Assembly (NCBI GenBank): GCA_963704905.1
Contig: CAVPHZ010000001.1
Coordinates: 131,438 to 195,437, forward strand
Source: Candidatus Chisholmbacteria bacterium
GTDB lineage: Bacteria; Patescibacteriota; Microgenomatia; UBA1400; Chisholmbacteraceae
Reading direction: 5' to 3'
DNA: 64,000 bases
The notes under the pieces are model-generated. The model made no database searches and was not told the DNA's origin. It saw only the letters and a list, made by a program, of their open reading frames with translations. Both the position numbers and the translations under genes were made by a program. Shown here one piece after another: positions 1 to 64,000 of this stretch (positions are counted from its first letter, which is position 1; each line of letters opens with the position of its first letter).

Positions 1-460
1 CAAATGCACCTCCAAAAGCAGCGATGATTGGTACAATAATCAATAGTCTTAAGACTCCGGTTAAGACAAGTGGAACTCCAATAATTAGGCCAAAGATCAA
101 CACCATGAGAAACTGGATAAACGCAACCATGGTTTCACCAAGAATTTTTCCGGCAATTATTGAATACCTAGATATTGGGGAAATAAAAAGCTCTTGAGCA
201 AAGTCATTTTGTCTATCTTCAACAAGAGAAATAATACCTGCTGCAGTTGACTGGAACATCGTTTGCGCAAGCACTCCTGTGAATACAAATGTAAGGAAGT
301 TATAGTCAAGTCCTCCTTGAAGATTCGCTTGAAGACTAGTTCCTAGAACTGCGATAAATATTACTGGAAACACAAAGCTGGCTGCAATTCGAGTTTTATC
401 ACGAAAAAGCTTGGTTATATCACGAAATGCGATGGTGATGATGGCGTTCAAATTATTCAT
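1..460 (-). CDS. ABC-2 type transporter permease (C-terminal part cut by window edge)
   Basis: Minus-strand ATG at 460..458 overlaps the TGA stop of the upstream ATPase (ATGA overlap). Translation MNNLNAIITIAFRDITKLFRDKTRIAASFVFPVIFIAVLG... is multi-TM. Confidence 0.6.
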   Translation of the reverse strand, partial: MNNLNAIITIAFRDITKLFRDKTRIAASFVFPVIFIAVLGTSLQANLQGGLDYNFLTFVFTGVLAQTMFQSTAAGIISLVEDRQNDFAQELFISPISRYSIIAGKILGETMVAFIQFLMVLIFGLIIGVPLVLTGVLRLLIIVPIIAAFGGAF

Positions 461-1446
461 TCTTGCTGATTGCCAATGATATTAACGTACGCCTCTTCGA
501 GTGTTGGATTTTTTATTCTTAGTGTAGAGAGTGGTGTGGATATTTTTTGAATAATTTGTTGTGCTGATTGACCATCAAGGCAAATTTTGTACGGGCCGTT
601 TCCACTAAAACTTATCTTTTTATGTGTCATCTCTTTCTTCAATTTTGCTGAGTTTTTGCTGTCTACCTCTATGCAATTCTCTATGAGTGCTTCTTTAATT
701 TCCTGAGGTGTACCTTTGGCAACAATTTTTCCGTAATTGATAATGCAGAGGTAATCAGCTGATTCTGCTTCTTCAAGATAATGTGTTGTCAAAAACATCG
801 TAGTTTTTTCTTCTGTTCTCACCTTTTGAAGATACTCCCAAAGATTTGCACGACTAATTGGATCCAGGCCAGTGGTTGGCTCATCGAGAAATAGAATTTT
901 TGGATTGTGCATGAGACTTCTAATAATTTCTAATTTTCTCTTCATGCCACCTGAAAGTGATTTCACGGGTTTAAATATGTCGTTTTTAATACCCAAGATT
1001 TTGGAAAGGTTCATTACTTTGGATTGATATTCTTCTGGCATGAGCTTAAAGCTAGGACGATAAGAGTAGAGGTTGTAGAGATTTGCGTGAAATCTAACAT
1101 TTTCTTCTGCAGTGAGATTGACGTCTAAACTTGGATTTTGAAAGATGACACCGATGCGTCTGCGAACCTTCTCCGATTGGCTGTCAACATCTAAACCATC
1201 AAGTGTTAGTTTTCCTGAAGATTTTGAACGTATCGTTGTTAGAATGGATATGGTGGTTGTTTTTCCAGCTCCATTAGGACCGAGGAGAGCAAAAAATGAC
1301 CCTTCCTCGACATAAAAAGAAATTCCATCAACCGCATTTTTTTCTGCTTTCTTGTATCGTTTGACGAGATTTTTTACTTCGATAATATGATGATTGTTCT
1401 TTTTTTCCCTGGCCATACCGAGCAATACTACAGCACTAGTAACCAA
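457..1446 (-). CDS. ABC transporter ATP-binding protein
   Basis: Walker A GPNGAGKTT, ABC signature LSGGMKRKL, Walker B LFLDEPTTGLD. Confidence 0.9.
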   Translation of the reverse strand: MVTSAVVLLGMAREKKNNHHIIEVKNLVKRYKKAEKNAVDGISFYVEEGSFFALLGPNGAGKTTTISILTTIRSKSSGKLTLDGLDVDSQSEKVRRRIGVIFQNPSLDVNLTAEENVRFHANLYNLYSYRPSFKLMPEEYQSKVMNLSKILGIKNDIFKPVKSLSGGMKRKLEIIRSLMHNPKILFLDEPTTGLDPISRANLWEYLQKVRTEEKTTMFLTTHYLEEAESADYLCIINYGKIVAKGTPQEIKEALIENCIEVDSKNSAKLKKEMTHKKISFSGNGPYKICLDGQSAQQIIQKISTPLSTLRIKNPTLEEAYVNIIGNQQE

Positions 1447-1533
1447 TAGACAAGCAACCTAATCGAGTGACTGAAAGGCTTAAATGTGATTGTGGCTATT
1501 CCTGTTTTGCGAGTCGAAGAAGTTAAAATAGCC

Positions 1534-1947
1534 TTAACGGGTGAGAGTTAAAGGAATTTGTATCTCTGCATCTGATGCTGATGCAGTTAATCTTCCAGTT
1601 GACTCGACAGCTAATACATAGTTGGTCGTTGCGGCGTCTCCCGTCTGAGGATCGTATGGGATTGTTGGAATGTAGGTAGGTGCAAGATCGTTCGCAAGAT
1701 TTAGTCCACTGGTTCCAATATCTTGCCAATTATCGGTTTGAATCTGTGTTGGAAAAAGACCGCTTTGATCTACGGCGTATTGATGTACTGCATTGAGCAG
1801 TTGATATAGGTCGTTTCTTCTGGCTGTATCACGTGAGATGGCAAACTGTCGTGCTGGGTTTATTGCGACCAGTACGACGGTTACCAATATGGTAATGATT
1901 CCAATAACAACTAATAGTTCAATGAGTGTAAAGCCTTTTGATCTCAT
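1534..1947 (-). CDS. Type IV pilin (prepilin with N-terminal methylation motif)
   Basis: MRSKGFTLIELLVVIGII... has the G|FTLIELL prepilin peptidase site plus a hydrophobic helix. Strong SD upstream. Confidence 0.8.
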   Translation of the reverse strand: MRSKGFTLIELLVVIGIITILVTVVLVAINPARQFAISRDTARRNDLYQLLNAVHQYAVDQSGLFPTQIQTDNWQDIGTSGLNLANDLAPTYIPTIPYDPQTGDAATTNYVLAVESTGRLTASASDAEIQIPLTLTR

Positions 1948-2021
1948 GTGTGTTAGAAGTTGGGCAGCTCCATCAGCTTTGAAAAAACCAACTAAGCTGC
2001 CTAGACTTCTTTTTATCGATT

Positions 2022-2441
2022 TTATCTAGTTAATGTTAGCGGCACTGTGATTTCTGAGGCAGTCGCCGTAGCAGTTAACCTTCCATTTACCTCTTGTGCC
2101 AGCACATATACGGATGTTGCTGAATCCCCGGTAAGTGGATCGTATGGGATCGTGGGAATATAGGTTGGTACCAAATCCGCAGCCAAATTCAAACCGCTTG
2201 TACCGATGTCATTAAATGATGTGTTGATTTGAGTTGGGAAATTACCGTTATTATCAACCGAATACTGATAAATTGCATTCAGAACCTGATAAAGATCGTT
2301 TCTCCTGGCCGTATCACGTGAGATGGCGAACTGTCGTGCCGGGTTCACTGCAACAAGTACGATTGCCGCTAGAATCGCAATGATTCCGATAACAACCAAT
2401 AATTCGATGAGCGTGAATCCCTGCTGTTTAAGTTTTCGCAT
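2022..2441 (-). CDS. Type IV pilin, tandem paralog of the 1534-1947 gene
   Basis: MRKLKQQGFTLIELLVVIGII... is highly similar at the nucleotide level to the neighbouring pilin. GGGAGGTGA SD upstream. Confidence 0.8.
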   Translation of the reverse strand: MRKLKQQGFTLIELLVVIGIIAILAAIVLVAVNPARQFAISRDTARRNDLYQVLNAIYQYSVDNNGNFPTQINTSFNDIGTSGLNLAADLVPTYIPTIPYDPLTGDSATSVYVLAQEVNGRLTATATASEITVPLTLTR

Positions 2442-2480
2442 ATTCTTCGCTCACCTCCCTTCAGCCAAATTGGCAGATTG

Positions 2481-3038
2481 TTATTTGCCAAGTACAATGA
2501 GTAAGTCAAATTGTTGATCTCTGTTCGATTCTTGACTCTCTGCTACCGACCAGCCTTCATCTCTTAACAGCTGCTCGATGTTTTGCGCTTCTTCTGCTTT
2601 TCCTGGTTTAAATAGAACCAATGTTTGTCCTTCTAATGAAGGGGCAGTGGAGATAGCGCTGATTTGATAACCTTGCTGAGCCAACACTGCTGCGAACTCG
2701 GATGCTGCTCCGTTTACTCCGCTAGCATTTTGGATTGCAACACTCGATTGCTGCTCAATCCCTGAGTTTGTTGACTCAATTTCAACTGTAGCAGAGGGAG
2801 AAATACTTGTCAATTCGCTGCTTGAGAAGGATTCAAGTGTTTCTATTGCCTCTTGAATAAGTTTTTTATTTAATCTTGGATTTGCTTCAGATACGATCTG
2901 TTCATCGATGCCCTTTGCGTTAACAATATTGTCGACGATAACCCGTACGTTTGCGACTATTACAACAGTTAGCAGAAGCAATACTGCACTTTTGGCAAGA
3001 ACTGACTGGTTGATCTTAGTTAAAGGGTTGTCTGACAT
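2481..3038 (-). CDS. Hypothetical protein in pilus operon (possible PilP-like assembly component)
   Basis: Single N-terminal TM segment. Position between the pilins and the PilO-like gene, overlapping the upstream stop. Confidence 0.35.
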   Translation of the reverse strand: MSDNPLTKINQSVLAKSAVLLLLTVVIVANVRVIVDNIVNAKGIDEQIVSEANPRLNKKLIQEAIETLESFSSSELTSISPSATVEIESTNSGIEQQSSVAIQNASGVNGAASEFAAVLAQQGYQISAISTAPSLEGQTLVLFKPGKAEEAQNIEQLLRDEGWSVAESQESNRDQQFDLLIVLGK

Positions 3039-3591
3039 ATATCCTCAAGGATAATCTAATGGTAATTTTCCCTCCTAAATCATCAGGACTTTCAATTAAT
3101 GTCTGTCGTATCGTAAATACATACGGTGTTTGTTCTAAACGATCAAGTGCTGCGGTTGTTTGTTGCAATGAACCTTCCAGAACCAATGTAACTGGCAAGA
3201 ATGCATACCCTTTCTCATCCTGCCTTGGCTCCTCGGATTCAAATGTGAAGCTTTGTACTTTTGCGGTAGTTCCAAGGCTTTCAAAAAGCTCAATGATTGA
3301 TAAGAGTGAGGATTTGGTTGGGAGGGCTAAATCAAGAATACGTTTTTCTTGATCAGTTGCTTTGAGATCTGAAATTACTTTATTTGCACTCTGGTTTTGA
3401 AGTTGCAAGGCAAGCATTTCACTTCTTGACTGCACGACTGCATTAGATTTGTTTGGAAGAAATGTTAAGAACACTACGTTAATAAGAAATAACGATATGA
3501 TTACACCAATAATGATTAGCATTCTATACTTTCGAATAGTGCTTGAGAGTGGTTTCGTGTCTTTGGTTTCTAGTTTTTTTGTTTCGGTCAT
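3016..3591 (-). CDS. PilO-like type IV pilus assembly protein
   Basis: N-terminal TM followed by a coiled-coil and periplasmic domain. Location directly downstream of the PilM/PilN fusion. Confidence 0.45.
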   Translation of the reverse strand: MTETKKLETKDTKPLSSTIRKYRMLIIIGVIISLFLINVVFLTFLPNKSNAVVQSRSEMLALQLQNQSANKVISDLKATDQEKRILDLALPTKSSLLSIIELFESLGTTAKVQSFTFESEEPRQDEKGYAFLPVTLVLEGSLQQTTAALDRLEQTPYVFTIRQTLIESPDDLGGKITIRLSLRIYVRQPFN

Positions 3592-3592
3592 T

Positions 3593-5029
3593 CTATTTTA
3601 AACTTGCTGTAAGTACGAAATCGATGTTCTCCGCCTGTTGCAAACTTGATAGCGGTAAAATAGCTTGTTCAACCTTTTCTAAAGTTTCAATATCGTCTCG
3701 GAATTTTAGTAGATCGCCCCTCTTTTGCGCTCGCCCAACGATACGTAATTTTCCATTTATCTCATCAATCCTTATGCTAATTACCTTAATTTCAGAAGGA
3801 ACCTTGGGAATAATGTCTGTAAGCCTTTGTTGAGGAAATATTCTTTTCTGACTAACGTCAATAATTGTTTTTGCTGCCCTATTGATACTATTTGTTTGCT
3901 TTACCGCCTCCCCTGTTTCAAGCGGTGGTGGAGGAATCGACGTTTGTTGACTCAAAAGAGAAGCTTGGAGTGAATGAAAATATAGAAATGTAGCAATCGA
4001 AGCTGCTGCTGAAAGTGCTACAATGATGATTGTAATGGTTAACCAGAAATTACTCGTTTTCTTTTTTTGCGTTTGATCGAACTTATCTTGGATATTTGGT
4101 GGAAGAAGGTTGATCGTTTCCTCATCGTCCGGAGATGCAATTTCTTTCATCGCTAATGAAGAGACAACAGCAAAGTTAAGTAATTGGTTCTGAGGAAGAT
4201 TTTTTACCTTTATTGGGCATGGTTTAACTTCCCGTTTTGTTTCATTTGCTATTTCCGTAAGTAACGCTTGAGTTAATCCTTCTCCGCTGATAAAAATAGT
4301 TTTAACTTTTTCTATTGAGTCCTGTTTTCCCTCATAGAAGGTCAGCATTTTGTTGATCGTTTGAATGAGATTTTTTGTCTCTTTGCTCTGATCTTGACTG
4401 GTAATTGCCACAATTGAGCTTGCCTGAATTGCTTTACCCTTTGCTAAAGTGAGCACAGCATGTCGTTGTCTTATATCAACAATTAGCGCTCGAATGTTTT
4501 GATCTTCCACTAACCGCACGAGAGACAATGAGGTTGTTTCATACGCAATTGGAATGAGTCCAGCTAGCGTTAGTGCGTTGGTGTATCCATCAATAATATC
4601 TTTTGGAACTGCGATTAAGAGAATGTTGAGGTCATCTTTTTCAGGATCTTCAATGAGCTTCCAGTCCATATACACTTGGTCAATAGCCACTGGAAGGTAT
4701 GTCTCGGCTTCCCAACTTACAGCTTCTGTTAATTCCGTTGCTTTTAATTTTGGCAAACGAAGTACTTTTGTATAGCTCTTATTTTCTGGGATCCCAACAA
4801 CAACGAATCTGTCAGTGAGTTTTGCTGATTGAAACAGCGAAATAATCGCTTGAGCAAGTTGTTCTTGATTTACAACCTCTCCAGAATTAACTAATCCGGT
4901 GTTTAGTTTTGCTTCAGCTAAACTGGTTACCGCTAATTTCTTTTTATCGATGCGCAACAGTTGAATTTTTTCTTCGGAGATTAGTAGACTTGTGTAGGTT
5001 CTTTTCTTTGGATTCATATGGCAGACCAA
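3593..5029 (-). CDS. pilM: PilM-PilN fusion (actin-like ATPase PilM fused to a TM and PilN-like domain)
   Basis: 478 aa. Cytoplasmic actin-like N-terminal half, an internal TM (FWLTITIIIVALSAAASIATFLYF), then a PilN-like C-terminus. Operon context. Confidence 0.6.
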   Translation of the reverse strand: MVCHMNPKKRTYTSLLISEEKIQLLRIDKKKLAVTSLAEAKLNTGLVNSGEVVNQEQLAQAIISLFQSAKLTDRFVVVGIPENKSYTKVLRLPKLKATELTEAVSWEAETYLPVAIDQVYMDWKLIEDPEKDDLNILLIAVPKDIIDGYTNALTLAGLIPIAYETTSLSLVRLVEDQNIRALIVDIRQRHAVLTLAKGKAIQASSIVAITSQDQSKETKNLIQTINKMLTFYEGKQDSIEKVKTIFISGEGLTQALLTEIANETKREVKPCPIKVKNLPQNQLLNFAVVSSLAMKEIASPDDEETINLLPPNIQDKFDQTQKKKTSNFWLTITIIIVALSAAASIATFLYFHSLQASLLSQQTSIPPPPLETGEAVKQTNSINRAAKTIIDVSQKRIFPQQRLTDIIPKVPSEIKVISIRIDEINGKLRIVGRAQKRGDLLKFRDDIETLEKVEQAILPLSSLQQAENIDFVLTASLK

Positions 5030-5185
5030 GTGTCACTTGGTGGGCACCCGCCTAATGTACACGTGCACGTTTTTTTGCATGCATACATTTTCCTGACGGG
5101 CAGGTTTACTATTATTATAGCTTGCCGTTCTTGAGAATGTAAACTGGAATTCTCCTGAAGCTTATGTTTCTTCGACTATTTTCTA

Positions 5186-6401
5186 TTACGGTGAAACTTG
5201 GAGATTTCCAATAACACTGTAAATCGGTGCAATAATGGATATGACCATTGCACCCACTGCAACACCAATAACCAGCATCAGTACGGGTTCTATCACAGCT
5301 GTGAGTCCTTTAAGCGTGTGTTCAACTTCTTGCTCATAAAAATCTGCCAATTCAGTCAGAACAATTTCAAGGCTTCCACTTTTTTCTCCGGCGCGAATAG
5401 ATTGGATCATCAGGGCTGGAAAACTTTTTTTACCACGTTCGAGCGATTCGGAGAGTGATTTTCCTTTTTGTATGTCTTCCTCGAAAATTTTTCCCATTTG
5501 AGTGAATTTTTTCTGGGTTAGTAGTTGCACTGATACTTTTATCGATTCTAGAATTGGTACACCACTTTTCAGTAAGGTTGAGAGCGTTCTGCTGAATCGA
5601 GCCAGATCAAGCTGATCAAAGAGTCGTGCAAAGATTGGAATCTTGCCTAAGGCTTGCAAAATCAGCGCTCGAGTTTTCGAAAGCCTTAATAAGAAAAATA
5701 AACCGATGCCTAGAAAAATCATTGTTAGAATTACCAGAAATGAATGATCGCCAAGAAAGGTACTTGTGCTAAGAAGCGCCCGTGTAACAACTGGGAGCTT
5801 GATGTTGAGGCGTAAGAATACCTTACTAATGCGGGGGAGTACGAATGTGATCATCATTACCCCAACCCCTATCATCGCTGTGATGATTACAGCAGGATAC
5901 ATCATCGCTCCCTTCACTTTTTGATTTAGCTCATAGCTGTTCATTAATTGCTGAGCTAGGTAATCAAATGACTGCTCAAGTGTTCCTGATTCTTCACCAG
6001 CTTGTGTGAGTGTTAAAAATACTTCATCAAATACTTCCGGATAGCGCGCGAGTACAGAAGAAATCTTTTTCCCGCGTTGAATACTGTATTGTAAGTCTAC
6101 AAGAATTCGATGCATTTTTTTGTTTGGAGATTCTCGGGATATGATTTCAACTGCTTCGGCCAAGCGGAAGTCCAGCCTTCATCATCGTTGCTAAGTATCG
6201 GCAGAGAATTGCTTTTTCCAGAACTGGAATACGTCTCATCTTTTCGAGTGGAGATTGGGCACGTTTAGATTCTTTGATGGTGAGTACCTGCATTCCCTGG
6301 TCGTGAAGAATACTTCCTGCCTCTTTCCTAGAAGCAGCTTCGACTGTCTCCTGGTGAATCCGACCTTGTTTGTCTCTGGCTTTAAATTCAAATACTGCCA
6401 T
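5186..6401 (-). CDS. pilC: PilC/GspF-family inner membrane platform protein, split across two frames by an apparent frameshift near 6147-6163
   Basis: N-terminal 84 aa (MAVFEFKARDKQGR...MMKAGLPLGRSS*) and C-terminal 325 aa (..EIISRESPNKKMHRILVDLQYSIQRGKKISSVLARYPEVF...) sum to normal PilC length. Both match GspF repeat motifs. Confidence 0.75.
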
Positions 6402-6403
6402 TA

Positions 6404-8083
6404 TTACTCTCTGGTTACTCGAATAATTTCTTCTACTGTTGTCATACCTGCTTGGACTTTATTAAGTCCATCTTGCATCATATTGATCATTCCGGCTTTC
6501 TCTGCAATTTTACGAATATCTTCCACAGCTGAGCGTTTGGTTGTCAGTTCGCGGATTTGATCGTCCATCTCAAGAATCTCGAATGTTCCAATTCTTCCTC
6601 TATAACCTGAGCCTCCACATTCATCACAGCCTTTTCCTTTGAATACTTTTATTTTCTTTGCATCTACACCAAACTCAGATGAGAGCATTTCTTCCTCAGC
6701 TTCACTGGCTTTATGTTCTGCGACACATGCCTGGCAAATTCGCCGAACTAACCGCTGAGCTATAACCATGATCAATGTTGAAGAGATCAAATATCCTTGA
6801 ATATTCATATCTAGAAGTCTTGGTATTGCTCCTGGAGCATCGTTTGTGTGAAGCGTTGAAAGCACTAAGTGACCTGTGAGTGCGGCATGTATAGCAATAT
6901 CGGCAGTTTCCTCATCGCGAATTTCTCCAACCATGATAATGTCTGGATCATGACGCAGAATTGAGCGCAGACCATTTGCAAAGGTCAAACCAGCTTTAGG
7001 GTTTATCTGTGTCTGATTAACTCGACGTATTCCATACTCAACAGGATCTTCGACGGTCACGATTTTCACCGAGGTCGTATTTAAGATTGTCATTACGCTA
7101 TATAAGGTCGTGGTTTTCCCGGATCCGGTTGGACCAGTGACTAAAATCATCCCGTGTGGTTGCTTGATGTTATTTTGAACAATCTCCAAACTGTTTTTGT
7201 AAAACCAAGTTCTTCGAGACTCAAAGGTCTTGCTGTCTCTGGGTAATAAACGCATGACGATATTTTCACCAAAATAAGCTGGAAGGATTGAAACGCGCAA
7301 AGCGACAATTTCCTCCTCTGATTCAAACTTGAATCTTCCGTCCTGAGGAATTCTATGTTCGTCGAGTTTAAGCGAAGATAGAATCTTGATTCTCGCTACA
7401 ATAGCTGCTTGAACAGCTTTTGGAAGACTACTTATGTCTTTTAATATTCCGTCGATGCGAAATCGAACAAGTACTGAATCTTGTGTCGTCTCGATATGAA
7501 TATCAGATGCTCGAACTGCAATAGCATATTCTAGAATTGTGTCCAAAATTTTGATTACCGGAAGTTCTTCAGCAGCTTTAACGACATCTTTTCCAAGTTT
7601 GGCTGCTTTTTTAATGTTCTCTTCAATAATTTTATTGAATTCAATTTTGATATCTCGTTTATATTGGCCAAATACTTTACTGAGATCTGCACTGCTAATA
7701 TAAAAAGGAATAATCTTTAAGCCTGTTTTTCTCTTCGTGAATTCAATTGCTTCAAAATTGGTTGGATCCTCCATTGCAATATGAAGCTCATCATCTACTC
7801 GTTCAAACGGAACCATCTTGTACGAATGGGCTACTTTCTCAGGAATGAGGTCAAGAATCTCAGCTGGAATGAGCTTGCTACGAATTGAAGCATATTGAAC
7901 CCCAAGATGTTTCGCAATGAGTTTTCCGAGTAATTCCTCGGTGATGTGACCTTTGAAAATGAGAACGTCGATAATGTCTTTATCGAAGTCTTTTGCCTCT
8001 TTTGCAGCAGCATCAAAATCTGCACCTGATATGTAGTTTGATTCTAGAAGTATTTTTTTTAGTTCGTCTGGAGTAAGGTTCAT
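6404..8083 (-). CDS. pilB: Type IV pilus assembly ATPase PilB (GspE family)
   Basis: Walker A GPTGSGKTT and tetracysteine motif CQACV...GCDECGGSGYRGR. 559 aa. Confidence 0.9.
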   Translation of the reverse strand: MNLTPDELKKILLESNYISGADFDAAAKEAKDFDKDIIDVLIFKGHITEELLGKLIAKHLGVQYASIRSKLIPAEILDLIPEKVAHSYKMVPFERVDDELHIAMEDPTNFEAIEFTKRKTGLKIIPFYISSADLSKVFGQYKRDIKIEFNKIIEENIKKAAKLGKDVVKAAEELPVIKILDTILEYAIAVRASDIHIETTQDSVLVRFRIDGILKDISSLPKAVQAAIVARIKILSSLKLDEHRIPQDGRFKFESEEEIVALRVSILPAYFGENIVMRLLPRDSKTFESRRTWFYKNSLEIVQNNIKQPHGMILVTGPTGSGKTTTLYSVMTILNTTSVKIVTVEDPVEYGIRRVNQTQINPKAGLTFANGLRSILRHDPDIIMVGEIRDEETADIAIHAALTGHLVLSTLHTNDAPGAIPRLLDMNIQGYLISSTLIMVIAQRLVRRICQACVAEHKASEAEEEMLSSEFGVDAKKIKVFKGKGCDECGGSGYRGRIGTFEILEMDDQIRELTTKRSAVEDIRKIAEKAGMINMMQDGLNKVQAGMTTVEEIIRVTRE

Positions 8084-8157
8084 CTGGGCAGGTTTTTCTC
8101 ACTACAACATTATCTGGTGAGTATCAACCAGCATAAGTATATCATTGCAAGAGAGAA

Positions 8158-8904
8158 TTATGATAATAGGGTAAAGAATGCAAGGATTAGGGTATATATT
8201 GCAAACCAGTGAAGTTTGGAGGCCTTGATAACCTTCAAAAGCACTTGGAGAGCAATAAAACCTGTAATTGCAGCACTGAGAAAACCAAGTATATATGCCT
8301 CAGGCTGAATTCCTTGAAGATTTATTGGCTTGGAGAGTTGAAGAAGTTGAGCTCCAACAATCGCTGGTATAGAGAGAAGAAATGAATAGGTAACAGCCGA
8401 TTTTCTTGACAATCCTACCCACAAGCCAGTGATAATGGTTGTTCCTGATCGTGAAATTCCAGGAATCACCGCTATCCCTTGGGCGATTCCAATAAGAATT
8501 GCTGCTTTTGCAGAGAGATCTGTGTCGCTGTTATCTTTTTTTTCTTTTATCCAATACGTAGAAGTAAGAAAAATTGTCGTGACAATCAGTGCAATTCCGA
8601 CAAGTCTTTGCGAGTTAAACAAGTCTTCTCCAACGGAATTTAAGGCAAGTCCTATTACACCTGTCGGTATCAATCCGACGAGCACTAATATAAACGATTT
8701 TTTATTTAGCTCAAGGATTTGCCTTTTAAAAACCCATACGATAGCGAGCAATGTCGCAACATGCAGTAGCACATCAAAAGCTATGGGTGGATGAGAGAAT
8801 CCAAAACGCTTTTGGAGTAAAACAAGATGACCAGAGCTTGATACTGGCAAAAATTCAGTCAGGCCTTGAACAAGACCTAACATTAGCGCTTGAAGGGATG
8901 TCAT
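8158..8904 (-). CDS. uppP: Undecaprenyl-diphosphatase
   Basis: Multi-TM UppP/BacA protein with TEFLPVSSSGHLVL... and ISRSGTTI motifs. Confidence 0.85.
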   Translation of the reverse strand: MTSLQALMLGLVQGLTEFLPVSSSGHLVLLQKRFGFSHPPIAFDVLLHVATLLAIVWVFKRQILELNKKSFILVLVGLIPTGVIGLALNSVGEDLFNSQRLVGIALIVTTIFLTSTYWIKEKKDNSDTDLSAKAAILIGIAQGIAVIPGISRSGTTIITGLWVGLSRKSAVTYSFLLSIPAIVGAQLLQLSKPINLQGIQPEAYILGFLSAAITGFIALQVLLKVIKASKLHWFAIYTLILAFFTLLS

Positions 8905-8907
8905 TGC

Positions 8908-9618
8908 TTAACTTATCTCCGCACGAAACTTTTCGTACCACTCAGTCAGCATTTTTGAAACCAAATCTTTTGCTCCCAATCCTATTGCTAAACCGAAACC
9001 AATTGCTAACGCAGCGATAATCCCAGTAAAGATTGTATTAATTAACGTCTGTGCAATTCCTAGCTCAGAAATAGCTGCTAAGGCTGAGAATACAACAAGC
9101 GTATAGCTTGCTATCTTTCCAAAAAGTCTTCCTGATTTAACATCAACGCTTCCAACTGCTCCTTTGACTAATCGCTCAACAACACCTGCAATGAGTACTC
9201 CGATTGTCAAAATAAGAGCTGCGGAAATGACATTCGGGATATAACTTAGAATACTCTCAAGTACTAAGGAAACTGCTGTTAGTCCTAAGATATTCATCGC
9301 AGCAATGAAAAAGACCAGGATGATGAGCCACTTAACTGCTACTCCTATGGCTTCTTCGATTTTATGCGTGATATCTGCTTTCTTGAGAAATTTTTCTACT
9401 CCAGTCCCTTTTAGTAAACTTGATAAACGTAGTGTTTCGAGAAGTTTTATTATCAGCGTTTTTGACCATCCAGCAACGATCCAACCGATGGCAAATACTG
9501 CAATAGCTCCGATTAAGCTGGGTACAAAATCAAATAACCTTGTTGTTACTTCTCCCCATGCTTGAACTAGTGCGTTACTATAGTTTGATCCACTATTTAG
9601 TGGCATATGGGTGTTCAC
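8908..9618 (-). CDS. Multi-pass membrane protein (MscS-like N-terminal TM-helix repeat family)
   Basis: 236 aa with repeated hydrophobic helices separated by charged loops. No catalytic motifs. Confidence 0.4.
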   Translation of the reverse strand: MNTHMPLNSGSNYSNALVQAWGEVTTRLFDFVPSLIGAIAVFAIGWIVAGWSKTLIIKLLETLRLSSLLKGTGVEKFLKKADITHKIEEAIGVAVKWLIILVFFIAAMNILGLTAVSLVLESILSYIPNVISAALILTIGVLIAGVVERLVKGAVGSVDVKSGRLFGKIASYTLVVFSALAAISELGIAQTLINTIFTGIIAALAIGFGLAIGLGAKDLVSKMLTEWYEKFRAEIS

Positions 9619-9685
9619 CCCCTTTCGTCGTCTTGCTTTATGTTTCTATAGCATTATGGGTTGTGATGAGTTTAAAGTCAATCAG

Positions 9686-9714
9686 TTGATTTCAGACCTT
9701 AAATTTGGTATATT
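9686..9714 (+). promoter_or_regulatory. Putative sigma70 promoter of rnpB (TTGATT, 17 nt spacer, TATATT)
   Basis: -35 and -10 hexamers with 17 nt spacing, about 7 nt upstream of the predicted RNase P RNA 5' end. Confidence 0.45.
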
Positions 9715-9720
9715 TTCGGG

Positions 9721-10038
9721 TACCAAGGATAGGCAGATGGTAGGCTAAACTACATGTTTCCATGTGGAATAGTCAGGAAAGTCCAGACAGCTGAAAGCAG
9801 AGTGTTTTGCGAAAGCGAAAGCGGGTAACCGCCAGTTAGAGCAACAGAGACGAGTCCTCCGGCTTTTGTCGGAGGGGTGAAACGGGCAATCCTCCTCGCT
9901 GCAACCTCCGATTGTTCCGCCATTAGGTGCTTTCCCAATACAATTTCTATTGGAGCGGAGCGAAGTTGAGGGCAAAGATAGATGCCATCATTTCGAGATT
10001 TTCTCGAATACAGAATCTGGCTTACAATATCCTTGGTT
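9721..10038 (+). ncRNA. rnpB: RNase P RNA, bacterial type A
   Basis: GGAAAGTCCAGACAGC (P4), GGTAACCGCC, GCAACAGAGACGAG, GGGTGAAACGGG and 3' ACAGAATCTGGCTTA match M1 RNA conserved blocks. The 5' CCAAGGATA pairs with the 3' TATCCTTGG (P1). Confidence 0.75.
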
Positions 10039-10049
10039 TTTGTTGAGAT

Positions 10050-11054
10050 TTAGATCTCTTCAACAGAATTGTTCTTATGCTGGAAGCGCTCTGAGTTGTA
10101 GACTTCTTGAAGAATCAATCTGATCACTAAAAAAGTTGGTACTGCCAGTATTACACCTAGGGTACCTGCTAACTGAAAGCCTATCATAAGTGAAATGATT
10201 ACAATGAGTGGCCTTACACCAACAGCTTTTTGCATTACTTTCGGTACGATGATGTTATTTTCAAATTGCTGAATTAAGAAATACATCGCAATAGTTGCAA
10301 CTGCTGTAATCGGAGAACTTGAAGTTGCGATTAACACCGCAGGAACCATTGATAACGTTGGTCCGATCCCTGGAATAATCTCAAACAGACCCGCTAGAAT
10401 CGCCAAGGGAAGGGCAAAGTTTACCTTTAAGAGTAACAATCCAATGTACGTTAACACACCAATAAGCAGCATCAGCGTAAGTTGACCTCTTACCCAACCT
10501 CCAATCTGATGTTCAAGTTTGTCAATAAATTGTTCGATTTCATTTTCAACTTTTTGATTCCCAAAGAAAAACACCAGATGACGGTGAATATACTTTCTTT
10601 CGGCAAGTAAATAGAAACTCAGTACAAATAGCGTAAATGCACCAATGATGTTTGAAAATGTATTTATGGCTACTCGGGCGACATTACCCGGAAGTGATCC
10701 GAGCTGGTCACTAATGACTCTTTGGTCAATGGTAGGTATCCCGAGTTTTTGAGCAATTATAGGTGTTTGATTTACTAAACTGCCGGTTTGAGAAATAAGA
10801 GGCGGGATAATTGAGGCAATAATTCCAGAGAATATTACAAAAATACCTAAAAATAATATCAGAATTGAGATTCTCCTGGGAATTTTTATTTTTTCCATTG
10901 CGGTTACAACTGGGTTAAGCGCTGACATGATGATGAGAGAAATAAAAATCGCTAACAAGACTGAGCGGATCTCAAAGAGTAACCATAGTGAAAATATAAA
11001 TATCGCTGTGAAAACGATGGTTTTATAGGAAATTTCAACACGAGTTCGTCTCAT
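10050..11054 (-). CDS. AI-2E family (PerM/UPF0118) transporter
   Basis: 334 aa, about 8 TM, typical AI-2E architecture and N-terminal pattern. Confidence 0.55.
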   Translation of the reverse strand: MRRTRVEISYKTIVFTAIFIFSLWLLFEIRSVLLAIFISLIIMSALNPVVTAMEKIKIPRRISILILFLGIFVIFSGIIASIIPPLISQTGSLVNQTPIIAQKLGIPTIDQRVISDQLGSLPGNVARVAINTFSNIIGAFTLFVLSFYLLAERKYIHRHLVFFFGNQKVENEIEQFIDKLEHQIGGWVRGQLTLMLLIGVLTYIGLLLLKVNFALPLAILAGLFEIIPGIGPTLSMVPAVLIATSSSPITAVATIAMYFLIQQFENNIIVPKVMQKAVGVRPLIVIISLMIGFQLAGTLGVILAVPTFLVIRLILQEVYNSERFQHKNNSVEEI

Positions 11055-11066
11055 ATCTTAAACACC

Positions 11067-12051
11067 TCAAGCATCACTATACCATCGCTTCACTTTGTCT
11101 ACAACCTGTTGTTTGTAAGATGGATGATTGACATCAAACCAGAAGATTTGTTTATTTGTTTTAAACCAGGTTATCTGTCGGCGGACGTACGCATGTTCAT
11201 CGTTTTTCCAATTTGAAATAACTGATTCTCTGCTGGATCTGTGCTCAACATATGGCTTCCACTGGCGATATCCCATCGCCGACATGGATGGGAGATCAAA
11301 TGTGTATCCTTTATTTAAGTAAATTATTTACCTCTTCCTCAGCGCCTTCCCTTAGCCTGCGTTCAACGCGATCATCTATCCTCATAAATAAATATTTTTT
11401 CTCGGCTGTTAATCCGATCCACAACGTTTTATCTGCACTTCGAATTTTTTTTAATCTCACATGTTTTCCTTTTTCTTTATATTCAGAAATTTCGATTGCC
11501 CTGATGAGTCTTCTGGGATTTTTCCGATCTGATTGATTCATTGTCTGAAATCGTTCTGATTCTATTTGTATTAAAATTTTTTGAAGATCTTTAACAGATT
11601 TATTCGAGAGTTGATCTCGTAATTTCTCGTTTGGGGGAATGTGTATTGTGTCTATTGATCTCGTGATTGCTTGCAAATATAACCCAGTTCCACCAACAAT
11701 AATAGGGAGTTTATTTCTTTCCCAAATATCATTAAGCACTACAGTTGCGAAGTTAATGAAATGAGCGACGCTGAATTCTTCATCTGGATCTACAAGGTTA
11801 TACCCCCAGATCTTGGTGCTATTGTTGAAATAAGGGATACCTTTTCCACCCCATTGGAGATGTGAAGTAAGGGGTTTGAAACTTTTTGGGATATCTTTCC
11901 CAGTCCCAATATTCATACCTTTGTATACCTGGCGAGAGTCAGCAGAAATAATTTCACCGTTGAATTTTTTTGCAAGAAGCAATCCTAGAGATGTTTTTCC
12001 GGTTGCTGTGGGGCCACAAACAATGAGAAATTTTTTCATTCGATCAAACAA
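11067..12051 (-). CDS. miaA: tRNA dimethylallyltransferase MiaA, split by an apparent frameshift near 11310-11330
   Basis: P-loop CGPTATGKTS. The AMGYRQ and RRQITWFK MiaA motifs lie in the downstream 72-aa frame. 246+72 aa equals normal MiaA length. Confidence 0.8.
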
Positions 12052-13210
12052 TTATTGGACGCTGATTTAGGTTATCTTTGTTGATTATTTGATCCAGAAT
12101 CTCCCAGCGTCTTTTCTTCTCTTGAGGAGAAATGTCATCTTTAAAGATTCTCCAGGCGGCTGTTCCAGGACGAGGGGAATATTGCGCAACGAAGCCAACT
12201 TTCCAGTCAATTGTTTTTGCTAACTCTACTGTTCTTTCAAAATCCTTCCGGGTTTCTCCTGGAAAACCAACAATGATATCCGTACCGATTACAACATCCG
12301 GCACTTTTTTGCGCAATTTTTGTACTAGTTTTATGTAATCTTCTCTTGTATATCCACGGTTCATTCTTTTGAGTACTTTATTGCTTCCTGATTGAACAGG
12401 GAGATGTATATAGCGGTCTATTTTATAATTATTAGCAATTTCATCAATGAGTTCATCATGAAAATCCCAGGGATTGCTGGTTATAAAACGGATAATTTTA
12501 ATTCCATTAATTTTTGAGATCTGTTGAAGTAATTGTACAAATGGAGGTGTGCCGTTTGGTTTTAGATATTGACTTTGATTGGTCGGAAGATCTTTACGTT
12601 TAAATTTATTATCCCTATCCATGAGAAGTTTACGAAAGCCAATTCCGACTTTCTCAAGTCCCCATGAGTTAACATTCATTCCTAAAAGAGTTACTTCTGA
12701 ATACCCCACCTTAGCGAGTCCATTTATTTCTTCAAGAATATCTTTCTCTGGTCTACTTTTTTCACGCCCGCGTGAGTAGGGCACAATACAAAATGTGCAA
12801 AATGAGTTACAACCAGTTGAGATGGGTACCCAAGCGTGGTTTTTGTCTTTACGTATTGCTTGAGAATTAAACCCAACTTCCCCGACAGGCAATATTTCAT
12901 CGACAATTGGAAGCAGTTCGTAGATCTTCGTTTTTCCATGATGCGTCATGCAACCGGTAAAAATAATCTTTGGTTTTTTCTTCTTTGACTTAATGAAGTG
13001 TAGTTTTACATTTCTTAAGAAACCTTGGGCTCGATCTTCTGCTCTTTGCCTGACTGCACAAGTGTTTACCACAATTTCATCAGCAGATTTCCAAGACTTT
13101 GCTGGTTGATAACCACGGGCGTGATAATCTCCCTCAATTCTTTCTGAATCTGACTTATTCTGTTGACAACCAAATGTTTTGATGAAGTATGTTTTTCTTC
13201 TGGCTTTCAT
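12044..13210 (-). CDS. miaB: tRNA-i6A37 methylthiotransferase MiaB (radical SAM)
   Basis: MTTase N-terminal Cys triad (FGCQQN...NTCAVRQ...TGCM) and radical SAM GCNSFCTFC. Adjacent to miaA. Confidence 0.85.
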   Translation of the reverse strand: MKARRKTYFIKTFGCQQNKSDSERIEGDYHARGYQPAKSWKSADEIVVNTCAVRQRAEDRAQGFLRNVKLHFIKSKKKKPKIIFTGCMTHHGKTKIYELLPIVDEILPVGEVGFNSQAIRKDKNHAWVPISTGCNSFCTFCIVPYSRGREKSRPEKDILEEINGLAKVGYSEVTLLGMNVNSWGLEKVGIGFRKLLMDRDNKFKRKDLPTNQSQYLKPNGTPPFVQLLQQISKINGIKIIRFITSNPWDFHDELIDEIANNYKIDRYIHLPVQSGSNKVLKRMNRGYTREDYIKLVQKLRKKVPDVVIGTDIIVGFPGETRKDFERTVELAKTIDWKVGFVAQYSPRPGTAAWRIFKDDISPQEKKRRWEILDQIINKDNLNQRPIIV

Positions 13211-13264
13211 AATCTGTTCATTCTACCAGACGTTTGACAAGATTTCTTTGATATAATTGCTAGT

Positions 13265-13930
13265 ATGAAGAAATCACCTATCAATATCACTAAAATAACT
13301 TCTAAGAGATTGCGAAGTGGAGACTATAAAGACGTTCTTCCTGAATATTATGCGTTAAAATCTGTATCTGAAACAAATCCCTGGCATCTTGATCAAAACG
13401 TGTTCGATCATGCTGTGGCAGTGTTCGATGGACTCGAAAATGTATTGAAACTTGGATTTCTTCCTACAGGGAATAAAAGAGCGGTTGCTTCGTATTTAGA
13501 GAAGAGTGTTGGTAAACATTCAAGAAGAGAGTTATTGACAGTTGCGACGATTCTTCATGATATTGCTAAATCATACTTACACATTCAACTACCCGGAGGT
13601 AAGACAGCTTGTCCTGGCCATGAAATGATAGGGGCTTCAACTGTGAAGCGATTTTCAGATCGCTTTGGTCTAAATTCTGAGTCTGAGAAGCACGTAAAAA
13701 AACTTGTACACTTTCATGGTTTTGTAAACGATGTGCTCACGTTGCTAATTAATAATAAAAATTTAGAAAAAATGATGTCCTTGTATGAAGATGTCGTTGG
13801 AGATATTCAAATTGAACTTCTTCTTTTTATGTTTGCAGACATGAAAGGGAGTGACTTCGAACAAGTTGATCCAATGGAATTAAACTTGCGAATAGATGCT
13901 ATTCGAAATGCTCTTATTTATTTAACTTAA
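13265..13930 (+). CDS. HD-domain phosphohydrolase
   Basis: ILHDIAKS HD motif plus upstream His residues. Confidence 0.55.
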   Translation: MKKSPINITKITSKRLRSGDYKDVLPEYYALKSVSETNPWHLDQNVFDHAVAVFDGLENVLKLGFLPTGNKRAVASYLEKSVGKHSRRELLTVATILHDIAKSYLHIQLPGGKTACPGHEMIGASTVKRFSDRFGLNSESEKHVKKLVHFHGFVNDVLTLLINNKNLEKMMSLYEDVVGDIQIELLLFMFADMKGSDFEQVDPMELNLRIDAIRNALIYLT

Positions 13931-13960
13931 TGCGAGTTCTTTAACTAATAAGATTGTTTA

Positions 13961-14647
13961 CTAATTATTCCTCAGCATTTCAAGGATTTCATTTCGGTTT
14001 TTTAAGCTTTTCAAAACAAAGTCTGATTTTGCTTTAAGTAATTGTTTAATCGAATAATTGCCGGTGGCTACGCCTACTGTTTTCACCCCTGCTTCTCTAC
14101 CGGCCTGTATATCCAATGGAGTATCTCCAAATAAAAGTGTTTCCTTTGGGAGGATTTTCAATTCGAACTTTTTAACTGCTTTTTCAATTGCAATCTCAAC
14201 TAGTTTTGTTCTAATCATGTGATCGCTGCCAAATCCACCTATCTTAAAATATTTGTTCAATCCAGCTTTTCTCAATTTTCCTCTTCCAATTTGTTCTAAG
14301 TTTCCTGTTACTAGCCCCATGATTATTTCTTTTTTTGACAAGATTGCTAATAGCTCAGGAACTCCTTTTAGTGCAAATATTCTTTCTCTTGCAACTGATT
14401 CTTTGAATGCATGTACCATTTCAGCCATACATTTGTCCATGCTAGCAACTACTTCTTTCCTTTCCAGTTTTTCTTTCATTAGTACTTCCAAAATAATCTG
14501 TTGATCTGTCATGCCATGAGGATTTATTGTAAATATGTTCGTTTCTATTCCATATACTTTTTTGAACGCAATTTCGAAAGATTTCTCGTGAGATGAGGAG
14601 CTCTGAAGTAGAGTCTTGTCGATGTCAAACAGTAGTAGTTTAATCAT
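13961..14647 (-). CDS. HAD-superfamily hydrolase (phosphatase)
   Basis: N-terminal LLLFDIDKTLL (DxDxT motif I) and C-terminal GDTPLD motif IV. Confidence 0.7.
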   Translation of the reverse strand: MIKLLLFDIDKTLLQSSSSHEKSFEIAFKKVYGIETNIFTINPHGMTDQQIILEVLMKEKLERKEVVASMDKCMAEMVHAFKESVARERIFALKGVPELLAILSKKEIIMGLVTGNLEQIGRGKLRKAGLNKYFKIGGFGSDHMIRTKLVEIAIEKAVKKFELKILPKETLLFGDTPLDIQAGREAGVKTVGVATGNYSIKQLLKAKSDFVLKSLKNRNEILEMLRNN

Positions 14648-15332
14648 AGTGCTGATTCAACTCGAATGTATTAAGGATTCTCCTGCATGTCCCGTTTGGT
14701 CCTGATTCTACCAGACTTATGCTATCTACCTTTGTGAATATATCTAACTTGTTGGGGAGAATATTAAGAGCCTCCTCACATCTCAGGTAATCAGCAGGAC
14801 GAGCGACTGTGACGTGTGGTTGAAATTCGTCCATGACAAGAATCATCCCATACTTTCTCAAGTATTCTTTCATCTTCTTGGTTGTTCCTGGCAGATGAAG
14901 TTCATTTTCGTTAAATAGTCCATCTCTAAGAGAGTTCAACACCTTGATAAGTTTCTCATGAAAAGCTTGCAATTCATCAGAGATATCGGCGGAAACAAAA
15001 ATTGTTCCGGCAACAACACTTTTTGAAGTGAAGCGTATATGAAATGGTTTCGTGTTTTGAGCTATCTTTTCAAGATTTGCTTCTATCATTTCGTGATTTC
15101 TCTTAGGAAAGTTTGTTGAATAGATTGTCATGTGAGGAATCATATCTTCCATATTCAGACTAACTTTTGACGGAACTACTCTATTAATCTGCTTACTCAG
15201 TTTGATGAATAGATCGTTTACATCTTCATTGAAGATAACTGCGATATTTCTTTTGATTACCTGTTTCGTCTTCATGCTTGCTATGCTCATTAACTTGAGG
15301 CTGAGGAATATTTTGTCAGCGCAAAGTTCCAA
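14640..15332 (-). CDS. 2H phosphoesterase family protein (LigT-like 2'-5' RNA ligase / cyclic phosphodiesterase)
   Basis: Two H-x-T-x motifs (PHMTIY and PHVTVA). Confidence 0.55.
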   Translation of the reverse strand: MELCADKIFLSLKLMSIASMKTKQVIKRNIAVIFNEDVNDLFIKLSKQINRVVPSKVSLNMEDMIPHMTIYSTNFPKRNHEMIEANLEKIAQNTKPFHIRFTSKSVVAGTIFVSADISDELQAFHEKLIKVLNSLRDGLFNENELHLPGTTKKMKEYLRKYGMILVMDEFQPHVTVARPADYLRCEEALNILPNKLDIFTKVDSISLVESGPNGTCRRILNTFELNQHYD

Positions 15333-16099
15333 AACTTTACTGAACCCAATAAAAATACCAGTGAAAAGATGAGTGAAAAGGCAATCCAGCTTGGTGTGAG
15401 TAAAGCCATAACTGCTTTTGCTGGAAAGGTAAAGATCACAGCTATGGGGATAACGAAAGTGAGGAGCGCACGAATTGCATTTGAATAAATATCAATTGGA
15501 ACCCGCGACATCATCGATAGGTCGCGAAAGATCATGATCGTATGATCAACTTCTGTAGTAATAACACCTACTGACGCTACAAGAATATGGAAGGAAAGCA
15601 CAAGAATAAACCCGCTTATACTAACGAGAGCAAAAGCTGAAATATTTGTAGTGGCCATGTTCATTACCTGAAAAATAAAATACACAATAATAACTATGAA
15701 TAAGGGAATATCCAAAAAGTCAGTGTGCCGAGCCATTACTTGATATAGCGGGTTTAAGGGTTTAACTAAAATGTAATCTAAATTTCCTGAGACAACATAA
15801 TTTCTGAACCAATATATTCCTCGGAAGAAGATTTGGCCAAATAAATCAAAAATATTAAACACTAAAAAGAAGGTAATCAGCTGATCGAGCGAATACCCTG
15901 CTACTCTCTGGACTCTGTCTTCCAAAACCACAAGAAACCAGATAAAGAAGAAGAAGCGGATAAATTTTCCCAGTACAAACATGAGTGAGGCTGGACGGGT
16001 AGCTGTAAGTGATTGAAAGGCTAAGCTCGATGCCTTCAGCCAATACCTCAAGTATTTCCTAGCAATTTGAATAGTGCTTTTATCTTCCATATGCTCCAT
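15290..16099 (-). CDS. ABC-2 family transporter permease (paralog 6 of 6)
   Basis: About 265 aa, 6 TM, C-terminal ...ALTKYSSASS tail shared with paralogs. Confidence 0.65.
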   Translation of the reverse strand: MEHMEDKSTIQIARKYLRYWLKASSLAFQSLTATRPASLMFVLGKFIRFFFFIWFLVVLEDRVQRVAGYSLDQLITFFLVFNIFDLFGQIFFRGIYWFRNYVVSGNLDYILVKPLNPLYQVMARHTDFLDIPLFIVIIVYFIFQVMNMATTNISAFALVSISGFILVLSFHILVASVGVITTEVDHTIMIFRDLSMMSRVPIDIYSNAIRALLTFVIPIAVIFTFPAKAVMALLTPSWIAFSLIFSLVFLLGSVKFWNFALTKYSSASS

Positions 16100-16889
16100 A
16101 GATTTTTAATCCTTTATTCCACACCGATTTTGATACCACCGCTAATGCTATTACCCAAACGATCATGGAGCCTAGTATTGTTGCAATATGTATCAAACCA
16201 ACTCTCCCTAAGTAGATTTGCATTGGATGGAAGAGAAAGTACGCTGGTGGGAGGAACTCAAGCACTCGTGCAGCTTTTTCGGGAAAGATATCCAGCGGAA
16301 ATAATCCTCCTGATAGGAACTCAATCATGATGACTGCGAGAAATCGCGCCGGCCAACCATTATGTTCGGGATACCAAAATGTTATTGAACTAATAAGGAA
16401 ACTTAGGAAAAAGTACATGAGCATCGCTACTACGCTGGTTATTACAAATGCGGATAAAAAGATGGGATTGGTTTGCAAAAAGAGCGGCGGCTGAAGAATG
16501 AAAATGATTAAAGCCAACTCAACAAAGACGAAGATAGAATTGAGCGCTTTATCAGCTAGGTCTTTTGACATCCAATTGGCGAAATAATTAAGTGGTCTAA
16601 TTAAGAAGTTATTCAAATCCCCACTGGCAATTTCCGCGCCGATATCTTGACTTCTGGAAGCTAATACAAATGATCGTAATACTGAAGTACCAAGAACATA
16701 GGTTAGGATTGTTTGTTTTTCATACCCGGCAAAACTACCGCCTTCTTTGAAAATCGCAAGCCAGAGAAAATAAACAACTAATAGCTGCAGAATTGATCTT
16801 ACCCTCCACATGATGAAATTCAGCCGATATACAAATCCGTTTGCCCAGGAGATTTGAAGAATCTGTTTGTATTTTCCAAGAGCTCGCAT
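16080..16889 (-). CDS. ABC-2 family transporter permease (paralog 5)
   Basis: 269 aa, multi-TM, same architecture. Confidence 0.65.
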   Translation of the reverse strand: MRALGKYKQILQISWANGFVYRLNFIMWRVRSILQLLVVYFLWLAIFKEGGSFAGYEKQTILTYVLGTSVLRSFVLASRSQDIGAEIASGDLNNFLIRPLNYFANWMSKDLADKALNSIFVFVELALIIFILQPPLFLQTNPIFLSAFVITSVVAMLMYFFLSFLISSITFWYPEHNGWPARFLAVIMIEFLSGGLFPLDIFPEKAARVLEFLPPAYFLFHPMQIYLGRVGLIHIATILGSMIVWVIALAVVSKSVWNKGLKIYGAYGR

Positions 16890-16892
16890 TGG

Positions 16893-17891
16893 TTATGACT
16901 TTTTTTCTTCGTTTTTAAGCTTTCCTGTGAAGACTTCGCGGATGATGGCTTCGATTGGAGGTTCTTCGATAGTCAGGTCAGCTATGGGAAATTCGTTGAG
17001 GAGTTTGGCTGCTTTTTTTGCGGCTTTCTCTCGTGGAACGTTGATTCTTGCTTTGGGAAATTCGTACTCCTTGACGTCTCCGAATTCGGCAAGTTTTCTG
17101 ATGTTTATGGACCTTGAAAAGACAACTGTAAGGATTTTGTTTCGGGCAAATTTATCAATGACATTTTGCAATTTTCCATCAAAGAGGATCTTTCCTTTGT
17201 CAATGATAATCACACGCTCGCAGAGCTCTTTGACGTCGTCCATGTAGTGACTGGTAAGGAGAATGGTTGAATTAAATTCACGGTTATAGTCTTTGATGAA
17301 ATCACGCATGACTTTTTGCATGACCACATCGAGACCGATGGTCGGTTCATCTAAGAACAGCACTTTAGGATTATGAAGTAAGGCAGCAATGAGCTCGCAC
17401 TTCATCCGCTGTCCGAGTGACAGTTTTCTTACTTGTACTTTGAGTATGTCTTTGACATCTAAAAGATTCACTAACTTGTAGAGGGTTTTTTGGTATTGTT
17501 CATCAGGAACCTCGTAGATTTCTTTGTTTAAGATGAAGGTTTCCATGGCGGGAAGATCCCACCAGAGTTGATTTTTTTGACCCATGACTAGTGAGAATTG
17601 CTTTTGAAAGGCAGGTTTTCTATCCCAAGGAGTGTAGTCAAGAACGCTAATTTCTCCACTGGTTGGATAGAGAAGACCTGAGAGAACCTTAAGGGTTGTA
17701 GTTTTTCCAGCTCCATTGGGTCCAATGAAACCTACCAGCTCACCTTCGCCGATTTTGAAGCTGATGTCGTCCACGGCTTTTACATCGTTGTACTTTCGAG
17801 CAAAGAGCGATTTGATTGAACCTTTCAAACCTGGCTCTTTTTCATGCACTCGATAATATTTTTTTAAGTGACTCACGGATATTAGCGACAT
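16893..17891 (-). CDS. ABC transporter ATP-binding protein (uncharacterised ABC-2 system ATPase)
   Basis: Walker A GPNGAGKTT, signature LSLGQRMK, Walker B LFLDEPTIGLD. Confidence 0.85.
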   Translation of the reverse strand: MSLISVSHLKKYYRVHEKEPGLKGSIKSLFARKYNDVKAVDDISFKIGEGELVGFIGPNGAGKTTTLKVLSGLLYPTSGEISVLDYTPWDRKPAFQKQFSLVMGQKNQLWWDLPAMETFILNKEIYEVPDEQYQKTLYKLVNLLDVKDILKVQVRKLSLGQRMKCELIAALLHNPKVLFLDEPTIGLDVVMQKVMRDFIKDYNREFNSTILLTSHYMDDVKELCERVIIIDKGKILFDGKLQNVIDKFARNKILTVVFSRSINIRKLAEFGDVKEYEFPKARINVPREKAAKKAAKLLNEFPIADLTIEEPPIEAIIREVFTGKLKNEEKKS

Positions 17892-17922
17892 AATCTCCTT
17901 ATTGTATCAAGTAAATCTTATA

Positions 17923-18711
17923 TTATGAACTGGCACTTGAGTAATGACGTATAGCAAAGTTGAAGAATTTTCGCATGATTAAAAAGAGTACTCCAGAGAA
18001 GATAAGGAAAGGAATGATAAATAATTGATCCAATTTCCCAAGAACAATTTCTGCTGGAATAGCCGCAACGAACATGATTGGAATTACAAATGTAAGAATA
18101 ATCCTCATTGGTGCTGGAAATGCGGCTCTAGGAAACCTTGCAGGTCCCATCACTGTAAAGATTAGATCAGTAATGTTTTCTAGTTTTTGTAACCAAAATA
18201 TCGGTGTAACTATGATCATTTCTATACAGAATCGAATGAATGCTGCAGCTGGTATTAATATGAGCAAGGTAAATAGAATACTTCTGTCAATGCTCAGCTG
18301 ACCCAACCATAGACTATATCCAAGCAAAACAACTCCAACAGTCAGTTGAGATAGTCTGTCAAAAGCTACTCTTCGAGTCGTTGAGTAAAATAATGTATCG
18401 ATTGGTTTTGTAAGATAATAGTCAAATTTACCTGAGTTTATTAATAATGAAAATCTCATGATATTTTTTCTTGTAATAATAGACATAAAAGCTGATGCTG
18501 TTCTAAATATTGCATAAATTAGATACACTTGAGATTTTGTCCAATCAGCAATTGTCTCTGTTTGGAGAAATATCATTTCAAACGCAAATATTGATACCGA
18601 AGCCCAGCCAATTTCAACCAGAATTTGAGTTAGAAAATTACCTTTAAATTCCATTTCTCTGATGATGCTATTTCTGGCAAATTCTAGCCATAGCTTAAAA
18701 TAGCGTTTCAT
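17923..18711 (-). CDS. ABC-2 family transporter permease (paralog 4)
   Basis: 262 aa, multi-TM, C-terminal ...AIRHYSSASS. Confidence 0.65.
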   Translation of the reverse strand: MKRYFKLWLEFARNSIIREMEFKGNFLTQILVEIGWASVSIFAFEMIFLQTETIADWTKSQVYLIYAIFRTASAFMSIITRKNIMRFSLLINSGKFDYYLTKPIDTLFYSTTRRVAFDRLSQLTVGVVLLGYSLWLGQLSIDRSILFTLLILIPAAAFIRFCIEMIIVTPIFWLQKLENITDLIFTVMGPARFPRAAFPAPMRIILTFVIPIMFVAAIPAEIVLGKLDQLFIIPFLIFSGVLFLIMRKFFNFAIRHYSSASS

Positions 18712-19506
18712 TTATCCTCCAACAGCTGAATATCTCGTAAGCCCTCTCTCCCATAAAAATCTTGCGCTAATAGCAAATATGGCTAGCCAAGCGAATTGAA
18801 TAGCAAAGCCTGTCATCATTTCTTGACTGTTTACTGCGCCAGCTATGATTTCAAGAGGGAATACAGCCAAATATCGAAATGGGAGAATGTTTGCGACCGC
18901 TCTGACACCTAAAGGAAAAAGAAATAAAGGAATTACTCTGCCACCTAAAGTGAATTTTGAGATGTCAATTAAATTTACAAACGATGTTACTTCTTCAGTC
19001 CAAAATCCTAAGAGACCAACAATCGTCTCTACTAGAAAATTGGTTGCTGCACTCAATAACAACGCCGCTATCGTGAATGCTAGCATAGGTATTGTTACTT
19101 TTATGTTTGTAGAAAATATCACTCCACCAAAGACTATCATTGGTAGAAGAAATATACTTTTCACCGCTTTTTCTGCTAAGTTGTTTGCGATATCAAAGAT
19201 AAATGGATTTGTTGGTTTAACCAGATACATATTCAAAGATCCAGTTCTAATTTTTTCAGCCAGAAAAGTACCTCCCCAGGCTGATGTAAGTAGGCTGATG
19301 AGAGGCAAGAGAATGTAATAGAGTGTTAGCGTTTCTTCTTTGGACTGCAAGCTTGGAGTGTGTTGAATAATCGTCTTCCATACGAAGAGCATCGTCAGTG
19401 GAAGGAAGAACAGGTATACCATCCAAATTGCCAACATCCCCGGGTACATTAAAGAGTGTTGCCATTGGGCTTTGAGAATGATCCAGAATTTCTTAATCAT
19501 ATTCAC
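18712..19506 (-). CDS. ABC-2 family transporter permease (paralog 3)
   Basis: 264 aa, multi-TM, C-terminal ...GLTRYSAVGG. Confidence 0.65.
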   Translation of the reverse strand: MNMIKKFWIILKAQWQHSLMYPGMLAIWMVYLFFLPLTMLFVWKTIIQHTPSLQSKEETLTLYYILLPLISLLTSAWGGTFLAEKIRTGSLNMYLVKPTNPFIFDIANNLAEKAVKSIFLLPMIVFGGVIFSTNIKVTIPMLAFTIAALLLSAATNFLVETIVGLLGFWTEEVTSFVNLIDISKFTLGGRVIPLFLFPLGVRAVANILPFRYLAVFPLEIIAGAVNSQEMMTGFAIQFAWLAIFAISARFLWERGLTRYSAVGG

Positions 19507-20303
19507 GAGCTCGCACTTCCATATCGCTTGATTGCTATCTTAAAAAACCAGCTACTAAACAATAGAGAGAAAATTGCAAAGAAAATAAGAGTAGCAAAAA
19601 GTAACATTGAGGGCTTTCTTAACAAAATCTGAGCGGGTACTGTTGTGATAAGTGTGGCTGGAATGACAAAGGTGAGAAACCCTCGTAATAATCCTTTATA
19701 AAACGGCTGCGGAACTCTCCAAAAATGCCTTAATCCTGGGAAAAGAAAGTGTAAATTGTCGATTCTCTCAAACCAAAAAGCTGCACACATCGTCGTAAAC
19801 CACGCGCTGTACACATAAATGAATGCCAGAATCACTGATGCAAATCCTAGAATTACTTCAAGTAGAGTTGGTTGAATACTTCCAAGTCTTAGCGCATAAA
19901 TGATTGTTCCAAGACCAAAGATTAAGCTGTTAAAATCGTCATTACCTATATGCTTGAATGAGAGAAGAAATTGTTGATTGATTGGCTTGGTTAATTCAAG
20001 GTCAAGCGTGCCTTTATTTATTTTCTCTGGTATTTGGCGCATGTTTTGCCATAAGATTCCCCAAAGTAGAAAGTCGAACAGAAAATAGAATCCTAGTACC
20101 ATGTACACTTCATGTTTCTGCCAACCTGCAATAATGTCCACGTTTAGGTATATGAATTGATAGAACAAAAGATTCAATATGAACCATCCAACTGTGACTA
20201 ATGACCAGGTGATGAAATTTTCTTTGTACATCATTGCTCGAATGTAAGCGTATTTTGCAAACAATAAATACAATTTCAGGTATCGTCTCATGTTAACTCC
20301 CAA
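19503..20303 (-). CDS. ABC-2 family transporter permease (paralog 2)
   Basis: 266 aa, multi-TM, C-terminal ...AIKRYGSASS. Confidence 0.65.
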   Translation of the reverse strand: MGVNMRRYLKLYLLFAKYAYIRAMMYKENFITWSLVTVGWFILNLLFYQFIYLNVDIIAGWQKHEVYMVLGFYFLFDFLLWGILWQNMRQIPEKINKGTLDLELTKPINQQFLLSFKHIGNDDFNSLIFGLGTIIYALRLGSIQPTLLEVILGFASVILAFIYVYSAWFTTMCAAFWFERIDNLHFLFPGLRHFWRVPQPFYKGLLRGFLTFVIPATLITTVPAQILLRKPSMLLFATLIFFAIFSLLFSSWFFKIAIKRYGSASS

Positions 20304-21093
20304 CTGCCGTAAATGCTTTTAGGTTTCGTTTCCAAAGCACATTTAATATAAATACTAGCACTACCAACCAACTCGCCTGGAAAAAAACTTGAATAAGTGC
20401 ATCAGTTCCCTGAATTTCCCCACTAATGATTCTGACAGGAATGTAATATCGAAATTGAAAGGGGAGCATTGAGGCAAGATTGGCTAGCCATTTGGGCATG
20501 AACTCAAAGGGCATCATGCTTCCACTAAATAACCAACCCAACATCCACTTTAAATGAGACAAGCTACTCGCCTCCTCGAACACGAAACCCATTGCAGTAA
20601 CCATCAAACTGTAAATTGCTTCCATTATATATGCCATGATCAGCATTCCCGGAAGGAGTAGAAATGAAGCGTTGAATGAATCTGGATAAATTTCTGGCAC
20701 GAAAATCTTGGAAATAATGAGCACCGGTGTAACAGTTGATACTAATGTCATCATCCGCCAACCTATTTCGCCAACAACTAAGCTAATCTTGAATGAATAC
20801 GGTTTGACGAGATTACTGACAATTTCTCCTGAACGGATTTTTTTTAATACATCTTCTTCAAAATGTGCTCCAGTTATATCTTGAACAATGAATCCGATGA
20901 CGTAATAGCCGATGAGGGATGTTTTTGAAATTCCAGCAATTTCGGCTTTGTCTCCATATGCGCTGAGCCATAACACTAGCGTCGCTATCAGAGGCATGGA
21001 GTCTATAATGCTCCATAACATTAATTCCGCTCTGAATGTCAGTGCTTCTTTCGTATCTGTTAGTAATAATGCGAAGTATTTTCTTAACTTCAT
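20293..21093 (-). CDS. ABC-2 family transporter permease (paralog 1, first gene of operon)
   Basis: 266 aa, multi-TM, C-terminal ...LKAFTAVGS. Confidence 0.65.
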   Translation of the reverse strand: MKLRKYFALLLTDTKEALTFRAELMLWSIIDSMPLIATLVLWLSAYGDKAEIAGISKTSLIGYYVIGFIVQDITGAHFEEDVLKKIRSGEIVSNLVKPYSFKISLVVGEIGWRMMTLVSTVTPVLIISKIFVPEIYPDSFNASFLLLPGMLIMAYIMEAIYSLMVTAMGFVFEEASSLSHLKWMLGWLFSGSMMPFEFMPKWLANLASMLPFQFRYYIPVRIISGEIQGTDALIQVFFQASWLVVLVFILNVLWKRNLKAFTAVGS

Positions 21094-21122
21094 ATTGCTT
21101 GATTACTTTTTAAGTCTAAAAT

Positions 21123-21149
21123 AAAAAACCCCGCTTGTGCGGGGTTTTT
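21123..21149. terminator. Bidirectional rho-independent terminator
   Basis: AAAAAACCCCGCTTGTGCGGGGTTTTT: GC stem with A-tract and T-tract on either side, between the HU gene and the permease operon. Confidence 0.8.
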
Positions 21150-21171
21150 CTAAATTACTTTAGATAATTGT

Positions 21172-21447
21172 TTACCAAACTGATTTCTTCAGTGGTTTCC
21201 CCGCTCTAAAATTTACTACTCTGTGTGCTTTTATTGTCGTTCGCTGATCTTCATTACCAAATGGAACGATTTGTTTATCTGCTACTTTTGAAATGTAAAA
21301 TGTTCCAAATCCTGAAAGCACTACTCGCTCGCCTTTTTTTAATGACCTTGCAATTTCATCTAAGAATACATCCATCGCCTCTGCGGCTGCTTTTTTTGTA
21401 AGATGCCCTTTCTTGGCAACGATGTCGACAAAATCTCGCTTAGTCAT
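21172..21447 (-). CDS. hup: DNA-binding protein HU
   Basis: MTKRDFVDIVAKKGHLTKKAAAEAMDVFLDEIARSLKKGERVVLSGFGTF...RAGK. Likely start is the internal Met at 21447. Confidence 0.85.
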   Translation of the reverse strand: MTKRDFVDIVAKKGHLTKKAAAEAMDVFLDEIARSLKKGERVVLSGFGTFYISKVADKQIVPFGNEDQRTTIKAHRVVNFRAGKPLKKSVW

Positions 21448-21555
21448 TGTAACTCCTTTCGGTTCGCGTAGCGCGAACACCGCAATCACTTTTATAATTC
21501 AAACTATGTATTTAAGCTATACACCAGCAAAAATTCATTGTCAATGGGTAAATAG

Positions 21556-21593
21556 CCACAAAAAGCCCGATCCTTCAAGAAATTTGACCGGGC
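21556..21593 (-). terminator. Rho-independent terminator downstream of rny
   Basis: Hairpin AGCCCGGTC..GATCGGGCT followed by TTTTTGTGG on the minus strand. Confidence 0.55.
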
Positions 21594-21606
21594 TGTACGT
21601 TTACAA

Positions 21607-23121
21607 TTACTTTGCGACGTCTGATGCTCTTACCTCACGGACAACTGTCACTTTCACAGTTCCAGGGTAGGTCATTTCTTTTTCAATACGCACCTTAAGG
21701 TCATGAGCTATTTTTTCGGTTGCCTGATCCGAAACCTCTTTCGGTTCAACAATCACTCTCACTTCACGACCTGCTTGAATTGCATACGCTTCTTTTACAC
21801 CCTTATATGAAGTTGCGAGCTCTTCCAAAGTTGTTAAACGTTTGACATACTCTTCATAGTTCTCGTAGCGTGCTCCTGGTCGACTCCCCGAAATTGCGTC
21901 TGCAATATAGACTAGCGCAGATTCCTTAGTGCTTATCGGCTCGTCTTCATGATGCTGTGCTACACAATCCACGACTGACTGAGGAATGTTGTACTGTTTC
22001 AGAAATTTCACACCGAGTTCAACATGACTTCCTTCTTCATCTGTAATGATCTTACCGATATCGTGAAGAAGACATCCAAGACGAACGGTGTCTACATCAG
22101 CTCCAACTTCATGGGCGAGTTTTATCCCAATCTTTGTTTCTTCAAGAGTATGGGAAATCATGTTCTGGCCGTAGGAGAATCGGTATTTGAAATGGCCAAG
22201 CTTCTGCACTATGTCTCGGGGAAGATTGTAGACTTTTACCGCATGGCAGAGTTTTCTCCCTTCTTCAAACATCACTCGATCGATTTCATTTCTCGCTTTA
22301 GTGACAAATTCCTCTATTCTTGATGGTTGGATACGACCATCTGCAATGAGTCTCATGAGAGCAACTTTTGCAACTTCTCTTCGAACTGGATCAAAACTAC
22401 TTAATCGTACTTCTCCGGGTGTCTCGTCAAGATCGATGTCAACCCCTGTTGCTCGCTCAAGAGAACGAATGTTGCGACCCTCTTTCCCGATAATTCTTCC
22501 TTTCATCTCATCGTCTGGAAGTTTTACAGTTGAAACCGAATATTCTGCTACATAATCAGTTGCACCAAGACGCATGCTGTCTATGAGAATTTCTCGTGCT
22601 TTCTCCTCAGAATCCTCCTTGGCTCGCTCTTCTGCCTCTCGAATACGCTTACTCATCTGCTCAGCTAACTCTTTATCCAGTTCAGCAAAAAGGGTTTTTG
22701 AGGCTTCATCTTTGGTGAGCTTTGAAACTTGCTCGAGTTTTTCGAGTTGTTCTTTTTTCAGCAGCTCTGTTTGATTGAGGTTCTCTTCAATCTGAGCTCT
22801 TAACCTTTCGAGCTCCTCTTGTCTTTTTTGTAGGTGAGATTGCCGCTCTTCAAGGTGTGCTTCCGTTCTGGTAAGTTGCCTTTGCAATTCCGCTAATTCT
22901 TCACGGAGTCTCCGCGATTCTTCTTCTGCTCCCCGGCGGATTCGCAACGCTTCATCTTTTGCATCAATAATGATTTCTCTGGCTTTGGCTTGAGCAGCAG
23001 AAAGATCAACCTTCGCAGGAGCTGGTTCCTGTTTTTTTATGATTTTTCTCTGAGGTTGTGGTCTTGCTGTTTTACTCTCTTTTGGAAGAAAAACCTTTTG
23101 AAATGAACTAAATAACTTCAT
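21607..23121 (-). CDS. rny: Ribonuclease Y
   Basis: Coiled-coil N-terminus, KH domain (GKEGRNIRSLERATGVDIDLD) and HD domain (LLHDIGK). Confidence 0.9.
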   Translation of the reverse strand: MKLFSSFQKVFLPKESKTARPQPQRKIIKKQEPAPAKVDLSAAQAKAREIIIDAKDEALRIRRGAEEESRRLREELAELQRQLTRTEAHLEERQSHLQKRQEELERLRAQIEENLNQTELLKKEQLEKLEQVSKLTKDEASKTLFAELDKELAEQMSKRIREAEERAKEDSEEKAREILIDSMRLGATDYVAEYSVSTVKLPDDEMKGRIIGKEGRNIRSLERATGVDIDLDETPGEVRLSSFDPVRREVAKVALMRLIADGRIQPSRIEEFVTKARNEIDRVMFEEGRKLCHAVKVYNLPRDIVQKLGHFKYRFSYGQNMISHTLEETKIGIKLAHEVGADVDTVRLGCLLHDIGKIITDEEGSHVELGVKFLKQYNIPQSVVDCVAQHHEDEPISTKESALVYIADAISGSRPGARYENYEEYVKRLTTLEELATSYKGVKEAYAIQAGREVRVIVEPKEVSDQATEKIAHDLKVRIEKEMTYPGTVKVTVVREVRASDVAK

Positions 23122-23291
23122 ACTCTATCCTTTCAAGTAAATAGTTGTAAGCTACGCGGAAATAATGCCAGAGAAAAATTCGCCCACTCTTATGGTGTTC
23201 GCTGTTGTCGAAGAGGTCTGCTCACTATTTGTTGTAATTTCATCTTCGAGTACTAGTAATTGTCCAATGACATCATTTAAGCGTAAGTATT

Positions 23292-23928
23292 CTACTGTTT
23301 TCCTGTTACCTCGTCAACGACGCTTTTGATGATATTCCATGCAAAGCCTCTTCTTCTGAGATAGTCGATGAGCTTTTGTTGAGCTCGAGGATCAGAATTT
23401 TTTAAAAGTTTTTTGCTTTTTTAAAGCGGACTCCCTGGCTGACTCAATTTCATCTCTTCCTTTGAGTGCATTGCTAATGATGTGATTATCTATTCCCTTC
23501 ATTCGAAGCTCTTGAGTTATTGCGAAGTTTCCTTTGGGACGATGTTTCGTCCTCTGCTCGATCCACCACTGGGAAAACTCTTCGTCGTTGATAATATTTT
23601 TTTGCTTTAATTTATTGACCACTTTATCTATTAGCTTTTGTTTATTTTTTATTTTTGCCTGTTTATAGAGTTTTCGATGTAGATATGTTTGAATTTCTTT
23701 TTGAGATCGAGGTCTGTATGAAAGGTAATTCAATGTCTGAGATGTTAATTTTTCTTCTATTGATGTATTCAGAAGTTTTTGCAGTTGATTGCTGGAGATT
23801 TCTGTTCCTTCCTTTAGCTTCTGTTTGACCACTATAGACAAATCGAGACCTGTCACAAATTTTCCATCAATAAAAAGGTTTGCTATTTTCTTGTTCTTTT
23901 GCAATGTAATTGCAGTGATTTGTGGCAT
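23292..23928 (-). CDS. recX: Recombination regulator RecX, split by an apparent frameshift in T-rich runs near 23392-23415
   Basis: 178-aa N-terminal ORF. The canonical C-terminal repeat (KLIDYLRRRGFAWNIIKSVVDEV) is encoded immediately downstream in another frame. Directly downstream of recA. Confidence 0.75.
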
Positions 23929-23955
23929 TGAGTGGAATTTACAATTGGAAGTTTC

Positions 23956-25023
23956 TCAAGAATCCTCGGGTTGGTGGGTTTTTGCACTTGGTTTTGTTTT
24001 CTTTTCCTTTACCATTTTGTATACTTCGTTTTCTATTTCTTTTGCGAGTTTCTTGTCTTCCATGAGAATCTGTTTAGCTGCTTCTCTCCCTTGAGCCAGT
24101 ACTTCTTCTTTGTATTTGAGAAAGCTACCTGATTTTTCAATAACTCCGAGATCAGTGGCTACATCTAGTAAACTTCCCGATGATGAAATTCCTGCATCAT
24201 TCATGATATCGAACTCAGTAATTCGGAATGGGGGTGCAACTTTGTTTTTTACCACTTTTACTCGATGACGTGATCCGACAATCAGCTCCCCATCTTGAAT
24301 GTTTCCTATCTTTCGCATGTCAATTCTGATTGAGGAGTAATACTTGAGTGCATGTCCTCCTGTAGTGGTTTCAGGATTTCCAAACATTACACCGATTTTC
24401 ATTCGAAGTTGGTTGGTAAAAATCATCACCGTCTTTGAACGAGCGATCGCACCTGATAATTTCCTCATAGCTTGACTCATTAATCTTGCCTGAACTCCAA
24501 TTATTGAGTCTCCCATATCCCCTTCGATTTCTGCTTTTGGCACGAGTGCAGCGACTGAATCAATGCAAATGACGTCGACTCCACCGGAGCGGATAAGTGT
24601 TTCGGCTATTTCTAATGCTTGTTCTCCTGTGTCTGGCTGAGAAACGAGAAGCTCGTCAAGATTTACACCAATTGCAGCTCCTCGTTGCGGATCGAGCGCA
24701 TGTTCGGCGTCGATAAACGCTGCTGTTCCACCCATCTTCTGTGCCTGTGCAATGACGTGAAGACAGAGGGTTGTTTTTCCACTCGCCTCTGGACCAAATA
24801 TTTCTGCTATTCTCCCGCGCGGTAAACCCCCAACTCCCAGTGCGATATCTAATCCAAGCGCGCCAGTTGGTATCGATGAAATACCTTCTAACTTTGAAGG
24901 AGCATCCCCGAGCTTCATTATTGATCCTTTTCCGTATTGCTTTTCGATCTGCTCCATTGCAATGTTGACTGCTTGAAGCCGTTTCGACTGTTTGTCTTCT
25001 TTGGAAGTTTTTTCTTTCTTCAT
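23956..25023 (-). CDS. recA: Recombinase RecA
   Basis: [20 protein letters not shown] (Walker A), [11 protein letters not shown]2 loop region. 355 aa. Confidence 0.95.
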
Positions 25024-25758
25024 TTAAATAATGATCTCTTCTGTTTGAGGATCTATTGTAGCAGGGGGTTCTTGGTTTTCAAGTAGTGAACTCTCAATAT
25101 CCGCAATGATTGATTGAACATCAGTTATCAATTCTTTATTCACTTTGATCGATTGAACTGTTCGTGATCCTAATAATATATTAATTGCAATTAATATCAT
25201 TAAAGATATTGTTCCAAGATATTGGAGGGCTTTGTTTGAATGAATTACCTTTGTTCCGCTTACATGGTCGTGCCAACCTTTGTTTTCTTTGTCTCGTATT
25301 ATCCAGAAAAATCCAAATCCGTATAGTAATCCTGCAACAAAATAGCCAATAACATATCGGAATGTTGATTGTTTTATGTCTAATAGGTTCTCATCATTGC
25401 TAACAATCTTAATTCCCGAAATGAGCTTCCCTATTGTGCCCCCTAATTTACTTGTCATGAAAATAATATAAAGTGCTGTGAGCGCTGGATAGATAAACAC
25501 AATGAAGTACAAACAAAATGCGATCGATGTCAGGACATCCTCTATGCTTGGGTTATTTGAAAACACTGCATATGTAAGCGCAAGGAAAATTCCTGTATTT
25601 ATGAATGTGTCAATAAGAGATGCCTGCAAGCGAATGAAATATCCTACGTTGCGTGTGATGTGTTGATTGTCTGTTTGCTGCGACATTGAAGAGTGCTCGC
25701 TCATAATCTCTGGTTTTGCTTCTTCTTGAGTTATTGGTATGTTTGATGAACTATTCAT
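25024..25758 (-). CDS. RDD family membrane protein
   Basis: GYFIRLQASLIDT start of the RDD domain and C-terminal WHDHVSGTKVI. Confidence 0.6.
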   Translation of the reverse strand: MNSSSNIPITQEEAKPEIMSEHSSMSQQTDNQHITRNVGYFIRLQASLIDTFINTGIFLALTYAVFSNNPSIEDVLTSIAFCLYFIVFIYPALTALYIIFMTSKLGGTIGKLISGIKIVSNDENLLDIKQSTFRYVIGYFVAGLLYGFGFFWIIRDKENKGWHDHVSGTKVIHSNKALQYLGTISLMILIAINILLGSRTVQSIKVNKELITDVQSIIADIESSLLENQEPPATIDPQTEEIII

Positions 25759-26808
25759 TTATTTTTCTGGCTCTTTCTCAGCTGGCTTATTATTTGATTC
25801 AATACCATCTATTTCTCTTATGAATAATGTCCAATTCGAAGTTTTAAATACTAAAAATACTCCCTTGATTAAAACGGAAAGCATGAAGAGGACCAGAAGT
25901 GGGATACCGACAAGCACTGCAATAACAATCCCAATTTCTTTTCCAATGACAAAAGCAAAAGTAATAATTATGCCAAGTAGTCCAATAATAATCACGGTTA
26001 CACAACCAATAGCACAACCAAATCCGAGGTGAATTGCGGCAAGGCCAAACATTTTAAATGCATACTTTTTTGCAAGTGTTAGTCCCTGTCTGAATGCTGT
26101 AGTAAATGAAAGATTCTTTCTTACAATGAGCTGTTCAGCAGCAATTGTGGCTAAGGCTAATAAAATACCTCCAACAACGATCACAAGTACCGCTGTAAAA
26201 ATAGCTAGAATTCCTAATGCAATTTTGAGACCAACATTTTCAAAGATTAAGAAGCCGATATAAAATAATCCTGAAATAAGAAGAATGACCAACCCAAAGA
26301 GAAACCCTGGAAAAAAATGGAGAAGCATCAATCGTTTGACAGATGAGAGGCCATGCTTTGCCCCAGAGCGAAGTGAGATTGTATTGTTATCCTCAATATC
26401 GTGAATAGATGCGATAAGCGCACCTCTTGCCCATTCCCTGAGAAAGAGACTCAATATTATCGCAGCGATAATTGCTACAACAATACTAATGCCGAGAATA
26501 ATCCAAACACTTACGGGAATGTTAGACACTACATCGGTGATCCTATCCGTCGCTGCACCCAGCACTTTGCTGGTGGTTTCTGGAATCTCATCGATTTTAA
26601 ATTCCTGAGGAAATTTAAAATCAGTACCACTTGACTCTCCACCGCCGCTACCACCTCCGCTGAAGTTATAGTTCGATCCCCCTGAGGAGAACGTGGCGAG
26701 AGCCATGCCAAAGACCCATAAAACCTTGTAGGTCTTGGTTATATTCCATGATCGTTTGAGAATGCGCTCGTAGTCCAGATTACTATGATGATAATGAATT
26801 CTTTTCAA
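25759..26808 (-). CDS. Polytopic membrane protein of unknown function, Gly/Ser-rich N-terminal loop
   Basis: 349 aa, about 7 TM, GGSNYNFSGGGSGGGESSG low-complexity loop. No recognisable catalytic motif. Confidence 0.4.
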   Translation of the reverse strand: MKRIHYHHSNLDYERILKRSWNITKTYKVLWVFGMALATFSSGGSNYNFSGGGSGGGESSGTDFKFPQEFKIDEIPETTSKVLGAATDRITDVVSNIPVSVWIILGISIVVAIIAAIILSLFLREWARGALIASIHDIEDNNTISLRSGAKHGLSSVKRLMLLHFFPGFLFGLVILLISGLFYIGFLIFENVGLKIALGILAIFTAVLVIVVGGILLALATIAAEQLIVRKNLSFTTAFRQGLTLAKKYAFKMFGLAAIHLGFGCAIGCVTVIIIGLLGIIITFAFVIGKEIGIVIAVLVGIPLLVLFMLSVLIKGVFLVFKTSNWTLFIREIDGIESNNKPAEKEPEK

Positions 26809-27205
26809 CTACTAGAGTTCCAGCAATTTTATCGTGCCAAGTTTGTTTTTTCTCATCCCAAATTGCCCAAAAATATCCTAATCCAAACACGATCGCTGAA
26901 ACAAACTTACCGATGGCTTCTCTAAGGAATGCTTTAGTTACAGTGAGCGGTTGCAAGTCGGTATCGACTACGACGAGTCCTAGTGCCATTTTCCCTGGAG
27001 TTGCACCTTTTTTAGCTAAAAATCCTACGTAATATAGTAGGTTGAGTACAATTGAAATACTAAAAACTCCAAGTGACATTAATGTACTTGTCGTATCTGC
27101 TAGATCGGGAACAGTTGCTGAACCTAAACCAGCTGCAATTGATGCAATTATTGAAATCGTGAAATTGACAGAACCAATAATCAATCCGTCAATTAATACT
27201 GCCAC
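26783..27205 (-). CDS. RDD family membrane protein (probably longer at the N-terminus, see findings)
   Basis: C-terminal TWHDKIAGTLVV RDD motif. The upstream in-frame sequence YGGVLKRFVAVLIDGL belongs to the RDD domain but no ATG precedes it. Confidence 0.55.
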   Translation of the reverse strand: MAVLIDGLIIGSVNFTISIIASIAAGLGSATVPDLADTTSTLMSLGVFSISIVLNLLYYVGFLAKKGATPGKMALGLVVVDTDLQPLTVTKAFLREAIGKFVSAIVFGLGYFWAIWDEKKQTWHDKIAGTLVVEKNSLSS

Positions 27206-27504
27206 AAATCGTTTTAAAACACCTCCATATACAACAGTGCTGGAGTTTGTTTTTTCAGGTTGTGATGGAGACTGATCGTTTTGTTGTGGCTCCTGATTTT
27301 GATTTTCTTCCTTAGGAGCGTCAGTTGGATTAGGCTCGGGCTGCTGCGTCGGTGCTTGGGTTGGCTGTTCTTCTATCTTACCTCCTCTAGATTATTTAAT
27401 CATACCCTCGTGTTAGAATACAAGACATCGAGATGTTCTATGCTGGAAGTACTCATTTAACCAGCGCTAGTTAGAATGAAATAAACGGATTGCTGGTTTA
27501 CATT

Positions 27505-27575
27505 CGGGGCATGGTCTAGTGGTAAGATAGGCGCATGGGGTGCGTCTGACCCTGGTTCAATTCCAGGTGCCCCGA
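27505..27575 (+). tRNA. tRNA-Pro (anticodon GGG)
   Basis: Cloverleaf by eye: acceptor CGGGGCA/TGCCCCG, D-arm with GG, anticodon stem GGCGC/GCGTC, loop ATGGGGT (U33, GGG, G37), T-arm CCTGG TTCAATT CCAGG. Confidence 0.8.
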
Positions 27576-27675
27576 CTATCATTTCGGCTAATGAGTGTGT
27601 ATATTATCGTTCCCTACTTTTCGGTAGGAAGAAATCCGGGCAGCTGATCTATCTCCCATATCTGTATCCGTAATC

Positions 27676-30060
27676 ATGAAATCTTCATATTTCAATCATC
27701 TTCTGCTCATCGTTGTATTTCTCACTGGTGCAGCAGTTCTTATTGTTGAGGTGGTAGCAACCCGGATTCTCTCTCCATACTTCGGGAATACTATTTATAC
27801 CTTCTCAAGTGTGATTGGAGTGATTTTGGCTGCATTAAGTTTGGGATATTATTTTGGCGGTAGGCTAGCTGATCAAAATCCAACTCTCAGATGGTTTTTT
27901 GGAATTATATATAGTGCTGGACTGAGCATTTTTTTTCTTGAGACTCTGATTATTTTTCAGCTTCCTATCTTTGGCTACAAATTTACTATTCTCACCGGAC
28001 CGTTATTCTCCTCGTTGATACTCTTTTTTCTCCCAAGCACTATACTTGGGTCTTTATCGCCTTATGCGATAGCACTTTTGAATAAACATTCTCCAAAACA
28101 AGGTGTTGGAACGACGTCCGGACTTGTCTTTTTTTGGTCCACAATTGGAAGTATTGTTGGAAGCTTGCTGACAGGATTTTATCTTATTCCAACCTTTGGC
28201 GTTCATCAAATCATATTTTCTGTAGGAGCGTTGCTGCTGGTTATTAGTCTGCTTGGTTTACTTGGTGCTGGAGTGCGACGCAAAGTTATGTTTCAACTAA
28301 TTACTGTTTCAGCGTTGGTTATGGTTCTGGTGCTTTCGTTTGTGCTCTCGATTCATCATGTCAGTGCTGTTTATGATCGCGATGGTGTTTATGAACACAT
28401 CACTATTCGTGACGGGATATTTAACAATCAACCTACTCGATTTTTTCAGCAGGATAAAAGCATGTCGGCAGCAATGTATCTCAATTCTGATGAGCATGTT
28501 TTTGACTACACAAAATATTATGCTTTGCAGACTATTTTTGTGTCAGAAGTAACGAAGGCTTTGGTGCTTGGAGGTGGAGCATATACCGTTCCAAAATCTC
28601 TTCTCAAAGATCTTCCTCAGGCTCAAATTGACGTCGTTGAGATAGAACCTTCACTTATTTCATTAGCTCAGCAGTACTTTGAGCTTGAGAATAATTCCCG
28701 ACTGACAAACTACATTCAGGATGGAAGACGGTTTCTTCACGACACGTCAAATCAATATGATCTTATCTATAGTGATGTATATTATTCAATCTTTTCTATT
28801 CCCACACATTTCACGACGAGAGAGTTTTTTCAGCTAGCCCTAGATCATCTTTCCGAAGACGGTGTATTTATTGCAAACATTATTGGAAATCTTTCAAGAC
28901 AATCACCTTCATTTCTCCTCAGCGAAATGCGGACGTTTCAGTCTGTCTTTCCCCAAACATATTTCTTTGCTGTTGATTCTCCTGGTCAAAGCCAATCACA
29001 GAACATCACCTTTGTTGGAACGACTAAAAAGGATATTGTTAATTTTTCTGATCCATATTTTCTTGATCATGAGAATCCACTTTTTCGGGAGTTGGCAGAA
29101 AAACAACTTGATGTAGACCGACTCGAACTTTCTCAAAACATTGTATTTCAAGATGATTATGCACCAGTAGATTTTTATACTTCAAAATTGCTTCAGCGTG
29201 AAACGCGCAAACCATATAACAATTTTGAAGGAGCTGAAGCGCTTGCATTGATTGAACAACAACTGCGCTACGGACCGCGTTATATTGGAAGTGAGGGGCA
29301 CAATAAAAGCGTTGATTTTATTTCCGCCGAACTTGATGCCTTAGTTGATACAGTCCACCTGCAACGCTGGCAACACTCTTCGGCGGACCAGTCTCAGATT
29401 TCGCTAACTAACATCATTGGCCGGATTCGACCAGAATTATCGCGAAGAATACTTCTGGGGACCCATTACGATAGTAAGCGATTTGCAGAGCTTGATCATG
29501 AGCACCCATTCCTCTCGGTTCCTGGTGCAAATGATTCTGCTTCCGGAACTGCAGTGCTTCTTGAACTGGCTCGCTCTTTAGCAAATTCAAACATGCAATT
29601 GAATGTTGGAGTTGATTTGGTTTTTTTTGATGGAGAGGAAGGTGAACATGACCTGTCTCATACCGAGTGGACTCCATTGGGTTCAACATATTTTTCAAAT
29701 CATCTTGATCAATATTATCCAAGAGCTCATCCTGAAAGTATGATCGTGATCGACATGGTTTGCGATAAAGATCTTACTATTTATAAAGAAGGCTCATCTG
29801 TTCAACATGCTCCTGAATTAGTTGATCGATTTTGGAGGATATCGAGTAGAACCTGGCCTGAAATATTTAAAAATCAAGTTCGCTATACCATTGGAGACGA
29901 CCACACTCCGCTTCAAATCAAGGGAATACCGAGTATGCTGATTATTGATTTTGAGTACCCTCCATTTCACACGACTGAAGACATAGCTGATAAGTGTAGT
30001 GCTGCGAGTTTGGAAGTTGTTGGTAAATCACTAGTTGATTATCTTTCTTCACTTGACTAA
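27676..30060 (+). CDS. Fusion protein: polytopic membrane domain plus spermidine-synthase-like fold plus C-terminal M28-family zinc peptidase / glutaminyl-cyclase-like domain
   Basis: N-terminal about 8 TM. Central LVLGGGAYTV...IDVVEIEP...IYSDVY aminopropyltransferase-like fold. C-terminal HYDSKR...GANDSASGTAVLLELARSL...VFFDGEEGE M28 metal-binding motifs. Confidence 0.6.
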   Translation: MKSSYFNHLLLIVVFLTGAAVLIVEVVATRILSPYFGNTIYTFSSVIGVILAALSLGYYFGGRLADQNPTLRWFFGIIYSAGLSIFFLETLIIFQLPIFGYKFTILTGPLFSSLILFFLPSTILGSLSPYAIALLNKHSPKQGVGTTSGLVFFWSTIGSIVGSLLTGFYLIPTFGVHQIIFSVGALLLVISLLGLLGAGVRRKVMFQLITVSALVMVLVLSFVLSIHHVSAVYDRDGVYEHITIRDGIFNNQPTRFFQQDKSMSAAMYLNSDEHVFDYTKYYALQTIFVSEVTKALVLGGGAYTVPKSLLKDLPQAQIDVVEIEPSLISLAQQYFELENNSRLTNYIQDGRRFLHDTSNQYDLIYSDVYYSIFSIPTHFTTREFFQLALDHLSEDGVFIANIIGNLSRQSPSFLLSEMRTFQSVFPQTYFFAVDSPGQSQSQNITFVGTTKKDIVNFSDPYFLDHENPLFRELAEKQLDVDRLELSQNIVFQDDYAPVDFYTSKLLQRETRKPYNNFEGAEALALIEQQLRYGPRYIGSEGHNKSVDFISAELDALVDTVHLQRWQHSSADQSQISLTNIIGRIRPELSRRILLGTHYDSKRFAELDHEHPFLSVPGANDSASGTAVLLELARSLANSNMQLNVGVDLVFFDGEEGEHDLSHTEWTPLGSTYFSNHLDQYYPRAHPESMIVIDMVCDKDLTIYKEGSSVQHAPELVDRFWRISSRTWPEIFKNQVRYTIGDDHTPLQIKGIPSMLIIDFEYPPFHTTEDIADKCSAASLEVVGKSLVDYLSSLD

Positions 30061-30183
30061 AGTTTGATACATACTCTTTACTAGTAATGTTCAAAAATTA
30101 TTTTCCCCGTTGTATAATAATGAAGTTTTCATTTGTACTTAGTTCTGATAGGGTTCTTTTGCTTATGTAGTACAGTAAAAAGG

Positions 30184-31128
30184 ATGCGTATGAAAGATCT
30201 TCTTGTTGTTGCTCTGGGAGGAAATGCAATTAAAAGCGCCAAAGAAAAAGGTACCAATGAAGAACAGTTTGTGAATGTTAACAAAACTACCCAACATCTT
30301 GCCCAGCTGGTAAAACGAGGATATCGTCTTGTCATTACCCATGGCAATGGTCCGCAAGTTGGCAATCTTCTCATCCAGCATGATTCTGCAAAAGACTTAG
30401 TCCCAGCGCTTCCTATGGATGTGTGCGGATCTCAAACTCAAGGTCAGATCGGGTACATGATTCAGCAAACACTCCGAAATCACTTTGCCAAGATGAAGTT
30501 TCGAAAATCTGTAGCAACAGTCGTCACACAAGTTGAGGTTGATCTAAAGGATTCAGCGTTTCAAAACCCATCCAAACCAGTTGGTCCTTTTTATGACAAG
30601 AAAGGTGGAGAGGTACTCAAGAAAAAAGGATTTGCAGTAGTCGAAGATTCTGGGCGCGGTTACCGCCGAGTGGTTCCCTCCCCACTTCCGAAACATATCG
30701 TTGAGATCGATGCGGTACGGAGTTTACTTAAGAATGGAACAATCGTTATCGCTTCTGGAGGGGGAGGGATACCAGTCATAAAGAAATACAATAAATTTCA
30801 GGGCGTTGAAGCGGTCATTGATAAGGACTTTGCAGGAGAGCTCCTCGCTGAAGAGGTGAAGGCTGACCGATTTATTATCCTCACTGATGTTGAGCAGGTA
30901 GCAATTTACTTCAATACACCAAAGCAAAAGAATTTGTCTAAAATGACTGTTGCTGAAGCCGAACAGTATTATATCGAGGGTCACTTTGCACCCGGAAGTA
31001 TGGGACCAAAAGTATTGGCAGCAATTAAATTTGTGAAAGCTGGTGGAAAGCAATCGTTAATTACACATCCGTTTAGAATTCTTGAAGCCTTAAAGGGGAA
31101 AGCCGGTACTTCGATCAACCGACTGTAA
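30184..31128 (+). CDS. arcC: Carbamate kinase
   Basis: MRMKDLLVVALGGNAI...VITHGNGPQVG...IVIASGGGGIPV. Start placed at the internal Met. Confidence 0.85.
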   Translation: MRMKDLLVVALGGNAIKSAKEKGTNEEQFVNVNKTTQHLAQLVKRGYRLVITHGNGPQVGNLLIQHDSAKDLVPALPMDVCGSQTQGQIGYMIQQTLRNHFAKMKFRKSVATVVTQVEVDLKDSAFQNPSKPVGPFYDKKGGEVLKKKGFAVVEDSGRGYRRVVPSPLPKHIVEIDAVRSLLKNGTIVIASGGGGIPVIKKYNKFQGVEAVIDKDFAGELLAEEVKADRFIILTDVEQVAIYFNTPKQKNLSKMTVAEAEQYYIEGHFAPGSMGPKVLAAIKFVKAGGKQSLITHPFRILEALKGKAGTSINRL

Positions 31129-31237
31129 ATATTGAGTAAGTACCATACATGCTTGCGAGCTCTACGATAGCAAATGTTTTTTTTGAAGAGCTCTACTTAT
31201 AGACGAGTAATCAAAACTTTGATATATAGAAGTACAG

Positions 31238-32164
31238 ATGAGTTTTATAGGTAGACACTTAACCTACGACTTCGATTTTTCCAAAGAAGAGATTTGGATA
31301 CTATTTGAAACAACCAAGGATTTGAAACGGCGAGCACGAATAAGTGAGCCTCATAAACTCCTCAGAGGAAAATCGCTTGCAATGATTTTCCAGAAGCCTT
31401 CCACGCGAACACGGGTGAGTTTTGAAGTTGGCATGACACAACTTGGAGGTCATGCACTCTATTTAGGTCCGGATGATTTACAACTCCGCCGTGGAGAAAC
31501 AATCGCTGATACTGCAATGGTTCTCTCTCGATATGTAGACGGGATCATGGCAAGAGTCTTCTCTCACAACGATATCATTTACCTTGCCGAACACGCTTCG
31601 ATACCGGTCATCAATGGGCTTTCGGATCTGTACCATCCGTGCCAAGGATTGACAGATTTGTTCACAATCCTTGAAAAATTCGGCAGTTTTGACGGGCTGA
31701 AAATTTCATTTGTAGGAGATGGAGATAACAATGTGACAAACTCTCTAATGCTCCTTTGCGCCAGATTAGGAATTGATTTTTCTGTTGGAACTCCTAGAAA
31801 GTACAGTGTTAGTAAAAAAGTACTCTCGATTGCAAAAAAAGAAGCGGAAAAGACTGGTGCGAAAATTCACGTTACCTCTCAAGCTGTTTCGGCTGTGCGT
31901 GGTGCACATGTGATTTATACTGATGTGTGGGTGAGTATGGGTCGTGAGGATCGCAAAGAGCGGCTGAAAGTATTTCCTCCATATCAAGTAAATAAACGAC
32001 TGGTAAAACTCGCTCATAGAGATGCAATTGTGATGCACTGTTTGCCAGCGCATCGTGGGGAAGAGCTCACTGATGAGGTTATGGATGGACCACGATCGGT
32101 GGTTTTTGACCAAGCTGAAAATCGACTGCATGTCCAAAAAGCGCTCATGGCATTAGTCATGTAA
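31238..32164 (+). CDS. argF: Ornithine carbamoyltransferase
   Basis: STRTRVSFE carbamoyl-phosphate binding, HCLPAHRGEE, DVWVSMG ornithine-binding region. Confidence 0.8.
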   Translation: MSFIGRHLTYDFDFSKEEIWILFETTKDLKRRARISEPHKLLRGKSLAMIFQKPSTRTRVSFEVGMTQLGGHALYLGPDDLQLRRGETIADTAMVLSRYVDGIMARVFSHNDIIYLAEHASIPVINGLSDLYHPCQGLTDLFTILEKFGSFDGLKISFVGDGDNNVTNSLMLLCARLGIDFSVGTPRKYSVSKKVLSIAKKEAEKTGAKIHVTSQAVSAVRGAHVIYTDVWVSMGREDRKERLKVFPPYQVNKRLVKLAHRDAIVMHCLPAHRGEELTDEVMDGPRSVVFDQAENRLHVQKALMALVM

Positions 32165-32186
32165 TTATTTTATTGAGGAGGAAACT

Positions 32187-33395
32187 ATGGCTAGAAAGCC
32201 AAGAATGATTTCTATCCAAAGCTTGATTCGTGAATTGTCCACAAAAAATGTAAAAAAATACGGAAACGATTTCCTACAAACCTGGGATAAGACAAGAGAC
32301 GAGCTTGAGGCTACACTCTTGGTAGCTGAAATCTTACGTGGATTGTACGATGATAATGTTTCAAGCAAGATATATGAATCTGGCCTTGCTGTTTCGTGGT
32401 TTAGGGATAAATCTACCCGTACCCGCTTTAGTTTTAAGTCCGCTTCGAATCTTCTCGGCCTTGATGTACAAGACTTAGATGAAGAAAAATCACAAGTCTC
32501 CCATGGAGAAACAGTTCGCGAAACTGCCAACATGATCTCGTTTCTTACTGAAGTTATAGGAATCCGTGATGATAAGTTTCTCGGTGAAGGTCACAGGTTT
32601 CAGAAAGAAGTTTCCGAAGCTGTACAAGATGGGTACAAGGAAGGTGTCCTTCCGCAACGGCCCAGCATCATTAATTTGCAATGCGATCGGGATCATCCTA
32701 CGCAAAGTCTTTGTGATCTCTTACATTTGAAGACAACCTTTGGAGGTTTGCATAAACTCAAGAAGAAAAAGATCGCTATGACATGGGCATATTCTCCAAG
32801 CTATGGAAAGCCTCTATCAGTTGCGCAAGGTATTAGCGGGGTAATGACTCGTTTTAGCATGAATGTCGTCCTCGCCTATCCAAAAGGCTATCATCTGATC
32901 CCTGAACTTGAAAAACTGTTTGCGGATCAAGCAAAAAAGTCGGGTGGTTCATTTGCAATTACCAATAACATGAACGAGGCGTTTGCAGATGCTGATATTG
33001 TATATCCCAAGTCCTGGGCGTCCTATCGTGCTATGCAAGCAAGAGCAAAACTCTATAGAAAAGGAGATGCAACGGGTCTAGCAAAGCTTGAAAAAGCAGA
33101 GTTGCGAGAGAATGCAAAACACAAGGATTGGGAGTGCACTGAAAAAATGATGAAGCTGACTAAGGGAGGAAAGGCACTCTATATGCACTGCTTGCCGGCT
33201 GACGTCTCCGGCTTAAGCTGCAAAGAAGGAGAGGTGGCACGGTCTGTGTTTGATCGATACAAAATAGCGACGTTCAAACAGGCAGGCTACAAGCCATATA
33301 TCATTGCGGCAATGATGGTGCTCACAAAGTTCAACAATCCGTCTAAAGTTATGCGCTTTCTGGCTCGCAGGAAACTCACGAAAATCAAAACCTAA
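32187..33395 (+). CDS. Second carbamoyltransferase, long form (YgeW-like, substrate unknown)
   Basis: KSTRTRFSF and MHCLPADVSG motifs. 402 aa, longer than canonical OTC/ATC. Confidence 0.6.
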   Translation: MARKPRMISIQSLIRELSTKNVKKYGNDFLQTWDKTRDELEATLLVAEILRGLYDDNVSSKIYESGLAVSWFRDKSTRTRFSFKSASNLLGLDVQDLDEEKSQVSHGETVRETANMISFLTEVIGIRDDKFLGEGHRFQKEVSEAVQDGYKEGVLPQRPSIINLQCDRDHPTQSLCDLLHLKTTFGGLHKLKKKKIAMTWAYSPSYGKPLSVAQGISGVMTRFSMNVVLAYPKGYHLIPELEKLFADQAKKSGGSFAITNNMNEAFADADIVYPKSWASYRAMQARAKLYRKGDATGLAKLEKAELRENAKHKDWECTEKMMKLTKGGKALYMHCLPADVSGLSCKEGEVARSVFDRYKIATFKQAGYKPYIIAAMMVLTKFNNPSKVMRFLARRKLTKIKT

Positions 33396-33425
33396 TTGAC
33401 ATACCTCTCAGGTAGACCGTATGCT
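33396..33425 (+). promoter_or_regulatory. Putative sigma70 promoter (TTGACA, 18 nt spacer, TATGCT) with strong SD
   Basis: TTGACATACCTCTCAGGTAGACCGTATGCT followed by AAGGAGG and ATG at 33449. Confidence 0.5.
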
Positions 33426-33448
33426 ATAGACAAGGAGGTCTGCTGATA

Positions 33449-33640
33449 ATGAAAAAGAAACTGAGAATTAAAGAACTTGCTGAAAACCCAGTCATGCTTA
33501 TTATCTACGTCATCATCGCTTCGGTGATGGTCGCGAATATCTTTATCTCAGGATATCTATTTGGTCGCGCGCACCAAACAATTGAAAGCCTTCGCCCAGT
33601 GACGCCGCTTCATCCCCCACCAACACAGCCTCAGAAATGA
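33449..33640 (+). CDS. Small single-TM protein, Pro-rich C-terminus
   Basis: 63 aa, strong SD, stop overlaps the tag start (ATGA). Confidence 0.45.
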   Translation: MKKKLRIKELAENPVMLIIYVIIASVMVANIFISGYLFGRAHQTIESLRPVTPLHPPPTQPQK

Positions 33641-34203
33641 GAACCCGCTGCGGCTGGCTTAATGATGATCCTCTGATGATTTCCTATCATGATACTGAGT
33701 GGGGTGTTCCTCTTCATCAGGATCAAAAATTATTTGAGTATTTGGTTCTTGATGCATTTCAAGCAGGTCTAAGCTGGTCCATCATATTGAAAAAACGAGC
33801 TGGTTTTCGAAAAGCCTTTAACCGCTTTAATCCCAACAAAATCTCCAAGTACGCAAAACGGGATGTTTCGCGGCTCCTCAACGATGCTTCAATTATCCGT
33901 AATCGCTTGAAAATTGAATCGACTATTATCAATGCCCAGCAATTTCTTCAAGTTAAAAAAGAATTTGGACAATTTGATTCATACATATGGAAATTTGTCG
34001 GCGGAAAACCGATTGTGAACCGATATAAAAAACTCTCAGAACTTCCTGCAAAAAGCCACGAGGCTGAAGAAATGAGTAGAGATCTGAAAAACAAGGGTTT
34101 TACATTCGTAGGACCTACTATATGCTATGCTTTTATGCAAGCTTCTGGCATGGTAAATGATCATCTAGTAGGCTGTTTTCGCTACAAAGAAGTCTTGCAG
34201 TAA
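33637..34203 (+). CDS. tag: DNA-3-methyladenine glycosylase I
   Basis: YHDTEWGVP...LFEYLVLDAFQAGLSWSIILKKR Tag family signature. Four Cys/His zinc site residues present. Confidence 0.8.
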   Translation: MRTRCGWLNDDPLMISYHDTEWGVPLHQDQKLFEYLVLDAFQAGLSWSIILKKRAGFRKAFNRFNPNKISKYAKRDVSRLLNDASIIRNRLKIESTIINAQQFLQVKKEFGQFDSYIWKFVGGKPIVNRYKKLSELPAKSHEAEEMSRDLKNKGFTFVGPTICYAFMQASGMVNDHLVGCFRYKEVLQ

Positions 34204-34212
34204 TCAATTTTT

Positions 34213-35100
34213 TTGGGGCAGTTTTTTATGTCAACAGCAAGCTTGAACAATCAAGTCAAGTATCATCACGCCAATCTTCCGCTGACAAACCTTCACTATC
34301 TTACCTATGGTGAAGGACCGCCTCTTATCATTGTTCCAGCAACAATTTCAGATATTAATAATTGGTTAGACCTCATTTACTTCATGGGTCAGCGATTTAC
34401 GGTCTACTTTTTCGAACTTCCCGGACATGGTCAATCGACCCCTTTTCTGAAACTATACTCGAGTGACATGGTCGCTGAGTCGATTGAGCATTTTATTGAT
34501 GCTCAACAGATTGACCGGTTTTCACTTATGGGTTTTTCTTTTGGGGGCATTTTAACGCTTAAAACATTGCACCGGCTTGGAGATCGAATTGAACGGGTCA
34601 TTGTATTTGCTCCATGTGTAACTCATCGGGCGGTCCGCTATTCTCGGGCTCGATTAGCTGCCATGCGTCGCCTGACTTCGCTGATGAAATCACAACGAGC
34701 TCAGGGACAACTTCATCGATTTATTACTAACGGAGGTATGATTGAAGTGACACTGGCACTCATGCGACTGTTGGGAAGAGTGGAAACACTTGAAGGACTC
34801 GATAAAAGACTCCTTCACCTACCCTCGTCAACGCTTGATGTTCTGGTGTATCAAGCTAATGAGATTTTCAACTTTGAATTTGTCAGCGAGCATCTTCCGT
34901 TTTCTCAACCGTGTCACTTTGGCATGTCAGTCAAAGATCCACTGCTTGATTTTAAAGTAACACACGATTTCTTACGTCGTGCCTTTACAGATCTTCAGGT
35001 GATCAAGCTTGATTATCCATTTCATCAACCGCACCCACCATTCTCTTTGGAAAAACTTAATCAGGATTTTTCTCCGCTTCTCTATTCCATTGACCTCTAG
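34213..35100 (+). CDS. Alpha/beta-hydrolase fold protein
   Basis: GFSFGG nucleophile elbow, about 290 aa. Confidence 0.6.
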   Translation: MGQFFMSTASLNNQVKYHHANLPLTNLHYLTYGEGPPLIIVPATISDINNWLDLIYFMGQRFTVYFFELPGHGQSTPFLKLYSSDMVAESIEHFIDAQQIDRFSLMGFSFGGILTLKTLHRLGDRIERVIVFAPCVTHRAVRYSRARLAAMRRLTSLMKSQRAQGQLHRFITNGGMIEVTLALMRLLGRVETLEGLDKRLLHLPSSTLDVLVYQANEIFNFEFVSEHLPFSQPCHFGMSVKDPLLDFKVTHDFLRRAFTDLQVIKLDYPFHQPHPPFSLEKLNQDFSPLLYSIDL

Positions 35101-35103
35101 ACT

Positions 35104-35547
35104 TTATTGTTTCCGTCGGTCTTGCCAAAAGTCCTTGCTCTTTTGAGCATATTTGAGTATGGTCGCTTTCCTTTGCTGTATCACAGCATTAGTCTCATCG
35201 CTCTCAGGCTTGAGGACAATTACTTTTGAACCTCGGATATAGCACCCGGGTTCATTTCCTTGTCGGACCGGGATTTCCGGAAGAAGACAATATTTTTCTT
35301 TAATACCATCTACGTATGTACACAGCACTGCATAGTCAGTCGGATCAGTTATTTTTATTTGGGCAATTGCTTTTTTAATCGTTCGTCTGTTTCCTTTGGT
35401 GATATCTCTATCTATGGTGATAAAACAGACAGGAAAAAGATCAATATGCGATGTGAAAGAAGCATAGCCAACCAGCAGTGCGACAAGGACTAATACCAGT
35501 AGTATGTTTGGCAAATAATATCTGATTTTGGCAAGTATGTTTTTCAT
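35104..35547 (-). CDS. Small membrane-anchored protein, paralog of the 35549-35986 gene
   Basis: N-terminal TM. Shared KxAxxxLKxxxPxDYxxLC motif with the neighbouring gene. Confidence 0.45.
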   Translation of the reverse strand: MKNILAKIRYYLPNILLVLVLVALLVGYASFTSHIDLFPVCFITIDRDITKGNRRTIKKAIAQIKITDPTDYAVLCTYVDGIKEKYCLLPEIPVRQGNEPGCYIRGSKVIVLKPESDETNAVIQQRKATILKYAQKSKDFWQDRRKQ

Positions 35548-35548
35548 C

Positions 35549-35986
35549 TCAGTACTCTACAATACGTGAAAGCGCATCCGTCATCATTTCGTCGCACTCC
35601 TTTTCTCCCATCGGTCGGCCTTGTTTGTATTGAATCGCGTGACAGGTTTCGTGAACGATGATGGTTGAGGTCCAAGCTAAGCTTCTATTGGTCGTGCTGA
35701 TATCAATAGTCCTTGGTCTTTGCTTATAAAAACATCCTCCTTCGTGTCCTCCGCAGGAGATGTTTGGATTTATGGTTGAGACGTTGGCGCAAACCAGCTG
35801 ATAGTCTGAAGGAGAAGCAAATTTTAATACTTTGAGTGCTTCTTTGATGCTGAGATTGCTGAATTCGAGCAACGACGGGCGTACGGTGATGAAACAGTTT
35901 CCGCTGATATCCCAGTAGAAGAAGTAATTGAGTATAAATGAGATACATACTATACCTGCAATGATTTTTCCTACGTGCTTTTTCAT
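35549..35986 (-). CDS. Small membrane-anchored protein with HExxH motif (putative zinc-dependent peptidase-like)
   Basis: N-terminal TM. IVHETCHAIQY. Paralogous to the 35104-35547 gene. Confidence 0.45.
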   Translation of the reverse strand: MKKHVGKIIAGIVCISFILNYFFYWDISGNCFITVRPSLLEFSNLSIKEALKVLKFASPSDYQLVCANVSTINPNISCGGHEGGCFYKQRPRTIDISTTNRSLAWTSTIIVHETCHAIQYKQGRPMGEKECDEMMTDALSRIVEY

Positions 35987-35989
35987 CGT

Positions 35990-36502
35990 TTAATTTTCGT
36001 TGTTCTTTATATTTTTTCTGGTGAATTCGTACATTGAAATGCCTGCGGCAACCGACACATTTAGGCTTTCTTTTTTTCCGAATTGCGGAATCGTCAATAT
36101 CTGATCACAGACCTGTATCAGTTCTGGTGAAATGCCAGCTGTTTCATTGCCAAAAACGAGGCAGGTGTCTTGGGTGATTGTTACATCAAATAGTGATTTG
36201 GCGTTTTTGCCCGATTCCATAGCGATGAGTTCAATGTTTTTATTGTGTAGCTTTTGTGCAATGGTTAAAGCATCCTTATGATATTGCCAGTGAACTGAGC
36301 TTAGGCTACCGAGGGCGGTTTTATTGAGCTTTGGGTGCGGTGGATAAGCGGTATATCCGGTCAAATAGAGCGTGTCTATACCTGCTGCGTCGCAGGTTCT
36401 AAAGATGGAACCGACGTTGTAGGTTGAGCGGATGTTTTCTAACAGCACGTAGAGTTTAAAGGCCATATCTTCATTGTGTTTGAAGTACTCAGAGATTGTC
36501 AA
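35990..36502 (-). CDS. SpoU/TrmH-family RNA 2'-O-methyltransferase
   Basis: SPOUT motifs NVGSIFRTCDAAGI, LVFGNETAGIS, LNVSVAAGI. Confidence 0.7.
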   Translation of the reverse strand: MTISEYFKHNEDMAFKLYVLLENIRSTYNVGSIFRTCDAAGIDTLYLTGYTAYPPHPKLNKTALGSLSSVHWQYHKDALTIAQKLHNKNIELIAMESGKNAKSLFDVTITQDTCLVFGNETAGISPELIQVCDQILTIPQFGKKESLNVSVAAGISMYEFTRKNIKNNEN

Positions 36503-36763
36503 ATTCTTATCATATTCAGTGTCCGCCTCTCTGGTGGTATGCTATAGCTGTGACTTCTTCTAAAGAAACAGGTGAACAGCCAGATTTCCTTGAGGGAAGG
36601 GAAGGGATTGTATCCAGAATTATTTTATCGATGATGGAAGTGGTAAAGCTGGTGCGTTTTGGAGACCGGCCATCGGGAAAACGAATACGAGAGGTCCGGA
36701 CACTTCCAGATGATCAAGCGGAGGTTACCCTAGTGGACGATCATTCAGATCCTGGGGTCTAAA

Positions 36764-36982
36764 TTAACCCCTTTCCTTACCCGGTAGAACCTGAGTGATA
36801 CTTGCGCTGACACCTTCAAGGGTTCTTCTCATTTTCTGCTTCATGTGATTAGGATGTATGCTTCTGGGTAGTTCAGTTCTTCCAGTGTAGTCAGACTTTG
36901 CCATTTCTTGCGGAACTCTCCCTGCTCCACGAGCTTCAACGGCATCTAGTTCTAATTCAAGATATGCGGGATCCATTGGCAT
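36764..36982 (-). CDS. Hypothetical small protein (uncertain)
   Basis: 72-aa ORF upstream of the SpoU gene. No motif. Could be a spurious ORF in a GC-enriched non-coding stretch. Confidence 0.25.
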   Translation of the reverse strand: MPMDPAYLELELDAVEARGAGRVPQEMAKSDYTGRTELPRSIHPNHMKQKMRRTLEGVSASITQVLPGKERG

Positions 36983-37107
36983 AATTTCCTTGTGATTAGT
37001 TCGTATTTGGAGATTTTTCCAGATATGGGCAAATTGGACAGGAGACTATATATACTGATAGCAGTTGCGAGTGATTAGCTCACATACTAAGATGTTCTTG
37101 GAGAGGC

Positions 37108-37530
37108 ATGAAACTATTTGTCCTGCTGGTTGTTGCATTGGTAGCCTGGAATATCTACCGTTCCGTGGAGATATCTTCATTCGTTGATGTAAGTACAATC
37201 CTTGACTATGGTCAGCGAGCTGCTAAAGAAGACCTTTGCCCAGAAGGGCAAAAACCTAAATATGGCTATGGTGCACAGGGATGGGATGCAAAGGCATGTT
37301 ATACTCCAACTGAGGATGCCGGAAAGACGTGCCTTCAAGCTACTGACTGCCTCAGTCTTCAATGTTTGGTTATTGACGAAGATCAATTAAAGGACGCTTG
37401 TGAATTCAGGCTCGAATCCCAGTCATATCTTTGCAGTGAAATCATTGGAGAGTGCGGTGACGGAGGAACCCCGGAAGCAGCCCTGAGCATCACCAGCAAA
37501 AATCACGTCTACCGAAAGTCATACTATTAA
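37108..37530 (+). CDS. Secreted Cys-rich small protein
   Basis: N-terminal signal/TM helix. 10 Cys in 140 aa. Confidence 0.45.
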   Translation: MKLFVLLVVALVAWNIYRSVEISSFVDVSTILDYGQRAAKEDLCPEGQKPKYGYGAQGWDAKACYTPTEDAGKTCLQATDCLSLQCLVIDEDQLKDACEFRLESQSYLCSEIIGECGDGGTPEAALSITSKNHVYRKSYY

Positions 37531-38172
37531 CGCTCGTTGAAAATGTGCCACCTGCCTTCTGAAATGATGGTGTTCTGATTATTGTTAACCACGATAACTG
37601 TTTGATCATCGATCGCGTAGATGGTGTCTTTCGTTTCACTTGCAGATTTTTTAAGTATTTTATTTTTACCTTGGGAAAACTTGGAGAGTTAAGATGAAGC
37701 CGGGCCAGAAAACACGATATGTTTGTCTCGGGTAACGATGTAAAGGCACCGGATTGGGTAAAAAATACGTTGCTTAAACAATAGTTGGGATGGAAAATTA
37801 TTATCGATCTTGGAAATATTACAGGAGCTAGGGTAATGGAGATGTACTTACCAGTTGCGGCTTAGACTGTTTTCAACACTTTAGACTCTGCATTTTTATA
37901 TTTAAATATCAAAATAGCGTTACTTTTTAGCTGACTGAATTTATGGACTTCTCGTGTGGGGTTGAGTTATGTTTTCCTTTGCCGGATACTCTCGAATCAA
38001 CCTGCAGAGCGCTAATCCAGTGAGTGTCACAATTATGCCTTCTCCATATAAAGGAATGCTCATGAACAAAACGATGCTTCCCGACCGAACTCATTGAATC
38101 GGTACATACTTGACTCATGAGTGTGAAATATTTTGATCTGCTTCCTTCGTTTGGTATACTCTTTTTTCCTTT

Positions 38173-38556
38173 ATGAGTTTGCATGAACGCCAAAGATATA
38201 CACCAGCGGGATCGCTTGAGGAAATCGTCACCAGGGCAGGTTTTCCGAGCCTCGAGGTAGACTGGTTGGTATTCCAGCTCCGACGTGCGCTTGAAATCCC
38301 TCAAGACATTGATCGTAATCTCGACGTAGAAGTTTCGGCGTTTATCCGCATCGGATCTGAAGCACTCAGAGACCGATTAGCCTATGAGCGTTTTCAATCT
38401 TTCTTTCGGCAAGTGCTTGATGTTGAGCTAGGACCTCAAGACGAAGCGCTCAACGATCTACAACAGCGGTTTTCAATGGATAGGGATAAGCTATGTTCGC
38501 ATGTGGATTGGGAAATGGTAAACGTCTATCGTCTCAAGTCTGCTCTTTATCATTAA
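38173..38556 (+). CDS. Hypothetical protein (first gene of GC-rich island)
   Basis: 127-aa ORF with GC-rich codon usage. No motif. Confidence 0.35.
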   Translation: MSLHERQRYTPAGSLEEIVTRAGFPSLEVDWLVFQLRRALEIPQDIDRNLDVEVSAFIRIGSEALRDRLAYERFQSFFRQVLDVELGPQDEALNDLQQRFSMDRDKLCSHVDWEMVNVYRLKSALYH

Positions 38557-38923
38557 AGCGGGCAAATAGGCTAAGTGACTTTTCTCCGATCCTGCTTTAC
38601 TGTAAATAATATCTTGAGGTGTAGTATCTTCATTCTTCTGGCATGTTTCCTGTAGTTTTCAACCGATGTTCTCTGGCTTTTTCATGGCAGCCAAGAGACT
38701 GTGCTCGGGCTGAGTGCGTCCGACCGGAAACGTTCAAACACATTTTTGTGCTTTACCTATTGGGACCGATGACCACAATGCAGTAGGTCATTCCGCTGAT
38801 ATGCAAGCAAGACAAGGGTTTCTGAATGAACGTGAGCTCCAACACCGCTCTTCTTTATTTACCGAACATGAGCGTGTATTCTTCGATAATGCGGGCGATG
38901 GGAGCCCTCAGTCTAACCCGGGT

Positions 38924-39943
38924 TTACTTCAATTTATAATAGCTTGACTTGGTTGTCCCTTGCCGATCGATAAAGCCTTTGCTTACCAACGCGCTTAACA
39001 AATTGTGGGCCTGTTGGCGGGATACACCAAGCTTGCGGGCAAGATCGGTAGAGGTCAATTCCGGCTGTTCTTGCATGAGCTGCAATACCTGGTCTTCTTT
39101 CTTGGTCGGCCGGTCCTTGACTGAGAGCGTCTGAGCTGCATTTTTTACCCGCGCCAACGCACCAATCAACGAATGTTTTACTCCATCGGAAAAATATTCC
39201 AGCCACTGTGTCTTGTCCCCGCTGTCAGCCGTGTGAAGCTTGTCGGAGTAGAGAGTTTTGTCGATGTCATAGTAATCATCCAGAACGAAGTACTTGTTAA
39301 TTAAATAGTCCGCCTTGATGAACACCAACGCAGTGAGTATCCGGCAGACCCGTCCGTTGCCGTCTTCGAAGGGATGGATGTAAACAAATTCGTGATGAAA
39401 GATACCAGTTTTAATAATAATGGGCAGTTTCTCGGTGCTTTCGGTCCATTCAAACAATGGACGTAAGCCTGCTTCTATTTGCTTCCGCTGATGAAAGGGA
39501 GGATCGTGTTTCACTCTGAGAGTCGCTGTCTCCTTTTCTCCGATAAATTTTCCCACCACCACTTTTCTGTTGCGGATTTCTCCGGCAGTTTTATCAACAC
39601 CCTGCAAGATGAGCTTGTGAATTTCTTTGGTGAGGTCGACGCTGAGTTTTTTTTGTTTATATTCTGTAAGCGCAGACAGGATCTGAAAGTAGTTGACGAC
39701 TTCTTTTTCATCGCGGTTCGTCGGAACCCGGTCGTCCAGCAGCAGATTGGTTACTTCCGGGAGTGTCAGCGGGTTGCCTTCAATGGCGTTACTGGCATAG
39801 GAGGATTTGATGAGATTATCCCGGTTGAGGTTGAGCTCAAGTTTTTTAGGAATGCGAAATGATTCAATCTGGCCGTAGAGCCGTTCGATTTCGGTGATGT
39901 TATTAAGCAGTGTATTGGTGAGCGTGTATTTTGGCGCTAGCAT
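38924..39943 (-). CDS. Fic family protein (AMPylation domain) with C-terminal winged HTH
   Basis: Canonical Fic motif HPFEDGNGRVCR. C-terminal LTSTDLARKLGVSRQQAHNLLSALVSKGFI wHTH. Confidence 0.85.
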   Translation of the reverse strand: MLAPKYTLTNTLLNNITEIERLYGQIESFRIPKKLELNLNRDNLIKSSYASNAIEGNPLTLPEVTNLLLDDRVPTNRDEKEVVNYFQILSALTEYKQKKLSVDLTKEIHKLILQGVDKTAGEIRNRKVVVGKFIGEKETATLRVKHDPPFHQRKQIEAGLRPLFEWTESTEKLPIIIKTGIFHHEFVYIHPFEDGNGRVCRILTALVFIKADYLINKYFVLDDYYDIDKTLYSDKLHTADSGDKTQWLEYFSDGVKHSLIGALARVKNAAQTLSVKDRPTKKEDQVLQLMQEQPELTSTDLARKLGVSRQQAHNLLSALVSKGFIDRQGTTKSSYYKLK

Positions 39944-40049
39944 GTTATTATTGTCAATATATATGTAAAGATTATTGACAAGAATCTGGCTTATTAATTG
40001 TCAATGTTATTGTAAAGCTTTATGTCAAGTTTGTCAAGTGGTTCTTGAG

Positions 40050-40412
40050 TTATGCCTTTAACAGCGATTCAACTTGTTTTACATCGTTTTTGATCTGATC
40101 CGTGAGCTGCCTGGCTGAAGAAAACTGTTTTACCGGCCGAAGGTAGTGTTTCAGCTCAAAGGTAATTGAGCTAACCTGTTTAACTTCTTGAAAGTTGAGT
40201 ATAAATATTTCCAGTGAAACTTGCGGATCGGCATAGGTGGGAATGGGACCAAAGTGCAGCGCGCCTTTGTATCTTTTCCTTCCAATCCACACCCAGCAGG
40301 CATAGATGCCATGCTTGGTGTTCAGCGAGGTGGGAATTTGAAGATTAACGGTCGGGAAGCCGAGCTTTTTTCCTCTCCCCTTGCCTTTGATGAGCAGGGT
40401 ACGGTATTTCAT
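40050..40412 (-). CDS. Riboflavin kinase (monofunctional RibF C-domain-like)
   Basis: GRGKKLGFPTVNL, GIYACWVWI, HFGPIPTY motifs. 120 aa. Confidence 0.7.
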   Translation of the reverse strand: MKYRTLLIKGKGRGKKLGFPTVNLQIPTSLNTKHGIYACWVWIGRKRYKGALHFGPIPTYADPQVSLEIFILNFQEVKQVSSITFELKHYLRPVKQFSSARQLTDQIKNDVKQVESLLKA

Positions 40413-41314
40413 GCGTTTGGTTTATTGAGTTTGGACACCTGGTAGACCGCAAACAGCAGGACTCCTGCCGCCAGGTACTGCGACAGTTTGAGCAGATTGT
40501 GATAGTAAATCAGGTCAATGGCAACTGCGGTCAAAGGAAAGACGAGTTCAAGGAGTGTGGATATTTTCACTTGCGTCTGCTTTAATCCTCGATAATAGAT
40601 CCAGAGCGCGACCATTCCGGTTGATAGGGCGATAATCAGCAAACGGACGAGCTGGCCTCCGGTTACGATACTCAGCTGTTTGTAATTTCCCAGCAGGAAG
40701 ACGGCGGCAAAGGCTAGCGGAGTGGTAAGCAAAAAACGCAGGCCGGTCATAGTGGTATGGGAAAGTTTGCGCAAACCAAACCGGGAAAATGCCGTTGATG
40801 TGCCCCAGGCAAAGGCGGCGCCGACAGCCATCAGCGCGGCGGTGGCTGTTCCCGCACCGGCATCCAGCAGAACTTTTCCGTCGGGAAAGGTAACAAAATA
40901 AGCGGCGGCAAGCGCCAGCACTGCCCATTTTCCGTAGTTCTTTGATATGCTCTCCTTAAGGAGTATCCTGGCGGCAATGACCGCGAAGATGGGCTGGAGT
41001 TTTTGCAGCAAGAAAACAACGGAGAAGGAGATAAAATTGACTTTCACCAAGGCTGCGGTAAACAGCAGTGTACCGGCAACCCCGGAGAGCAGACTGATCC
41101 AAATCAGTGCTCCCCATTCTTTGCCTGAGATCTTTTCTTTGGATAGTTTCGGTAAGGCGAATGGAGCAATGAGCAGTGCTCCTATTGCGTGTTCATAAAA
41201 GACGATCACGGAGGGTGGCAAGGAAAACAAACTCCTGCGCAGGATGCCGTCTATCCCCCAAAGCACAGCAGCAATGATGATGAATGCCGGACCGATATTG
41301 TTGATTTTCCTCAT
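40409..41314 (-). CDS. EamA/DMT-family transporter
   Basis: 301 aa, 10 TM, two EamA-like halves. GC-rich. Confidence 0.55.
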   Translation of the reverse strand: MRKINNIGPAFIIIAAVLWGIDGILRRSLFSLPPSVIVFYEHAIGALLIAPFALPKLSKEKISGKEWGALIWISLLSGVAGTLLFTAALVKVNFISFSVVFLLQKLQPIFAVIAARILLKESISKNYGKWAVLALAAAYFVTFPDGKVLLDAGAGTATAALMAVGAAFAWGTSTAFSRFGLRKLSHTTMTGLRFLLTTPLAFAAVFLLGNYKQLSIVTGGQLVRLLIIALSTGMVALWIYYRGLKQTQVKISTLLELVFPLTAVAIDLIYYHNLLKLSQYLAAGVLLFAVYQVSKLNKPNA

Positions 41315-41450
41315 ATTGGCTAGCTATCACCATAGCATATTTTTGGAATTCTCCTCCCCACCTTGCACTGTAATTGTTTAAACATGGTCTGATTCTTTTT
41401 TTTGAATTCTACTCAACTTCTCCCTGTTTGTGTTATATACTTGATCTCTG

Positions 41451-42206
41451 ATGACACTTGAATTAGAACAAGGCTCTCAGCTTCTTTCCCGTATTCAAGG
41501 TATCTTCCGCAATAAAAAAACATGGTATTCCGACGCTCCAGAGGGCGGGTTTGATTGGAAGCAAAGCGTTCAGAAGGTTGCCACACAACTCCGAGGCGAA
41601 ATTGGCTGGGGAGATGCCTCTCAGGTTCCAACGGCAATTGAAAATGCATTTTCACCCGAAAGCCTGACGCGCGTGGAAGGAGAGCATCCTGAACCGCTGA
41701 TTGCCAGAGCACATGAACTCGTCAAACAGTACAACGGTGATCTCTATGTGTGGACGGTTGGCGACCCTGAATGGCAGCGAACCAAATTTCAGCGCTGCGG
41801 TATTGGTGAGTATGTTGATGAGGCTCATTATTTGCGCTCTTCCGCTGGGAAGGGAAATCGTCTGCGTGAGCTTCTGGCTGAACTCAGCCTGGCAACAGGC
41901 AATGACCGAACCACATTTGTGTATGTAGTCGATGATAAGCCGGAAAATTTAGCAGCGGTCATGCAGATGGCTGGTGAATTTAGGAACTCCGGAGTCCAGC
42001 TGGGTAACTATCACATGAAGCTTGATGACCCGCTCGCTGATGCGACTGCATGTTTTCAATATCTTGCAGAAAGAATGAAAACCCATGCCGAGGCGGGAGA
42101 GAAGCCCGTTCTAGTCTTTGATCAAGATGGTGTGCTCACGGACACAGACCGGACTCTATTTGAAGTGGCAAGCAGAAATATTCTTGAACTGGCAACCAGA
42201 AAATAA
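41451..42206 (+). CDS. Hypothetical protein (HAD-like DxDGVLTD motif at the C-terminus)
   Basis: 251 aa. C-terminal VLVFDQDGVLTDTD resembles HAD motif I but is at an atypical position. Confidence 0.35.
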   Translation: MTLELEQGSQLLSRIQGIFRNKKTWYSDAPEGGFDWKQSVQKVATQLRGEIGWGDASQVPTAIENAFSPESLTRVEGEHPEPLIARAHELVKQYNGDLYVWTVGDPEWQRTKFQRCGIGEYVDEAHYLRSSAGKGNRLRELLAELSLATGNDRTTFVYVVDDKPENLAAVMQMAGEFRNSGVQLGNYHMKLDDPLADATACFQYLAERMKTHAEAGEKPVLVFDQDGVLTDTDRTLFEVASRNILELATRK

Positions 42207-42267
42207 CGCTTCTCGTTATTGAAATTTATATACCAGTGCCGGTTTTTTTCCACCAGATGAGGGAACG

Positions 42268-42600
42268 TGGTAGAATGCGGCGCATGAGTGGAAATCCGGA
42301 ATGCGCTCTCTATCTCTCGGTCCGCAGGCAATCGGTACGGATGGTACCCGCATGTGAAATCCCGATGGTACAGTCTGGGAGTCAAACCTGTGATCATTTT
42401 TTCGGTACACCGCAGAACATCGTCAACGGTGCCAGAGATGTGACAAATTCCTGCCGGAGAGCTGTTGAGGCTCGATACGCTCCACCGATTGAAGCCACTT
42501 TTCCTGAATAACTTTTCCTTTGTTCTGGCATTCGTTTTCTTTTTTTATATCCGAAACCCGAGGTCGTATTATCTGTATCTTTAGTTATCCCTGGTAGTAT
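42268..42600 (+). ncRNA. Candidate structured leader RNA (FMN-riboswitch-like motifs), tentative
   Basis: Extended -10 TGGTAGAAT at 42270. A 330-nt GC-rich region open in all frames. Two GTGRAAATCCSGA elements and ACAGTCTGGGAG resemble the FMN-element half-sites. Confidence 0.25.
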
Positions 42601-42637
42601 TAAATAAATACCTGAGGTAACATGGTAGAATTTATTT

Positions 42638-43108
42638 ATGTTCGATAACAACCTTCTGCGAAAATTGAGAATTGGATTTCTGTTTTCAGGTGTTCTCGTT
42701 TCCTGGACCACTACCCTGGCTGCGTTTATGAACTTCTATCGCCTTGAGGGAACGCTGTTTAAAATCAAGGACTGTATCATCCCCAATCCGGTAACTACCC
42801 CGTGTTTCTGGGGAGCGTTGGCGTTTATGGGCGCCTTGATCTGGTCGCTGTATCTGTTGAAGAACAATAATGAAAAATCAGATCGGTATCTGTTTTATTT
42901 TCTCATCGGTTGTGTGATTTTTGCCTGGGGCAATTTTACGGTTGAGCTTATGGGAATAACTCCAAAACCAGGTGCATTGATCGCACCTTGTCCTGCAACC
43001 GGTACCAATCCGTTTCTTTCCGCCTGCTTCTTCGGTTCTGTTTTGTTTACTTTATCCTTGACAACGAATTTCTTTATACAAAGAAAGGGTTCGGGCAGTT
43101 CTGCTTAA
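42638..43108 (+). CDS. Small polytopic membrane protein (possible transporter component)
   Basis: 156 aa, 4 TM. Preceded by TGGTAGAAT 8 nt from the ATG (leaderless-type start). Confidence 0.45.
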   Translation: MFDNNLLRKLRIGFLFSGVLVSWTTTLAAFMNFYRLEGTLFKIKDCIIPNPVTTPCFWGALAFMGALIWSLYLLKNNNEKSDRYLFYFLIGCVIFAWGNFTVELMGITPKPGALIAPCPATGTNPFLSACFFGSVLFTLSLTTNFFIQRKGSGSSA

Positions 43109-43122
43109 CAGTTGGTAATTTT

Positions 43123-43920
43123 CTATAGTGCATCCAATCCAACCGCCTGTAAGTATGGCATCGGGTCTGCATACTCTCCTCGATTGCTGGGAGGTAGCAG
43201 ATCAGCCAGCGGCAGCATCATCAGATCCGCCAATTGTTGGGAATATATCTGCTGATCAGCGGAAAAAACAGCGTGCTGGGGGATTAACTCCGGAAGTCTA
43301 AATGGTTTTCCCACTTTTAATTCCGGATCGCCATATTCGGCATAGGTTATTCCCACCGGGAGATACGCTAGTCGGTGCTCGGGATCATAATCCGGAATAC
43401 GACCAAATCCCCGATTGGCCCGAAGTAAATTTTGCCCTTTACCCCTGGTTCCTTCGGGAGTGTATCCATACACTGAACCGGGACTAAGGAGATGCTCTCG
43501 TGAAGACTCTTTCAACTTGTCAAGCATTCTCAGTCTTTCTTCGTCTTGGTACACATCCTTTTCTCTATGCTGTACAACCGGTATCGGGTGGGCGTCTATT
43601 AAACGCAGAAGTCGAAATCCGGAAGCGGCTTTAAAATCTCTTCGAAAATCGTAATGTCTAATTCCAACCGGTGCGAGAAGCATGCGACTTTCTGGTAGAG
43701 ACGCTGCCACCAAACTGACCATCACCCATACATCTTTGTCGCTGGTGTGATTGAGGTAGATGACCAAACCGGACTGTTTGAGGTGCTCATTGGCTTGAGA
43801 TAGGTGATCATAACTCCGGGCAGTAACCTCCAGGTTATATTTTTTTTGGAAATACGGCCAAGTCCGGCTTCCGATTTCTTTGCGTATTCGATGTACCGGA
43901 CGCGGAGATCCCTCTTTCAT
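43123..43920 (-). CDS. Lysophospholipid acyltransferase (PlsC family)
   Basis: HX4D motif NHTSDKD and YTPEGTR motif III. Confidence 0.55.
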   Translation of the reverse strand: MKEGSPRPVHRIRKEIGSRTWPYFQKKYNLEVTARSYDHLSQANEHLKQSGLVIYLNHTSDKDVWVMVSLVAASLPESRMLLAPVGIRHYDFRRDFKAASGFRLLRLIDAHPIPVVQHREKDVYQDEERLRMLDKLKESSREHLLSPGSVYGYTPEGTRGKGQNLLRANRGFGRIPDYDPEHRLAYLPVGITYAEYGDPELKVGKPFRLPELIPQHAVFSADQQIYSQQLADLMMLPLADLLPPSNRGEYADPMPYLQAVGLDAL

Positions 43921-44130
43921 TTTTTTATATTAGCAGATAATTTACTCTTTTAACGTTGGGATATTTTCCTGGGATCCGATACGTTTTGGACTCTTTTTAT
44001 AAGCTTTATTTTCCCGATGTTCCTTTACAACCTCGTTTTTTGATAGTCATCCAGGATTTCAATATCTTTGGTATCTATTCGGTCTTTTCGCTTCTCCCAG
44101 GGGAAAGAAAGTGATAGAATTTTTTACACT

Positions 44131-44886
44131 ATGGCACAAGATTTTTACGATAAGGTTGCACAGAAGTTTGGCGGATATCATACCGATAGCCGGTATACCA
44201 CCATCTATCCCGGTGAACAGCCTGAAGAAGTCTTTAAACAAAAACTGCTAGAGCAAGCTGGAGCTGAAAAAAGTGTGCTCGATTTGGGTTGTGCTGATGG
44301 ACGATTTACCCTTTCACTTGCGCCAAACTTCAAGCAGGTCACAGCGATCGATATTTCTGAAGGGATGCTTCTCAGTGCCCGCAACTTGCAGGAAAACCAG
44401 CAGATAACCAATGTTGACTTTGTGAAGCAACATGCAGAAGCAACCACGTTTTCCGACGGACAATTTGATGTTGTCTACAGCCGGAGAGGTCCAACGCCTT
44501 ATGCTGAAGTATTTCGCATTTTAAAACCGGGTGGCAGTTTTATCATTATTGAAATCGGGGAAAAAGATTGCGTGGAAATTAAAAAGGTATTTGGGAGAGG
44601 ACAGAATTATGGAGGGTGGGATAAACCAAGATCTAAACGGGAAACAGATAAGGCAGAGGAGGTTGGCTTTGAAGTCGAGTTTATAGAAAATTATTACTAT
44701 AACGAATACTATAAAAGCTACAAAGACTTTGATCTGTTTTTGCAAGGAGTACCGATTTTTGAAGATTTTGATCCGGTTACGGATAAAGTACTTTTAGAAA
44801 CATACGTCCAAAAATTTGAAACCGAGCAAGGAATCCGACTTGAGCGCCATAGAGTTGTCTTCACACTTACTAAGCCACTTCTTTAG
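44131..44886 (+). CDS. Class I SAM-dependent methyltransferase
   Basis: VLDLGCADGRFT (motif I) and ILKPGG. Start placed at MAQDFYDKV, which follows a TGATAGAAT extended -10. Confidence 0.65.
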   Translation: MAQDFYDKVAQKFGGYHTDSRYTTIYPGEQPEEVFKQKLLEQAGAEKSVLDLGCADGRFTLSLAPNFKQVTAIDISEGMLLSARNLQENQQITNVDFVKQHAEATTFSDGQFDVVYSRRGPTPYAEVFRILKPGGSFIIIEIGEKDCVEIKKVFGRGQNYGGWDKPRSKRETDKAEEVGFEVEFIENYYYNEYYKSYKDFDLFLQGVPIFEDFDPVTDKVLLETYVQKFETEQGIRLERHRVVFTLTKPLL

Positions 44887-44991
44887 TGAGACTAATCTGG
44901 CATCTTCCATCTCAAACTCTTGTATACAACATTCTTGATACAAAATGCTGAATTAGTTGGGTGGTTCTGGTAAAATACGCGTAGAAAAATC

Positions 44992-45594
44992 ATGATCAGA
45001 CCAGAATTGATATCAGGGATTGAAGCGAAAGATTTAGGATTACCGATAGCTGAAATGCAGACGGCATTTCCGCTTGATGTTTATCCAGAGTTTGAGCTGA
45101 AAGGTTTCGCTGAAACGGGCCATCATCATTTTCCCAGCGTGCTCTTTGGAATTCGTCGAGGAAACGAGATAAGGCGCTATCCCCGACCTGAGATATCCAT
45201 CGGTTACGAAATTCTACCGAAATCGGCACAATTAAATTTGGAGATTTATTTTGATAATTTTGGAAACCCGATCGCCGCACCTCGGGCTTTTACGCTTATT
45301 ATTGAAAACTCGAGAAGGCGTATCCTTCACAAACTTCGAAACGCCCCAAAAGGCACGAGAATGGGATATCATAGTCCTGAAATTTCTGCTCTTTCGATTG
45401 CATTACCTGATACGAGATATACATTTGAACCTCGACCAGAAGAACCCGGACTACAAACATTTGCCTTAACTAGAGCAACTCTAGATAGTCCACCACAGTC
45501 TAATCTCTTACTTACTTTTAAAGAAGTTGATAGCGATGGTTTTGAACTGCTTCCGAATTCTTGGACAGTCTTGGAAGACAATTTATTTACTTAA
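44992..45594 (+). CDS. Hypothetical protein (last gene of GC-rich island)
   Basis: 200-aa ORF, GC-rich, no motif. Confidence 0.35.
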   Translation: MIRPELISGIEAKDLGLPIAEMQTAFPLDVYPEFELKGFAETGHHHFPSVLFGIRRGNEIRRYPRPEISIGYEILPKSAQLNLEIYFDNFGNPIAAPRAFTLIIENSRRRILHKLRNAPKGTRMGYHSPEISALSIALPDTRYTFEPRPEEPGLQTFALTRATLDSPPQSNLLLTFKEVDSDGFELLPNSWTVLEDNLFT

Positions 45595-45802
45595 TAAACT
45601 GAATAAGTCGTCTATCTAAGATCTGTCATCTATAATCTGTGATCTGATTTTTCCTACTTACTGAATTCGTATATTATTAGGGTATTTCGCTTTTCCCACC
45701 TGCCCGCCGGAGTTTCCGGCTGCGAAAACGGCTAGATCGCAGTCTTGAGTAAGCAGCGAAACGCATGGCGAGGGGCCAGAAAGAAAGTGGTAGAATTTTG
45801 TT

Positions 45803-46321
45803 ATGAAGAAAAAGTCTCGCAAGAGGAAAGCAATCTATGCCTTCATCGATAGTCAAAACCTCAGCCTAGGAGTGAAAAGCCTTGGGTGGAATCTCGATTT
45901 TGCAAAATTCAGAGTGTATCTCCGCGATAAATACAAGGTTGAGAAAGCGTACTTGTTTATCGGTCATGTTCCTGGAAATGAAAAACTTTATACCCACTTA
46001 CAAGAATCCGGGTATGTGGTTGTGTTTAAACCAACGCTTGAATATCGAAAAGGGAAGAAGGTTTTTACCAAGGGCAACGTGGATGCCGAATTGGTTCTCC
46101 ATACGATGATCAACCTCAAAACATTCCATAAAGCCATCATTGTCTCGGGGGATGGAGACTTCCATTGCCTTGTCGAGTATCTTCACAGCCAGAAGAAATT
46201 GGAAAAAATTATCGTGCCGAACAGCAAGTATTCTTCGCTGCTTCGAAAATTTGCTCAATATATCGTGCCGGTGGAGCTGTTTAAAAGCAAAGTAAAAGAA
46301 ACGAGAACATCCAGACAATAA
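45803..46321 (+). CDS. NYN-domain (LabA-like) protein
   Basis: AFIDSQNL...GNVDAELV...SGDGDF acidic residues in NYN nuclease spacing. Confidence 0.6.
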   Translation: MKKKSRKRKAIYAFIDSQNLSLGVKSLGWNLDFAKFRVYLRDKYKVEKAYLFIGHVPGNEKLYTHLQESGYVVVFKPTLEYRKGKKVFTKGNVDAELVLHTMINLKTFHKAIIVSGDGDFHCLVEYLHSQKKLEKIIVPNSKYSSLLRKFAQYIVPVELFKSKVKETRTSRQ

Positions 46322-46549
46322 AAAGAGAGGCATTCCCTCGGGACGGAACCCTTTGGTAGTCCTCTCATCGTGATGTCATTATTATAGCAGGTTGCAACAA
46401 CTTTTTCTTCTATGTTCAGTATTCTTTATTCAATATTCTATTAATCCTCTGTTGCCTGTCATACACCAGAAAACGAATACATTAATCACCTTTGGGATAC
46501 TTACCTGACATTAGACACTCTTGGGGATGCTGGCAGAGGTTTTTCGATA

Positions 46550-47059
46550 ATGCCATTTCATATTTTGTTCATGCTCGCATTGCAGTATAAAGTCTTAAGA
46601 ATAAACAAAATTTACGGAAAAGAATGTAAACTAATATTTTGTACTTCTGGATCGAGATACAAAAAAGAACTATTAAATCCAGCTCTATCCGTTTTTGACC
46701 TTGCGTTACTTAGCGAAAAGCATCTTCCAGAGTTTTTTCAGCTGATTGGTTTAGATGAAGACACAATAAGAACTATTAAGAAATTCATCAACTATCGAAA
46801 TGACAATCTCGCACATCCAAAGGGCGGAATTGAACAAAATCCTGAAGCAAGGATCACATCCTACATCGAAGTTCTTAAAAATATTCAGATCTTTATGCTT
46901 AGTCTAAACAACAAGGTTGCTAAAAAATGGATTGGTGAGATGGATCCTGGAGAAGCGGGAGTTGAATATATCGATCTGCATTTGGCAGAGGAATTTCTTT
47001 GTCCAGCTGACATGCAACAGGGTGAATTAGCGGAATTAGATAATAGATTAAACCACTAA
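46550..47059 (+). CDS. Hypothetical protein
   Basis: 169-aa ORF in AT-rich accessory island. No motif recognised. Confidence 0.35.
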   Translation: MPFHILFMLALQYKVLRINKIYGKECKLIFCTSGSRYKKELLNPALSVFDLALLSEKHLPEFFQLIGLDEDTIRTIKKFINYRNDNLAHPKGGIEQNPEARITSYIEVLKNIQIFMLSLNNKVAKKWIGEMDPGEAGVEYIDLHLAEEFLCPADMQQGELAELDNRLNH

Positions 47060-47180
47060 ACTTAATAATCAGATTATTTAACGACATTTACAAAACGAGG
47101 AGTCCTCCTCATCAATGTTGATAATCTCTCGAGAACGTAAAAACGTCCCAGGTACCCTGGGACTAAATTTTCCAGATCTC

Positions 47181-47200
47181 GTTTTTTCTGAAATTTCTCC
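47181..47200 (+). repeat. Island motif copy 1 (GTTTTTTCTGAAATTTCTCC)
   Basis: Core TTCTGAAAWTTCT, 25 nt upstream of TGCTATAAT and 66 nt upstream of the ATG at 47266. Confidence 0.7.
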
Positions 47201-47265
47201 CGTTTCCCCAAGTTTTGCTATAATACCCGAACTATATACGAATATTAATCGGTTCAGCCGTATTT

Positions 47266-47874
47266 ATGAAAATAAAAGGTTACTATCCGGACAAATTTTC
47301 CGAACATTTCTCTGTATTCGTGAGAAATGCTGAAAAAATTTCAGGTGCAATTTGGAAATCAGAAGAGATAAATGGTTCAAAAAAGAAAGTGGTCTCTTTT
47401 ACAGGACATCTTTCAGAGGAGGCTTTAAAAAATATTCCAGAAGATATCCGGTCTATTTTTTTAATATTTGTTTCTTTTGAAGTAATGTTTGACGAGGTAG
47501 CATATACTTACTTCCCGCTTGATTATCAATACTTTCAATCATTGACGTTGTTTCCTAAGTACTACTTTTGTGGACATGGACCTGTGGGCGAAGGAAGTCC
47601 TTTTGGTATTTACTTCTTGTTACCCAAACAATTCAGAATATTTTCTAAAAGAAGAACTTATCTAAAACAAGGACCACCGCAAGTTCAGAAAGCATACAAG
47701 ACTTATAAAGAATGTAGCAGAGAGTTTATCACATACATGAATGATTTCCTCAGCAAGCATACATTTACTGAAATGACCATGAGAAGAGTTAAAACAGTTA
47801 TTTTAAATGACAAAGATATATATAGAAATGTCTATGGAAGAGTCTTTCAATCAATTTTAAAGAATACGTTTTGA
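47266..47874 (+). CDS. Hypothetical protein
   Basis: 202-aa ORF preceded by repeat motif copy 1 and TGCTATAAT. Confidence 0.4.
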   Translation: MKIKGYYPDKFSEHFSVFVRNAEKISGAIWKSEEINGSKKKVVSFTGHLSEEALKNIPEDIRSIFLIFVSFEVMFDEVAYTYFPLDYQYFQSLTLFPKYYFCGHGPVGEGSPFGIYFLLPKQFRIFSKRRTYLKQGPPQVQKAYKTYKECSREFITYMNDFLSKHTFTEMTMRRVKTVILNDKDIYRNVYGRVFQSILKNTF

Positions 47875-47931
47875 TCAGGATCTCACAAGTTTGGAAGTTA
47901 ATACTTATTTACAACACTACCTTCCAAAAAT

Positions 47932-48615
47932 ATGCAAGAATATCCAATTGAAGTCATCGATAATCACATAACAATAAATATTAACGATAAAAAAGTGCTG
48001 CTTGATACAGGCTCTCCAAATAGCATCGGTAAATTTCAAAATATAAAACTTTTAGGCAAAGAATATACACTTTCAGATAATTTCATGGGAATCGATATTT
48101 TTCAGATATCAAATTTTATAGACAGAGATATTGATGCAATGTTGGGTGGGGATATTCTAAGAGAGTACTATTTTGTGATTGACTGGCAAAAACGGTTATT
48201 CAAGCTTTCCACGGAACAAATTTCTTTTGAAGGAATAGAAGTTCTGATTAAAGTAGCAATGAACATTCCGGTTGTAAATATCAAGATTAATAAAAAGTCT
48301 GTTAAAACATTTTTAGACACAGGTGCAAAAATATCCTACGTGGACCCATCAATTACTAATAAATATGATTCTATTGGAGAAGTTACTGATTATTATCCAG
48401 CCTTTGGCCAGTTCGAAACATCTATTTTTAAAATTCCCGTTTTTTTAGCAGAAAAAAATATTGATTTGGTATTTGGAACACTCCCTGATTCACTACAAAA
48501 TTCATTAATGATGGCAGGAACCCAAGGAATATTAGGAAATGATGTTTTTAACTATTTCAGTATATATTTTGAATTGTCGAGGGAACGTATATTTATGAAG
48601 GAAGTAGTTGATTAA
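47932..48615 (+). CDS. Two-lobed aspartyl protease-like protein (two DTG motifs)
   Basis: LLDTGSPNSIG and FLDTGAKISYV about 110 aa apart, like a pepsin/retropepsin fold. Confidence 0.45.
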   Translation: MQEYPIEVIDNHITININDKKVLLDTGSPNSIGKFQNIKLLGKEYTLSDNFMGIDIFQISNFIDRDIDAMLGGDILREYYFVIDWQKRLFKLSTEQISFEGIEVLIKVAMNIPVVNIKINKKSVKTFLDTGAKISYVDPSITNKYDSIGEVTDYYPAFGQFETSIFKIPVFLAEKNIDLVFGTLPDSLQNSLMMAGTQGILGNDVFNYFSIYFELSRERIFMKEVVD

Positions 48616-48660
48616 TTTAACCAGTTAGGCTTTTTAAATGCTGATTTTTATCTACATCTC

Positions 48661-48682
48661 GTTTTTTTCTGAAATTTCTCGG
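48661..48682 (+). repeat. Island motif copy 2 (GTTTTTTTCTGAAATTTCTCGG)
   Basis: Shares the extended ATCTCGTTTTTTCTGAAATTTCTC with copy 1. Upstream of the NERD gene. Confidence 0.7.
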
Positions 48683-48738
48683 ATGTCCTTCTTTTCTTTG
48701 TAATTACGTTCTTTCTTAATACCGTCTATGATATTAGT

Positions 48739-49467
48739 ATGAGCCGGTTTTTTGGAGGGGATAGTCAGTACTTAGTTCGGCAAAAGCAAAGACACAAACG
48801 AATATTGCTTCTTATCTTGATTGTTTCTCTTGCTATTTCAATTGCTATACCAATATTAAGTTTTCGTTATCGAAAGTTGCAGTATTTAAGTTATCCTCTT
48901 GCTGCATTTTCATTTGTTGGTTATCTTTGGATGAAAAAGACCGGCGACAAAAAGCTTCATTCAGCGCGCAGTTATGCAAAAGGAGCAAAAGGGGAAAAGA
49001 ACATTGGTTTGCTTTTACGCCGTTTGCCTGATGATTACCTTGTATTTCAAGATATCAAGCTTGAAAAAGATTCGGGAAATATCGATTTTGTAGTGGTCGG
49101 ACGCAAAGGCGTTTATGCAATAGAGGTCAAAAGCCATGCAGGAAATATCACGTATGAGAATGGACAGCTACTGCGGAATGGAAAATCATTGGAAACAGAT
49201 TTTCTCAAACAGACGATGAGTGAAGCCATGAATCTTCATGGTTTCTTATTAACAAAGTTGGGTAAAGACCTCTTTGTTTATCCAGTTCTTGTCTTCTCGC
49301 ATTGGAAAGCGCAAGTAAGATTTGGCGAAAAACCAATTGAGAAGGTTTACATTGTTCAATACCGCTGGCTGATAAATTTGATCACTGATCTAGAATCACA
49401 ATCTCACCACGCTCTTAATCAAGATGAGCTCAGCCAGATGCTAGAACCTCACCTCCATGAAGCTTGA
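48739..49467 (+). CDS. NERD-domain nuclease-related protein with N-terminal TM
   Basis: KGAKGEKNIGLLLRRLPDDYLVFQDIKLEKDSGNIDFVVVGRKGVYAIEVKSHAG matches the NERD core. Confidence 0.6.
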   Translation: MSRFFGGDSQYLVRQKQRHKRILLLILIVSLAISIAIPILSFRYRKLQYLSYPLAAFSFVGYLWMKKTGDKKLHSARSYAKGAKGEKNIGLLLRRLPDDYLVFQDIKLEKDSGNIDFVVVGRKGVYAIEVKSHAGNITYENGQLLRNGKSLETDFLKQTMSEAMNLHGFLLTKLGKDLFVYPVLVFSHWKAQVRFGEKPIEKVYIVQYRWLINLITDLESQSHHALNQDELSQMLEPHLHEA

Positions 49468-49502
49468 CACACCAGGAGTGGAATTCTCTTGACACATCGA
49501 AG

Positions 49503-49520
49503 CGTTTTCTGAAAATTCTC
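49503..49520 (+). repeat. Island motif copy 3 (CGTTTTCTGAAAATTCTC)
   Basis: Preceded by TTGACA. Upstream of brnT. Confidence 0.7.
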
Positions 49521-49622
49521 TTTTTTCTTATCCTCTTCATATCTAAATGTACAAAGTGTTATATAATTTATACCCATATCTTGATATGGCTATAATCATG
49601 GTAAACTATACAGAATAACTTT

Positions 49623-49907
49623 ATGATGAAAGTTCGTTTCGAATGGGATGAAGAGAAAAATAGAATTAATAAACGAAAGCATAAAGTTTCGTTTCAGGAA
49701 GCTCAATACGCTTTTTTGGATCCGGACAGAATTATTGCTGAGGATAGACAACATAGTGATGACGAGAAACGATATTACTGTTTTGGTGAGGTGAAAGGAG
49801 GTGTGTTGACCGTTCGTTTCACCTATCGAAAAAATAAAATTAGAATTATCGGCGCCGGTTATTGGCGCCAGGGTAAAAAGATTTATGAAAAAGAACATAA
49901 ACTATAG
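49623..49907 (+). CDS. brnT: BrnT-family (DUF497) ribonuclease toxin
   Basis: FEWDEEKNRINKRKHKVSFQEA...RIISARKA-like ending IRIIGAGYWRQGKKIY. Confidence 0.7.
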   Translation: MMKVRFEWDEEKNRINKRKHKVSFQEAQYAFLDPDRIIAEDRQHSDDEKRYYCFGEVKGGVLTVRFTYRKNKIRIIGAGYWRQGKKIYEKEHKL

Positions 49908-50109
49908 TGATGAGCCAATCAATGCGAAGGTGATTAAAGACTTTCTCCCTAAACCTGAAGACTTGGTCTTTAAAGAGGAAAAGGTGAAGGTCACGTTGTC
50001 ATTGTCGAAACGGAGTGTTGACTTTTTTAAGAAGGTTTCTCAGAGGCAAGGTACCGCCTATCAAGCTATGATTCGCAGGCTTCTCGATTACTACGTGGCT
50101 CAGCAGTAG
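49885..50109 (+). CDS. brnA: BrnA-family antitoxin
   Basis: Overlaps the brnT 3' end. 74 aa. C-terminal RHH-like segment. Canonical BrnT-BrnA order. Confidence 0.55.
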   Translation: MKKNINYSDEPINAKVIKDFLPKPEDLVFKEEKVKVTLSLSKRSVDFFKKVSQRQGTAYQAMIRRLLDYYVAQQ

Positions 50110-50142
50110 CTTTGACAGAAGAGATTTGAGTATTTACATCTT

Positions 50143-50160
50143 GTTTTTCTGAAAATTCTG
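50143..50160 (+). repeat. Island motif copy 4 (GTTTTTCTGAAAATTCTG)
   Basis: Upstream of the P-loop kinase gene. Confidence 0.7.
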
Positions 50161-50252
50161 TCTTTTCTTTATTTCGCTTCTAATCTTAATTTAAGCTAGT
50201 ATATTTTTTTTATCTCCTATGTTTAATAGCTTATCGAGTATAATCGTGGTTA

Positions 50253-50771
50253 ATGCAGTATCTTGCGATTATTCGGGGAGCTCCAGCGAGTGGCAAGTCG
50301 ACGATTGCCAAGAAATTACGGGATTTTAAAAAACGCGTGGTTTGGCTTAAAGTCGATAACTTTAAAGATTTCTTTGTGGCTGAAGCAACGCTTACGGAAC
50401 AACGGTTTGTCGATGAGTGTGCTCTTGCTAGTTTGAACTACCTTTTGGATGAGGGTTTTTCTGTTGTCATGGAAAAAATCTTTTACGATACTTCTATCAT
50501 TCCGCTTGCAGTTGAAGCCGCAAAAAAACGAGGTATTCCTGTTCAAGTTTTTCAGCTTACTTGTCCTTTAAAGGCCCTTCAATCAAGAGACAGAAACAGG
50601 CCGGGAATAAAAGAAGGTTGTCGAAAGTTGATGGGAGATGAGGTAATTGCGAAGATTTATGCTCAGCTTGAAAAAACATTTTATCCCGGTGCTTTTTCTT
50701 TGGATACGGAGAAATATTTGATTGAAGAGTGCATAGCAATCATCCATAAAAAATTAAGGATGAAAAATTAA
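50253..50771 (+). CDS. P-loop NTPase/kinase (AAA_33 / zeta-toxin-like fold)
   Basis: Walker A GAPASGKST near the N-terminus. 172 aa. Confidence 0.55.
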   Translation: MQYLAIIRGAPASGKSTIAKKLRDFKKRVVWLKVDNFKDFFVAEATLTEQRFVDECALASLNYLLDEGFSVVMEKIFYDTSIIPLAVEAAKKRGIPVQVFQLTCPLKALQSRDRNRPGIKEGCRKLMGDEVIAKIYAQLEKTFYPGAFSLDTEKYLIEECIAIIHKKLRMKN

Positions 50772-50830
50772 CCTCTTTTACCTGTTGAGATCGTTCTAGT
50801 TATCTCCTATGGTTTCTTTAATTCTCGTCA

Positions 50831-50845
50831 CTTCTGAAATTTCTG
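50831..50845 (+). repeat. Island motif copy 5 (CTTCTGAAATTTCTG)
   Basis: Upstream of the 50899 gene. Followed by TCTTT as in copy 4. Confidence 0.65.
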
Positions 50846-50898
50846 TCTTTAGGATGTTTTATATCTTTTTATCTGGTTCTGTCTGGTAAAATTCACTT

Positions 50899-51486
50899 GT
50901 GAAAAAGAAGACCCGCATCGCTTGGCAAAGCAGAGAACCAAAGTTTCCCAAACAAGGACTGGTGGTTGCTGTCTGGCTGCAGGGACCTGATATGGATCAG
51001 GCATTCCCGCTGCCTCTTTCGCTGCTAATTTCTGATCTTGGTCTTGTTCATGATTATGTGCTTACCTTTAAAAAGGAGGTTCGGATGCGGGATGCAAAGA
51101 TTTCTTTCTTGGATGATGTGCTTTTACAAACCGTTGAGTTTGACCGGCTGGTCCCGCTGAGACGCGTGTATTGGCAATCGCCAACCGTCCATGTTGATGG
51201 GATGCAGCGCATGAGCGTTTTTACAAAAATGTTCCGCCATTTTTCTTTTTATCAGCTCCTGGTTACACCCAATGAGTTTGTGGGTGAGCTTGAGACCTTT
51301 TCGGTTGGCTTTCCGTTTTTGACGACTTCTGTTGACACGATTTTGGATCCATTTTTACGCAGTTCAGATCTCTCGGTTGATCCAACCGCTAAACACGCCG
51401 CGCTCTACGTACCGCAAGAACCTGTTGGCTACAATTGGATAAAACATGAATATGTAAAGAAAAGCCGTGTATCAAATAAGAAATAA
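50899..51486 (+). CDS. Hypothetical protein
   Basis: 195-aa ORF preceded by repeat copy 5. No motif. Confidence 0.35.
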   Translation: MKKKTRIAWQSREPKFPKQGLVVAVWLQGPDMDQAFPLPLSLLISDLGLVHDYVLTFKKEVRMRDAKISFLDDVLLQTVEFDRLVPLRRVYWQSPTVHVDGMQRMSVFTKMFRHFSFYQLLVTPNEFVGELETFSVGFPFLTTSVDTILDPFLRSSDLSVDPTAKHAALYVPQEPVGYNWIKHEYVKKSRVSNKK

Positions 51487-51516
51487 TCTGAAAGCTAATG
51501 TTTTCTGGATTTGGTT

Positions 51517-51534
51517 TCTTCTGAAATTTCTCGC
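51517..51534 (+). repeat. Island motif copy 6 (TCTTCTGAAATTTCTCGC)
   Basis: 30 nt upstream of the TGATATACT extended -10 of the GxxExxY gene. Confidence 0.7.
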
Positions 51535-51566
51535 TTTTGTTTTTTCTTAACTGATATACTGTTTAT

Positions 51567-52032
51567 ATGGAAAAAGACATTGAGAAACTGGTTACTGTAT
51601 TAAAAGACTCCGCGAAGAAGGTGTATGCGGAGCTGGGGCCAGGGTGGAAAGAGGAAATCTATCAAAAGGCGATGGAGGTGGCGCTGCGGCATGAGAGTAT
51701 TTTGTACGAAACACAGCGAATTCTCCCCATTACGTTTTCCGATCATGTCATTGGAGAAGCAATTCCTGACTTGGTTCTTTGGATAACTCGTAGAGGAGAA
51801 GAAAATTGCCTTTGTCGTTGACTTGAAGGCGGAACCGGGTCTCAAGGAAGAGCATGGCGTCCAAGTTCAACGGTATATTCAAGAACTGCGGAAACAAGTC
51901 CATCAGAAAAAGCATGAAGTGTATGCAAAAGGATTAGTGATTAACTTCGTGAAGGAAAAAACCAGCAAAAAGCTCCCTGAGGAAGAGTTTGAAGACCTCA
52001 ATGGCGTGCAGGTTTTGGAAGTCGAGGCATAG
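51567..52032 (+). CDS. GxxExxY-family protein (PD-(D/E)XK-like), split by an apparent frameshift at about 51800-51825
   Basis: GPGWKEEIYQKAM (GxxExxY). The downstream frame carries KIAFVVDLKAEPGLKEEH...GLVINF, the family C-terminal motif. Confidence 0.65.
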
Positions 52033-52062
52033 CCTTCTTCTGACAGTCTCAGTGATATTCGT

Positions 52063-52692
52063 CTATAGTTCTAGAATGTCCTTTTCTCCGCTGGGCTCGT
52101 TAATTTGCAGCCTTAGGTTGGCGTCTGATTCGTTGATAGCAAATCCAACTCGTGTGAATTTATCACTATTTGACTCCAACTCCACCGGGTCATTGTGTAT
52201 GTCGGGGGCCACCCAGTTTTCTTGGTTGTTGACCGACAATCGTATGTAATCTTTGGTGTTAACGTTTGTAATCGCATCATTGTTGGAATTGAGTTTGAGA
52301 TTGACTATTAAAAACTCTCTGCCTGATACTGCAGTTGCTCTTTTTCCCTGAACGATTACTTCATTTATTCTTTGATAATCTACGAGTGTGATTTTTATTT
52401 CTCCTGCTGTTTCGCCATTGTCGTCTGTGATGGGGAAGACGTACTCTTTGTTTATGTCTGTCGGTTGCGGCTTTTGCGTTGGTGCGGCAGTTGTTATAGG
52501 AGTGATTGTTGGAACGAGCGATACCTCTTCCTCTGCGGTTTGATTTTCCTGTGACATTGATTTAAATGCTTGAAGTTGACCAAACAAATAAAATGCTAGT
52601 CCCGAAGTAGCGATGAGTAGCAGGAGCAGAATAAAGACGAGTATCCAGGCGAAATTGCTTGCTTGCCTTTCACCTTGTTTTACTTCTTCCAT
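52063..52692 (-). CDS. DUF4352-like secreted/membrane-anchored protein
   Basis: N-terminal TM and Thr/Pro linker. The C-terminal domain is paralogous to the 55539-56186 gene. Confidence 0.5.
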   Translation of the reverse strand: MEEVKQGERQASNFAWILVFILLLLLIATSGLAFYLFGQLQAFKSMSQENQTAEEEVSLVPTITPITTAAPTQKPQPTDINKEYVFPITDDNGETAGEIKITLVDYQRINEVIVQGKRATAVSGREFLIVNLKLNSNNDAITNVNTKDYIRLSVNNQENWVAPDIHNDPVELESNSDKFTRVGFAINESDANLRLQINEPSGEKDILEL

Positions 52693-52762
52693 CTATTGTT
52701 TCTCAAATATATTTGGGCGAATTCTAACATAAATGATCTATTAATTTAGAATGGGCATTTAC

Positions 52763-52780
52763 TCTTTTCTGAAAATTCTA
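52763..52780 (+). repeat. Island motif copy 7 (CTTTTCTGAAAATTCTAT)
   Basis: Upstream of the zinc-ribbon gene. Confidence 0.65.
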
Positions 52781-52821
52781 TTTTTTCTTTCCGATTTTGA
52801 TTTTTACTTAATATTGCTGTC

Positions 52822-53204
52822 TTGGTTTATTCCGGGACTGAAAAGGGCTACCATGGAGGTATGGAGAATTCTCTTTCCTGCTTTCAATGCCACACTGAAG
52901 TTCACGAGGGTGATTATTTTTGTTCAAACTGCGGAAAAACCTTAAACCCGCACCTCCGTCTACCTCTGTGGAAAGGCAGATCTGATTGTACTTGGGAAGC
53001 TTTCTTCTCCCCCCTTTCGGGATCTTCTGGGGTCTGCGATACCTTCGACAGCCGGATACACAATCGAGGAAAGTTGGGATCATTGCCATTGGGCTGACGA
53101 GTGTTGCACTGCTGTTGGCTGTTAAGCTGACGGTGGATTTGATTGCCATGGTGAATGGAGTCAATTCGCAGTACATGCAGGAACTTCAACAGCTTGGTTA
53201 CTAA
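52822..53204 (+). CDS. Zinc-ribbon domain protein with C-terminal TM, apparently split across two frames near 52986-53017
   Basis: CFQCHTEVHEGDYFCSNCGK zinc ribbon in the first frame. The hydrophobic VGIIAIGLTSVALLLAVKL segment is in a frame that opens at 52986. A C6-7 run lies at the junction. Confidence 0.4.
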
Positions 53205-53316
53205 GGTGTTTACTTTAAATTCCAGCTCATTATTTTTACGCTGACAATCGATCACTTTAATACATGCTTGAGCGTACTGCATAGGACCGTGATTAATTAA
53301 TGCCGGGGTTAGCTGT

Positions 53317-54258
53317 TTATGTCGCGTCGGGAGTTTCGAGTTCGATCTGGATATGCTTGGCTTGCGGCACTTCGTCTTTTATTTTTTGCTCAATTCGATC
53401 AATTAAATTCTCAATGCTATCTGTGGTTAACTCGTCGGAGAGGTGGACTTCGATGTTGACAATGAGGGTGTCCGGCCCGATGATGACCGTTCGAAGGTCT
53501 AAGACACTGGTGACTTCGGGAAATGATTTTGTCAAGGCTTTGATGGTTTCCTCGGTCTCCGGCATGGCCGACTGGCCGACCAAGAGCTCCTTTGCCCCCT
53601 TCAATATCAATACGGCAAAAAAGGCAAGCGTCAGACCAACTGCCATGGCCCCTACCCCGTCGAAGCGGAGATCTCCCGTGAGGCTATAGAACAGAAGAGC
53701 AAGCAAGCCAAGGATCGAGGCGACCATCCCCATGAGATCTTGAATAAATGACAACTTGGTTTCGATGCGGGCTGAATGAAGAAAGGTCTTCCGCAGCCGA
53801 GAAAAACTTTTTTTTCCGAGTAGGCGCTTGTAGCTCAAGGTAAACGCGTAGCCGTTGGTGAGAATGGCAACGGCGAGGGCGGCGAAGGCGAAGGGTATGT
53901 ACTCGATCGGCTCCGGATGCAGGAACCGTTGAAGGCCCCAGTAGAACGACAAGGCAGCGGTGATGGAAAACGTGGTAAGGCCTGAAATAAACGTCCAGAA
54001 GTACATTTCTCTTCCGTAACCGTAGGGGTGTTTGCGGTCGGCCGGTTGCTTCGAGCGTTTCATTCCGATGAGCAGAAGGCCTGAGGAAAGAAGGTCGGCT
54101 GTTCCCTGCAGTGCTTGTGAGAGCATGGTGACGCTGCCGGAAAAAATGGCGACCACGACGTTAATCATCACATCAGAGATATCGACAACAAATGAGGTGA
54201 TCAGCACACGTTCCAGGGTTATGATTTCAGGTTTCTTTTTCTCGTCCATAATTGTCAA
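53317..54258 (-). CDS. Cation diffusion facilitator family transporter
   Basis: 6 TM plus a C-terminal cytoplasmic domain. CDF signature region SVTMLSQALQGTADLLSS. Confidence 0.75.
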   Translation of the reverse strand: MTIMDEKKKPEIITLERVLITSFVVDISDVMINVVVAIFSGSVTMLSQALQGTADLLSSGLLLIGMKRSKQPADRKHPYGYGREMYFWTFISGLTTFSITAALSFYWGLQRFLHPEPIEYIPFAFAALAVAILTNGYAFTLSYKRLLGKKSFSRLRKTFLHSARIETKLSFIQDLMGMVASILGLLALLFYSLTGDLRFDGVGAMAVGLTLAFFAVLILKGAKELLVGQSAMPETEETIKALTKSFPEVTSVLDLRTVIIGPDTLIVNIEVHLSDELTTDSIENLIDRIEQKIKDEVPQAKHIQIELETPDAT

Positions 54259-54403
54259 GTATAACAGGTATGGAATGCTATTAACTAACTCTTTTTCAAA
54301 GGTCTTCCTCTTCTAAAATCATATCTGCCATATGATACTTCAAGAGCACTACATTTTTGGGAATTTTTATTATTAGAAAGGGATTTCACTATTCCGCTAT
54401 AAT

Positions 54404-55535
54404 TTGCCGAGGATGAAAAAAGCTGTTCTTCTCATTATTGTTTTTGGAATTCTGGTTGGCGGAGGTGTGTTTATTTATATTAATATGCCGGATCCTCCGC
54501 TGGAGACGAAGTTTGTCCAGCAAGTGAGAAACCAGGAGATTATCGATAACGAGCAGGGACATTTTGAACCTGATGAACTGCAGGCAACTTTTAAGCAACC
54601 CGGAGATTTTGCACTTCTTACTAATCCCAAGCATACCTATCAAACATTTAACAATTGCGGACCGGCGACACTCTCGATGATCCTTTCCTGGTTTGGAGTT
54701 GATGCTACACAAAAGGAGCTGGGAGATAAGATGCGGCCGTATCAACATCCCAAAGGTGATAATGATGACAAAACCATTTTTACCTATGAATTCGTTGGTT
54801 GGGCTCAGGAGTATGGTCTTTCCGCGTTCCGCGGTGTCAATGGTGACATTGAGCTGCTCAAGACATTTACTGCAAATGGTATTCCGGTTGTGGTGAAAAC
54901 CTGGCTGAATGTAAATGATGATATCGGACATTTCCGCGTGGTACGTGGTTTTGACCAGCAGCGTCAAGTGATTATCCAAGATGACTCGTACCATGGAAAA
55001 GATAAACGGATTTCCTATTTTGATTTCTTAAGCATGTGGCAGCCATTTAACTATGATTATGTGGTTGTTTATCCGAAGGACATGGAGGATACAGTCATGG
55101 CAATCCTTGGTGACGAAGTTGATCAACAGGTTGCTTGGCAGCATGCATTAACCCGTGCGCAAGAAGAGCAAAAACTTGACCCTGAAAATCCGTATCCCGG
55201 TTTTAATATCTCGACCAGTGCCTACCATCTGAATGATTATCAACAATCAGCGAGTGCATATGAATCTGTTGAAGATCGGCTACCCAGACGCATGCTGTGG
55301 TATCAAATTGAACCGATTCAAGCCTACCAACAGCTGGGAAATTACGAGCGGGTGTTCGCCATCATTGATCGAGGTGTTAACTGATGGGAACCGGGCTTTT
55401 TCGGAGCTGTATCTTATCCGTGGAGAAATCTATGTCGCTCAAGGTGAAGTTGAGAAGGCGCGGAAAGAATTTGAACAGGCTATTGAGTACAACAGTAACT
55501 TTCAGAAGGCAAAAGACGCTTTAGCTGAGCTGTGA
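54404..55535 (+). CDS. C39-like cysteine peptidase domain protein with C-terminal TPR, apparent frameshift near 55375-55390
   Basis: N-terminal TM, NNCGPATLSM catalytic Cys context and downstream His. The TPR segment LIRGEIYVAQGEVEKARKEFEQAIEY is in an overlapping frame. Confidence 0.5.
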
Positions 55536-55538
55536 TCA

Positions 55539-56186
55539 TTAATACGTTTCAAGGACAAGCTGGTCTTTATCCCCTTCCAGTTCGCCAACGTATAAGATCA
55601 AGTTGGTATCCGTTTCGTTGATTGAAAATGCCATGCGGACACTTTTCGTCGACTTCGGCTGGATTTCGACCGGATCACTATGAAACTCTGGGGCTAACAG
55701 TTTTTCTTGTTCATTGACTCTGAGTCTGAGATAGTCGCGTGCATTAATTTGAATGGCTCTGTTGAATTGATTGGTCAGCTCAATATTGATGACGACAAGT
55801 TCTTTCCCTTCTATTGTTGTAGCTTTGCCACCAGCAATTGTTACCTCATTTGTTCTTTCATAATTAGTTACAACAAAAAGGAGTTGGCTCACCGTTTCTC
55901 CGGATGCATTCCTCAGCGGGAAGGAATATTGTTTATTTATCAGCCGAACTGCCGGGGTTGGTGAAGGGATAATGGTTGGCGTGGGAAGGGAGGGTGTGGA
56001 GATTCCGCTGTTTGATCTGTCTGATACTGACTTGCTGTTTCGGTTTTGCTCGTTTAAGAGATACAAGATGATTCCTACCGTGATGATGAGTAAAGTTAGC
56101 AGAATAGCGACAATTACCCAAGGTAAATTGTTTTCTTTTTGATCACTTAGATGTTGATTCTGGTTTGCGGGTTCTGATCCATCCAT
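55539..56186 (-). CDS. DUF4352-like protein, paralog of the 52063-52692 gene
   Basis: Same architecture. Shared motifs include the NEV[TI]..G[GK][RK]AT..[ES]G[KR]E[LF][LV][IV][VI]N and [FH][HN][SD]DPVE[IL] blocks. Confidence 0.5.
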   Translation of the reverse strand: MDGSEPANQNQHLSDQKENNLPWVIVAILLTLLIITVGIILYLLNEQNRNSKSVSDRSNSGISTPSLPTPTIIPSPTPAVRLINKQYSFPLRNASGETVSQLLFVVTNYERTNEVTIAGGKATTIEGKELVVINIELTNQFNRAIQINARDYLRLRVNEQEKLLAPEFHSDPVEIQPKSTKSVRMAFSINETDTNLILYVGELEGDKDQLVLETY

Positions 56187-56298
56187 ACACTAATTTAGAC
56201 GTACAGCGGGATTTTAGTACTTTACCTGATTACTTGCAAAGATACTGCTTGTTTATATGAACGTGTTATTTAATTGGAGTGTTGTGTAAGATTAATTT

Positions 56299-56829
56299 AT
56301 GAACCAGCGAAAGGTTTCTTGGTTCGCCTTTATCCCTGTAGCCTGGCTGATGTGGGGGGTACTGCAATGGTACATTGCAACCGGACGAGGTGTGGATTGG
56401 TTTGTGCTCATCCCTGTTGTTTGGGTCACTATCAAGTCTTATATCAGCCTCATCTCAAGAAAAGCAGAGATCCGCTTGTTTCTCTCAGTTATTGTTGTAT
56501 CGTTTATGCTCTACTTTGGACTCATTTCCGTGTTTGGATTTATCGATCAGTTCCTGGCACAGGAAACGACACCGCTGACTATTTCATGGCTGCGCTATCC
56601 AGTTGTAAAGGCGGTTTTTCTTCTGCTTGCAGATGTATTGATCACTCGCGCAATAAACACGTTTGAGCTGTTGAAGCATGCGCAGGAAGAATCTATTGCA
56701 TATGCAATTCTTTATGCTTTCGGTTTGGGGATCGTTTTAATTTGTTTGCTGTTGGTCTATTTATTCCTACTTATTTTCCAGTATGTTCTTTTTCGTGTAG
56801 GTATATGGAAGCCGTCATGGACAGTTTGA
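56299..56829 (+). CDS. Polytopic membrane protein, unknown function
   Basis: 176 aa, 5 TM. Confidence 0.45.
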   Translation: MNQRKVSWFAFIPVAWLMWGVLQWYIATGRGVDWFVLIPVVWVTIKSYISLISRKAEIRLFLSVIVVSFMLYFGLISVFGFIDQFLAQETTPLTISWLRYPVVKAVFLLLADVLITRAINTFELLKHAQEESIAYAILYAFGLGIVLICLLLVYLFLLIFQYVLFRVGIWKPSWTV

Positions 56830-56929
56830 AATGCACTCCCGTTATGTGATCTCTATGACAGCCAGTTCTCATGGAATTCTTCACGATCATCTGTATAATA
56901 ACGGGGTTATTGGCATTTGAGGGAAGGAG

Positions 56930-57349
56930 GTGAAACGTATGAATATTTTAAAAACACTAGGTTCTGCTGTTGTGCTCAGCCTAATTCTCTCGGGATGTAC
57001 TTTATTTACTCAAACTCCACAAACTACACCTCAAGAAGGTAATCAAATGATGGATGAAAGTAAAGATGCTACTTCTGGAGCTATGGTGGAAGAGACAAAA
57101 ACATTCACGATGGCTGAAGTTGCTGAGCATGACAGTCAAGATGATTGTTGGCTGTTGATTGAAGGAAAAGTCTATGATGCAAATCCATTTATCGAGAGTC
57201 AAAAACATCCAGGCGGAGCAGCTATTATTCAAGGATGTGGAATTGATGCTACAGAACTCTTTACTAACCGACCAAATGGCAGCGGTACTCACTCAGAGCA
57301 AGCTCGCAGCTTTTTACCGAATTTTTATATCGGTGATTTAGCTGAGTAA
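56930..57349 (+). CDS. Cytochrome b5-like heme-binding domain lipoprotein
   Basis: Lipobox LILSGC. HPGG motif (QKHPGGAAIIQGCGIDATELF). Strong SD GGAGGTGA. Confidence 0.6.
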   Translation: MKRMNILKTLGSAVVLSLILSGCTLFTQTPQTTPQEGNQMMDESKDATSGAMVEETKTFTMAEVAEHDSQDDCWLLIEGKVYDANPFIESQKHPGGAAIIQGCGIDATELFTNRPNGSGTHSEQARSFLPNFYIGDLAE

Positions 57350-57352
57350 CAC

Positions 57353-57979
57353 TTATCCGTTTCTGTTGAAGCTAAATATGTTTCGAATTGATTGGAGTAG
57401 ATTCGAAAGTATACTTTTTAATTCATTCAGTATACTGCGTTGTTCTTGTACTTCTTTTTTCAATTCTTTTACATCATTCTTAAGTGTATCCAGCTCCTCA
57501 TCTGACTGAGTTGTTTGATCTGAGCTATCTCCATCTTGAGCTGGTTTGGAACCAGGCGATTCAGCGACTGTTGGTTGATTTGTCGACGGATCAAAGTAAA
57601 TATTCACTACATGAGAATCTTTTGGACCCCCTTCATTAAGCAAGTCTACATACAACTCGTATTGTCCTTCAGTTGCAGAGTAACATTGACCATATATTTT
57701 TCCATTTTCATCGGTCACAGATTGCGCTGTGTTGCAGTATTGACCAGAATTGCTGTTCCAGATACCAAACTTGGCTGGTTGTCCCTGCTTTGGGAACTTA
57801 CTTTCTGGTCCTTCCCCTGGAATGTAATCGAAAATTATTGCGGAGACGCTCACACTCTTTTCTCCTGCAACACCTCTATTTTGAACCTGAAGTTCAATTC
57901 CACCTCCACCTGCGTACACGATTGAGGAAAATACTATAAAAATGAAAGTAAAAATGAGAATAATGCTTTTTATCTTCAT
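57353..57979 (-). CDS. Secreted protein with C-terminal coiled coil
   Basis: Signal peptide, beta-rich domain, acidic coiled-coil tail. Confidence 0.4.
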   Translation of the reverse strand: MKIKSIILIFTFIFIVFSSIVYAGGGGIELQVQNRGVAGEKSVSVSAIIFDYIPGEGPESKFPKQGQPAKFGIWNSNSGQYCNTAQSVTDENGKIYGQCYSATEGQYELYVDLLNEGGPKDSHVVNIYFDPSTNQPTVAESPGSKPAQDGDSSDQTTQSDEELDTLKNDVKELKKEVQEQRSILNELKSILSNLLQSIRNIFSFNRNG

Positions 57980-58072
57980 CGGACTATTCAGTTTAGATTG
58001 TTATATCAGTACCATTATACTATTCTGCTCAAGTTTTAACTGGATTTTTGCTGCATGCTACAATGCTTCACT

Positions 58073-58777
58073 ATGTTACTAAAAGAAATTCTACAAACTT
58101 TAAAGAAGCTTGGGACTGCTCAAAACCGAAAAATCTACAAACGGCATGGATCCGGGGAGAATGTGTATGGTGTAAGTTTTGCCAACTTACGGCCACTGAG
58201 TAAAAAAATTCTGAAAGATCCATCCTTATCTGATCCGGTAAAAAGAAACCGGCTGGCTTTACAACTCTGGGAGAGCGGAAACTATGATGCACGGAATCTT
58301 GCAAGTCTTATTGTGGATCCAAAATACTTTTCCCAAAAACAATCAGAGCAATGGGTCAAGGATGTAGATAATTACTCGCATGCAAGTTTACTTGGAGGTG
58401 TGATAGCACAAACCAACGATTTCAAACAGATCATTAAGAGATGGACCGCATCAAAAAAAGAATTTATCAAAGATACCGGTTTCAGTGCGCTGGGTGCAGC
58501 AATGAAAGATCGAGTTGATGAATATTCGGATGCAGAACTTCAGACCTACATCAGGCAGATTGAAACAGAAATTCATGATAGTCCTAATTGGGCGCGATAC
58601 GCAATGAATTGGGCGTTGATTGCTATTGGTACATACAGCGATGCGTTATCTAAGCAAGTCGTTCAGACTGCAAATCGTATTGGGAAAGTAGATGTTGATC
58701 ATGGAGAAACAAGCTGCAAGACTCCCGATGCAGCCTCTTATATTGAAAAAGCCCTATCTCGAAAAATACGAACGTAA
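58073..58777 (+). CDS. DNA alkylation repair protein (AlkD/AlkC-like HEAT-repeat glycosylase)
   Basis: N-terminal LKKLGTAQNRKIYKRHG...GV pattern and an all-helical repeat typical of the family. Start placed at MLLKEIL. Confidence 0.5.
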   Translation: MLLKEILQTLKKLGTAQNRKIYKRHGSGENVYGVSFANLRPLSKKILKDPSLSDPVKRNRLALQLWESGNYDARNLASLIVDPKYFSQKQSEQWVKDVDNYSHASLLGGVIAQTNDFKQIIKRWTASKKEFIKDTGFSALGAAMKDRVDEYSDAELQTYIRQIETEIHDSPNWARYAMNWALIAIGTYSDALSKQVVQTANRIGKVDVDHGETSCKTPDAASYIEKALSRKIRT

Positions 58778-58786
58778 GTACGAGTT

Positions 58787-59494
58787 CTAAGAACAGATAA
58801 TCTTGGGGAAGAATACACTGAGAAAGCCAATATGAATTCTTCGGAATTCCAGATTGCAGGATTTTTCTCTGCCTGGGAACATAAATGTACCAAGCACAGT
58901 CGTCGGTTGATCGGGTGTAGGTGTGGCTTCTGGTGTCGGAGTGGGAGCCATCGTCGGTGAAGGGGTTGCGATTGGGCTGGGTGATGGCAGCGGAGTGAGA
59001 AGATCAAATTGACCTCTGATTTCTCCATCTGGATAGCTGATTGTGTGAATGTTGATGTAGGTTTGATTGGTAAGTAAATTGCTTTCTTCCTCCAGAGGAA
59101 ATGGCATACCAGTAATCATTCGGGTGAGTTCATCCTCTTCAATAACCCATTCGCTCAGCGGGCCAAGATCAGCAATTACCGGACCGTTTTCTCCCGGGGC
59201 TCCTTGATGTATGTGTGCCGCAACTAAATCATCAGCAGAAATGTCATTGACTACCAGCTCAAGATCAAATTCTTTAATCGTTTGGTCATAGGTCATCTGA
59301 GCCATGCCTGTTGCATCACTTTGATTTGCTGGTACTTGCTGTTGACCGTCAAGATCTGCTCCGAGCTCGTACATTAATGAATCGGCCATATCAGCAGATG
59401 TAAAGCTGACATTTGCAACAACGACAAAGAAAATTACTATCATGAAGGAGGCGGAGATCAAGAAGATAATAGAGTCTTTGAGGCTTTTGGACAT
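58787..59494 (-). CDS. CHRD-domain protein, membrane-anchored with Pro/Thr linker
   Basis: AAHIHQGAPGENGPV and YINIHTISYPDGEIRGQ CHRD signatures. Confidence 0.5.
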   Translation of the reverse strand: MSKSLKDSIIFLISASFMIVIFFVVVANVSFTSADMADSLMYELGADLDGQQQVPANQSDATGMAQMTYDQTIKEFDLELVVNDISADDLVAAHIHQGAPGENGPVIADLGPLSEWVIEEDELTRMITGMPFPLEEESNLLTNQTYINIHTISYPDGEIRGQFDLLTPLPSPSPIATPSPTMAPTPTPEATPTPDQPTTVLGTFMFPGREKSCNLEFRRIHIGFLSVFFPKIICS

Positions 59495-59637
59495 GCCTGT
59501 CAGTATTTAAAAATCAGACGCATTTGTCAATTTGATCTTTGTGTATAAAAGGCTGTCAAAGTGCTCTTTAGAGCACGAATGTATGCATGGCGGTATATAA
59601 TACTTGAAGAAAGCATTTCAAAATTTGAAGAGAATGT

Positions 59638-60510
59638 ATGCGCGGTGATAAATATAGTGCATTGTGGGTTTCTCATTCCTCAATCGGAGATTTTCAAAAG
59701 TGTCCACGGGCATATTTTTTGCATAATGTGTATAAAGACCCTCAGTCAGGCAATAAGCTTACCCTGATGACACCGCCTCTGGCTCTGGGTCAGACTGTAC
59801 ATGACGTGATTGAATCTCTCAGTGTGCTCCCGGTTGAAAAACGATTTATTGAGCCACTCGTATCAAAGTTTGAACAGGCTTGGAAAAAAGTCGAAGGGAA
59901 AAAAGGCGGTTTTCCTAGCATTCTCGTGGAAAATCAATATAAAGAGCGAGGCAGAGCCATGCTCAAGCGCGTACTTGATCATCCGGGTCCGCTGAAGAAT
60001 TTAGCAGTTAAGATTAATATGGATCTGCCATATTTTTGGTTATCCGAGGAAGACAATATTATTTTGTGCGGGAGGATTGACTGGCTGGAGTACTTCCAGG
60101 ATTCCGATCAAGTTCATATCATCGATTTCAAAACCGGAAAGTCTGAGGAAGATGCCCGGTCACTGCAGCTACCGATCTATCATCTGCTAGTCCGAAATTG
60201 TCAGCCTCGCAAGGTGCAAAAGGTGAGTTTTTGGTATTTAAACCGAAACAATTCCCCAAGTGAACAACCACTACCAAATTTAAATAAATCGCAAGAAAAG
60301 ATTCTGGCGATAGCGAAAAAAATTAAACTCGCACGACAGTTGAATCGGTTAACCTGCACACACCAAAATGGCTGCCGATCCTGTCGTCCTTATGAAGCTA
60401 TCCTCCGCGGAGAAGCGGAATATGTTGGAATCAATGACTTCAGACAGGATGTCTATGTGAATTTAGATACGGAGTCTTCTGAGGAAAAACGCGGGAGTGT
60501 GATTTTGTAA
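59638..60510 (+). CDS. PD-(D/E)XK nuclease, Cas4/RecB-like with Fe-S cysteine cluster
   Basis: N-terminal QKCPRAY. Core IIDFKTGK. C-terminal CTHQNGCRSC, i.e. the one-plus-three Cys arrangement of Cas4/AddB nuclease domains. Confidence 0.5.
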   Translation: MRGDKYSALWVSHSSIGDFQKCPRAYFLHNVYKDPQSGNKLTLMTPPLALGQTVHDVIESLSVLPVEKRFIEPLVSKFEQAWKKVEGKKGGFPSILVENQYKERGRAMLKRVLDHPGPLKNLAVKINMDLPYFWLSEEDNIILCGRIDWLEYFQDSDQVHIIDFKTGKSEEDARSLQLPIYHLLVRNCQPRKVQKVSFWYLNRNNSPSEQPLPNLNKSQEKILAIAKKIKLARQLNRLTCTHQNGCRSCRPYEAILRGEAEYVGINDFRQDVYVNLDTESSEEKRGSVIL

Positions 60511-60521
60511 TTTTCTTTGCC

Positions 60522-61022
60522 CTATCCACCTTGATGATAATCAACATCGGGGTTTCCGTACCTGTCCTCCAGATACTGTTTCATTGGTCCAAAGTAGTAA
60601 TGCCTCCATCCCGTTTTAATGTCTTCATACATATCTTCTGGAATGTTTTGATGCTCTAGTTGGATACGAGTCCCTACCCCTTGGCTTTTGGTTTTTAATC
60701 CGTGTTTCATCGGTCTCAATGAGATGACAACGTAGGATGGCTGTTTAAACCCTTCGGCAAGCCATTCTTGGGCCAGTTCTTTGCCGTTTACAACTCGTTT
60801 ATTTACTCCGAAAATCGACCCTCCCCAGAGTTTGAACTTAAACCCTTCCTTTTCACTCATTTTTGCTGGTCCGGCACCCCACTGGTCTATGGATTTTGGA
60901 TTAACAAGCGCTTTCCATACTTCAGCGCTGGGAACATTTATAGCGTAGGATTGTTTCAGTGATTTCATTGAGCTCATGCTAACTTGAAATATCATCAATG
61001 ACAAGCAGAGTTTTTTTGACAT
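60522..61022 (-). CDS. SRPBCC-superfamily protein (AHSA1-like)
   Basis: About 150 aa with NVPSAEVWKALVNP...W and a hydrophobic ligand-pocket pattern. Confidence 0.4.
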   Translation of the reverse strand: MSKKLCLSLMIFQVSMSSMKSLKQSYAINVPSAEVWKALVNPKSIDQWGAGPAKMSEKEGFKFKLWGGSIFGVNKRVVNGKELAQEWLAEGFKQPSYVVISLRPMKHGLKTKSQGVGTRIQLEHQNIPEDMYEDIKTGWRHYYFGPMKQYLEDRYGNPDVDYHQGG

Positions 61023-61031
61023 GCAGCAAGC

Positions 61032-62252
61032 TTGAGGCTAAAATCAGTCGTGAAAGATATGAAAAAACTTATTATTGGTTTTACCTTCTTCTTAATCACT
61101 ATTTTTCTCACTACTTCCGTTATTTGGGCTCGTACATCAGCAACCTCTTCTGCAGATGTTTCAGATGTTGTTACTCTTGCTTCTGATGAAGTTATAGATA
61201 AGGATTTCTATATCGTAGCTGGGGAAGTGGTAGAGATATCAGGCACAGTCAATGGAGACGTGTATGCAGCTGGTGGACAAGTGCTGATTGATGGGGTTGT
61301 GAATGGTGATCTTATGGCTGCCGGTGGCACCGTCATAATTTCTGGAGATATTGCTCAAGATGTTCGCGTCGCGGGAGGACAAATTTCGATCAGCGGAACT
61401 ATCGGAAGAAATGTCACAGTTGCTGGAGGTAATGTGGAGTTCACTAAAGGTGCGCGTATCAACGGTGCTGTGCTTGGTGGAGCAGGGAATCTCTCATTTT
61501 TTGCTCCGATTGGCGGAGATGTCCAAGTTGGTGCTGGAAGTCTAATTGTTTCTGATACGATCGATGGGGACCTTGAGGCGTATGCCGGGCAGCTGAGACT
61601 TTCCTCCACTGCTCAAGTAAATGGGAATCTTTCATACATGAGTGATACCGTCGCTTCCATTGATGAAGGAGCGGTAATTGCAGGCACTGTCATTCAAAAA
61701 CAGCCCCCAGACGTGGCTCGTAAAGCTGATATTAGACCCCAGTCGCGCGATTTTGGTAAAATCTTTGCTGGTCTGAAGTTCGGCTTGTCACTGATTGGTT
61801 TCGTTTCTTCTCTGCTTGTTGGTCTTATTCTGATGTCGCTGTTTCCCGTTTATATGAAAGAGACGGCAATGATTGTTGGTAATCGATTCTGGTCAGCTCT
61901 TGGATTGGGATTTGCCACCCTCTTCTTAACTCCGATTGCCGTGGTTATCCTCATGATAACGATTATTGGTCTACCACTTGGTATGTTGCTCTTGCTCGTC
62001 TTTCCTATCTACCTCTATATCGCTAAACTCTTTTCAAGCTATTGGATTGGGAGCGTTATTTCTCAAAAAATGGACTGGAAAATTAGTCAGAAGTGGGTGT
62101 TTGTCATAGGTTTATTTGTATTTTTCGTTCTCCGATTGATCCCATTTGTCGGAGGGGTTGTGGGCTTTGTATTTTTGCTTGTAGGATTAGGAGCTTCACT
62201 CATTTCAGATCAGGCGGTGTATAAAACTGCTCGAAATAAAAAACTGATTTAA
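61032..62252 (+). CDS. Membrane protein with bactofilin-like beta-helical repeats and C-terminal 4-TM domain
   Basis: Repeating V.GDV.AAGG.V.I.G units (at least 8). Signal/TM N-terminus. C-terminal hydrophobic block. Confidence 0.4.
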   Translation: MRLKSVVKDMKKLIIGFTFFLITIFLTTSVIWARTSATSSADVSDVVTLASDEVIDKDFYIVAGEVVEISGTVNGDVYAAGGQVLIDGVVNGDLMAAGGTVIISGDIAQDVRVAGGQISISGTIGRNVTVAGGNVEFTKGARINGAVLGGAGNLSFFAPIGGDVQVGAGSLIVSDTIDGDLEAYAGQLRLSSTAQVNGNLSYMSDTVASIDEGAVIAGTVIQKQPPDVARKADIRPQSRDFGKIFAGLKFGLSLIGFVSSLLVGLILMSLFPVYMKETAMIVGNRFWSALGLGFATLFLTPIAVVILMITIIGLPLGMLLLLVFPIYLYIAKLFSSYWIGSVISQKMDWKISQKWVFVIGLFVFFVLRLIPFVGGVVGFVFLLVGLGASLISDQAVYKTARNKKLI

Positions 62253-62311
62253 TTAGCTTCATCAATTATTTTTTGTAAAATATTCATGGTCATTTTGGTA
62301 TAGTTAGCTCT

Positions 62312-63052
62312 ATGTTTGGATATTATATTTATCGATTATTACCACTCACGATAAAAAACGCAACTAATCGAGTCGGTATACAATTGCTACGCCCGAGAAT
62401 GCGAAGTCACTTTGCGCAATTTGTCTTTCCTGGAGACCTCGTCTTTGATATTGGTGCTTATGTTGGAAACTATACTGAGATTTTCTTAGATCTTGGCGCT
62501 CGAGTTGTTAGTATTGATCCACAACCCTATTGTGTGAAGACGCTTCAATCGAAGTTTTTACACAACCCTAATGTCACTATCGTCAACAAAGGTGTGAGCG
62601 ATACATCAGCAACCATACCTTTTTCAATTTCAAAAAAATCTCGTACCAATTCAACATTTTTTACCCCTTGGAAGCATCATAAGCGGTATAAAGATCGCAC
62701 ATGGGAAAATCAAATAGATGTCCTAACCACAACCCTCCATTCACTGATTGAGCAGTATGGGATACCTGATTTTTGCAAAATTGATGTTGAAGGATACGAA
62801 CCGCAAGTGCTGAAAACTCTTCAAGTAAAAATTCCGCGGCTGTCATTTGAATTTGATCAAGAATTCATGGACAATGCTCGTCTTTGTATCAAGTATTTGA
62901 CATCACTTGGAAAAGTCAAATTCAATTATGCACTTTATGGCGGATCGGCATTAGATTCTGAACGCTGGCTATCAGATCAACAACTACTGAATGTCCTCCG
63001 TTCAAAAATAAATGGACACCTGCGCGGGGATATTTACGCTAGGTTCGTTTGA
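62312..63052 (+). CDS. FkbM-family methyltransferase
   Basis: VFDIGAYVGNYT and CKIDVEGYE motifs. Confidence 0.65.
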   Translation: MFGYYIYRLLPLTIKNATNRVGIQLLRPRMRSHFAQFVFPGDLVFDIGAYVGNYTEIFLDLGARVVSIDPQPYCVKTLQSKFLHNPNVTIVNKGVSDTSATIPFSISKKSRTNSTFFTPWKHHKRYKDRTWENQIDVLTTTLHSLIEQYGIPDFCKIDVEGYEPQVLKTLQVKIPRLSFEFDQEFMDNARLCIKYLTSLGKVKFNYALYGGSALDSERWLSDQQLLNVLRSKINGHLRGDIYARFV

Positions 63053-63100
63053 ACTAGCGCAGTTGGTTTGGATAGTTTCCGTTACACGTATTTAGATTTG

Positions 63101-63952
63101 CTAAAACGGCGAGAGCTGAGCGAGAGCATTGATTGGATCTCTCAGAGCTGAAACAATATCATTATCGGTAAAGGCTCCATCTTTATCAAAATCCACAGGA
63201 AGCAGACGCTTAAACTCCACAGCGGTATGGTCGCTTTGTAGATATTCATATGTTTGGCGAGGAAGATAATTTGGTTTGGTTAATACGAACCGATAATTTC
63301 GATGTGGAATGATGTTAAAGAGCTGAGATATTTTCCCTTCTCCATTTTGCATAGGTAAAGACTCATATTTGGATAAGAGGTCTCCTTCATCATAAATGAG
63401 GAGTGTAAAGTCGTTCGCAGAAGCCTGTGGTTTTATCCATAGCTTCGCCTGAACAAGCAAGCTGGGAGGAGGGATGAGCATAAAGGTTTTTTCCAACCCT
63501 TCACCGAATGGTTGTCCTTCATGTTCAAGAGTTACCTTTATTGATTGCTGCGAAATCACTTCTGGTGTGCGAATGGTAAGAGGGATGACTGCTTCTTCAA
63601 ATGGTTTGGTTTGATTCAGTTTGCCAATTTCAATCTCCTGATCTGAAAGTGTTGATTTAAGATTGACCGTTACATTGTTTTCATCCCAAATTGACTGCCC
63701 TGTGTTTGTAAATGAGAGGTCGAGATGATATGTAGAATGAATCACCAAGCTAGTTGGGAACAGCTTGGTAGTAATTTTGTTATCGAAGATCTGGATAGGT
63801 TCACCTGAAGGTTTGCTGAGGTGCTGTACTTCATTATAATGGGCGTATGGCTCATCTGATATTGGATCAATCCATGAAAACTGGTCAAAGGGCGGTTCTA
63901 AGTAGCGTAGTACAAACGGCGTAATAGCGATGATATCTTCATCCGTCCACAC
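63101..63952 (-). CDS. Hypothetical protein with C-terminal dockerin/EF-hand-like DxDxDG segment (N-terminus may lie beyond the window)
   Basis: VDFDKDGAFTDNDIV near the C-terminus. The ORF is open to the window edge upstream of 63952. Confidence 0.35.
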   Translation of the reverse strand: MWTDEDIIAITPFVLRYLEPPFDQFSWIDPISDEPYAHYNEVQHLSKPSGEPIQIFDNKITTKLFPTSLVIHSTYHLDLSFTNTGQSIWDENNVTVNLKSTLSDQEIEIGKLNQTKPFEEAVIPLTIRTPEVISQQSIKVTLEHEGQPFGEGLEKTFMLIPPPSLLVQAKLWIKPQASANDFTLLIYDEGDLLSKYESLPMQNGEGKISQLFNIIPHRNYRFVLTKPNYLPRQTYEYLQSDHTAVEFKRLLPVDFDKDGAFTDNDIVSALRDPINALAQLSPF

Positions 63953-64000
63953 CGACTCGAATGCGATTTTGAAATAACGAGCAATGCTGTCTGGAGATAA

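Follow-up and report, generated by a model that had tools for sequence, protein, structure and literature searches.

The region between about 38 and 44 kb is a genuine GC-rich patch, though far weaker than had been proposed, lying about 7 GC points above its surroundings (47% versus 40%), and it represents ordinary genome mosaicism, being neither an assembly error nor a classical mobile island. The compositional signal comes mainly from a 2.4-kb co-directional cluster encoding an EamA transporter, a riboflavin kinase (RibK) and a Fic protein with a winged-helix (wHTH) domain. The explanation that we favour, with modest confidence, is that an EamA-RibK allele came in from a relative of the same phylum with a higher GC content, accompanied by a SoFic-like Fic gene, in a stretch of variable gene content.

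An earlier note had described an island of 50-58% GC in a 35-40% background. A raised block is indeed present, but its amplitude is lower: positions 38100-45620 of the 64-kb window (the whole stretch of DNA that was analysed) contain 45.3% GC, compared with 39.9% to the left, 40.8% to the right and 40.8% in the whole window. Locally, the claimed value of above 60% at 40780-40900 was reproduced (60.3%). The richest 500-bp interval reaches 53.2% at 40501, but an equal peak (53.0%) occurs at 53501, beyond the island. Maximum-likelihood segmentation placed the block at 38201-43900 with a log-likelihood ratio (LLR) of 48.2, against 23.1 ± 4.8 and a maximum of 38.0 in 100 shuffles of 1-kb blocks. 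The features of the region are as follows.

35104-35986, minus strand: two lineage-specific hypothetical genes (147 and 145 aa), 45% and 58% identical to genes in the same order and orientation in the relative L085
37531-38172, no strand: intergenic gap at the left border, 642 bp, 38.8% GC
38173-38556, plus strand: 127-aa hypothetical protein, convergent with Fic, codon usage host-like (z 1.3)
38201-43900, no strand: GC-raised block, 46.9% GC, segmentation LLR 48.2 versus a null maximum of 38.0
38924-39943, minus strand: Fic protein with C-terminal winged HTH, 339 aa (Pfam Fic 9.4e-18 plus HTH)
40009-40037, minus strand: near-consensus sigma-70-type promoter TTGACA-17-TACAAT between RibK and Fic, putative, by consensus match only (11 of 12 positions)
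40050-40412, minus strand: monofunctional riboflavin kinase, 120 aa (Pfam Flavokinase 8.1e-29), GC3 0.529
40409-41314, minus strand: EamA/DMT transporter, 301 aa (Pfam EamA 3.8e-31), GC 0.511, GC3 0.586
41451-42206, plus strand: 251-aa protein of a rare family, divergent from EamA, codon usage host-like (z 0.9)
42207-42637, plus strand: 431-bp intergenic region, 45% GC, with TGGTAGAAT boxes at 42268-42276 and 42623-42631
42638-43108, plus strand: 156-aa membrane protein with a leaderless-type promoter
43123-43920, minus strand: PlsC-like acyltransferase, 265 aa (weak Pfam Acyltransferase match, 8.5e-05, 22.8 bits, cutoff 23 bits)
44131-44886, plus strand: SAM methyltransferase, 251 aa (Pfam Methyltransf_25 1.3e-18), GC3 0.377, z 0.2
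44992-45594, plus strand: 200-aa hypothetical protein, GC3 0.308, z -1.2

The proposed annotations (Fic with wHTH, flavokinase, EamA, acyltransferase and SAM methyltransferase) were confirmed by Pfam matches. The segmentation agrees with the claimed left border near 38.1 kb, and the gap beside it contained no repeat, tRNA or RNA family. In contrast, the claimed right border at 45.6 kb did not hold, as the segmentation ends at 43.9 kb, with the PlsC-like gene as the last gene of the block. Since the methyltransferase (start codon ATG at 44131, as called in a Logan contig) and the 200-aa gene show background composition, they lie outside the real block and are ordinary genes of host composition. 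Two structural claims were likewise not confirmed: the supposed hairpin-containing border at 45690-45777 gave a fold z of +1.0, and the supposed long structured leader at 42207-42637 gave +0.65 and no Rfam match at E ≤ 1. The 127-aa protein, whose gene was also predicted in the Logan assembly, had no family match in Pfam, NCBIfam or PADLOC profile searches, and the 156-aa membrane protein had none in Pfam or NCBIfam. Together with the 251-aa and PlsC-like genes, these are accessory genes whose GC is only mildly raised.

Codon usage, said to differ sharply from the host across the island, does so for Fic (z 7.6), EamA (7.6), PlsC-like (3.2) and RibK (2.8), but not for the other five genes (z < 2). 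The atypical usage is confined to the co-directional EamA, RibK and Fic-wHTH genes (38924-41314), with the PlsC-like gene deviating mildly. Against a background GC3 of 0.368 ± 0.069 (genes outside the island in the window), EamA is the GC-richest gene of the block. The most deviant gene of the window, however, lies outside the island: a CDF transporter gene at 53317-54258 with a GC3 of 0.63, in a stretch (50-62 kb) where GC3 is mostly 0.31-0.47. Fourfold sites have more C as well as more G, which indicates a mutational type of signature and not translational selection. The tetranucleotide comparison suggested in the earlier note revealed no difference, as the GC-normalised signature of the block is host-like.

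EamA and the riboflavin kinase, as judged from their homologs, form a module conserved across the Patescibacteria and often fused. More than 1700 EamA homologs were found, with 59-74% identity among the matches listed; among the 120 listed, all taxon-named matches belong to the Patescibacteria and 32 are single-chain EamA-flavokinase fusions. RibK directly follows EamA in 32 of 59 loci. The RibK match to PF01687 (8.1e-29) covers profile positions 11-123 of 124, and within RibF models the protein aligns with the C-terminal kinase portion only. The start of RibK and the stop of EamA share 4 nt, as they also do in the relatives L085 and L146. From this linkage EamA is a predicted flavin importer, and the module most likely takes up riboflavin and retains it in the cell as FMN. 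No FMN riboswitch was detected, either at the Rfam gathering score in the window or at E ≤ 1 in 36.4-46 kb.

Comparison with relatives places this module at an ancestral chromosomal position, as gene order indicates. L085 is related to the host (RecA 82%, RNase Y 72%, OTCase-like 72%, Tag 68% and SpeE-M28 56% identical) and carries EamA (73%) and RibK (51%) with order and orientation kept relative to the 145-aa, 147-aa, OTCase-like, SpeE-M28 and RecA genes; the 147- and 145-aa genes anchor the synteny with EamA-RibK. A GC-richer relative, L087 (45% GC, RecA 70%), shows the same RecA-RNase Y-HU-ABC2 synteny. Neither L085 nor L146 has a Fic gene after RibK at the orthologous site, and none of the Fic, 127-aa, 251-aa, 156-aa and PlsC-like genes has a counterpart in the 20 kb of L085, the one close relative compared.

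The composition of the EamA-RibK copy sets it apart from its orthologs. Over 29 orthologous loci, EamA GC tracks background GC (r = 0.96), and the EamA of the window is an outlier of +3.9 to +4.4 SD in this regression, with the value expected at 49% GC. Its GC1 (+2.3 SD), its GARP content (+2.4 SD) and, more weakly, its GC2 (+1.5 SD) are all shifted in the same way; RibK showed no clear shift in amino acid composition. In L085 and L146, with genomes of 38-39% GC, EamA has a background GC3 of 0.32-0.36. In terms of GC, GC3 and amino acid composition, the allele looks foreign and fits a genome of about 49% GC, the value that we infer for the donor. Because this copy has the nucleotide and amino acid composition of such a genome, import by recombination is the most likely origin. 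The setting is a small Patescibacteria-type genome (a contig of 773 kb), in a gene-content-variable stretch adjoining the conserved RecA-RecX-RNase Y block. We infer that recombination with a relative of higher GC from within the phylum replaced the resident EamA-RibK allele, and that the SoFic-like Fic gene, with a putative promoter of its own, either came along or inserted beside the pair. The proposal of horizontal acquisition thus survives for a foreign-looking EamA-RibK allele and Fic, but not for the module itself, which is ancestral, with a donor signal from the host's own phylum. In the donor search with an island protein, the EamA matches point to the Patescibacteria, the phylum of the host, but to no specific donor. 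The closest EamA homologs sit in AT-rich genomes, and no donor carrying EamA-RibK-Fic was found.

Native compositional heterogeneity, in which the genes were inherited vertically and their GC results from a local process, such as GC-biased repair or recombination at this variable locus, or from normal gene-to-gene scatter, is rather unlikely. It would account for the EamA-RibK pair at its ancestral position and for its grouping with the copies of relatives (EamA clusters with L085, P0008 and P0010 in a neighbour-joining tree that has little resolution at 70-74% identity). The host-like tetranucleotide signature, the host-like codon usage of five of the nine genes, the other GC-rich gene at 53317-54258 and the host-type leaderless promoters inside the block are also consistent with it. 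Moreover, the window covers 64 kb of a 773-kb genome and GC3 varies elsewhere, as in the CDF gene, which leaves intrinsic heterogeneity some likelihood. The orthologs in the two closest genomes nevertheless stand at background GC3, and the deviation of EamA by about 4 SD extends to its amino acid composition. To our knowledge, no local process yields a GC3 of 0.59 where genes average 0.37, which also speaks against this explanation.

The Fic gene bears on a further possibility. SoFic is the Shewanella oneidensis SO_4266-type Fic AMPylase, a single-gene anti-phage abortive-infection system, with AS1 as its small downstream antitoxin (PMC12249575). The Fic protein of the window contains the catalytic motif HxFx[D/E]GN[G/K]RxxR (HPFEDGNGRVCR at residues 190-201), the inhibitory helix motif [S/T]xxxE[G/N] (SNAIEG at 51-56, N-terminal to the core) and HTH_IclR/MarR matches at 285-328. 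It matches the PADLOC SoFic model at 7.6e-55 (residues 9-336, profile positions 22-349 of 361), while the NCBIfam SoFic equivalog scores 59.4 bits against a cutoff of 550. Its best PDB relative is 4RGL (3.3e-25), and SoFic entries of the PDB align with residues 167-327 only. Downstream of Fic no AS1-like small gene was identified, the only open reading frame there being an unsupported one of 37 codons on the minus strand. We regard this gene as a candidate SoFic-like toxin or abortive-infection gene. The suggestion that it is mobile cargo is plausible, as L085 and L146 lack it at the orthologous site and it resembles SoFic, but it was not accompanied by a mobility gene or by a plasmid, phage or viral match.

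Taken further, the whole of 38.2-43.9 kb might be a single horizontally acquired cassette, a genomic islet that entered a plasticity zone as a unit and in which Fic would be selfish cargo, but we consider this improbable. The GC segment is contiguous and significant, its intergenic stretches at 38557-38923 and 42207-42637 are GC-rich too, its five accessory genes are those without a counterpart in the 20 kb of L085, and genes like SoFic typically occur in defence or mobile contexts. Against this, codon bias inside the block is heterogeneous (z 0.9 to 7.6), the EamA-RibK core is ancestral at the site, and homologs of the 251-aa gene are located in unrelated genomic contexts. The claimed lack of integrase, tRNA and direct repeats at the borders was borne out by profile, tRNA and repeat searches, and it disfavours a cassette: no integrase, recombinase or transposase matched in Pfam, NCBIfam or PADLOC among the genes of 35-49.5 kb, the only tRNA of the window is tRNA-Pro at 27505, and no repeats flank the borders, the longest two-copy families being of chance-level length (14-24 nt). 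Similarity to plasmids, phages or viruses was not found either.

A chimeric join, with a fragment of another organism or related strain in the contig, is very improbable and, within the reach of sequence evidence, effectively refuted: a metagenome assembly may be the source and Logan contigs of ERR12037370 end at 37651/37710 and 43095, near the block borders, but this Logan assembly is fragmentary throughout (contigs of 1.6-9.8 kb, with breaks in or within a few bases of intergenic regions), the tetranucleotides are host-like and no repeats could seed a misjoin. One Logan contig (window 37710-43095, identical proteins) holds both junctions between atypical and host-like sequence, covering the 38.2-kb point by about 490 bp, with the 43.9-kb point in the gap between Logan contigs (43095-44040). 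The synteny with L085 crosses the left border, with orthologs from both sides, and best matches on both sides are Patescibacteria (EamA inside, SpoU outside; taxon-named SpoU matches of at least 46% identity are all Patescibacteria, with Ignavibacteria names only lower in the list).

The 251-aa protein is probably a circularly permuted HAD-like hydrolase. Across 33 members of its family, D224/D226 (DxDGV), WTVGD, K134 and D161-D162 show little or no variation and stand in permuted order. Its Pfam HAD score rises from 18.3 bits to 23.9 bits after in-silico permutation, both below the cutoff of 26.4, and canonical HAD proteins match its middle region. The model is an alpha/beta Rossmann-like fold, with no significant Foldseek match in the PDB. 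Combined with the allele import that we favour, this gives a bolder and more tentative reading, which we regard as possible: homeologous recombination between Patescibacteria lineages of different GC would have exchanged an essential vitamin-salvage module for a foreign allele, and a SoFic-type toxin gene would have been carried along beside it. If so, an EamA importer linked or fused to a riboflavin kinase would be a vitamin-salvage module apparently undescribed as such, and the divergently transcribed 251-aa protein beside it would establish a family of circularly permuted HAD phosphatases.

Like classical genomic islands, the region is a contiguous block of atypical composition with accessory genes, including one of toxin or defence type, and a gene content that varies between relatives. 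Unlike them, it has no integrase or recombinase, border tRNA or flanking repeats, is raised by only about 7 GC points and is heterogeneous inside, and its genes with the strongest signal, EamA-RibK, are ancestral at the site instead of novel cargo. It resembles xenologous allele replacement through recombination of related lineages in the conserved syntenic position, the placement within the host clade and the composition of another genome, whereas an accessory Fic gene inside the atypical tract departs from the plain form. With SoFic, the Fic protein shares a core with HPFx[D/E]GNGRxxR, the N-terminal [S/T]xxxE[G/N], the C-terminal winged HTH and a full-length PADLOC model match, but it is distant in sequence, its similarity to SoFic structures is restricted to the C-terminal half, and its defence role is a candidate one. 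The 251-aa protein shares with HAD phosphatases the DxDGV, the Thr/Ser-containing WTVGD, the Lys and the VVDDK motifs, but its motif I is C-terminal, behind motifs II-IV, an apparent circular permutation.

The RibN and ImpX families are of the DMT/EamA type. RibN and ImpX are known single-component bacterial riboflavin importers (PMC4418817). Like them, the EamA protein described here is a polytopic membrane permease with a genetic link to flavin metabolism. Unlike RibN, ImpX and RibU, EamA-RibK has no FMN riboswitch, and its transport function is predicted from its linkage to flavin metabolism. RibN and ImpX are tied to it through an FMN riboswitch or through neighbouring genes of riboflavin biosynthesis, whereas EamA is tightly linked or fused to the riboflavin kinase.

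The flagged region at 38100-45620 had been described in the earlier note as an island of 50-58% GC in a 35-40% GC background. Its measured GC content is 45.3%, compared with 39.9% for the left 38 kb, 40.8% for the right 18 kb and 40.8% for the whole window. The claimed contrast was exaggerated about two- to three-fold, and GC judged by eye can inflate amplitude to this extent. The stretch 40780-40900 does exceed 60% GC as claimed (60.3%), and the top 500-bp window reaches 53.2% (at 40501), with an equally high one outside the island (53.0%, at 53501). In a maximum-likelihood search, the most deviant single segment was 38201-43900 (46.9% GC), with a log-likelihood ratio (LLR) of 48.2 against 23.1 ± 4.8 (maximum 38.0) in 100 shuffles of 1-kb blocks. 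Therefore, a contiguous GC-raised block exists. Its left border agrees with the proposed 38.1 kb, while its right end lies at 43.9 kb instead of 45.6 kb. Next in the segmentation came an AT-rich segment just right of the flagged region (46401-48900, 33.1% GC, LLR 32.6) and a GC-rich patch (52901-54200, 49.7% GC).

Genes of the flagged region and their GC3 (the last two lie right of the block)
38173-38556, plus strand: 127-aa protein, 0.43
38924-39943, minus strand: Fic protein, 0.559
40050-40412, minus strand: riboflavin kinase (RibK), 0.529
40409-41314, minus strand: EamA transporter, 0.586
41451-42206, plus strand: 251-aa protein, 0.44
42638-43108, plus strand: 156-aa membrane protein, 0.48
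43123-43920, minus strand: PlsC-like acyltransferase, 0.44
44131-44886, plus strand: SAM methyltransferase, 0.377 (background)
44992-45594, plus strand: 200-aa protein, 0.308 (background)

Pfam agrees with the earlier annotation of Fic with a C-terminal winged HTH (wHTH), flavokinase, EamA and SAM methyltransferase; the acyltransferase match is borderline, and the 251-aa protein has a weak HAD match. For the methyltransferase, the ATG at 44131 is the most likely start. Exact-protein look-up returned no record for the PlsC-like protein or a TTG-start SpoU ORF, probably because gene calls differ. As had been noted, the borders lack an integrase (none by Pfam, NCBIfam or PADLOC in any gene from 35 to 49.5 kb), a tRNA (the only one in the window is tRNA-Pro at 27505) and direct repeats (no repeats were found flanking the block). 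The "long structured leader" at 42207-42637 was not borne out: Rfam gives no match to it at E ≤ 1, and shuffled versions fold equally well (z = +0.65). A riboswitch in this stretch was rejected on the same results, and cobalamin- or FMN-riboswitch-like motifs seen by eye gained no support. The hairpin-containing right border fared no better, its fold not being significant (z = +1.0). Of 72 genes, 9 have a TANAAT box, often extended (TGGTAGAAT), at 4-14 nt before the start codon, where about 1 is expected by chance; such boxes occur in flanks and block alike (for example 42623-42631, 44112-44120 and 45788-45796, also at the 12044-13210 and 13265 starts), which suggests that leaderless or very short-leader transcripts are frequent.

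Outside the island, the mean GC3 is 0.368 ± 0.069. In a length-corrected codon-bias test with the non-island genes as reference, z was 7.6 for both Fic and EamA, 3.2 for the PlsC-like gene and 2.8 for the kinase, but below 2 for the remaining five island genes; codon usage sharply unlike the host, claimed for the whole island, is thus confined to these four genes. At fourfold-degenerate sites, Fic, RibK and EamA have C at 0.36-0.39 and G at 0.25-0.30, compared with 0.14-0.19 and 0.10-0.17 in RecA, RNase Y, PilB and SpeE-M28. Both bases are raised, which is a general GC shift unlike the pattern of translational selection. The latter was rejected as the source of high GC3, as RecA and RNase Y are also AT-rich at the third position. 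Amino-acid bias of membrane proteins was likewise discarded, since GC3 carries the strongest signal and the orthologs track their own backgrounds. The GC-normalised tetranucleotide signature of the block correlates with the rest at r = 0.80-0.85, inside the window's own distribution (0.826 ± 0.035).

Several other stretches deviate in composition. The highest codon-bias z in the window (9.1; GC3 0.627) belongs to a CDF (cation-efflux) transporter outside the island (53317-54258, minus strand). Its patch at 52901-54200 resembles the EamA cluster in kind and stands apart from it as a second GC-rich patch. Tetranucleotide likeness to the host is lowest at 42-48 kb. The AT-rich block 46401-48900 (genes at 45803-49467), whose genes are NYN-domain, unknown, aspartyl-protease-like and NERD-domain ones, stands out as least like the host in tetranucleotide signature; its DNA may be of foreign origin or related to defence. 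Two long intergenic stretches inside the block, 38557-38923 (46.9% GC) and 42207-42637 (45.0%), are high in GC for non-coding sequence, the intergenic mean being 37.6 ± 5.8%. They may represent remnants of genes, or small genes missed by annotation.

The window is part of a 772,908-bp contig and has genes for RecA, RecX, RNase Y and type IV pilus proteins. SpoU, in the left flank, has best matches of at most 64% identity; the taxon-named ones at 46% or more are Patescibacteria groups, with Ignavibacteria only lower in the list. Strong homologs of EamA number more than 1,700, with identities of 59-74% for those listed, and every taxon-named one of the 120 listed belongs to Patescibacteria (Chisholmbacteria, Komeilibacteria, "Patescibacteria group"). 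Therefore, the "donor signal" is the host's own phylum: searching island proteins for a donor lineage, as the earlier note advised, led with EamA to no other phylum among the taxon-named homologs listed. Tag was discarded as a host-placing marker, being too promiscuous (80 loci in the genome-collection scan, from many phyla, at most 66% identity, no synteny).

L085, a contig of 37.8% GC with a 73%-identical EamA, comes from a true relative. Its identities to the window are 82% for RecA, 72% for RNase Y, 72% for an OTCase-like protein, 68% for Tag, 56% for SpeE-M28, 56% for RecX, and 58% and 45% for the two lineage-specific hypotheticals; EamA and RibK (51%) fall inside this range. Its gene order is EamA-RibK-[117 aa, RRM]-145 aa-147 aa-OTCase-like-SpeE/M28-RecA-RecX-RNase Y, while the window, reversed, reads EamA-RibK-[Fic, 127, 140, 70, SpoU]-145-147-[hydrolase, Tag]-OTCase-like-[OTCase, carbamate kinase]-SpeE/M28-[tRNA-Pro ...]-RecA-RecX-RNase Y. 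Therefore, the claimed left border separates genes that are neighbours by ancestry. Upstream of RecA lies a zone in which gene content turns over. The RecA-RecX-RNase Y-HU-ABC2 block is also present in L087, a second and more distant relative (45% GC, RecA 70%), in which SpoU adjoins RecA. The fusion of SpeE (spermidine synthase) and M28 peptidase (794 aa) stands beside the atypical 402-aa OTCase-like gene (window 27676-33395), a pairing kept in L085 (13631-17270); the canonical OTCase and carbamate kinase are extra in the window. Gene orientation changes from minus to plus at 27.2-27.7 kb, beside tRNA-Pro, and the cumulative GC skew has its minimum at about 28-30 kb. This region (about 27200-29500) could be a replication-origin-like switch, but no dnaA was seen.

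In the two closest EamA genomes, L085 (38% GC) and L146 (39% GC), the GC3 of EamA (0.36 and 0.32) and RibK (0.29 and 0.26) is at their own backgrounds. A neighbour-joining tree nevertheless groups the window EamA with precisely these sequences from AT-rich genomes. Over 29 orthologous loci flanked by 4 kb or more, background GC predicts the GC of EamA with r = 0.96. The window EamA (GC 0.511, predicted 0.41-0.42) lies 3.9 to 4.4 SD above this line and 3.8 to 4.2 SD above it for GC3, both values fitting a background of 49% GC. In a second regression with 26 loci, it deviates by +3.6 SD for GC3, +2.3 SD for GC1, +2.4 SD for GARP content and +1.5 SD for GC2, and all five measures point to a home background of 45-50% GC. 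For the shorter kinase, the shift is clear at GC3 only.

The most probable reading, at moderate confidence, is a variable region of mosaic make-up that owes its signal to an EamA-RibK(-Fic) tract acquired from a GC-richer relative within Patescibacteria. In the simplest form of this reading, a GC-richer lineage of the same clade would have supplied an allele that took the place of the resident EamA-RibK or was regained at this variable site. Fic, with the same atypical composition, may have been co-transferred or inserted separately; neither L085 nor L146 has it downstream of RibK, and it has a putative near-consensus promoter of its own (TTGACA-17-TACAAT, 40037-40009). The proposed recent horizontal acquisition is partly supported, in a narrower form, by the absence of Fic there and by an EamA composition fitting a genome of about 49% GC. 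EamA-RibK itself has ancestral neighbours, and searches with the block found no similarity to plasmids, phages or viral contigs. Native compositional heterogeneity is less probable as the cause of the raised GC, but is a serious rival because no donor of the tract was found and the view is limited to the 64-kb window. That the block is a single acquired cassette is improbable. An assembly chimera is highly improbable: synteny with L085 crosses the claimed left border, no repeat could seed a misjoin, and a 5,386-bp contig of Logan, an independent assembly of run ERR12037370, matches window 37710-43095 with identical proteins and spans both junctions between atypical (38.9-41.3 kb) and host-like sequence (127-aa gene on one side, 251-aa and 156-aa genes on the other). 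This evidence, which tells against the chimeric join offered in the earlier note, indicates that the block is not a chimera. Further Logan contigs match 27891-37651 and 44040-45657. The breaks at 37651/37710 and 43095 were rejected as island borders: this assembly is fragmentary, with contigs of 1.6-9.8 kb whose breaks all fall inside intergenic regions or a few bases away from them, and its break points are therefore uninformative. The block is real but modest, is not a classical island, and represents a routine case of a small symbiont-type genome with mosaic composition.

Of greater use than the island as such are three by-products. A word-indexed search found only five homologs of the 251-aa protein and the genome-collection scan none, while an exhaustive profile search gave 69 cluster representatives at E ≤ 1e-10 out of 1.84 billion. 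In 33 members, K134, D161-D162-K163 and, at the C-terminus, D224-x-D226 are among the invariant residues; G227 and V228 are almost so. D224-x-D226 (DxDGV) would correspond to HAD motif I, placed C-terminally after the equivalents of motifs II-IV, and canonical HAD proteins align to the middle region only. When the C-terminal segment was moved to the N-terminus in silico, the Pfam HAD score rose from 18.3 to 23.9 bits, and from 16.0 to 20.2 bits in a 40%-identical homolog, both matches now covering the full profile; all native and permuted scores are under the Pfam cutoff. The AlphaFold (AF2) model is confident (pLDDT 89.6, pTM 0.87), and Foldseek gave no PDB match below E = 0.02, as a permuted topology would lead one to expect. 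That this small family consists of circularly permuted HAD-like hydrolases is a well-supported hypothesis, and the literature searched gave no account of a permuted HAD family.

The second by-product is the occurrence of a SoFic-like gene in a Patescibacteria genome. In the Fic protein, the catalytic motif reads HPFEDGNGRVCR and the inhibitory motif SNAIEG; the C-terminal wHTH is also present, and the best PDB match is 4RGL. It matches the PADLOC SoFic model end to end (E = 7.6e-55) but scores 59 against the cutoff of 550 for the NCBIfam SoFic equivalog, and is only a distant relative of SoFic itself. SoFic is reported to be a toxic AMPylase that acts in abortive infection and is accompanied by a small antitoxin downstream (PMC12249575). 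No such gene was identified beside the window Fic, where only an unsupported 37-codon minus-strand ORF lies downstream.

Third, EamA and riboflavin kinase, adjacent or fused, form a widespread Patescibacteria module. Besides the window (40050-41314, minus strand), L085 (10001-11271) and L146 (482-1746), 57 further loci were compared; in 32 of 59 loci the kinase comes right after EamA, and single-chain EamA-flavokinase fusions account for 32 of the 120 listed homologs. The reading frames overlap by 4 nt in the window, L085 and L146. In L086, a CTP_transf_like gene just upstream (9285-9764) is a possible FMN adenylyltransferase. The kinase matches only the C-terminal part of RibF models and is monofunctional. 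We infer a two-step flavin salvage, in which the EamA permease would import riboflavin and the kinase would trap it as FMN. The open literature searched holds no description of this module in Patescibacteria, and from the linked or fused state of its genes across the phylum a testable prediction can be drawn for flavin acquisition by these auxotrophic bacteria. Compared with RibN and ImpX, which are single-component riboflavin importers (PMC4418817), the EamA-RibK module, with no FMN riboswitch found in the window by Rfam, is predicted to be an import-and-trap system.

Follow-up and report, generated by a model that had tools for sequence, protein, structure and literature searches.

A lineage-specific accessory gene array with a reiterated intergenic repeat in a Microgenomates-type CPR bacterium

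Comparison of the locus with described arrays and islands

Integron cassettes are co-oriented, mostly promoterless and ~0.5-1.5 kb long, and the integrase IntI is absent by definition from CALINs. The attC sites are imperfect inverted repeats of 57-141 bp (R''-L''/L'-R') that fold into hairpins and carry a GTTRRRY core. In att and dif sites a spacer separates two inverted arms that bind the recombinase, and pdif sites alternate in orientation. Islands rich in defence and toxin-antitoxin genes have been reported in Patescibacteria (PMC12455944).

The locus described here lies in a 64-kb stretch of DNA (the window) from a Microgenomates-type CPR bacterium that has no close sequenced relative in the collections compared. 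As in integron arrays and CALINs, co-oriented unrelated small genes, 0.6-1.5 kb long and with a toxin-antitoxin pair among them, are each followed by a reiterated site, and as in CALINs no integrase lies nearby. However, the site is a 13-nt linear core without the attC hairpin or R and L boxes, and the genes carry promoters; the orientation of the array and the module size fit the cassette pattern, yet several genes have an extended -10 box of their own. With att accretion, CIMEs and Xer-dependent pdif modules the locus shares recombinase-less segments between short, reiterated, recombination-site-like repeats, but inverted arms are not visible and all the repeats are direct. The NYN, HEPN-like, NERD, PD-(D/E)XK, zeta-like kinase and BrnTA content, the low conservation and the partly low GC resemble defence and toxin-antitoxin-rich islands. 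In contrast to these, no complete known system was recognised in the locus, mobility genes are absent, and the regular inter-module repeat is a feature of this array rather than of ordinary defence islands.

The analysis supports a lineage-specific accessory gene array whose cargo is ordinary, toxin- and nuclease-rich. This reading draws on an orphan 202-aa protein, the singleton status at 90% identity of all six island proteins looked up, a rare protease family, the plasmid-only relatives of brnTA and the neighbourhoods of the flanking methyltransferase. Only brnTA among the island genes has relatives at the DNA level, and these are located on plasmids. In the closest genomes available, no island gene was found adjoining the flanking methyltransferase, and the collections searched yielded no other genome that carries this array. 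The GC content is ~0.32-0.39 at ~46.5-50.8 kb and 0.42-0.44 at 50.8-52.7 kb, compared with 0.41 for the whole window, and thus the AT-richness ascribed to the entire island in the original prediction applies only to the former part. The modules range in GC from 0.32 to 0.44 and their functions are mutually unrelated. However, the GC3 values of native genes in the window vary as widely as those of the island genes, leaving separate acquisitions unproven by composition.

Searches of PADLOC-DB v2 and NCBIfam showed no complete known defence system, only isolated domain matches to NYN, to the NERD portions of PglW and MAD6, and weakly to the MzaB C-terminus. The original interpretation as accessory toxin- and nuclease-rich cargo is retained, whereas a defence island is undemonstrated, the matches being at domain level only and the kinase having no epsilon partner; the label is plausible but unproven. 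Judged from sequence, the island proteins probably work separately from one another: BrnTA as an addiction module, and the nucleases, the kinase and the protease as stand-alone enzymes of toxin or abortive-infection type.

The intergenic repeat and the promoters

The motif TTCTGAAAWTTCT occurs in seven exact copies in the window, compared with 0.07 expected, all on the plus strand and all intergenic. The copies are located at 47166-47207 (core TTCTGAAATTTCT at 47186-47198, 37 bits by profile), 48645-48690 (core 48667-48679), 49486-49529 (core TTCTGAAAATTCT at 49507-49519), 50127-50170 (core 50147-50159), 50812-50853 (core 50832-50844), 51500-51542 (core 51519-51531) and 52747-52790 (core 52767-52779), with all copies detected both as exact matches and by profile and the last copy occupying the divergent spacer between the genes of a 209-aa protein and a zinc-ribbon protein. 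They are confined to 47.17-52.79 kb; a search of the window, including its other ~60 gene ends, with a profile of the seven copies gave no further match. The spacings between successive copies (1481, 840, 640, 685, 687 and 1248 nt) define six modules, each flanked on both sides by a copy in the same orientation, and the genes lying between the copies are not similar to one another. The repeat precedes the units starting at 47266, 48739, 49623, 50253, 50899 and 51567 and, beyond the island as first delimited, the gene at 52822/52862. The shared upstream motif noted originally is thus far in excess of expectation, but it is missing before the NYN gene, the 169-aa protein gene and the protease gene.

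Of the 13 positions in the core, 12 do not vary among the seven copies, and the neighbouring positions are near random. A left arm of ~12 nt (ACATCTCG plus a T-run) is kept in only three to four copies, the similarity among those with cores at 47186, 48667, 50147 and 52767 being above shuffled controls, and the right flank is merely T/C-rich and decayed. The combination of an invariant core with decayed flanks indicates selection on the core. The core holds overlapping short palindromes (TTTC-T-GAAA and GAAATTTC), but the full 13-mer is not a palindrome. The seven spacers have no hairpin in common (DNA fold z-scores of -2.0 to +0.5), and no Rfam family was found for the repeat. The same 12-nt core recurs in a repeat located at gene 3' ends in the Thaumarchaeal-like contigs L250 and L276.

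The core lies 33-61 nt past the preceding stop codon (five copies), 48-116 nt ahead of the downstream start codon and 23-79 nt upstream of the gene-proximal extended -10 boxes. These boxes (TGnTAnAAT) are positioned 6-8 nt before the start codon in at least four genes and are of the same promoter type as those of native genes in the window. Thus, the repeat is not the core promoter of the genes but a separate element at the module junctions, and the modules appear to be autonomous, with the leaderless-type promoter of the host. A promoter-like site, TTGACA-16-GAAAAT at 49489-49516, overlaps the repeat copy before brnT.

Genes of the array

Most gene calls of the original prediction, its ORFs with their coordinates and its shared motif held up on reanalysis; a DUF4352 assignment, AT-richness over the full length and the count of eight plus-strand units did not, the last being nine units (10 genes). 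Pfam and PADLOC searches of the ORFs gave domain matches and no complete system. The array is preceded by two plus-strand genes. The first (45803-46321) encodes a NYN-domain (LabA-like) nuclease, as predicted (Pfam NYN 1.5e-14, PADLOC NYN 2.6e-12), and has its own TGGTAGAAT box 6 nt ahead of the ATG. The second (46550-47059) encodes a 169-aa candidate HEPN-type RNase with sub-threshold matches only: it contains an Rx5H motif (RNDNLAH), its best Pfam match is HEPN_RiboL-PSP (E 0.015, below cut-off), and it weakly matches the MzaB C-terminal region (E 0.005; PADLOC, NCBIfam). A terminator-like hairpin with an 8-bp stem (six G-C pairs) and a T-rich tail at 47145-47163 (+) marks the 3' end of this gene, directly ahead of the first repeat.

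Module 1 contains two plus-strand genes. The 202-aa orphan (47266-47874, GC 0.32) matches only itself among 5.8e9 clusters and has no family assignment in Pfam, PADLOC, PHROG or NCBIfam. Located 57 nt past it, the second gene (47932-48615) encodes a 227-aa single-chain, two-lobed aspartic protease with only a marginal Pfam match. Its DTG motifs (D25-T-G and D129-T-G) are invariant in 6/6 family members, the protein and five homologs, and its AF2 model (pLDDT 93.7) resembles pepsins, plasmepsins and tethered HIV-1 protease dimers. Foldseek returned 252 PDB matches at E<=1e-3, among which the 50 listed are all aspartic proteases or a putative endopeptidase, including the B. fragilis endopeptidase 9iy9. 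The modelled structure confirms the two-DTG aspartyl protease fold of the original prediction as a bilobal Clan AA fold; proteolytic activity is predicted. The two DTG motifs and the bilobal fold are shared with pepsin-like (A1) proteases and single-chain retropepsin pseudo-dimers. However, pepsins have ~325 aa and are only 10-14% identical, and the family here is very rare, with five relatives in 5.8e9 clusters, in unrelated neighbourhoods without the repeat.

Modules 2 to 4, all on the plus strand, matched their predicted assignments. The module 2 protein (48739-49467) has a NERD domain (Pfam 4.3e-20) and, in agreement with the predicted TM anchor, two N-terminal hydrophobic stretches at residues ~22-42 and ~50-65, read from the sequence. 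Module 3 encodes BrnT (49623-49907, 1.3e-25; PF04365 89.9 bits, cut-off 34.5) and a probable BrnA (49885-50109, 8.4e-5; PF14384 23.3 bits, below the cut-off of 26.1), and the pair is 66% identical in DNA to brnT/copG pairs on Candidatus Megaera plasmids. The BrnA assignment is supported by its position, the 23-nt overlap with brnT and the annotated copG in the plasmid match. The toxin-first order, the overlap, the strong BrnT match and the plasmid similarity are those of BrnT/BrnA type II systems, from which the pair differs in that BrnA falls just under the Pfam cut-off; any tie to the repeats would be hypothetical. Module 4 (50253-50771) encodes a stand-alone P-loop kinase with the motif GAPASGKST and a TATAAT box 8 nt ahead of the ATG. 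It matches Zeta_toxin at 4.6e-8 (PF06414 33.2 bits, cut-off 22.3), with AAA_33 (7.1e-8) and polynucleotide-kinase models scoring level. The 143-nt spacer at 50110-50252 contains no plus-strand ORF of at least 50 aa that could encode an epsilon antitoxin.

The module 5 gene (50899-51486, +) has a TGGTAAAAT box 6 nt ahead of its GTG and encodes a 195-aa member of a widespread uncharacterised family with 210 representative clusters. The protein has no Pfam family, and one of 45 family members shows a stray Chalcone_N match. The structure prediction proposed for this protein gave a confident AF2 model (pLDDT 94), but Foldseek found no match to it in PDB or BFVD. In module 6, the predicted GxxExxY PD-(D/E)XK-like gene (51567-52032, +), with a TGATATACT box 6 nt ahead of the ATG, matches PDDEXK_3 at 5.4e-13 as assembled, but an A-run near 51805-51810 contains a 1-nt frameshift that splits the ORF. 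Only with one A removed does the 154-aa product reach a full-length match including the D...(D/E)xK core (3.9e-19, 69.6 bits, PF13366 positions 4-108 of 117). The convergent gene at 52063-52692 (-) encodes a 209-aa membrane-anchored protein that had been called DUF4352; PF11611 is unmatched, and Pfam gives no match at E<=1. A 38%-identical paralog lies 3 kb away at 55539-56186 (-), indicating that the gene family was duplicated inside this genome, and itself matches only DUF5067 weakly (E 0.0026). Downstream of the last repeat, a zinc-ribbon/TM gene of a conserved CPR family (52862-53204, +) is disrupted twice, at an in-frame TGA and at a frameshift in an A5 run; an intact homolog is present in L003. 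The PDDEXK_3 and zinc-ribbon genes, where the array ends on the right, look eroded.

Explanations of the repeat

Accretion is tentatively preferred, at somewhat less than an even chance; in this reading the repeat is a protein-recognition site at which autonomous modules became joined. Two upstream RNase-type genes (NYN and a possible HEPN) are followed by six modules of 640-1481 bp, which would have been added singly by site-specific insertion at the repeat. Each insertion would regenerate the site on both sides, as in a cassette array or tandem att accretion, and the recombinase would be coded beyond the window. This reading is based on the seven exact, same-strand, intergenic copies with their invariant core and local confinement, and on their location at module junctions apart from the promoters. 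It also draws on the unrelated functions and differing GC of the modules, the orphan and singleton genes or plasmid relatives, the repeat-free, unrelated neighbourhoods of the protease homologs and the eroded right-hand genes.

Several observations count against accretion. Reading the window ORFs by eye (at least 50 aa at 43-55.5 kb, at least 120 aa at 27-64 kb and at least 180 aa at 0-27 kb) revealed no integrase, transposase or recombinase of another kind. The repeat lacks the inverted arms or hairpin typical of attC, dif and most tyrosine-recombinase sites, and the paralog of the module 6 gene in this genome is awkward for captured cargo. As no other genome was found to carry the array, mobility is wholly a matter of deduction. 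Moreover, the repeats correspond 1:1 to seven plus-strand transcription units at 47.2-53.2 kb, which a shared regulatory site fits equally well.

Such a shared operator is nearly as likely as accretion, though still on the doubtful side: a single transcription factor, such as the RHH antitoxin BrnA or one whose gene lies elsewhere, would bind the 13-nt element and co-regulate the seven units as one stress or abortive-infection regulon. Exactly one repeat lies upstream of every plus-strand unit from 47266 to the zinc-ribbon gene, the short palindromes of the core are sized for dimeric factors, and the promoter-like site before brnT overlaps a copy. The core also resembles AATTTTCWGAAAATT, the CodY box consensus of Firmicutes, at 13/15 positions in the A-variant and 12/15 in the T-variants, all copies sharing the palindrome TTTTC-W-GAAAA. 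This string occurs in the literature (e.g. PMC5314169). However, the likeness is one of sequence only, the sites are in one 5.6-kb array rather than a global regulon, no report of CodY in CPR or Patescibacteria was found in the literature searched, and none of the ORFs read in the window looked like a CodY gene. BrnA is the sole DNA-binding regulator in the island, the non-palindromic 13-mer has a single orientation in all copies, and an identical 13-mer would have had to evolve at seven unrelated genes. The co-regulation argued originally is further weakened by the 23-79 nt spread to the -10 boxes, a variable distance that ill suits a common promoter or operator and leaves no constant promoter architecture around the core.

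It is unlikely that the repeat is a transcription boundary or RNA element, that is, a hairpin-less or factor-dependent terminator or insulator, or a transcript site for an island RNase. It is most evenly placed with respect to the stop codon before it, it sits within T-runs, canonical intrinsic terminators are missing in modules 1-5, and the L250/L276 repeat is likewise at gene 3' ends. However, conserved secondary structure and an Rfam family are lacking, copy 1 would be redundant after a canonical hairpin terminator, copy 7 lies beyond the 5' end of a gene on the minus strand, and the other gene ends of the window lack the repeat. Still less probable is a relic of segmental duplication, in which an ancestral spacer was copied with neighbouring DNA and the 13-mer is its slowest-decaying, functionless remnant; the left-arm similarity of four copies favours this, but near-random flanks beside an invariant core and the dissimilar intervening genes do not. 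A classical integron cassette array or CALIN, suggested by the small same-strand cassettes with a toxin-antitoxin pair and many genes of unknown function, is effectively refuted by the missing attC structure and most improbable given that the cassettes bear promoters of their own, that IntI was not seen among the window ORFs read and that the spacers showed no paired RYYYAAC/GTTRRRY core sites.

Within the accretion reading, a more specific proposal, itself rather unlikely, is that the repeats are sites of an undescribed non-integron CPR gene-capture system whose recombinase is encoded elsewhere in the 773-kb genome. If true, such a system would build up its array of autonomous toxin or defence modules, which bear promoters, through a short and linear site that forms no hairpin.

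Layout of the 13-nt repeat and its relation to promoters

The shared upstream motif, from which the original prediction had argued for co-regulation of the island genes, is real, and nothing else at the locus is as concrete. The 13-nt core, TTCTGAAAWTTCT, is present in seven exact copies against 0.07 expected, with 12 of the 13 positions invariant and the remaining one either A or T. The cores start at 47186, 48667, 49507, 50147, 50832, 51519 and 52767, all on the plus strand and all intergenic, and searching the 64 kb with a profile of these seven gave no further copy. The left arm of ~12 nt (ACATCTCG plus a T-run) shows significant similarity in three or four copies, and the right flank of the core is merely T/C-rich. 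The copies set off six modules of 1481, 840, 640, 685, 687 and 1248 nt. Upstream of the first copy lie the genes for the NYN and 169-aa proteins, and the last copy falls outside the originally predicted island, ahead of a zinc-ribbon/TM gene. A one-mismatch copy of the core, TCCTGAAATTTCT, at 45375-45387 within a 200-aa ORF (44992-45594), was rejected as a true repeat because chance alone should produce about one such match and the profile model misses it.

An extended -10 box (TGnTAnAAT) lies 6-9 nt before the start codon in ~11 of the 72 genes of the window, which is a leaderless architecture, and many of the genes with such a box have no Shine-Dalgarno sequence. This arrangement points to leaderless mRNAs probably being frequent in this CPR genome. 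Extended -10 boxes are seen throughout the window, for example at 12044-13210(-), 13265, 42638, 45803, 50899, 51567 and 62312. Within the island they precede the NYN gene and the genes at 50253, 50899 and 51567, and a weaker TATGAT takes this position before the gene at 48739. The repeat is positioned 23-79 nt upstream of the extended -10 boxes, 48-116 nt ahead of the start codons and 33-61 nt past the preceding stop codons. Upstream, a TTnACA-like hexamer is separated by 12-16 nt from the core's GAAAWT segment; this distance is neither long nor constant enough for the motif to be a sigma-70 -35 or -10 box, and that assignment was rejected. Judged from the sequence, the repeat is not the core promoter of the genes.

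Gene content of the modules

Ten plus-strand genes in nine units occupy 45.8-52.0 kb, and one minus-strand gene follows them. The low GC predicted for the whole island is found at about 46.5-50.8 kb and is limited to that stretch. HMM searches confirmed the predicted NYN domain (E 1.5e-14), the NERD domain (48739; 4.3e-20), in a protein for which a TM anchor had been predicted and whose sequence shows two hydrophobic helices at the N-terminus, and the BrnT/BrnA pair (49623), with BrnT at 1.3e-25 and BrnA at 8.4e-5, slightly below the Pfam cut-off. BrnA overlaps brnT by 23 nt at the gene level. The P-loop kinase with GAPASGKST (50253) matches Zeta_toxin/AAA_33 at ~5e-8, and an epsilon partner for this zeta-like kinase is absent. 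The GxxExxY protein taken to be PD-(D/E)XK-like (51567) matches PDDEXK_3 at 5.4e-13, and its gene is split by a 1-nt frameshift in an A-run (51790-51825, ~51805). Deletion of one A from the run gives a 154-aa protein covering profile positions 4-108 of 117 at 3.9e-19; the frameshift either is genuine, which would make this a pseudogene, or reflects a homopolymer error in a long-read assembly. The 169-aa protein carries an Rx5H motif with HEPN-type matches that are all sub-threshold, and the 202-aa protein (47266) is an orphan.

The DUF4352 assignment of the gene closing the island, 52063-52692(-), found no support in the HMM search. A paralog of this gene with 38% identity, 55539-56186(-), is located 3 kb downstream and has a weak DUF5067 match. 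Both proteins are membrane-anchored and combine a Pro/Thr-rich linker with a beta-rich C-terminal domain, and the pair seems to be a native family of surface proteins. Beyond the last repeat, the zinc-ribbon/TM gene (52862-53204) carries two disruptions: its A5 run at ~52935 is frameshifted, and at 52981-52983 an in-frame TGA interrupts it. Once reconstructed, the protein aligns over its full length with a 117-aa homolog that is intact in another contig (L003, 18883-19236) and has Gly at the position of the TGA.

The two-DTG aspartyl protease fold proposed for 47932-48615 is borne out by motif conservation and by a structure model, the HMM match being only marginal. The protein is a single chain of 227 aa from a family of ~225-aa proteins, and only five relatives were found among 5.8 billion clusters, with both DTG motifs invariant across them. 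The AlphaFold model (pLDDT 93.7) matches pepsins, plasmepsins, renin and tethered HIV-1 protease dimers, as well as a Bacteroides fragilis endopeptidase. The protease homologs sit in unrelated neighbourhoods without the motif: the upstream neighbour is a VWA protein in contig L244 (homolog at 10001-10669), and the upstream neighbours are a 123-aa protein and PDDEXK_4 in contig L245 (6886-7569). The 202-aa gene is missing beside the protease homologs and was thus rejected as a conserved protease partner. The 195-aa protein (50899-51486) is one of a family that forms ~210 clusters at 50% identity and is uniform in length at ~190-200 aa. Its predicted fold is confident (pLDDT 94) and has no Foldseek match in the PDB or BFVD; no sequence match to the PDB was found, and no Pfam, NCBIfam or PHROG model matched the family. 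The locus offers two protein leads, a very rare 227-aa single-chain aspartic protease and a widespread 195-aa family.

Genomic setting of the island

By appearance the window is a CPR (Patescibacteria, Microgenomates-type) chromosome. Contig and protein database searches showed that the best relatives of the class I methyltransferase flanking the island are 48-62% identical and occur in Levybacteria, Roizmanbacteria and Gottesmanbacteria MAGs. No neighbours beyond the methyltransferase are shared with the window in the nearest relatives' genomes. Exact look-ups of window proteins yielded either nothing or, at most, a pair of short Logan fragments that come from ERR12037370 and represent the same strain, and the island proteins looked up are all singletons at 90% identity among ~15 billion proteins. 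With no close relative of the organism sequenced, comparative evidence is scarce. No phage match was found for the island, and brnT with part of brnA (49572-49907) is its sole segment with DNA-level similarity in the plasmid collection, sharing 66% identity with the brnT/copG pairs of Candidatus Megaera polyxenophila plasmids. A phage or plasmid origin of the island was rejected on these grounds.

The cumulative GC skew has its minimum at ~27-29 kb of the window. Gene orientation flips near 27.2-27.7 kb, from all-minus at 0-27.2 kb to mostly plus from 27.7 kb, and a tRNA-Pro gene (27505-27576) lies by the switch. These sequence features give the region 27000-27700 the look of a replication origin, ~20 kb away from the array. 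Within 7-8 kb of the array are genes for a Fic/DOC protein that has a winged-helix domain at its C-terminus (38924-39943(-)) and for a PDDEXK_1/Cas4-like nuclease that ends in a Cys cluster (59638-60510(+)). Thus, toxin/nuclease-type genes extend beyond the predicted island.

Possible roles of the repeat and of the island

We tentatively prefer, at less than even odds, to read the repeat as the junction site of a stepwise accretion of modules. An identical 13-mer separates unrelated, self-promoted modules, its position is untied to promoters, and independent evolution of the same 13-mer by seven foreign genes is hard to picture. However, no recombinase is recognisable among the window ORFs read, the site has no inverted arms, and no second example was found. 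Two core pattern scans of viral contigs gave single chance matches among those listed and were uninformative. A 22-nt version of the repeat gave 32 single matches in metagenome contigs, and multiple copies turned up only in the overlapping pair L250 and L276. These carry a longer element, TCTGAAAATTCTTAATTC, that shares a 12-nt core with the window repeat and occurs in six copies on one strand at gene ends (cores at 293, 528, 2213, 2395 and 2633 of L250 and at 180, 418 and 1789 of L276); two unrelated ORFs end within it, taking from it both their C-terminal residues ...SENS and their stop codon. We take both contigs to be thaumarchaeal from their PEFG-CTERM-like proteins, and the element is treated as a curiosity rather than as homology to the window repeat. 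A capture system of CPR bacteria distinct from integrons, with the repeats as its sites, is unlikely.

A shared operator, the basis of the predicted co-regulation, is possible but doubtful. Each plus-strand unit has one copy, the core contains short palindromes, and it matches the CodY box at 13 of 15 positions, a consensus string present in the literature; however, no literature linking CodY to CPR was found and the geometry relative to the promoters is variable. A transcription boundary or RNA-level element is improbable, and the repeat matched no Rfam family. A non-functional relic of duplication is very improbable. A classical integron is effectively excluded: paired attC core sites are missing, and an attC site was rejected because no spacer folds above shuffled controls into a shared hairpin.

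Overall, the predicted features largely hold, and the defence and co-regulation reading has partial support. An accessory cargo rich in toxins and nucleases is well supported. The further step to a defence island is plausible but unproven, since PADLOC and NCBIfam recognised no complete defence system and the kinase stands without epsilon. For an accessory island the genes themselves are ordinary; the modular layout delimited by repeats is unusual. If the repeat is an ordinary operator, what is left is a small TA/nuclease island of a typical kind. The genomes of CPR bacteria are tiny, most of these bacteria are uncultured, and how they acquire and control accessory and defence genes is poorly understood. 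A regular array of unrelated toxin/nuclease modules split by an invariant 13-nt site may represent either a new cassette-capture mechanism or simple regulatory wiring, the latter being an unusually simple route for linking foreign genes into one regulatory circuit.

Follow-up and report, generated by a model that had tools for sequence, protein, structure and literature searches.

The window, by which we mean the whole stretch of 64,000 nucleotides (64 kb) analysed here, includes an accessory island made up of seven compact modules which carry unrelated toxin/defence-type genes head-to-tail, with a GC content of 31 to 46%. Each module has a copy of a short conserved element at its 5′ edge, co-oriented with the gene downstream. 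Three accessory genes located upstream (44992-47059) are without a copy, and unit 6 is separated from copy 7 by a minus-strand gene (52063-52692). Nothing DNA-binding was identified among the hypothetical proteins of the island when their sequences were searched against Pfam, NCBIfam, PADLOC and PDB. To judge from its sequence, the host is a Patescibacteria (CPR) bacterium and not a member of the Firmicutes: proteins homologous to the flanking cation-efflux protein are assigned by name to Patescibacteria group bacteria, and the gene content (RNase Y, type IV pilus genes) fits CPR. The features are as follows.

47145-47163, plus strand: intrinsic-terminator-like hairpin which ends the preceding gene (46550-47059), the only such hairpin between units
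47176-47209, plus strand: element copy 1 (core 47186-47198), preceded by the terminator hairpin and upstream of the hyp202 and Asp-protease-like pair
47266-48615, plus strand: module 1, ORFan 202-aa gene (47266-47874) and Asp-protease-like gene (47932-48615), GC 31-32%
48657-48690, plus strand: element copy 2 (core 48667-48679), upstream of the NERD gene; an equivalent copy is kept in L213/L214 (see below)
48727-49495, plus strand: module 2, -10 box TATGAT (48727) 6 nt before the ATG, NERD gene (48739-49467)
49487-49495, plus strand: conserved 3′ tail of module 2, TCTTGACAC
49497-49530, plus strand: element copy 3 (core 49507-49519), upstream of BrnT/BrnA
49574-50109, plus strand: module 3, with its own palindrome CCATATCTTGATATGG (49574-49589), BrnT (49623-49907) and BrnA (49885-50109)
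50137-50170, plus strand: element copy 4 (core 50147-50159), upstream of the P-loop kinase gene (Zeta_toxin/AAA_33)
50239-50771, plus strand: module 4, -10 box TATAAT (50239), P-loop kinase gene (50253-50771)
50822-50855, plus strand: element copy 5 (core 50832-50844), upstream of the gene for a 195-aa hypothetical protein
50887-51486, plus strand: module 5, -10 box TGGTAAAAT (TAAAAT at 50887), hypothetical gene (50899-51486), GC 46%
51509-51542, plus strand: element copy 6 (core 51519-51531), upstream of a frameshifted GxxExxY (PDDEXK_3) gene
51555-52032, plus strand: module 6, -10 box TATACT (51555), GxxExxY/PDDEXK_3 gene with a frameshift near 51800
52757-52790, plus strand: element copy 7 (core 52767-52779), in a divergent intergenic region upstream of a frameshifted zinc-ribbon gene
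52861-53204, plus strand: module 7, zinc-ribbon gene (CxxC...CxxC) whose C-terminal membrane segment is in another frame (frameshift)

The sequence-only reading had described a motif present in seven copies on a single strand, and this motif is real: the 13-mer TTCTGAAAWTTCT is invariant in 7/7 window copies (47186-52779), all on the plus strand, against 0.02 expected. The longer pattern TTCTGAAAWTTCTS has exact plus-strand matches at 47186, 48667, 49507, 50147, 50832 and 51519 (expected 0.02 times in shuffles, with 0/100 shuffles reaching six), and the seventh copy, at 52767, departs from it only at the last, degenerate position. A 38-nt weight matrix scored over the whole 64 kb window gives 34-43 bits for the seven copies and 12 bits for the next best site, a gap which bears out the earlier observation that the motif is absent from the remaining 58 kb.

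The conserved element covers about 25-30 nt and includes a T-run, the invariant 13-mer and then some 10 conserved pyrimidine-rich bases, with the consensus T(n)-TTCTGAAAWTTCT-S-N-Y-TTTT-S. Positions +1 to +10 downstream of the core are significantly conserved (0/5000 shuffles match the observed score), while ungapped upstream flanks are not because the length of the T-run varies. Even in the longer block that had been noticed as common to copies 1 and 2, and which is indeed shared, the T-run differs by one T. The element is A/T-rich with phased T-tracts, and its core is invariant while the flanks are mosaic across copies; copy-to-copy alignments extend over 25-34 nt at 68-96% identity, the longest pair reaching 38 nt at 82%. 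Its symmetry is that of alternating TTC/GAA half-sites, TTTC-T-GAAA and GAAAWTTC. The near-palindrome GAAnnTTC pointed out previously is thus only one of two overlapping palindromes, the other being TT(T)C-T-GAA(A), and a TTTTC-like half-site is present three times with a 9-nt offset. No significant secondary structure was found in the seven intergenic regions folded as DNA on both strands (z -2.7 to +0.6).

All copies are intergenic. The previous plus-strand stop codon is 32-126 nt away (734 nt for copy 7) and the next plus-strand start codon 35-103 nt downstream. That each copy precedes one or more small plus-strand genes is correct in 7/7 cases, with the qualification that a frameshift interrupts both the GxxExxY gene and the zinc-ribbon gene. 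The fixed relation to a -10 box that had also been proposed is not borne out: within the window the element precedes the -10 box and start codon by anything from 19 to ~85 nt, and in the related locus L213 by as much as ~130 nt, without helical phase.

L213 belongs to another organism and encodes P0123, the closest homologue of the NERD protein (60% aa identity, 66% nt identity, third codon positions 46% identical). The exact 13-mer is found upstream of this gene on the same strand, together with the T-run and a matching +1 to +10 flank, and was seen in two samples, L213 and L214. With the L213 copy added to the seven of the window, the core is identical in 8/8 copies. The remainder of the L213 intergenic DNA cannot be aligned and includes an 84-nt insertion, and the gene neighbourhood differs from that of the window, the upstream gene being on the other strand. 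Only a single element is present, on the 5′ side of the NERD gene, with no second copy 3′ of it. Homology of the NERD unit extends from ~15-20 nt before the core to ~30 nt past the stop codon, its right limit in the window lying 9 nt before the T-run of the next element; the left flank of the element therefore accompanies the NERD gene despite the different upstream neighbour. Conservation of the exact 13-mer in single copy, upstream of such a diverged homologue and in another neighbourhood, argues that selection maintains the site as a part of the module. The L213 copy is identical to the window copies at 17-24 of 30 positions and the orthologous copy is not the closest (20/30), a pattern which fits pressure to keep a single consensus better than mere inheritance of each copy. 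No copy accompanies two NERD homologues at greater distance, L216 (43%) and L217 (36%).

Every module is equipped with a -10 box of its own, located 6-8 nt ahead of the start codon as in other genes of the host, and transcripts are therefore probably leaderless. The host promoter consensus, TGGTAnAAT just before the start codon, is found in the modules as well. Since every module thus includes a complete promoter of its own, the element is an addition to the promoter. It could nevertheless be a propagated promoter part (an UP-element, a -35-like upstream part or a weak promoter with GAAAWT as its -10 box) copied before newly acquired genes so as to activate them, in the manner of "mobile promoters". 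Every copy has a gene downstream on its own strand; the composition of the element, A/T-rich with phased T-tracts, would suit this role, as would island promoters in which -10 boxes are good and -35 boxes poor; and copy 3 has TTGACA 16 nt before GAAAAT. Homologous upstream segments before non-homologous genes have been described by Matus-Garcia, Nijveen and van Passel in 2012 (PMC3488235), within one genome and also between genomes, and in this respect the element resembles them. However, these putative mobile promoters were defined by at least 50 nt at at least 80% identity upstream of non-homologous CDSs (PMC3488235), and the similarity here is too short, 38 nt at 82% in the longest pair; moreover, the core promoter is not included and lies at a variable distance. 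The other copies are also without a consistent -35 box 16-18 nt upstream of GAAAWT, the host consensus is already provided by the modules and, in L213, a strong hairpin separates the element from the NERD promoter. We consequently reject the element as a core promoter, given the variable spacing to the -10 box and the missing -35 box, and consider a propagated promoter part improbable.

No intrinsic terminators were found between modules 1-6, and read-through transcripts containing the element are therefore likely. Within these it might be where the RNA is processed or cut by an RNase, where a protein binds or where transcription ends in an unconventional way, and both its strictly conserved orientation and the U-rich tract which follows the core are in keeping with such a role. 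Nevertheless, it has no conserved secondary structure, no Rfam family was matched in the window, in L213 or in the cation-efflux relative L154, and the dyad together with the 9-nt periodic symmetry is typical of duplex DNA recognition. In addition, no upstream read-through would contain the element in L213, where the upstream gene is on the other strand. Action at the RNA level thus appears very improbable.

The arrangement of the island raises the question of whether the element is a module junction, i.e. a recombination site at which small promoter-plus-gene modules were captured serially by a recombinase encoded elsewhere, or by short-homology recombination between copies. The logic would be integron-like, but the site is simple, does not form a hairpin and is placed 5′ in the module. 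Such a history might be expected to leave what is seen here: direct copies in a single orientation, seven in all and one for each module, along a head-to-tail series of unrelated accessory genes of diverse GC content, with an invariant core in mosaic flanks and a variable distance to the gene. The NERD unit occurs as a discrete block in two distinct contexts and, in the closest relative, a variable toxin-antitoxin/Abi/Fic island adjoins the same cation-efflux gene. On the other hand, no gene for an integrase, transposase or serine recombinase was found in the 64 kb window; the only strong stem is the terminator, the element itself remaining unfolded; neither a GTTRRRY core nor an 11-6-11 dyad is present; and the L213 module has its single copy on the 5′ side only. 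Since the left flank travels with the downstream gene, any crossover would lie outside the conserved core. On balance a recombination site, the chief alternative to an operator, is possible but unlikely. Its more specific form, a hitherto undescribed CPR gene-capture system analogous to integrons without hairpin attC sites, in which ~30-nt unstructured 5′ sites would allow a recombinase encoded elsewhere to stack small self-expressing modules (each with promoter, gene and short tail) head-to-tail at a hot spot, is more doubtful than either this general form or a promoter part; such a hot spot may be chromosomal, beside the cation-efflux gene.

Integron arrays and CALINs also consist of small co-oriented unrelated genes, including toxin-antitoxin genes, with one conserved site per unit. 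Here, in contrast, the element is ~30 nt long, unstructured and 5′ rather than 3′ of the gene, has no R″/L″-L′/R′ repeats, and no IntI is present. Taking an attC hairpin length of 57-141 nt as the criterion, no imperfect-inverted-repeat hairpin (R″-L″...L′-R′) was found and the aligned element includes no GTTRRRY. None of the ~70 window ORFs has a tyrosine or serine recombinase or a transposase domain, whereas an integron array adjoins intI together with attI and Pc, although CALINs lack these. The modules have their own -10 boxes and the L213 element is 5′ of its gene, whereas integron cassettes are mostly promoterless with a 3′ site. We thus reject an attC site: its expected structure, core sequence and placement with respect to the gene all speak against it, as does the absence of an integrase from the window. 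Nor is the element part of Xer/pdif modules, for which 28-nt sites in alternating orientation are expected: 7/7 copies are in direct orientation and there is no 11-6-11 dyad. A MITE or REP-type repeat, for which one expects terminal inverted repeats or a stable hairpin and copies scattered over the genome, was also rejected, as there is no hairpin and no copy outside the island in 58 kb.

No array with the element was found in viral, genome or metagenome scans, which also counts against a recombination site. In the genome collection, a 23-nt pattern gave 33 matches in unrelated taxa, every one of them isolated at its locus; some matches, for example L128, fall inside coding regions. Among viral contigs, a 16-nt pattern gave single random matches among the matches listed, a 21-nt pattern 34 single matches (approximately the chance expectation) and the 23-nt pattern none, and in one contig of 65% GC the 13-mer lies inside a different repeat. 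Metagenomes were searched with a two-core pattern (cores 527-587 nt apart): all 50 matching loci are long repeats, duplicated genes or tandem arrays (period 82/93 nt), none with T-run and pyrimidine flanks or with differing flanks. The motif is likewise absent from relatives found through the flanking cation-efflux gene (L154-L157 and L209-L212). In all, ~100 kb from relatives is without it, including L154, which has another toxin-antitoxin island adjoining the same gene for a CDF transporter. No paper that we found describes the motif in CPR.

The element is therefore most likely a control site rather than an integron-type recombination site, and we favour, with a probability of about 50%, a putative operator shared by the modules, that is, a cis-acting site for a DNA-binding protein. 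Of the two explanations offered in the sequence-only reading, the operator is the better supported, by the dyad and direct-repeat symmetry and by exact conservation at the 60%-identical NERD homologue. The cassette boundary survives loosely, in that the NERD module occurs in two contexts and the left homology limit is at the element, while an integron-like mechanism finds no support in hairpin, GTTRRRY core or a recombinase in the window. What the sequences show is that the element exists, is invariant, keeps its strand and position, is conserved in another organism and has no attC features; that a protein binds it, what kind of factor this would be and whether it activates or represses are inferred. 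The operator would belong to the 5′ regulatory region of each module, and a single trans-acting DNA-binding protein encoded outside the window would read all copies. Because the spacing is variable and without helical phase, and no terminators separate the modules, the bound protein is more likely to act position-independently than through contact with RNA polymerase at a set place in the promoter. It might block read-through from the upstream module, as a roadblock or insulator, or it might nucleate repression; in both cases toxin and defence-type genes would come under coordinated control. CodY, studied by Belitsky and Sonenshein, can reportedly repress as a roadblock independently of promoter position.

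Several observations count against an operator. A core of 13/13 identical positions in 8/8 copies is tighter than in typical chromosomal regulons; the window copies form one array in one orientation, and module junctions would look alike; the ~100 kb from relatives are without a copy; and classical activation or promoter occlusion is hard to reconcile with the variable promoter distance. The ~70 window ORFs scanned yielded no candidate regulator: there is no CodY and no other plausible transcription factor, the exceptions among DNA-binding proteins being a Fic-wHTH protein (which has different repeats of its own) and HU. The operators of KorA and KorB in IncP-1 plasmids and the ArdK and StbA sites of R388 are short and repeated before many transcription units of accessory or backbone regions, in part at a variable promoter distance. 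The element resembles them as a nearly invariant short site before many separate units, suggestive of coordinated control. Those operators are, however, symmetric palindromes with no orientation bias, whose regulators are encoded by the mobile element itself, whereas the present site is asymmetric, points the same way as the genes and has no regulator gene in its vicinity.

To our knowledge, almost nothing is known of transcriptional control and accessory-gene organisation in CPR/Patescibacteria. These bacteria cannot be grown alone, and the present host is uncultivated and ultra-small. The site is unusually clean, with an invariant 13-nt core, seven copies in one array and an eighth in another organism, and could provide a bait for the binding protein, a search key for a toxin/defence regulon and a marker of module movement. 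Should it prove recombinogenic, it would represent a new kind of cassette system.

Among known regulators, CodY offers a close comparison of layout, although the host is not one of the Firmicutes, from which CodY is known; we know of none from Patescibacteria, and our literature search found nothing on CodY in this group. No CodY (GAF domain plus wHTH) is encoded among the scanned window ORFs, the genes downstream of the element are of toxin-antitoxin/defence type whereas the CodY regulon is metabolic, and natural CodY sites vary far more than this core does. The CodY box is a 15-nt sequence, AATTTTCWGAAAATT, usually present as two or three boxes overlapping by 6 nt, and functional sites tolerate up to ~5 mismatches (PMC10415144). 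The copies differ from AATTTTCWGAAAATT by two mismatches (copies 3, 4, 7 and L213), three (copies 1 and 2), four (copy 6) or five (copy 5). TTTTC-like half-sites lie at offsets 0, 9 and 18 in most copies, a 9-nt spacing that may correspond to that of overlapping CodY boxes, but only one GAAAA half-site is conserved, that of boxes 2 and 3 being missing. The 13-mer, TTCTGAAAATTCT, lies within the sequence-optimised double CodY operator used for crystallography. Such a layout would provide the geometry for dimers binding cooperatively to overlapping sites, as in CodY-type double operators, and if the binding protein is CodY-like, this type of regulator would be extended beyond Firmicutes.

A scan of the window for TTCTGAAAWTTCTS returned six exact matches, where a mean of 0.02 is expected by chance and none of 100 dinucleotide-preserving shuffles reached six. 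A seventh copy departs from TTCTGAAAWTTCTS only at the last, degenerate position, and the 13-mer TTCTGAAAWTTCT is invariant in all seven. One unit could be assigned to each copy, which lies 32–126 nt 3′ to the previous plus-strand stop codon and 35–103 nt 5′ to the next start codon.

Element copies in the window and the unit 3′ to each
Copy 1, 47186, plus strand: ORFan gene and Asp-protease-like gene
Copy 2, 48667, plus strand: NERD protein
Copy 3, 49507, plus strand: BrnT/BrnA
Copy 4, 50147, plus strand: Zeta_toxin/AAA_33-type kinase
Copy 5, 50832, plus strand: 195-aa hypothetical protein
Copy 6, 51519, plus strand: GxxExxY (PDDEXK_3) gene, 51567-52032, split by a frameshift
Copy 7, 52767, plus strand: zinc-ribbon/membrane gene, 52861-53204, split by a frameshift

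With a 38-nt weight matrix built from these same seven copies, they score 34–43 bits, against 12 bits for the best other site in the 64 kb. The distribution is all-or-none and restricted to 47.2–52.8 kb, which bears out the sequence-only reading in its description of seven same-strand copies, one per unit, absent from the other 58 kb. A repeat finder recovered element families of 25–38 nt. In a column-wise shuffle test, conservation of the ten bases 3′ to the core was significant (0 of 5000 shuffles). The 5′ side is a T-run of varying length, and so shows no conservation when aligned without gaps. The element is therefore about 25–30 nt long, T(n)-TTCTGAAAWTTCT-S-N-Y-TTTT-S. The GAAnnTTC near palindrome remarked on earlier is present as GAAAWTTC, but is overlapped by a second palindrome, TT(T)C-T-GAA(A). 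A stretch with four TTCnnTA heptads at 46411-46442, 5′ to a 169-aa gene, matches the copy 7 region at 18 of 23 positions (repeat family D18); it could be either an eighth copy that has decayed or a heptad operator unrelated to the element.

The units differ in GC content, from 31 to 46%. With two genes frameshifted there, the distal end of the island appears to be in decay, the alternative being sequencing errors. Most genes inside and outside the island carry a -10 box, TGGTAnAAT or TATAAT-like, 6–10 nt before the start codon (the extended form TGGTAnAAT, for example, 5′ to 12044-13210, 42638-43108, 45803-46321, 50899-51486 and 62312-63052). This promoter style, seen in many window genes, includes no Shine-Dalgarno sequence, and the two features together suggest that the mRNAs of the host are predominantly leaderless. 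Units of the island have their own -10 boxes of the same style, so the element comes on top of a promoter that is already complete. The -10-like sequences noted downstream of the copies are present, but their spacing is variable (19 to ~85 nt) and without helical phasing. This variability, together with the modules' own promoters, makes it quite unlikely that the element is a propagated part of a promoter; nor does it reach the minimum of 50 nt at 80% identity by which mobile promoters were defined in print (PMC3488235). Between two -10-like boxes 5′ to brnT lies a perfect palindrome, CCATATC-TT-GATATGG (49574-49589). It is distinct from the shared element and probably serves as an operator of the toxin-antitoxin pair itself.

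When the seven intergenic regions were folded on both strands, z-scores fell between -2.7 and +0.6, the only strong stem being a terminator hairpin; the island includes a single terminator-like hairpin, just 5′ to copy 1. With neither a structure nor an Rfam match, a signal acting at the RNA level is very improbable. The reading as an integron-type site is rejected on the absence of a fold, of a GTTRRRY core in the conserved element columns and of recombinase or transposase domains in the ~70 ORFs across the window. We also consider it distinctly improbable that the array represents a hairpin-less cassette-capture system in CPR.

The window NERD protein has one close homologue, P0123, whose gene is carried by contigs from two samples, L213 and L214, with one base difference in 1.9 kb; on a third contig, L215, the upstream sequence is too short to reach the element site. 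In L213 and L214 the exact 13-mer is found 5′ to the gene and on the same strand, preceded by a T-run and followed by AGCTTTTCCC, where base composition predicts about 3 x 10^-5 chance matches in that 458-nt upstream region. Identity is 60% for the proteins, 66% for the genes and just 46% at third codon positions, and the intergenic DNA of the window and L213 is unalignable except for the element and the -10/start region (TATGATATTrGwATG). Between its element and the NERD promoter, L213 has gained 84 nt as an insertion that bears a strong hairpin (970-1005, CCCCGATGGGAT...ATCCCACGGGG). Its copy is identical to the seven window copies at 17–24 of 30 positions and the orthologous copy (20/30) is not the closest, a pattern which fits constraint towards a single consensus. 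Homology between the two loci begins about 15–20 nt 5′ to the core and ends about 30 nt past the stop codon, at TCTTGACAC, which in the window lies 9 nt short of the next element; the L213 gene has other neighbours, on the opposite strand, and no second copy was found 3′ to it. From this conservation, module-bounded homology, change of neighbours and lack of a 3′ copy, we infer that the element is the 5′ part of a self-contained module, and the same comparison indicates that selection maintains it in two organisms. In L213 the element lies between the arms of an inverted repeat, ACTATCCC / GGGATAG.

As the main alternative, modules would be captured at the element as a junction or recombination site, which would account for the array, the common orientation, core invariance and modularity; it is unlikely, since there is neither a recombinase in the window nor a recombinase-type site architecture and L213 lacks the second copy. 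Of the two options in the sequence-only reading, operator or cassette boundary, we favour the former, at a probability of about 0.5: the element would be a shared putative operator for one DNA-binding protein, giving coordinated control of the modules. Because promoter spacing is variable and no terminators separate the units, this protein would more likely act position-independently, as a roadblock or insulator or by nucleation of repression, than by fixed contact with RNA polymerase. A repeated operator 5′ to several units is a known arrangement; unusual here are the core invariance, the single element per module, the strict orientation, the cross-organism conservation and the CPR host. To our knowledge no cis-regulatory element of this type is known from CPR, and none was described in the literature searched.

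A full-text literature search located the 13-mer inside a sequence-optimised double operator used for crystallography of CodY, a Firmicutes regulator. The single-box mismatches number 2–5 across eight copies (seven in the window and that of L213). The CodY box is AATTTTCWGAAAATT, natural operators consist of boxes overlapping by 6 nt, that is, with a 9-nt offset, and a site can depart from the box at five positions and still function (PMC10415144). The likeness is an architectural resemblance, not a demonstration. The element repeats TTTTC-like half-sites at offsets 0, 9 and 18 in most copies, with the GAAAA half missing from the second and third. Its host belongs to the Patescibacteria; the window encodes no CodY, and the literature search turned up nothing linking CodY to Patescibacteria.

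Conservation elsewhere, as had been suggested for study, extends to the NERD homologue of L213 and L214, but no copy occurs in a further ~100 kb, made up of relatives' contigs linked through the flanking cation-efflux gene and of L216 and L217, loci of more distant NERD homologues. A 23-nt version matched 33 times in unrelated genomes, always as a single hit, and not at all in viral contigs; with a 21-nt version there were 34 single hits among viral contigs, about as many as chance would give. A two-core pattern matched 50 metagenome loci, all of them longer repeats or tandem arrays merely containing the 13-mer. In JGI samples Ga02099xx (L165, L170, L172, L174, L177, L201, L203 and others), long tandem arrays of about 30% GC with alternating 82/93-nt periods hold the same 13-mer in each unit, and appear unrelated to the window element. 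Two repeat copies (GCGCAGAGAAAAACCA-TTCTGAAAATTCT) holding an identical 13-mer in L158, a 65% GC viral contig (5241-5253 and 5769-5781), may serve the phage as a regulatory site.

The source contig is 772,908 bp, the window genes include RNase Y, type IV pilus genes, RecA/RecX and HU, and the names of proteins homologous to the flanking cation-efflux protein assign them to Patescibacteria group bacteria, placing the host in the Patescibacteria (CPR). The closest relative, L154, lacks the element despite a toxin-antitoxin/Abi/Fic island beside its cation-efflux gene. Its modules are separated by a GC-rich repeat of the island's own, GCTCCCCC...GGGGACACTATCCGAA, the middle of which varies (7473-7526, 13630-13710, 14430-14487, 15733-15771, 16863-16896 and 18214-18232), directly after stop codons and before TTGACA/TATATA promoters, with no Rfam match. 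Another relative, L209, has eight copies of a conserved promoter, TTGTAGTTTTGGGC...GGTATAATT on the gene strand (1508-1541, 1800-1833, 2675-2708, 3808-3841, 4281-4314, 4973-5006, 6774-6807 and 7397-7430), seven of them directly 5′ to small, apparently leaderless genes. A block comprising MS channel, AI-2E transporter, IPPT, ABC transporter, HU, RNase Y, RecX and RecA is shared between the window (8908-25023) and a further relative, L211 (10944-20930). It directly follows the cation-efflux gene in L211 and lies about 28 kb from it in the window, which points to a rearrangement in which accessory genes have built up next to the efflux gene. Three direct TTGACAATAAT-like repeats (39944-40013) 5′ to a minus-strand Fic gene (38924-39943), whose product has a C-terminal winged-helix domain, are probably its autoregulatory site.
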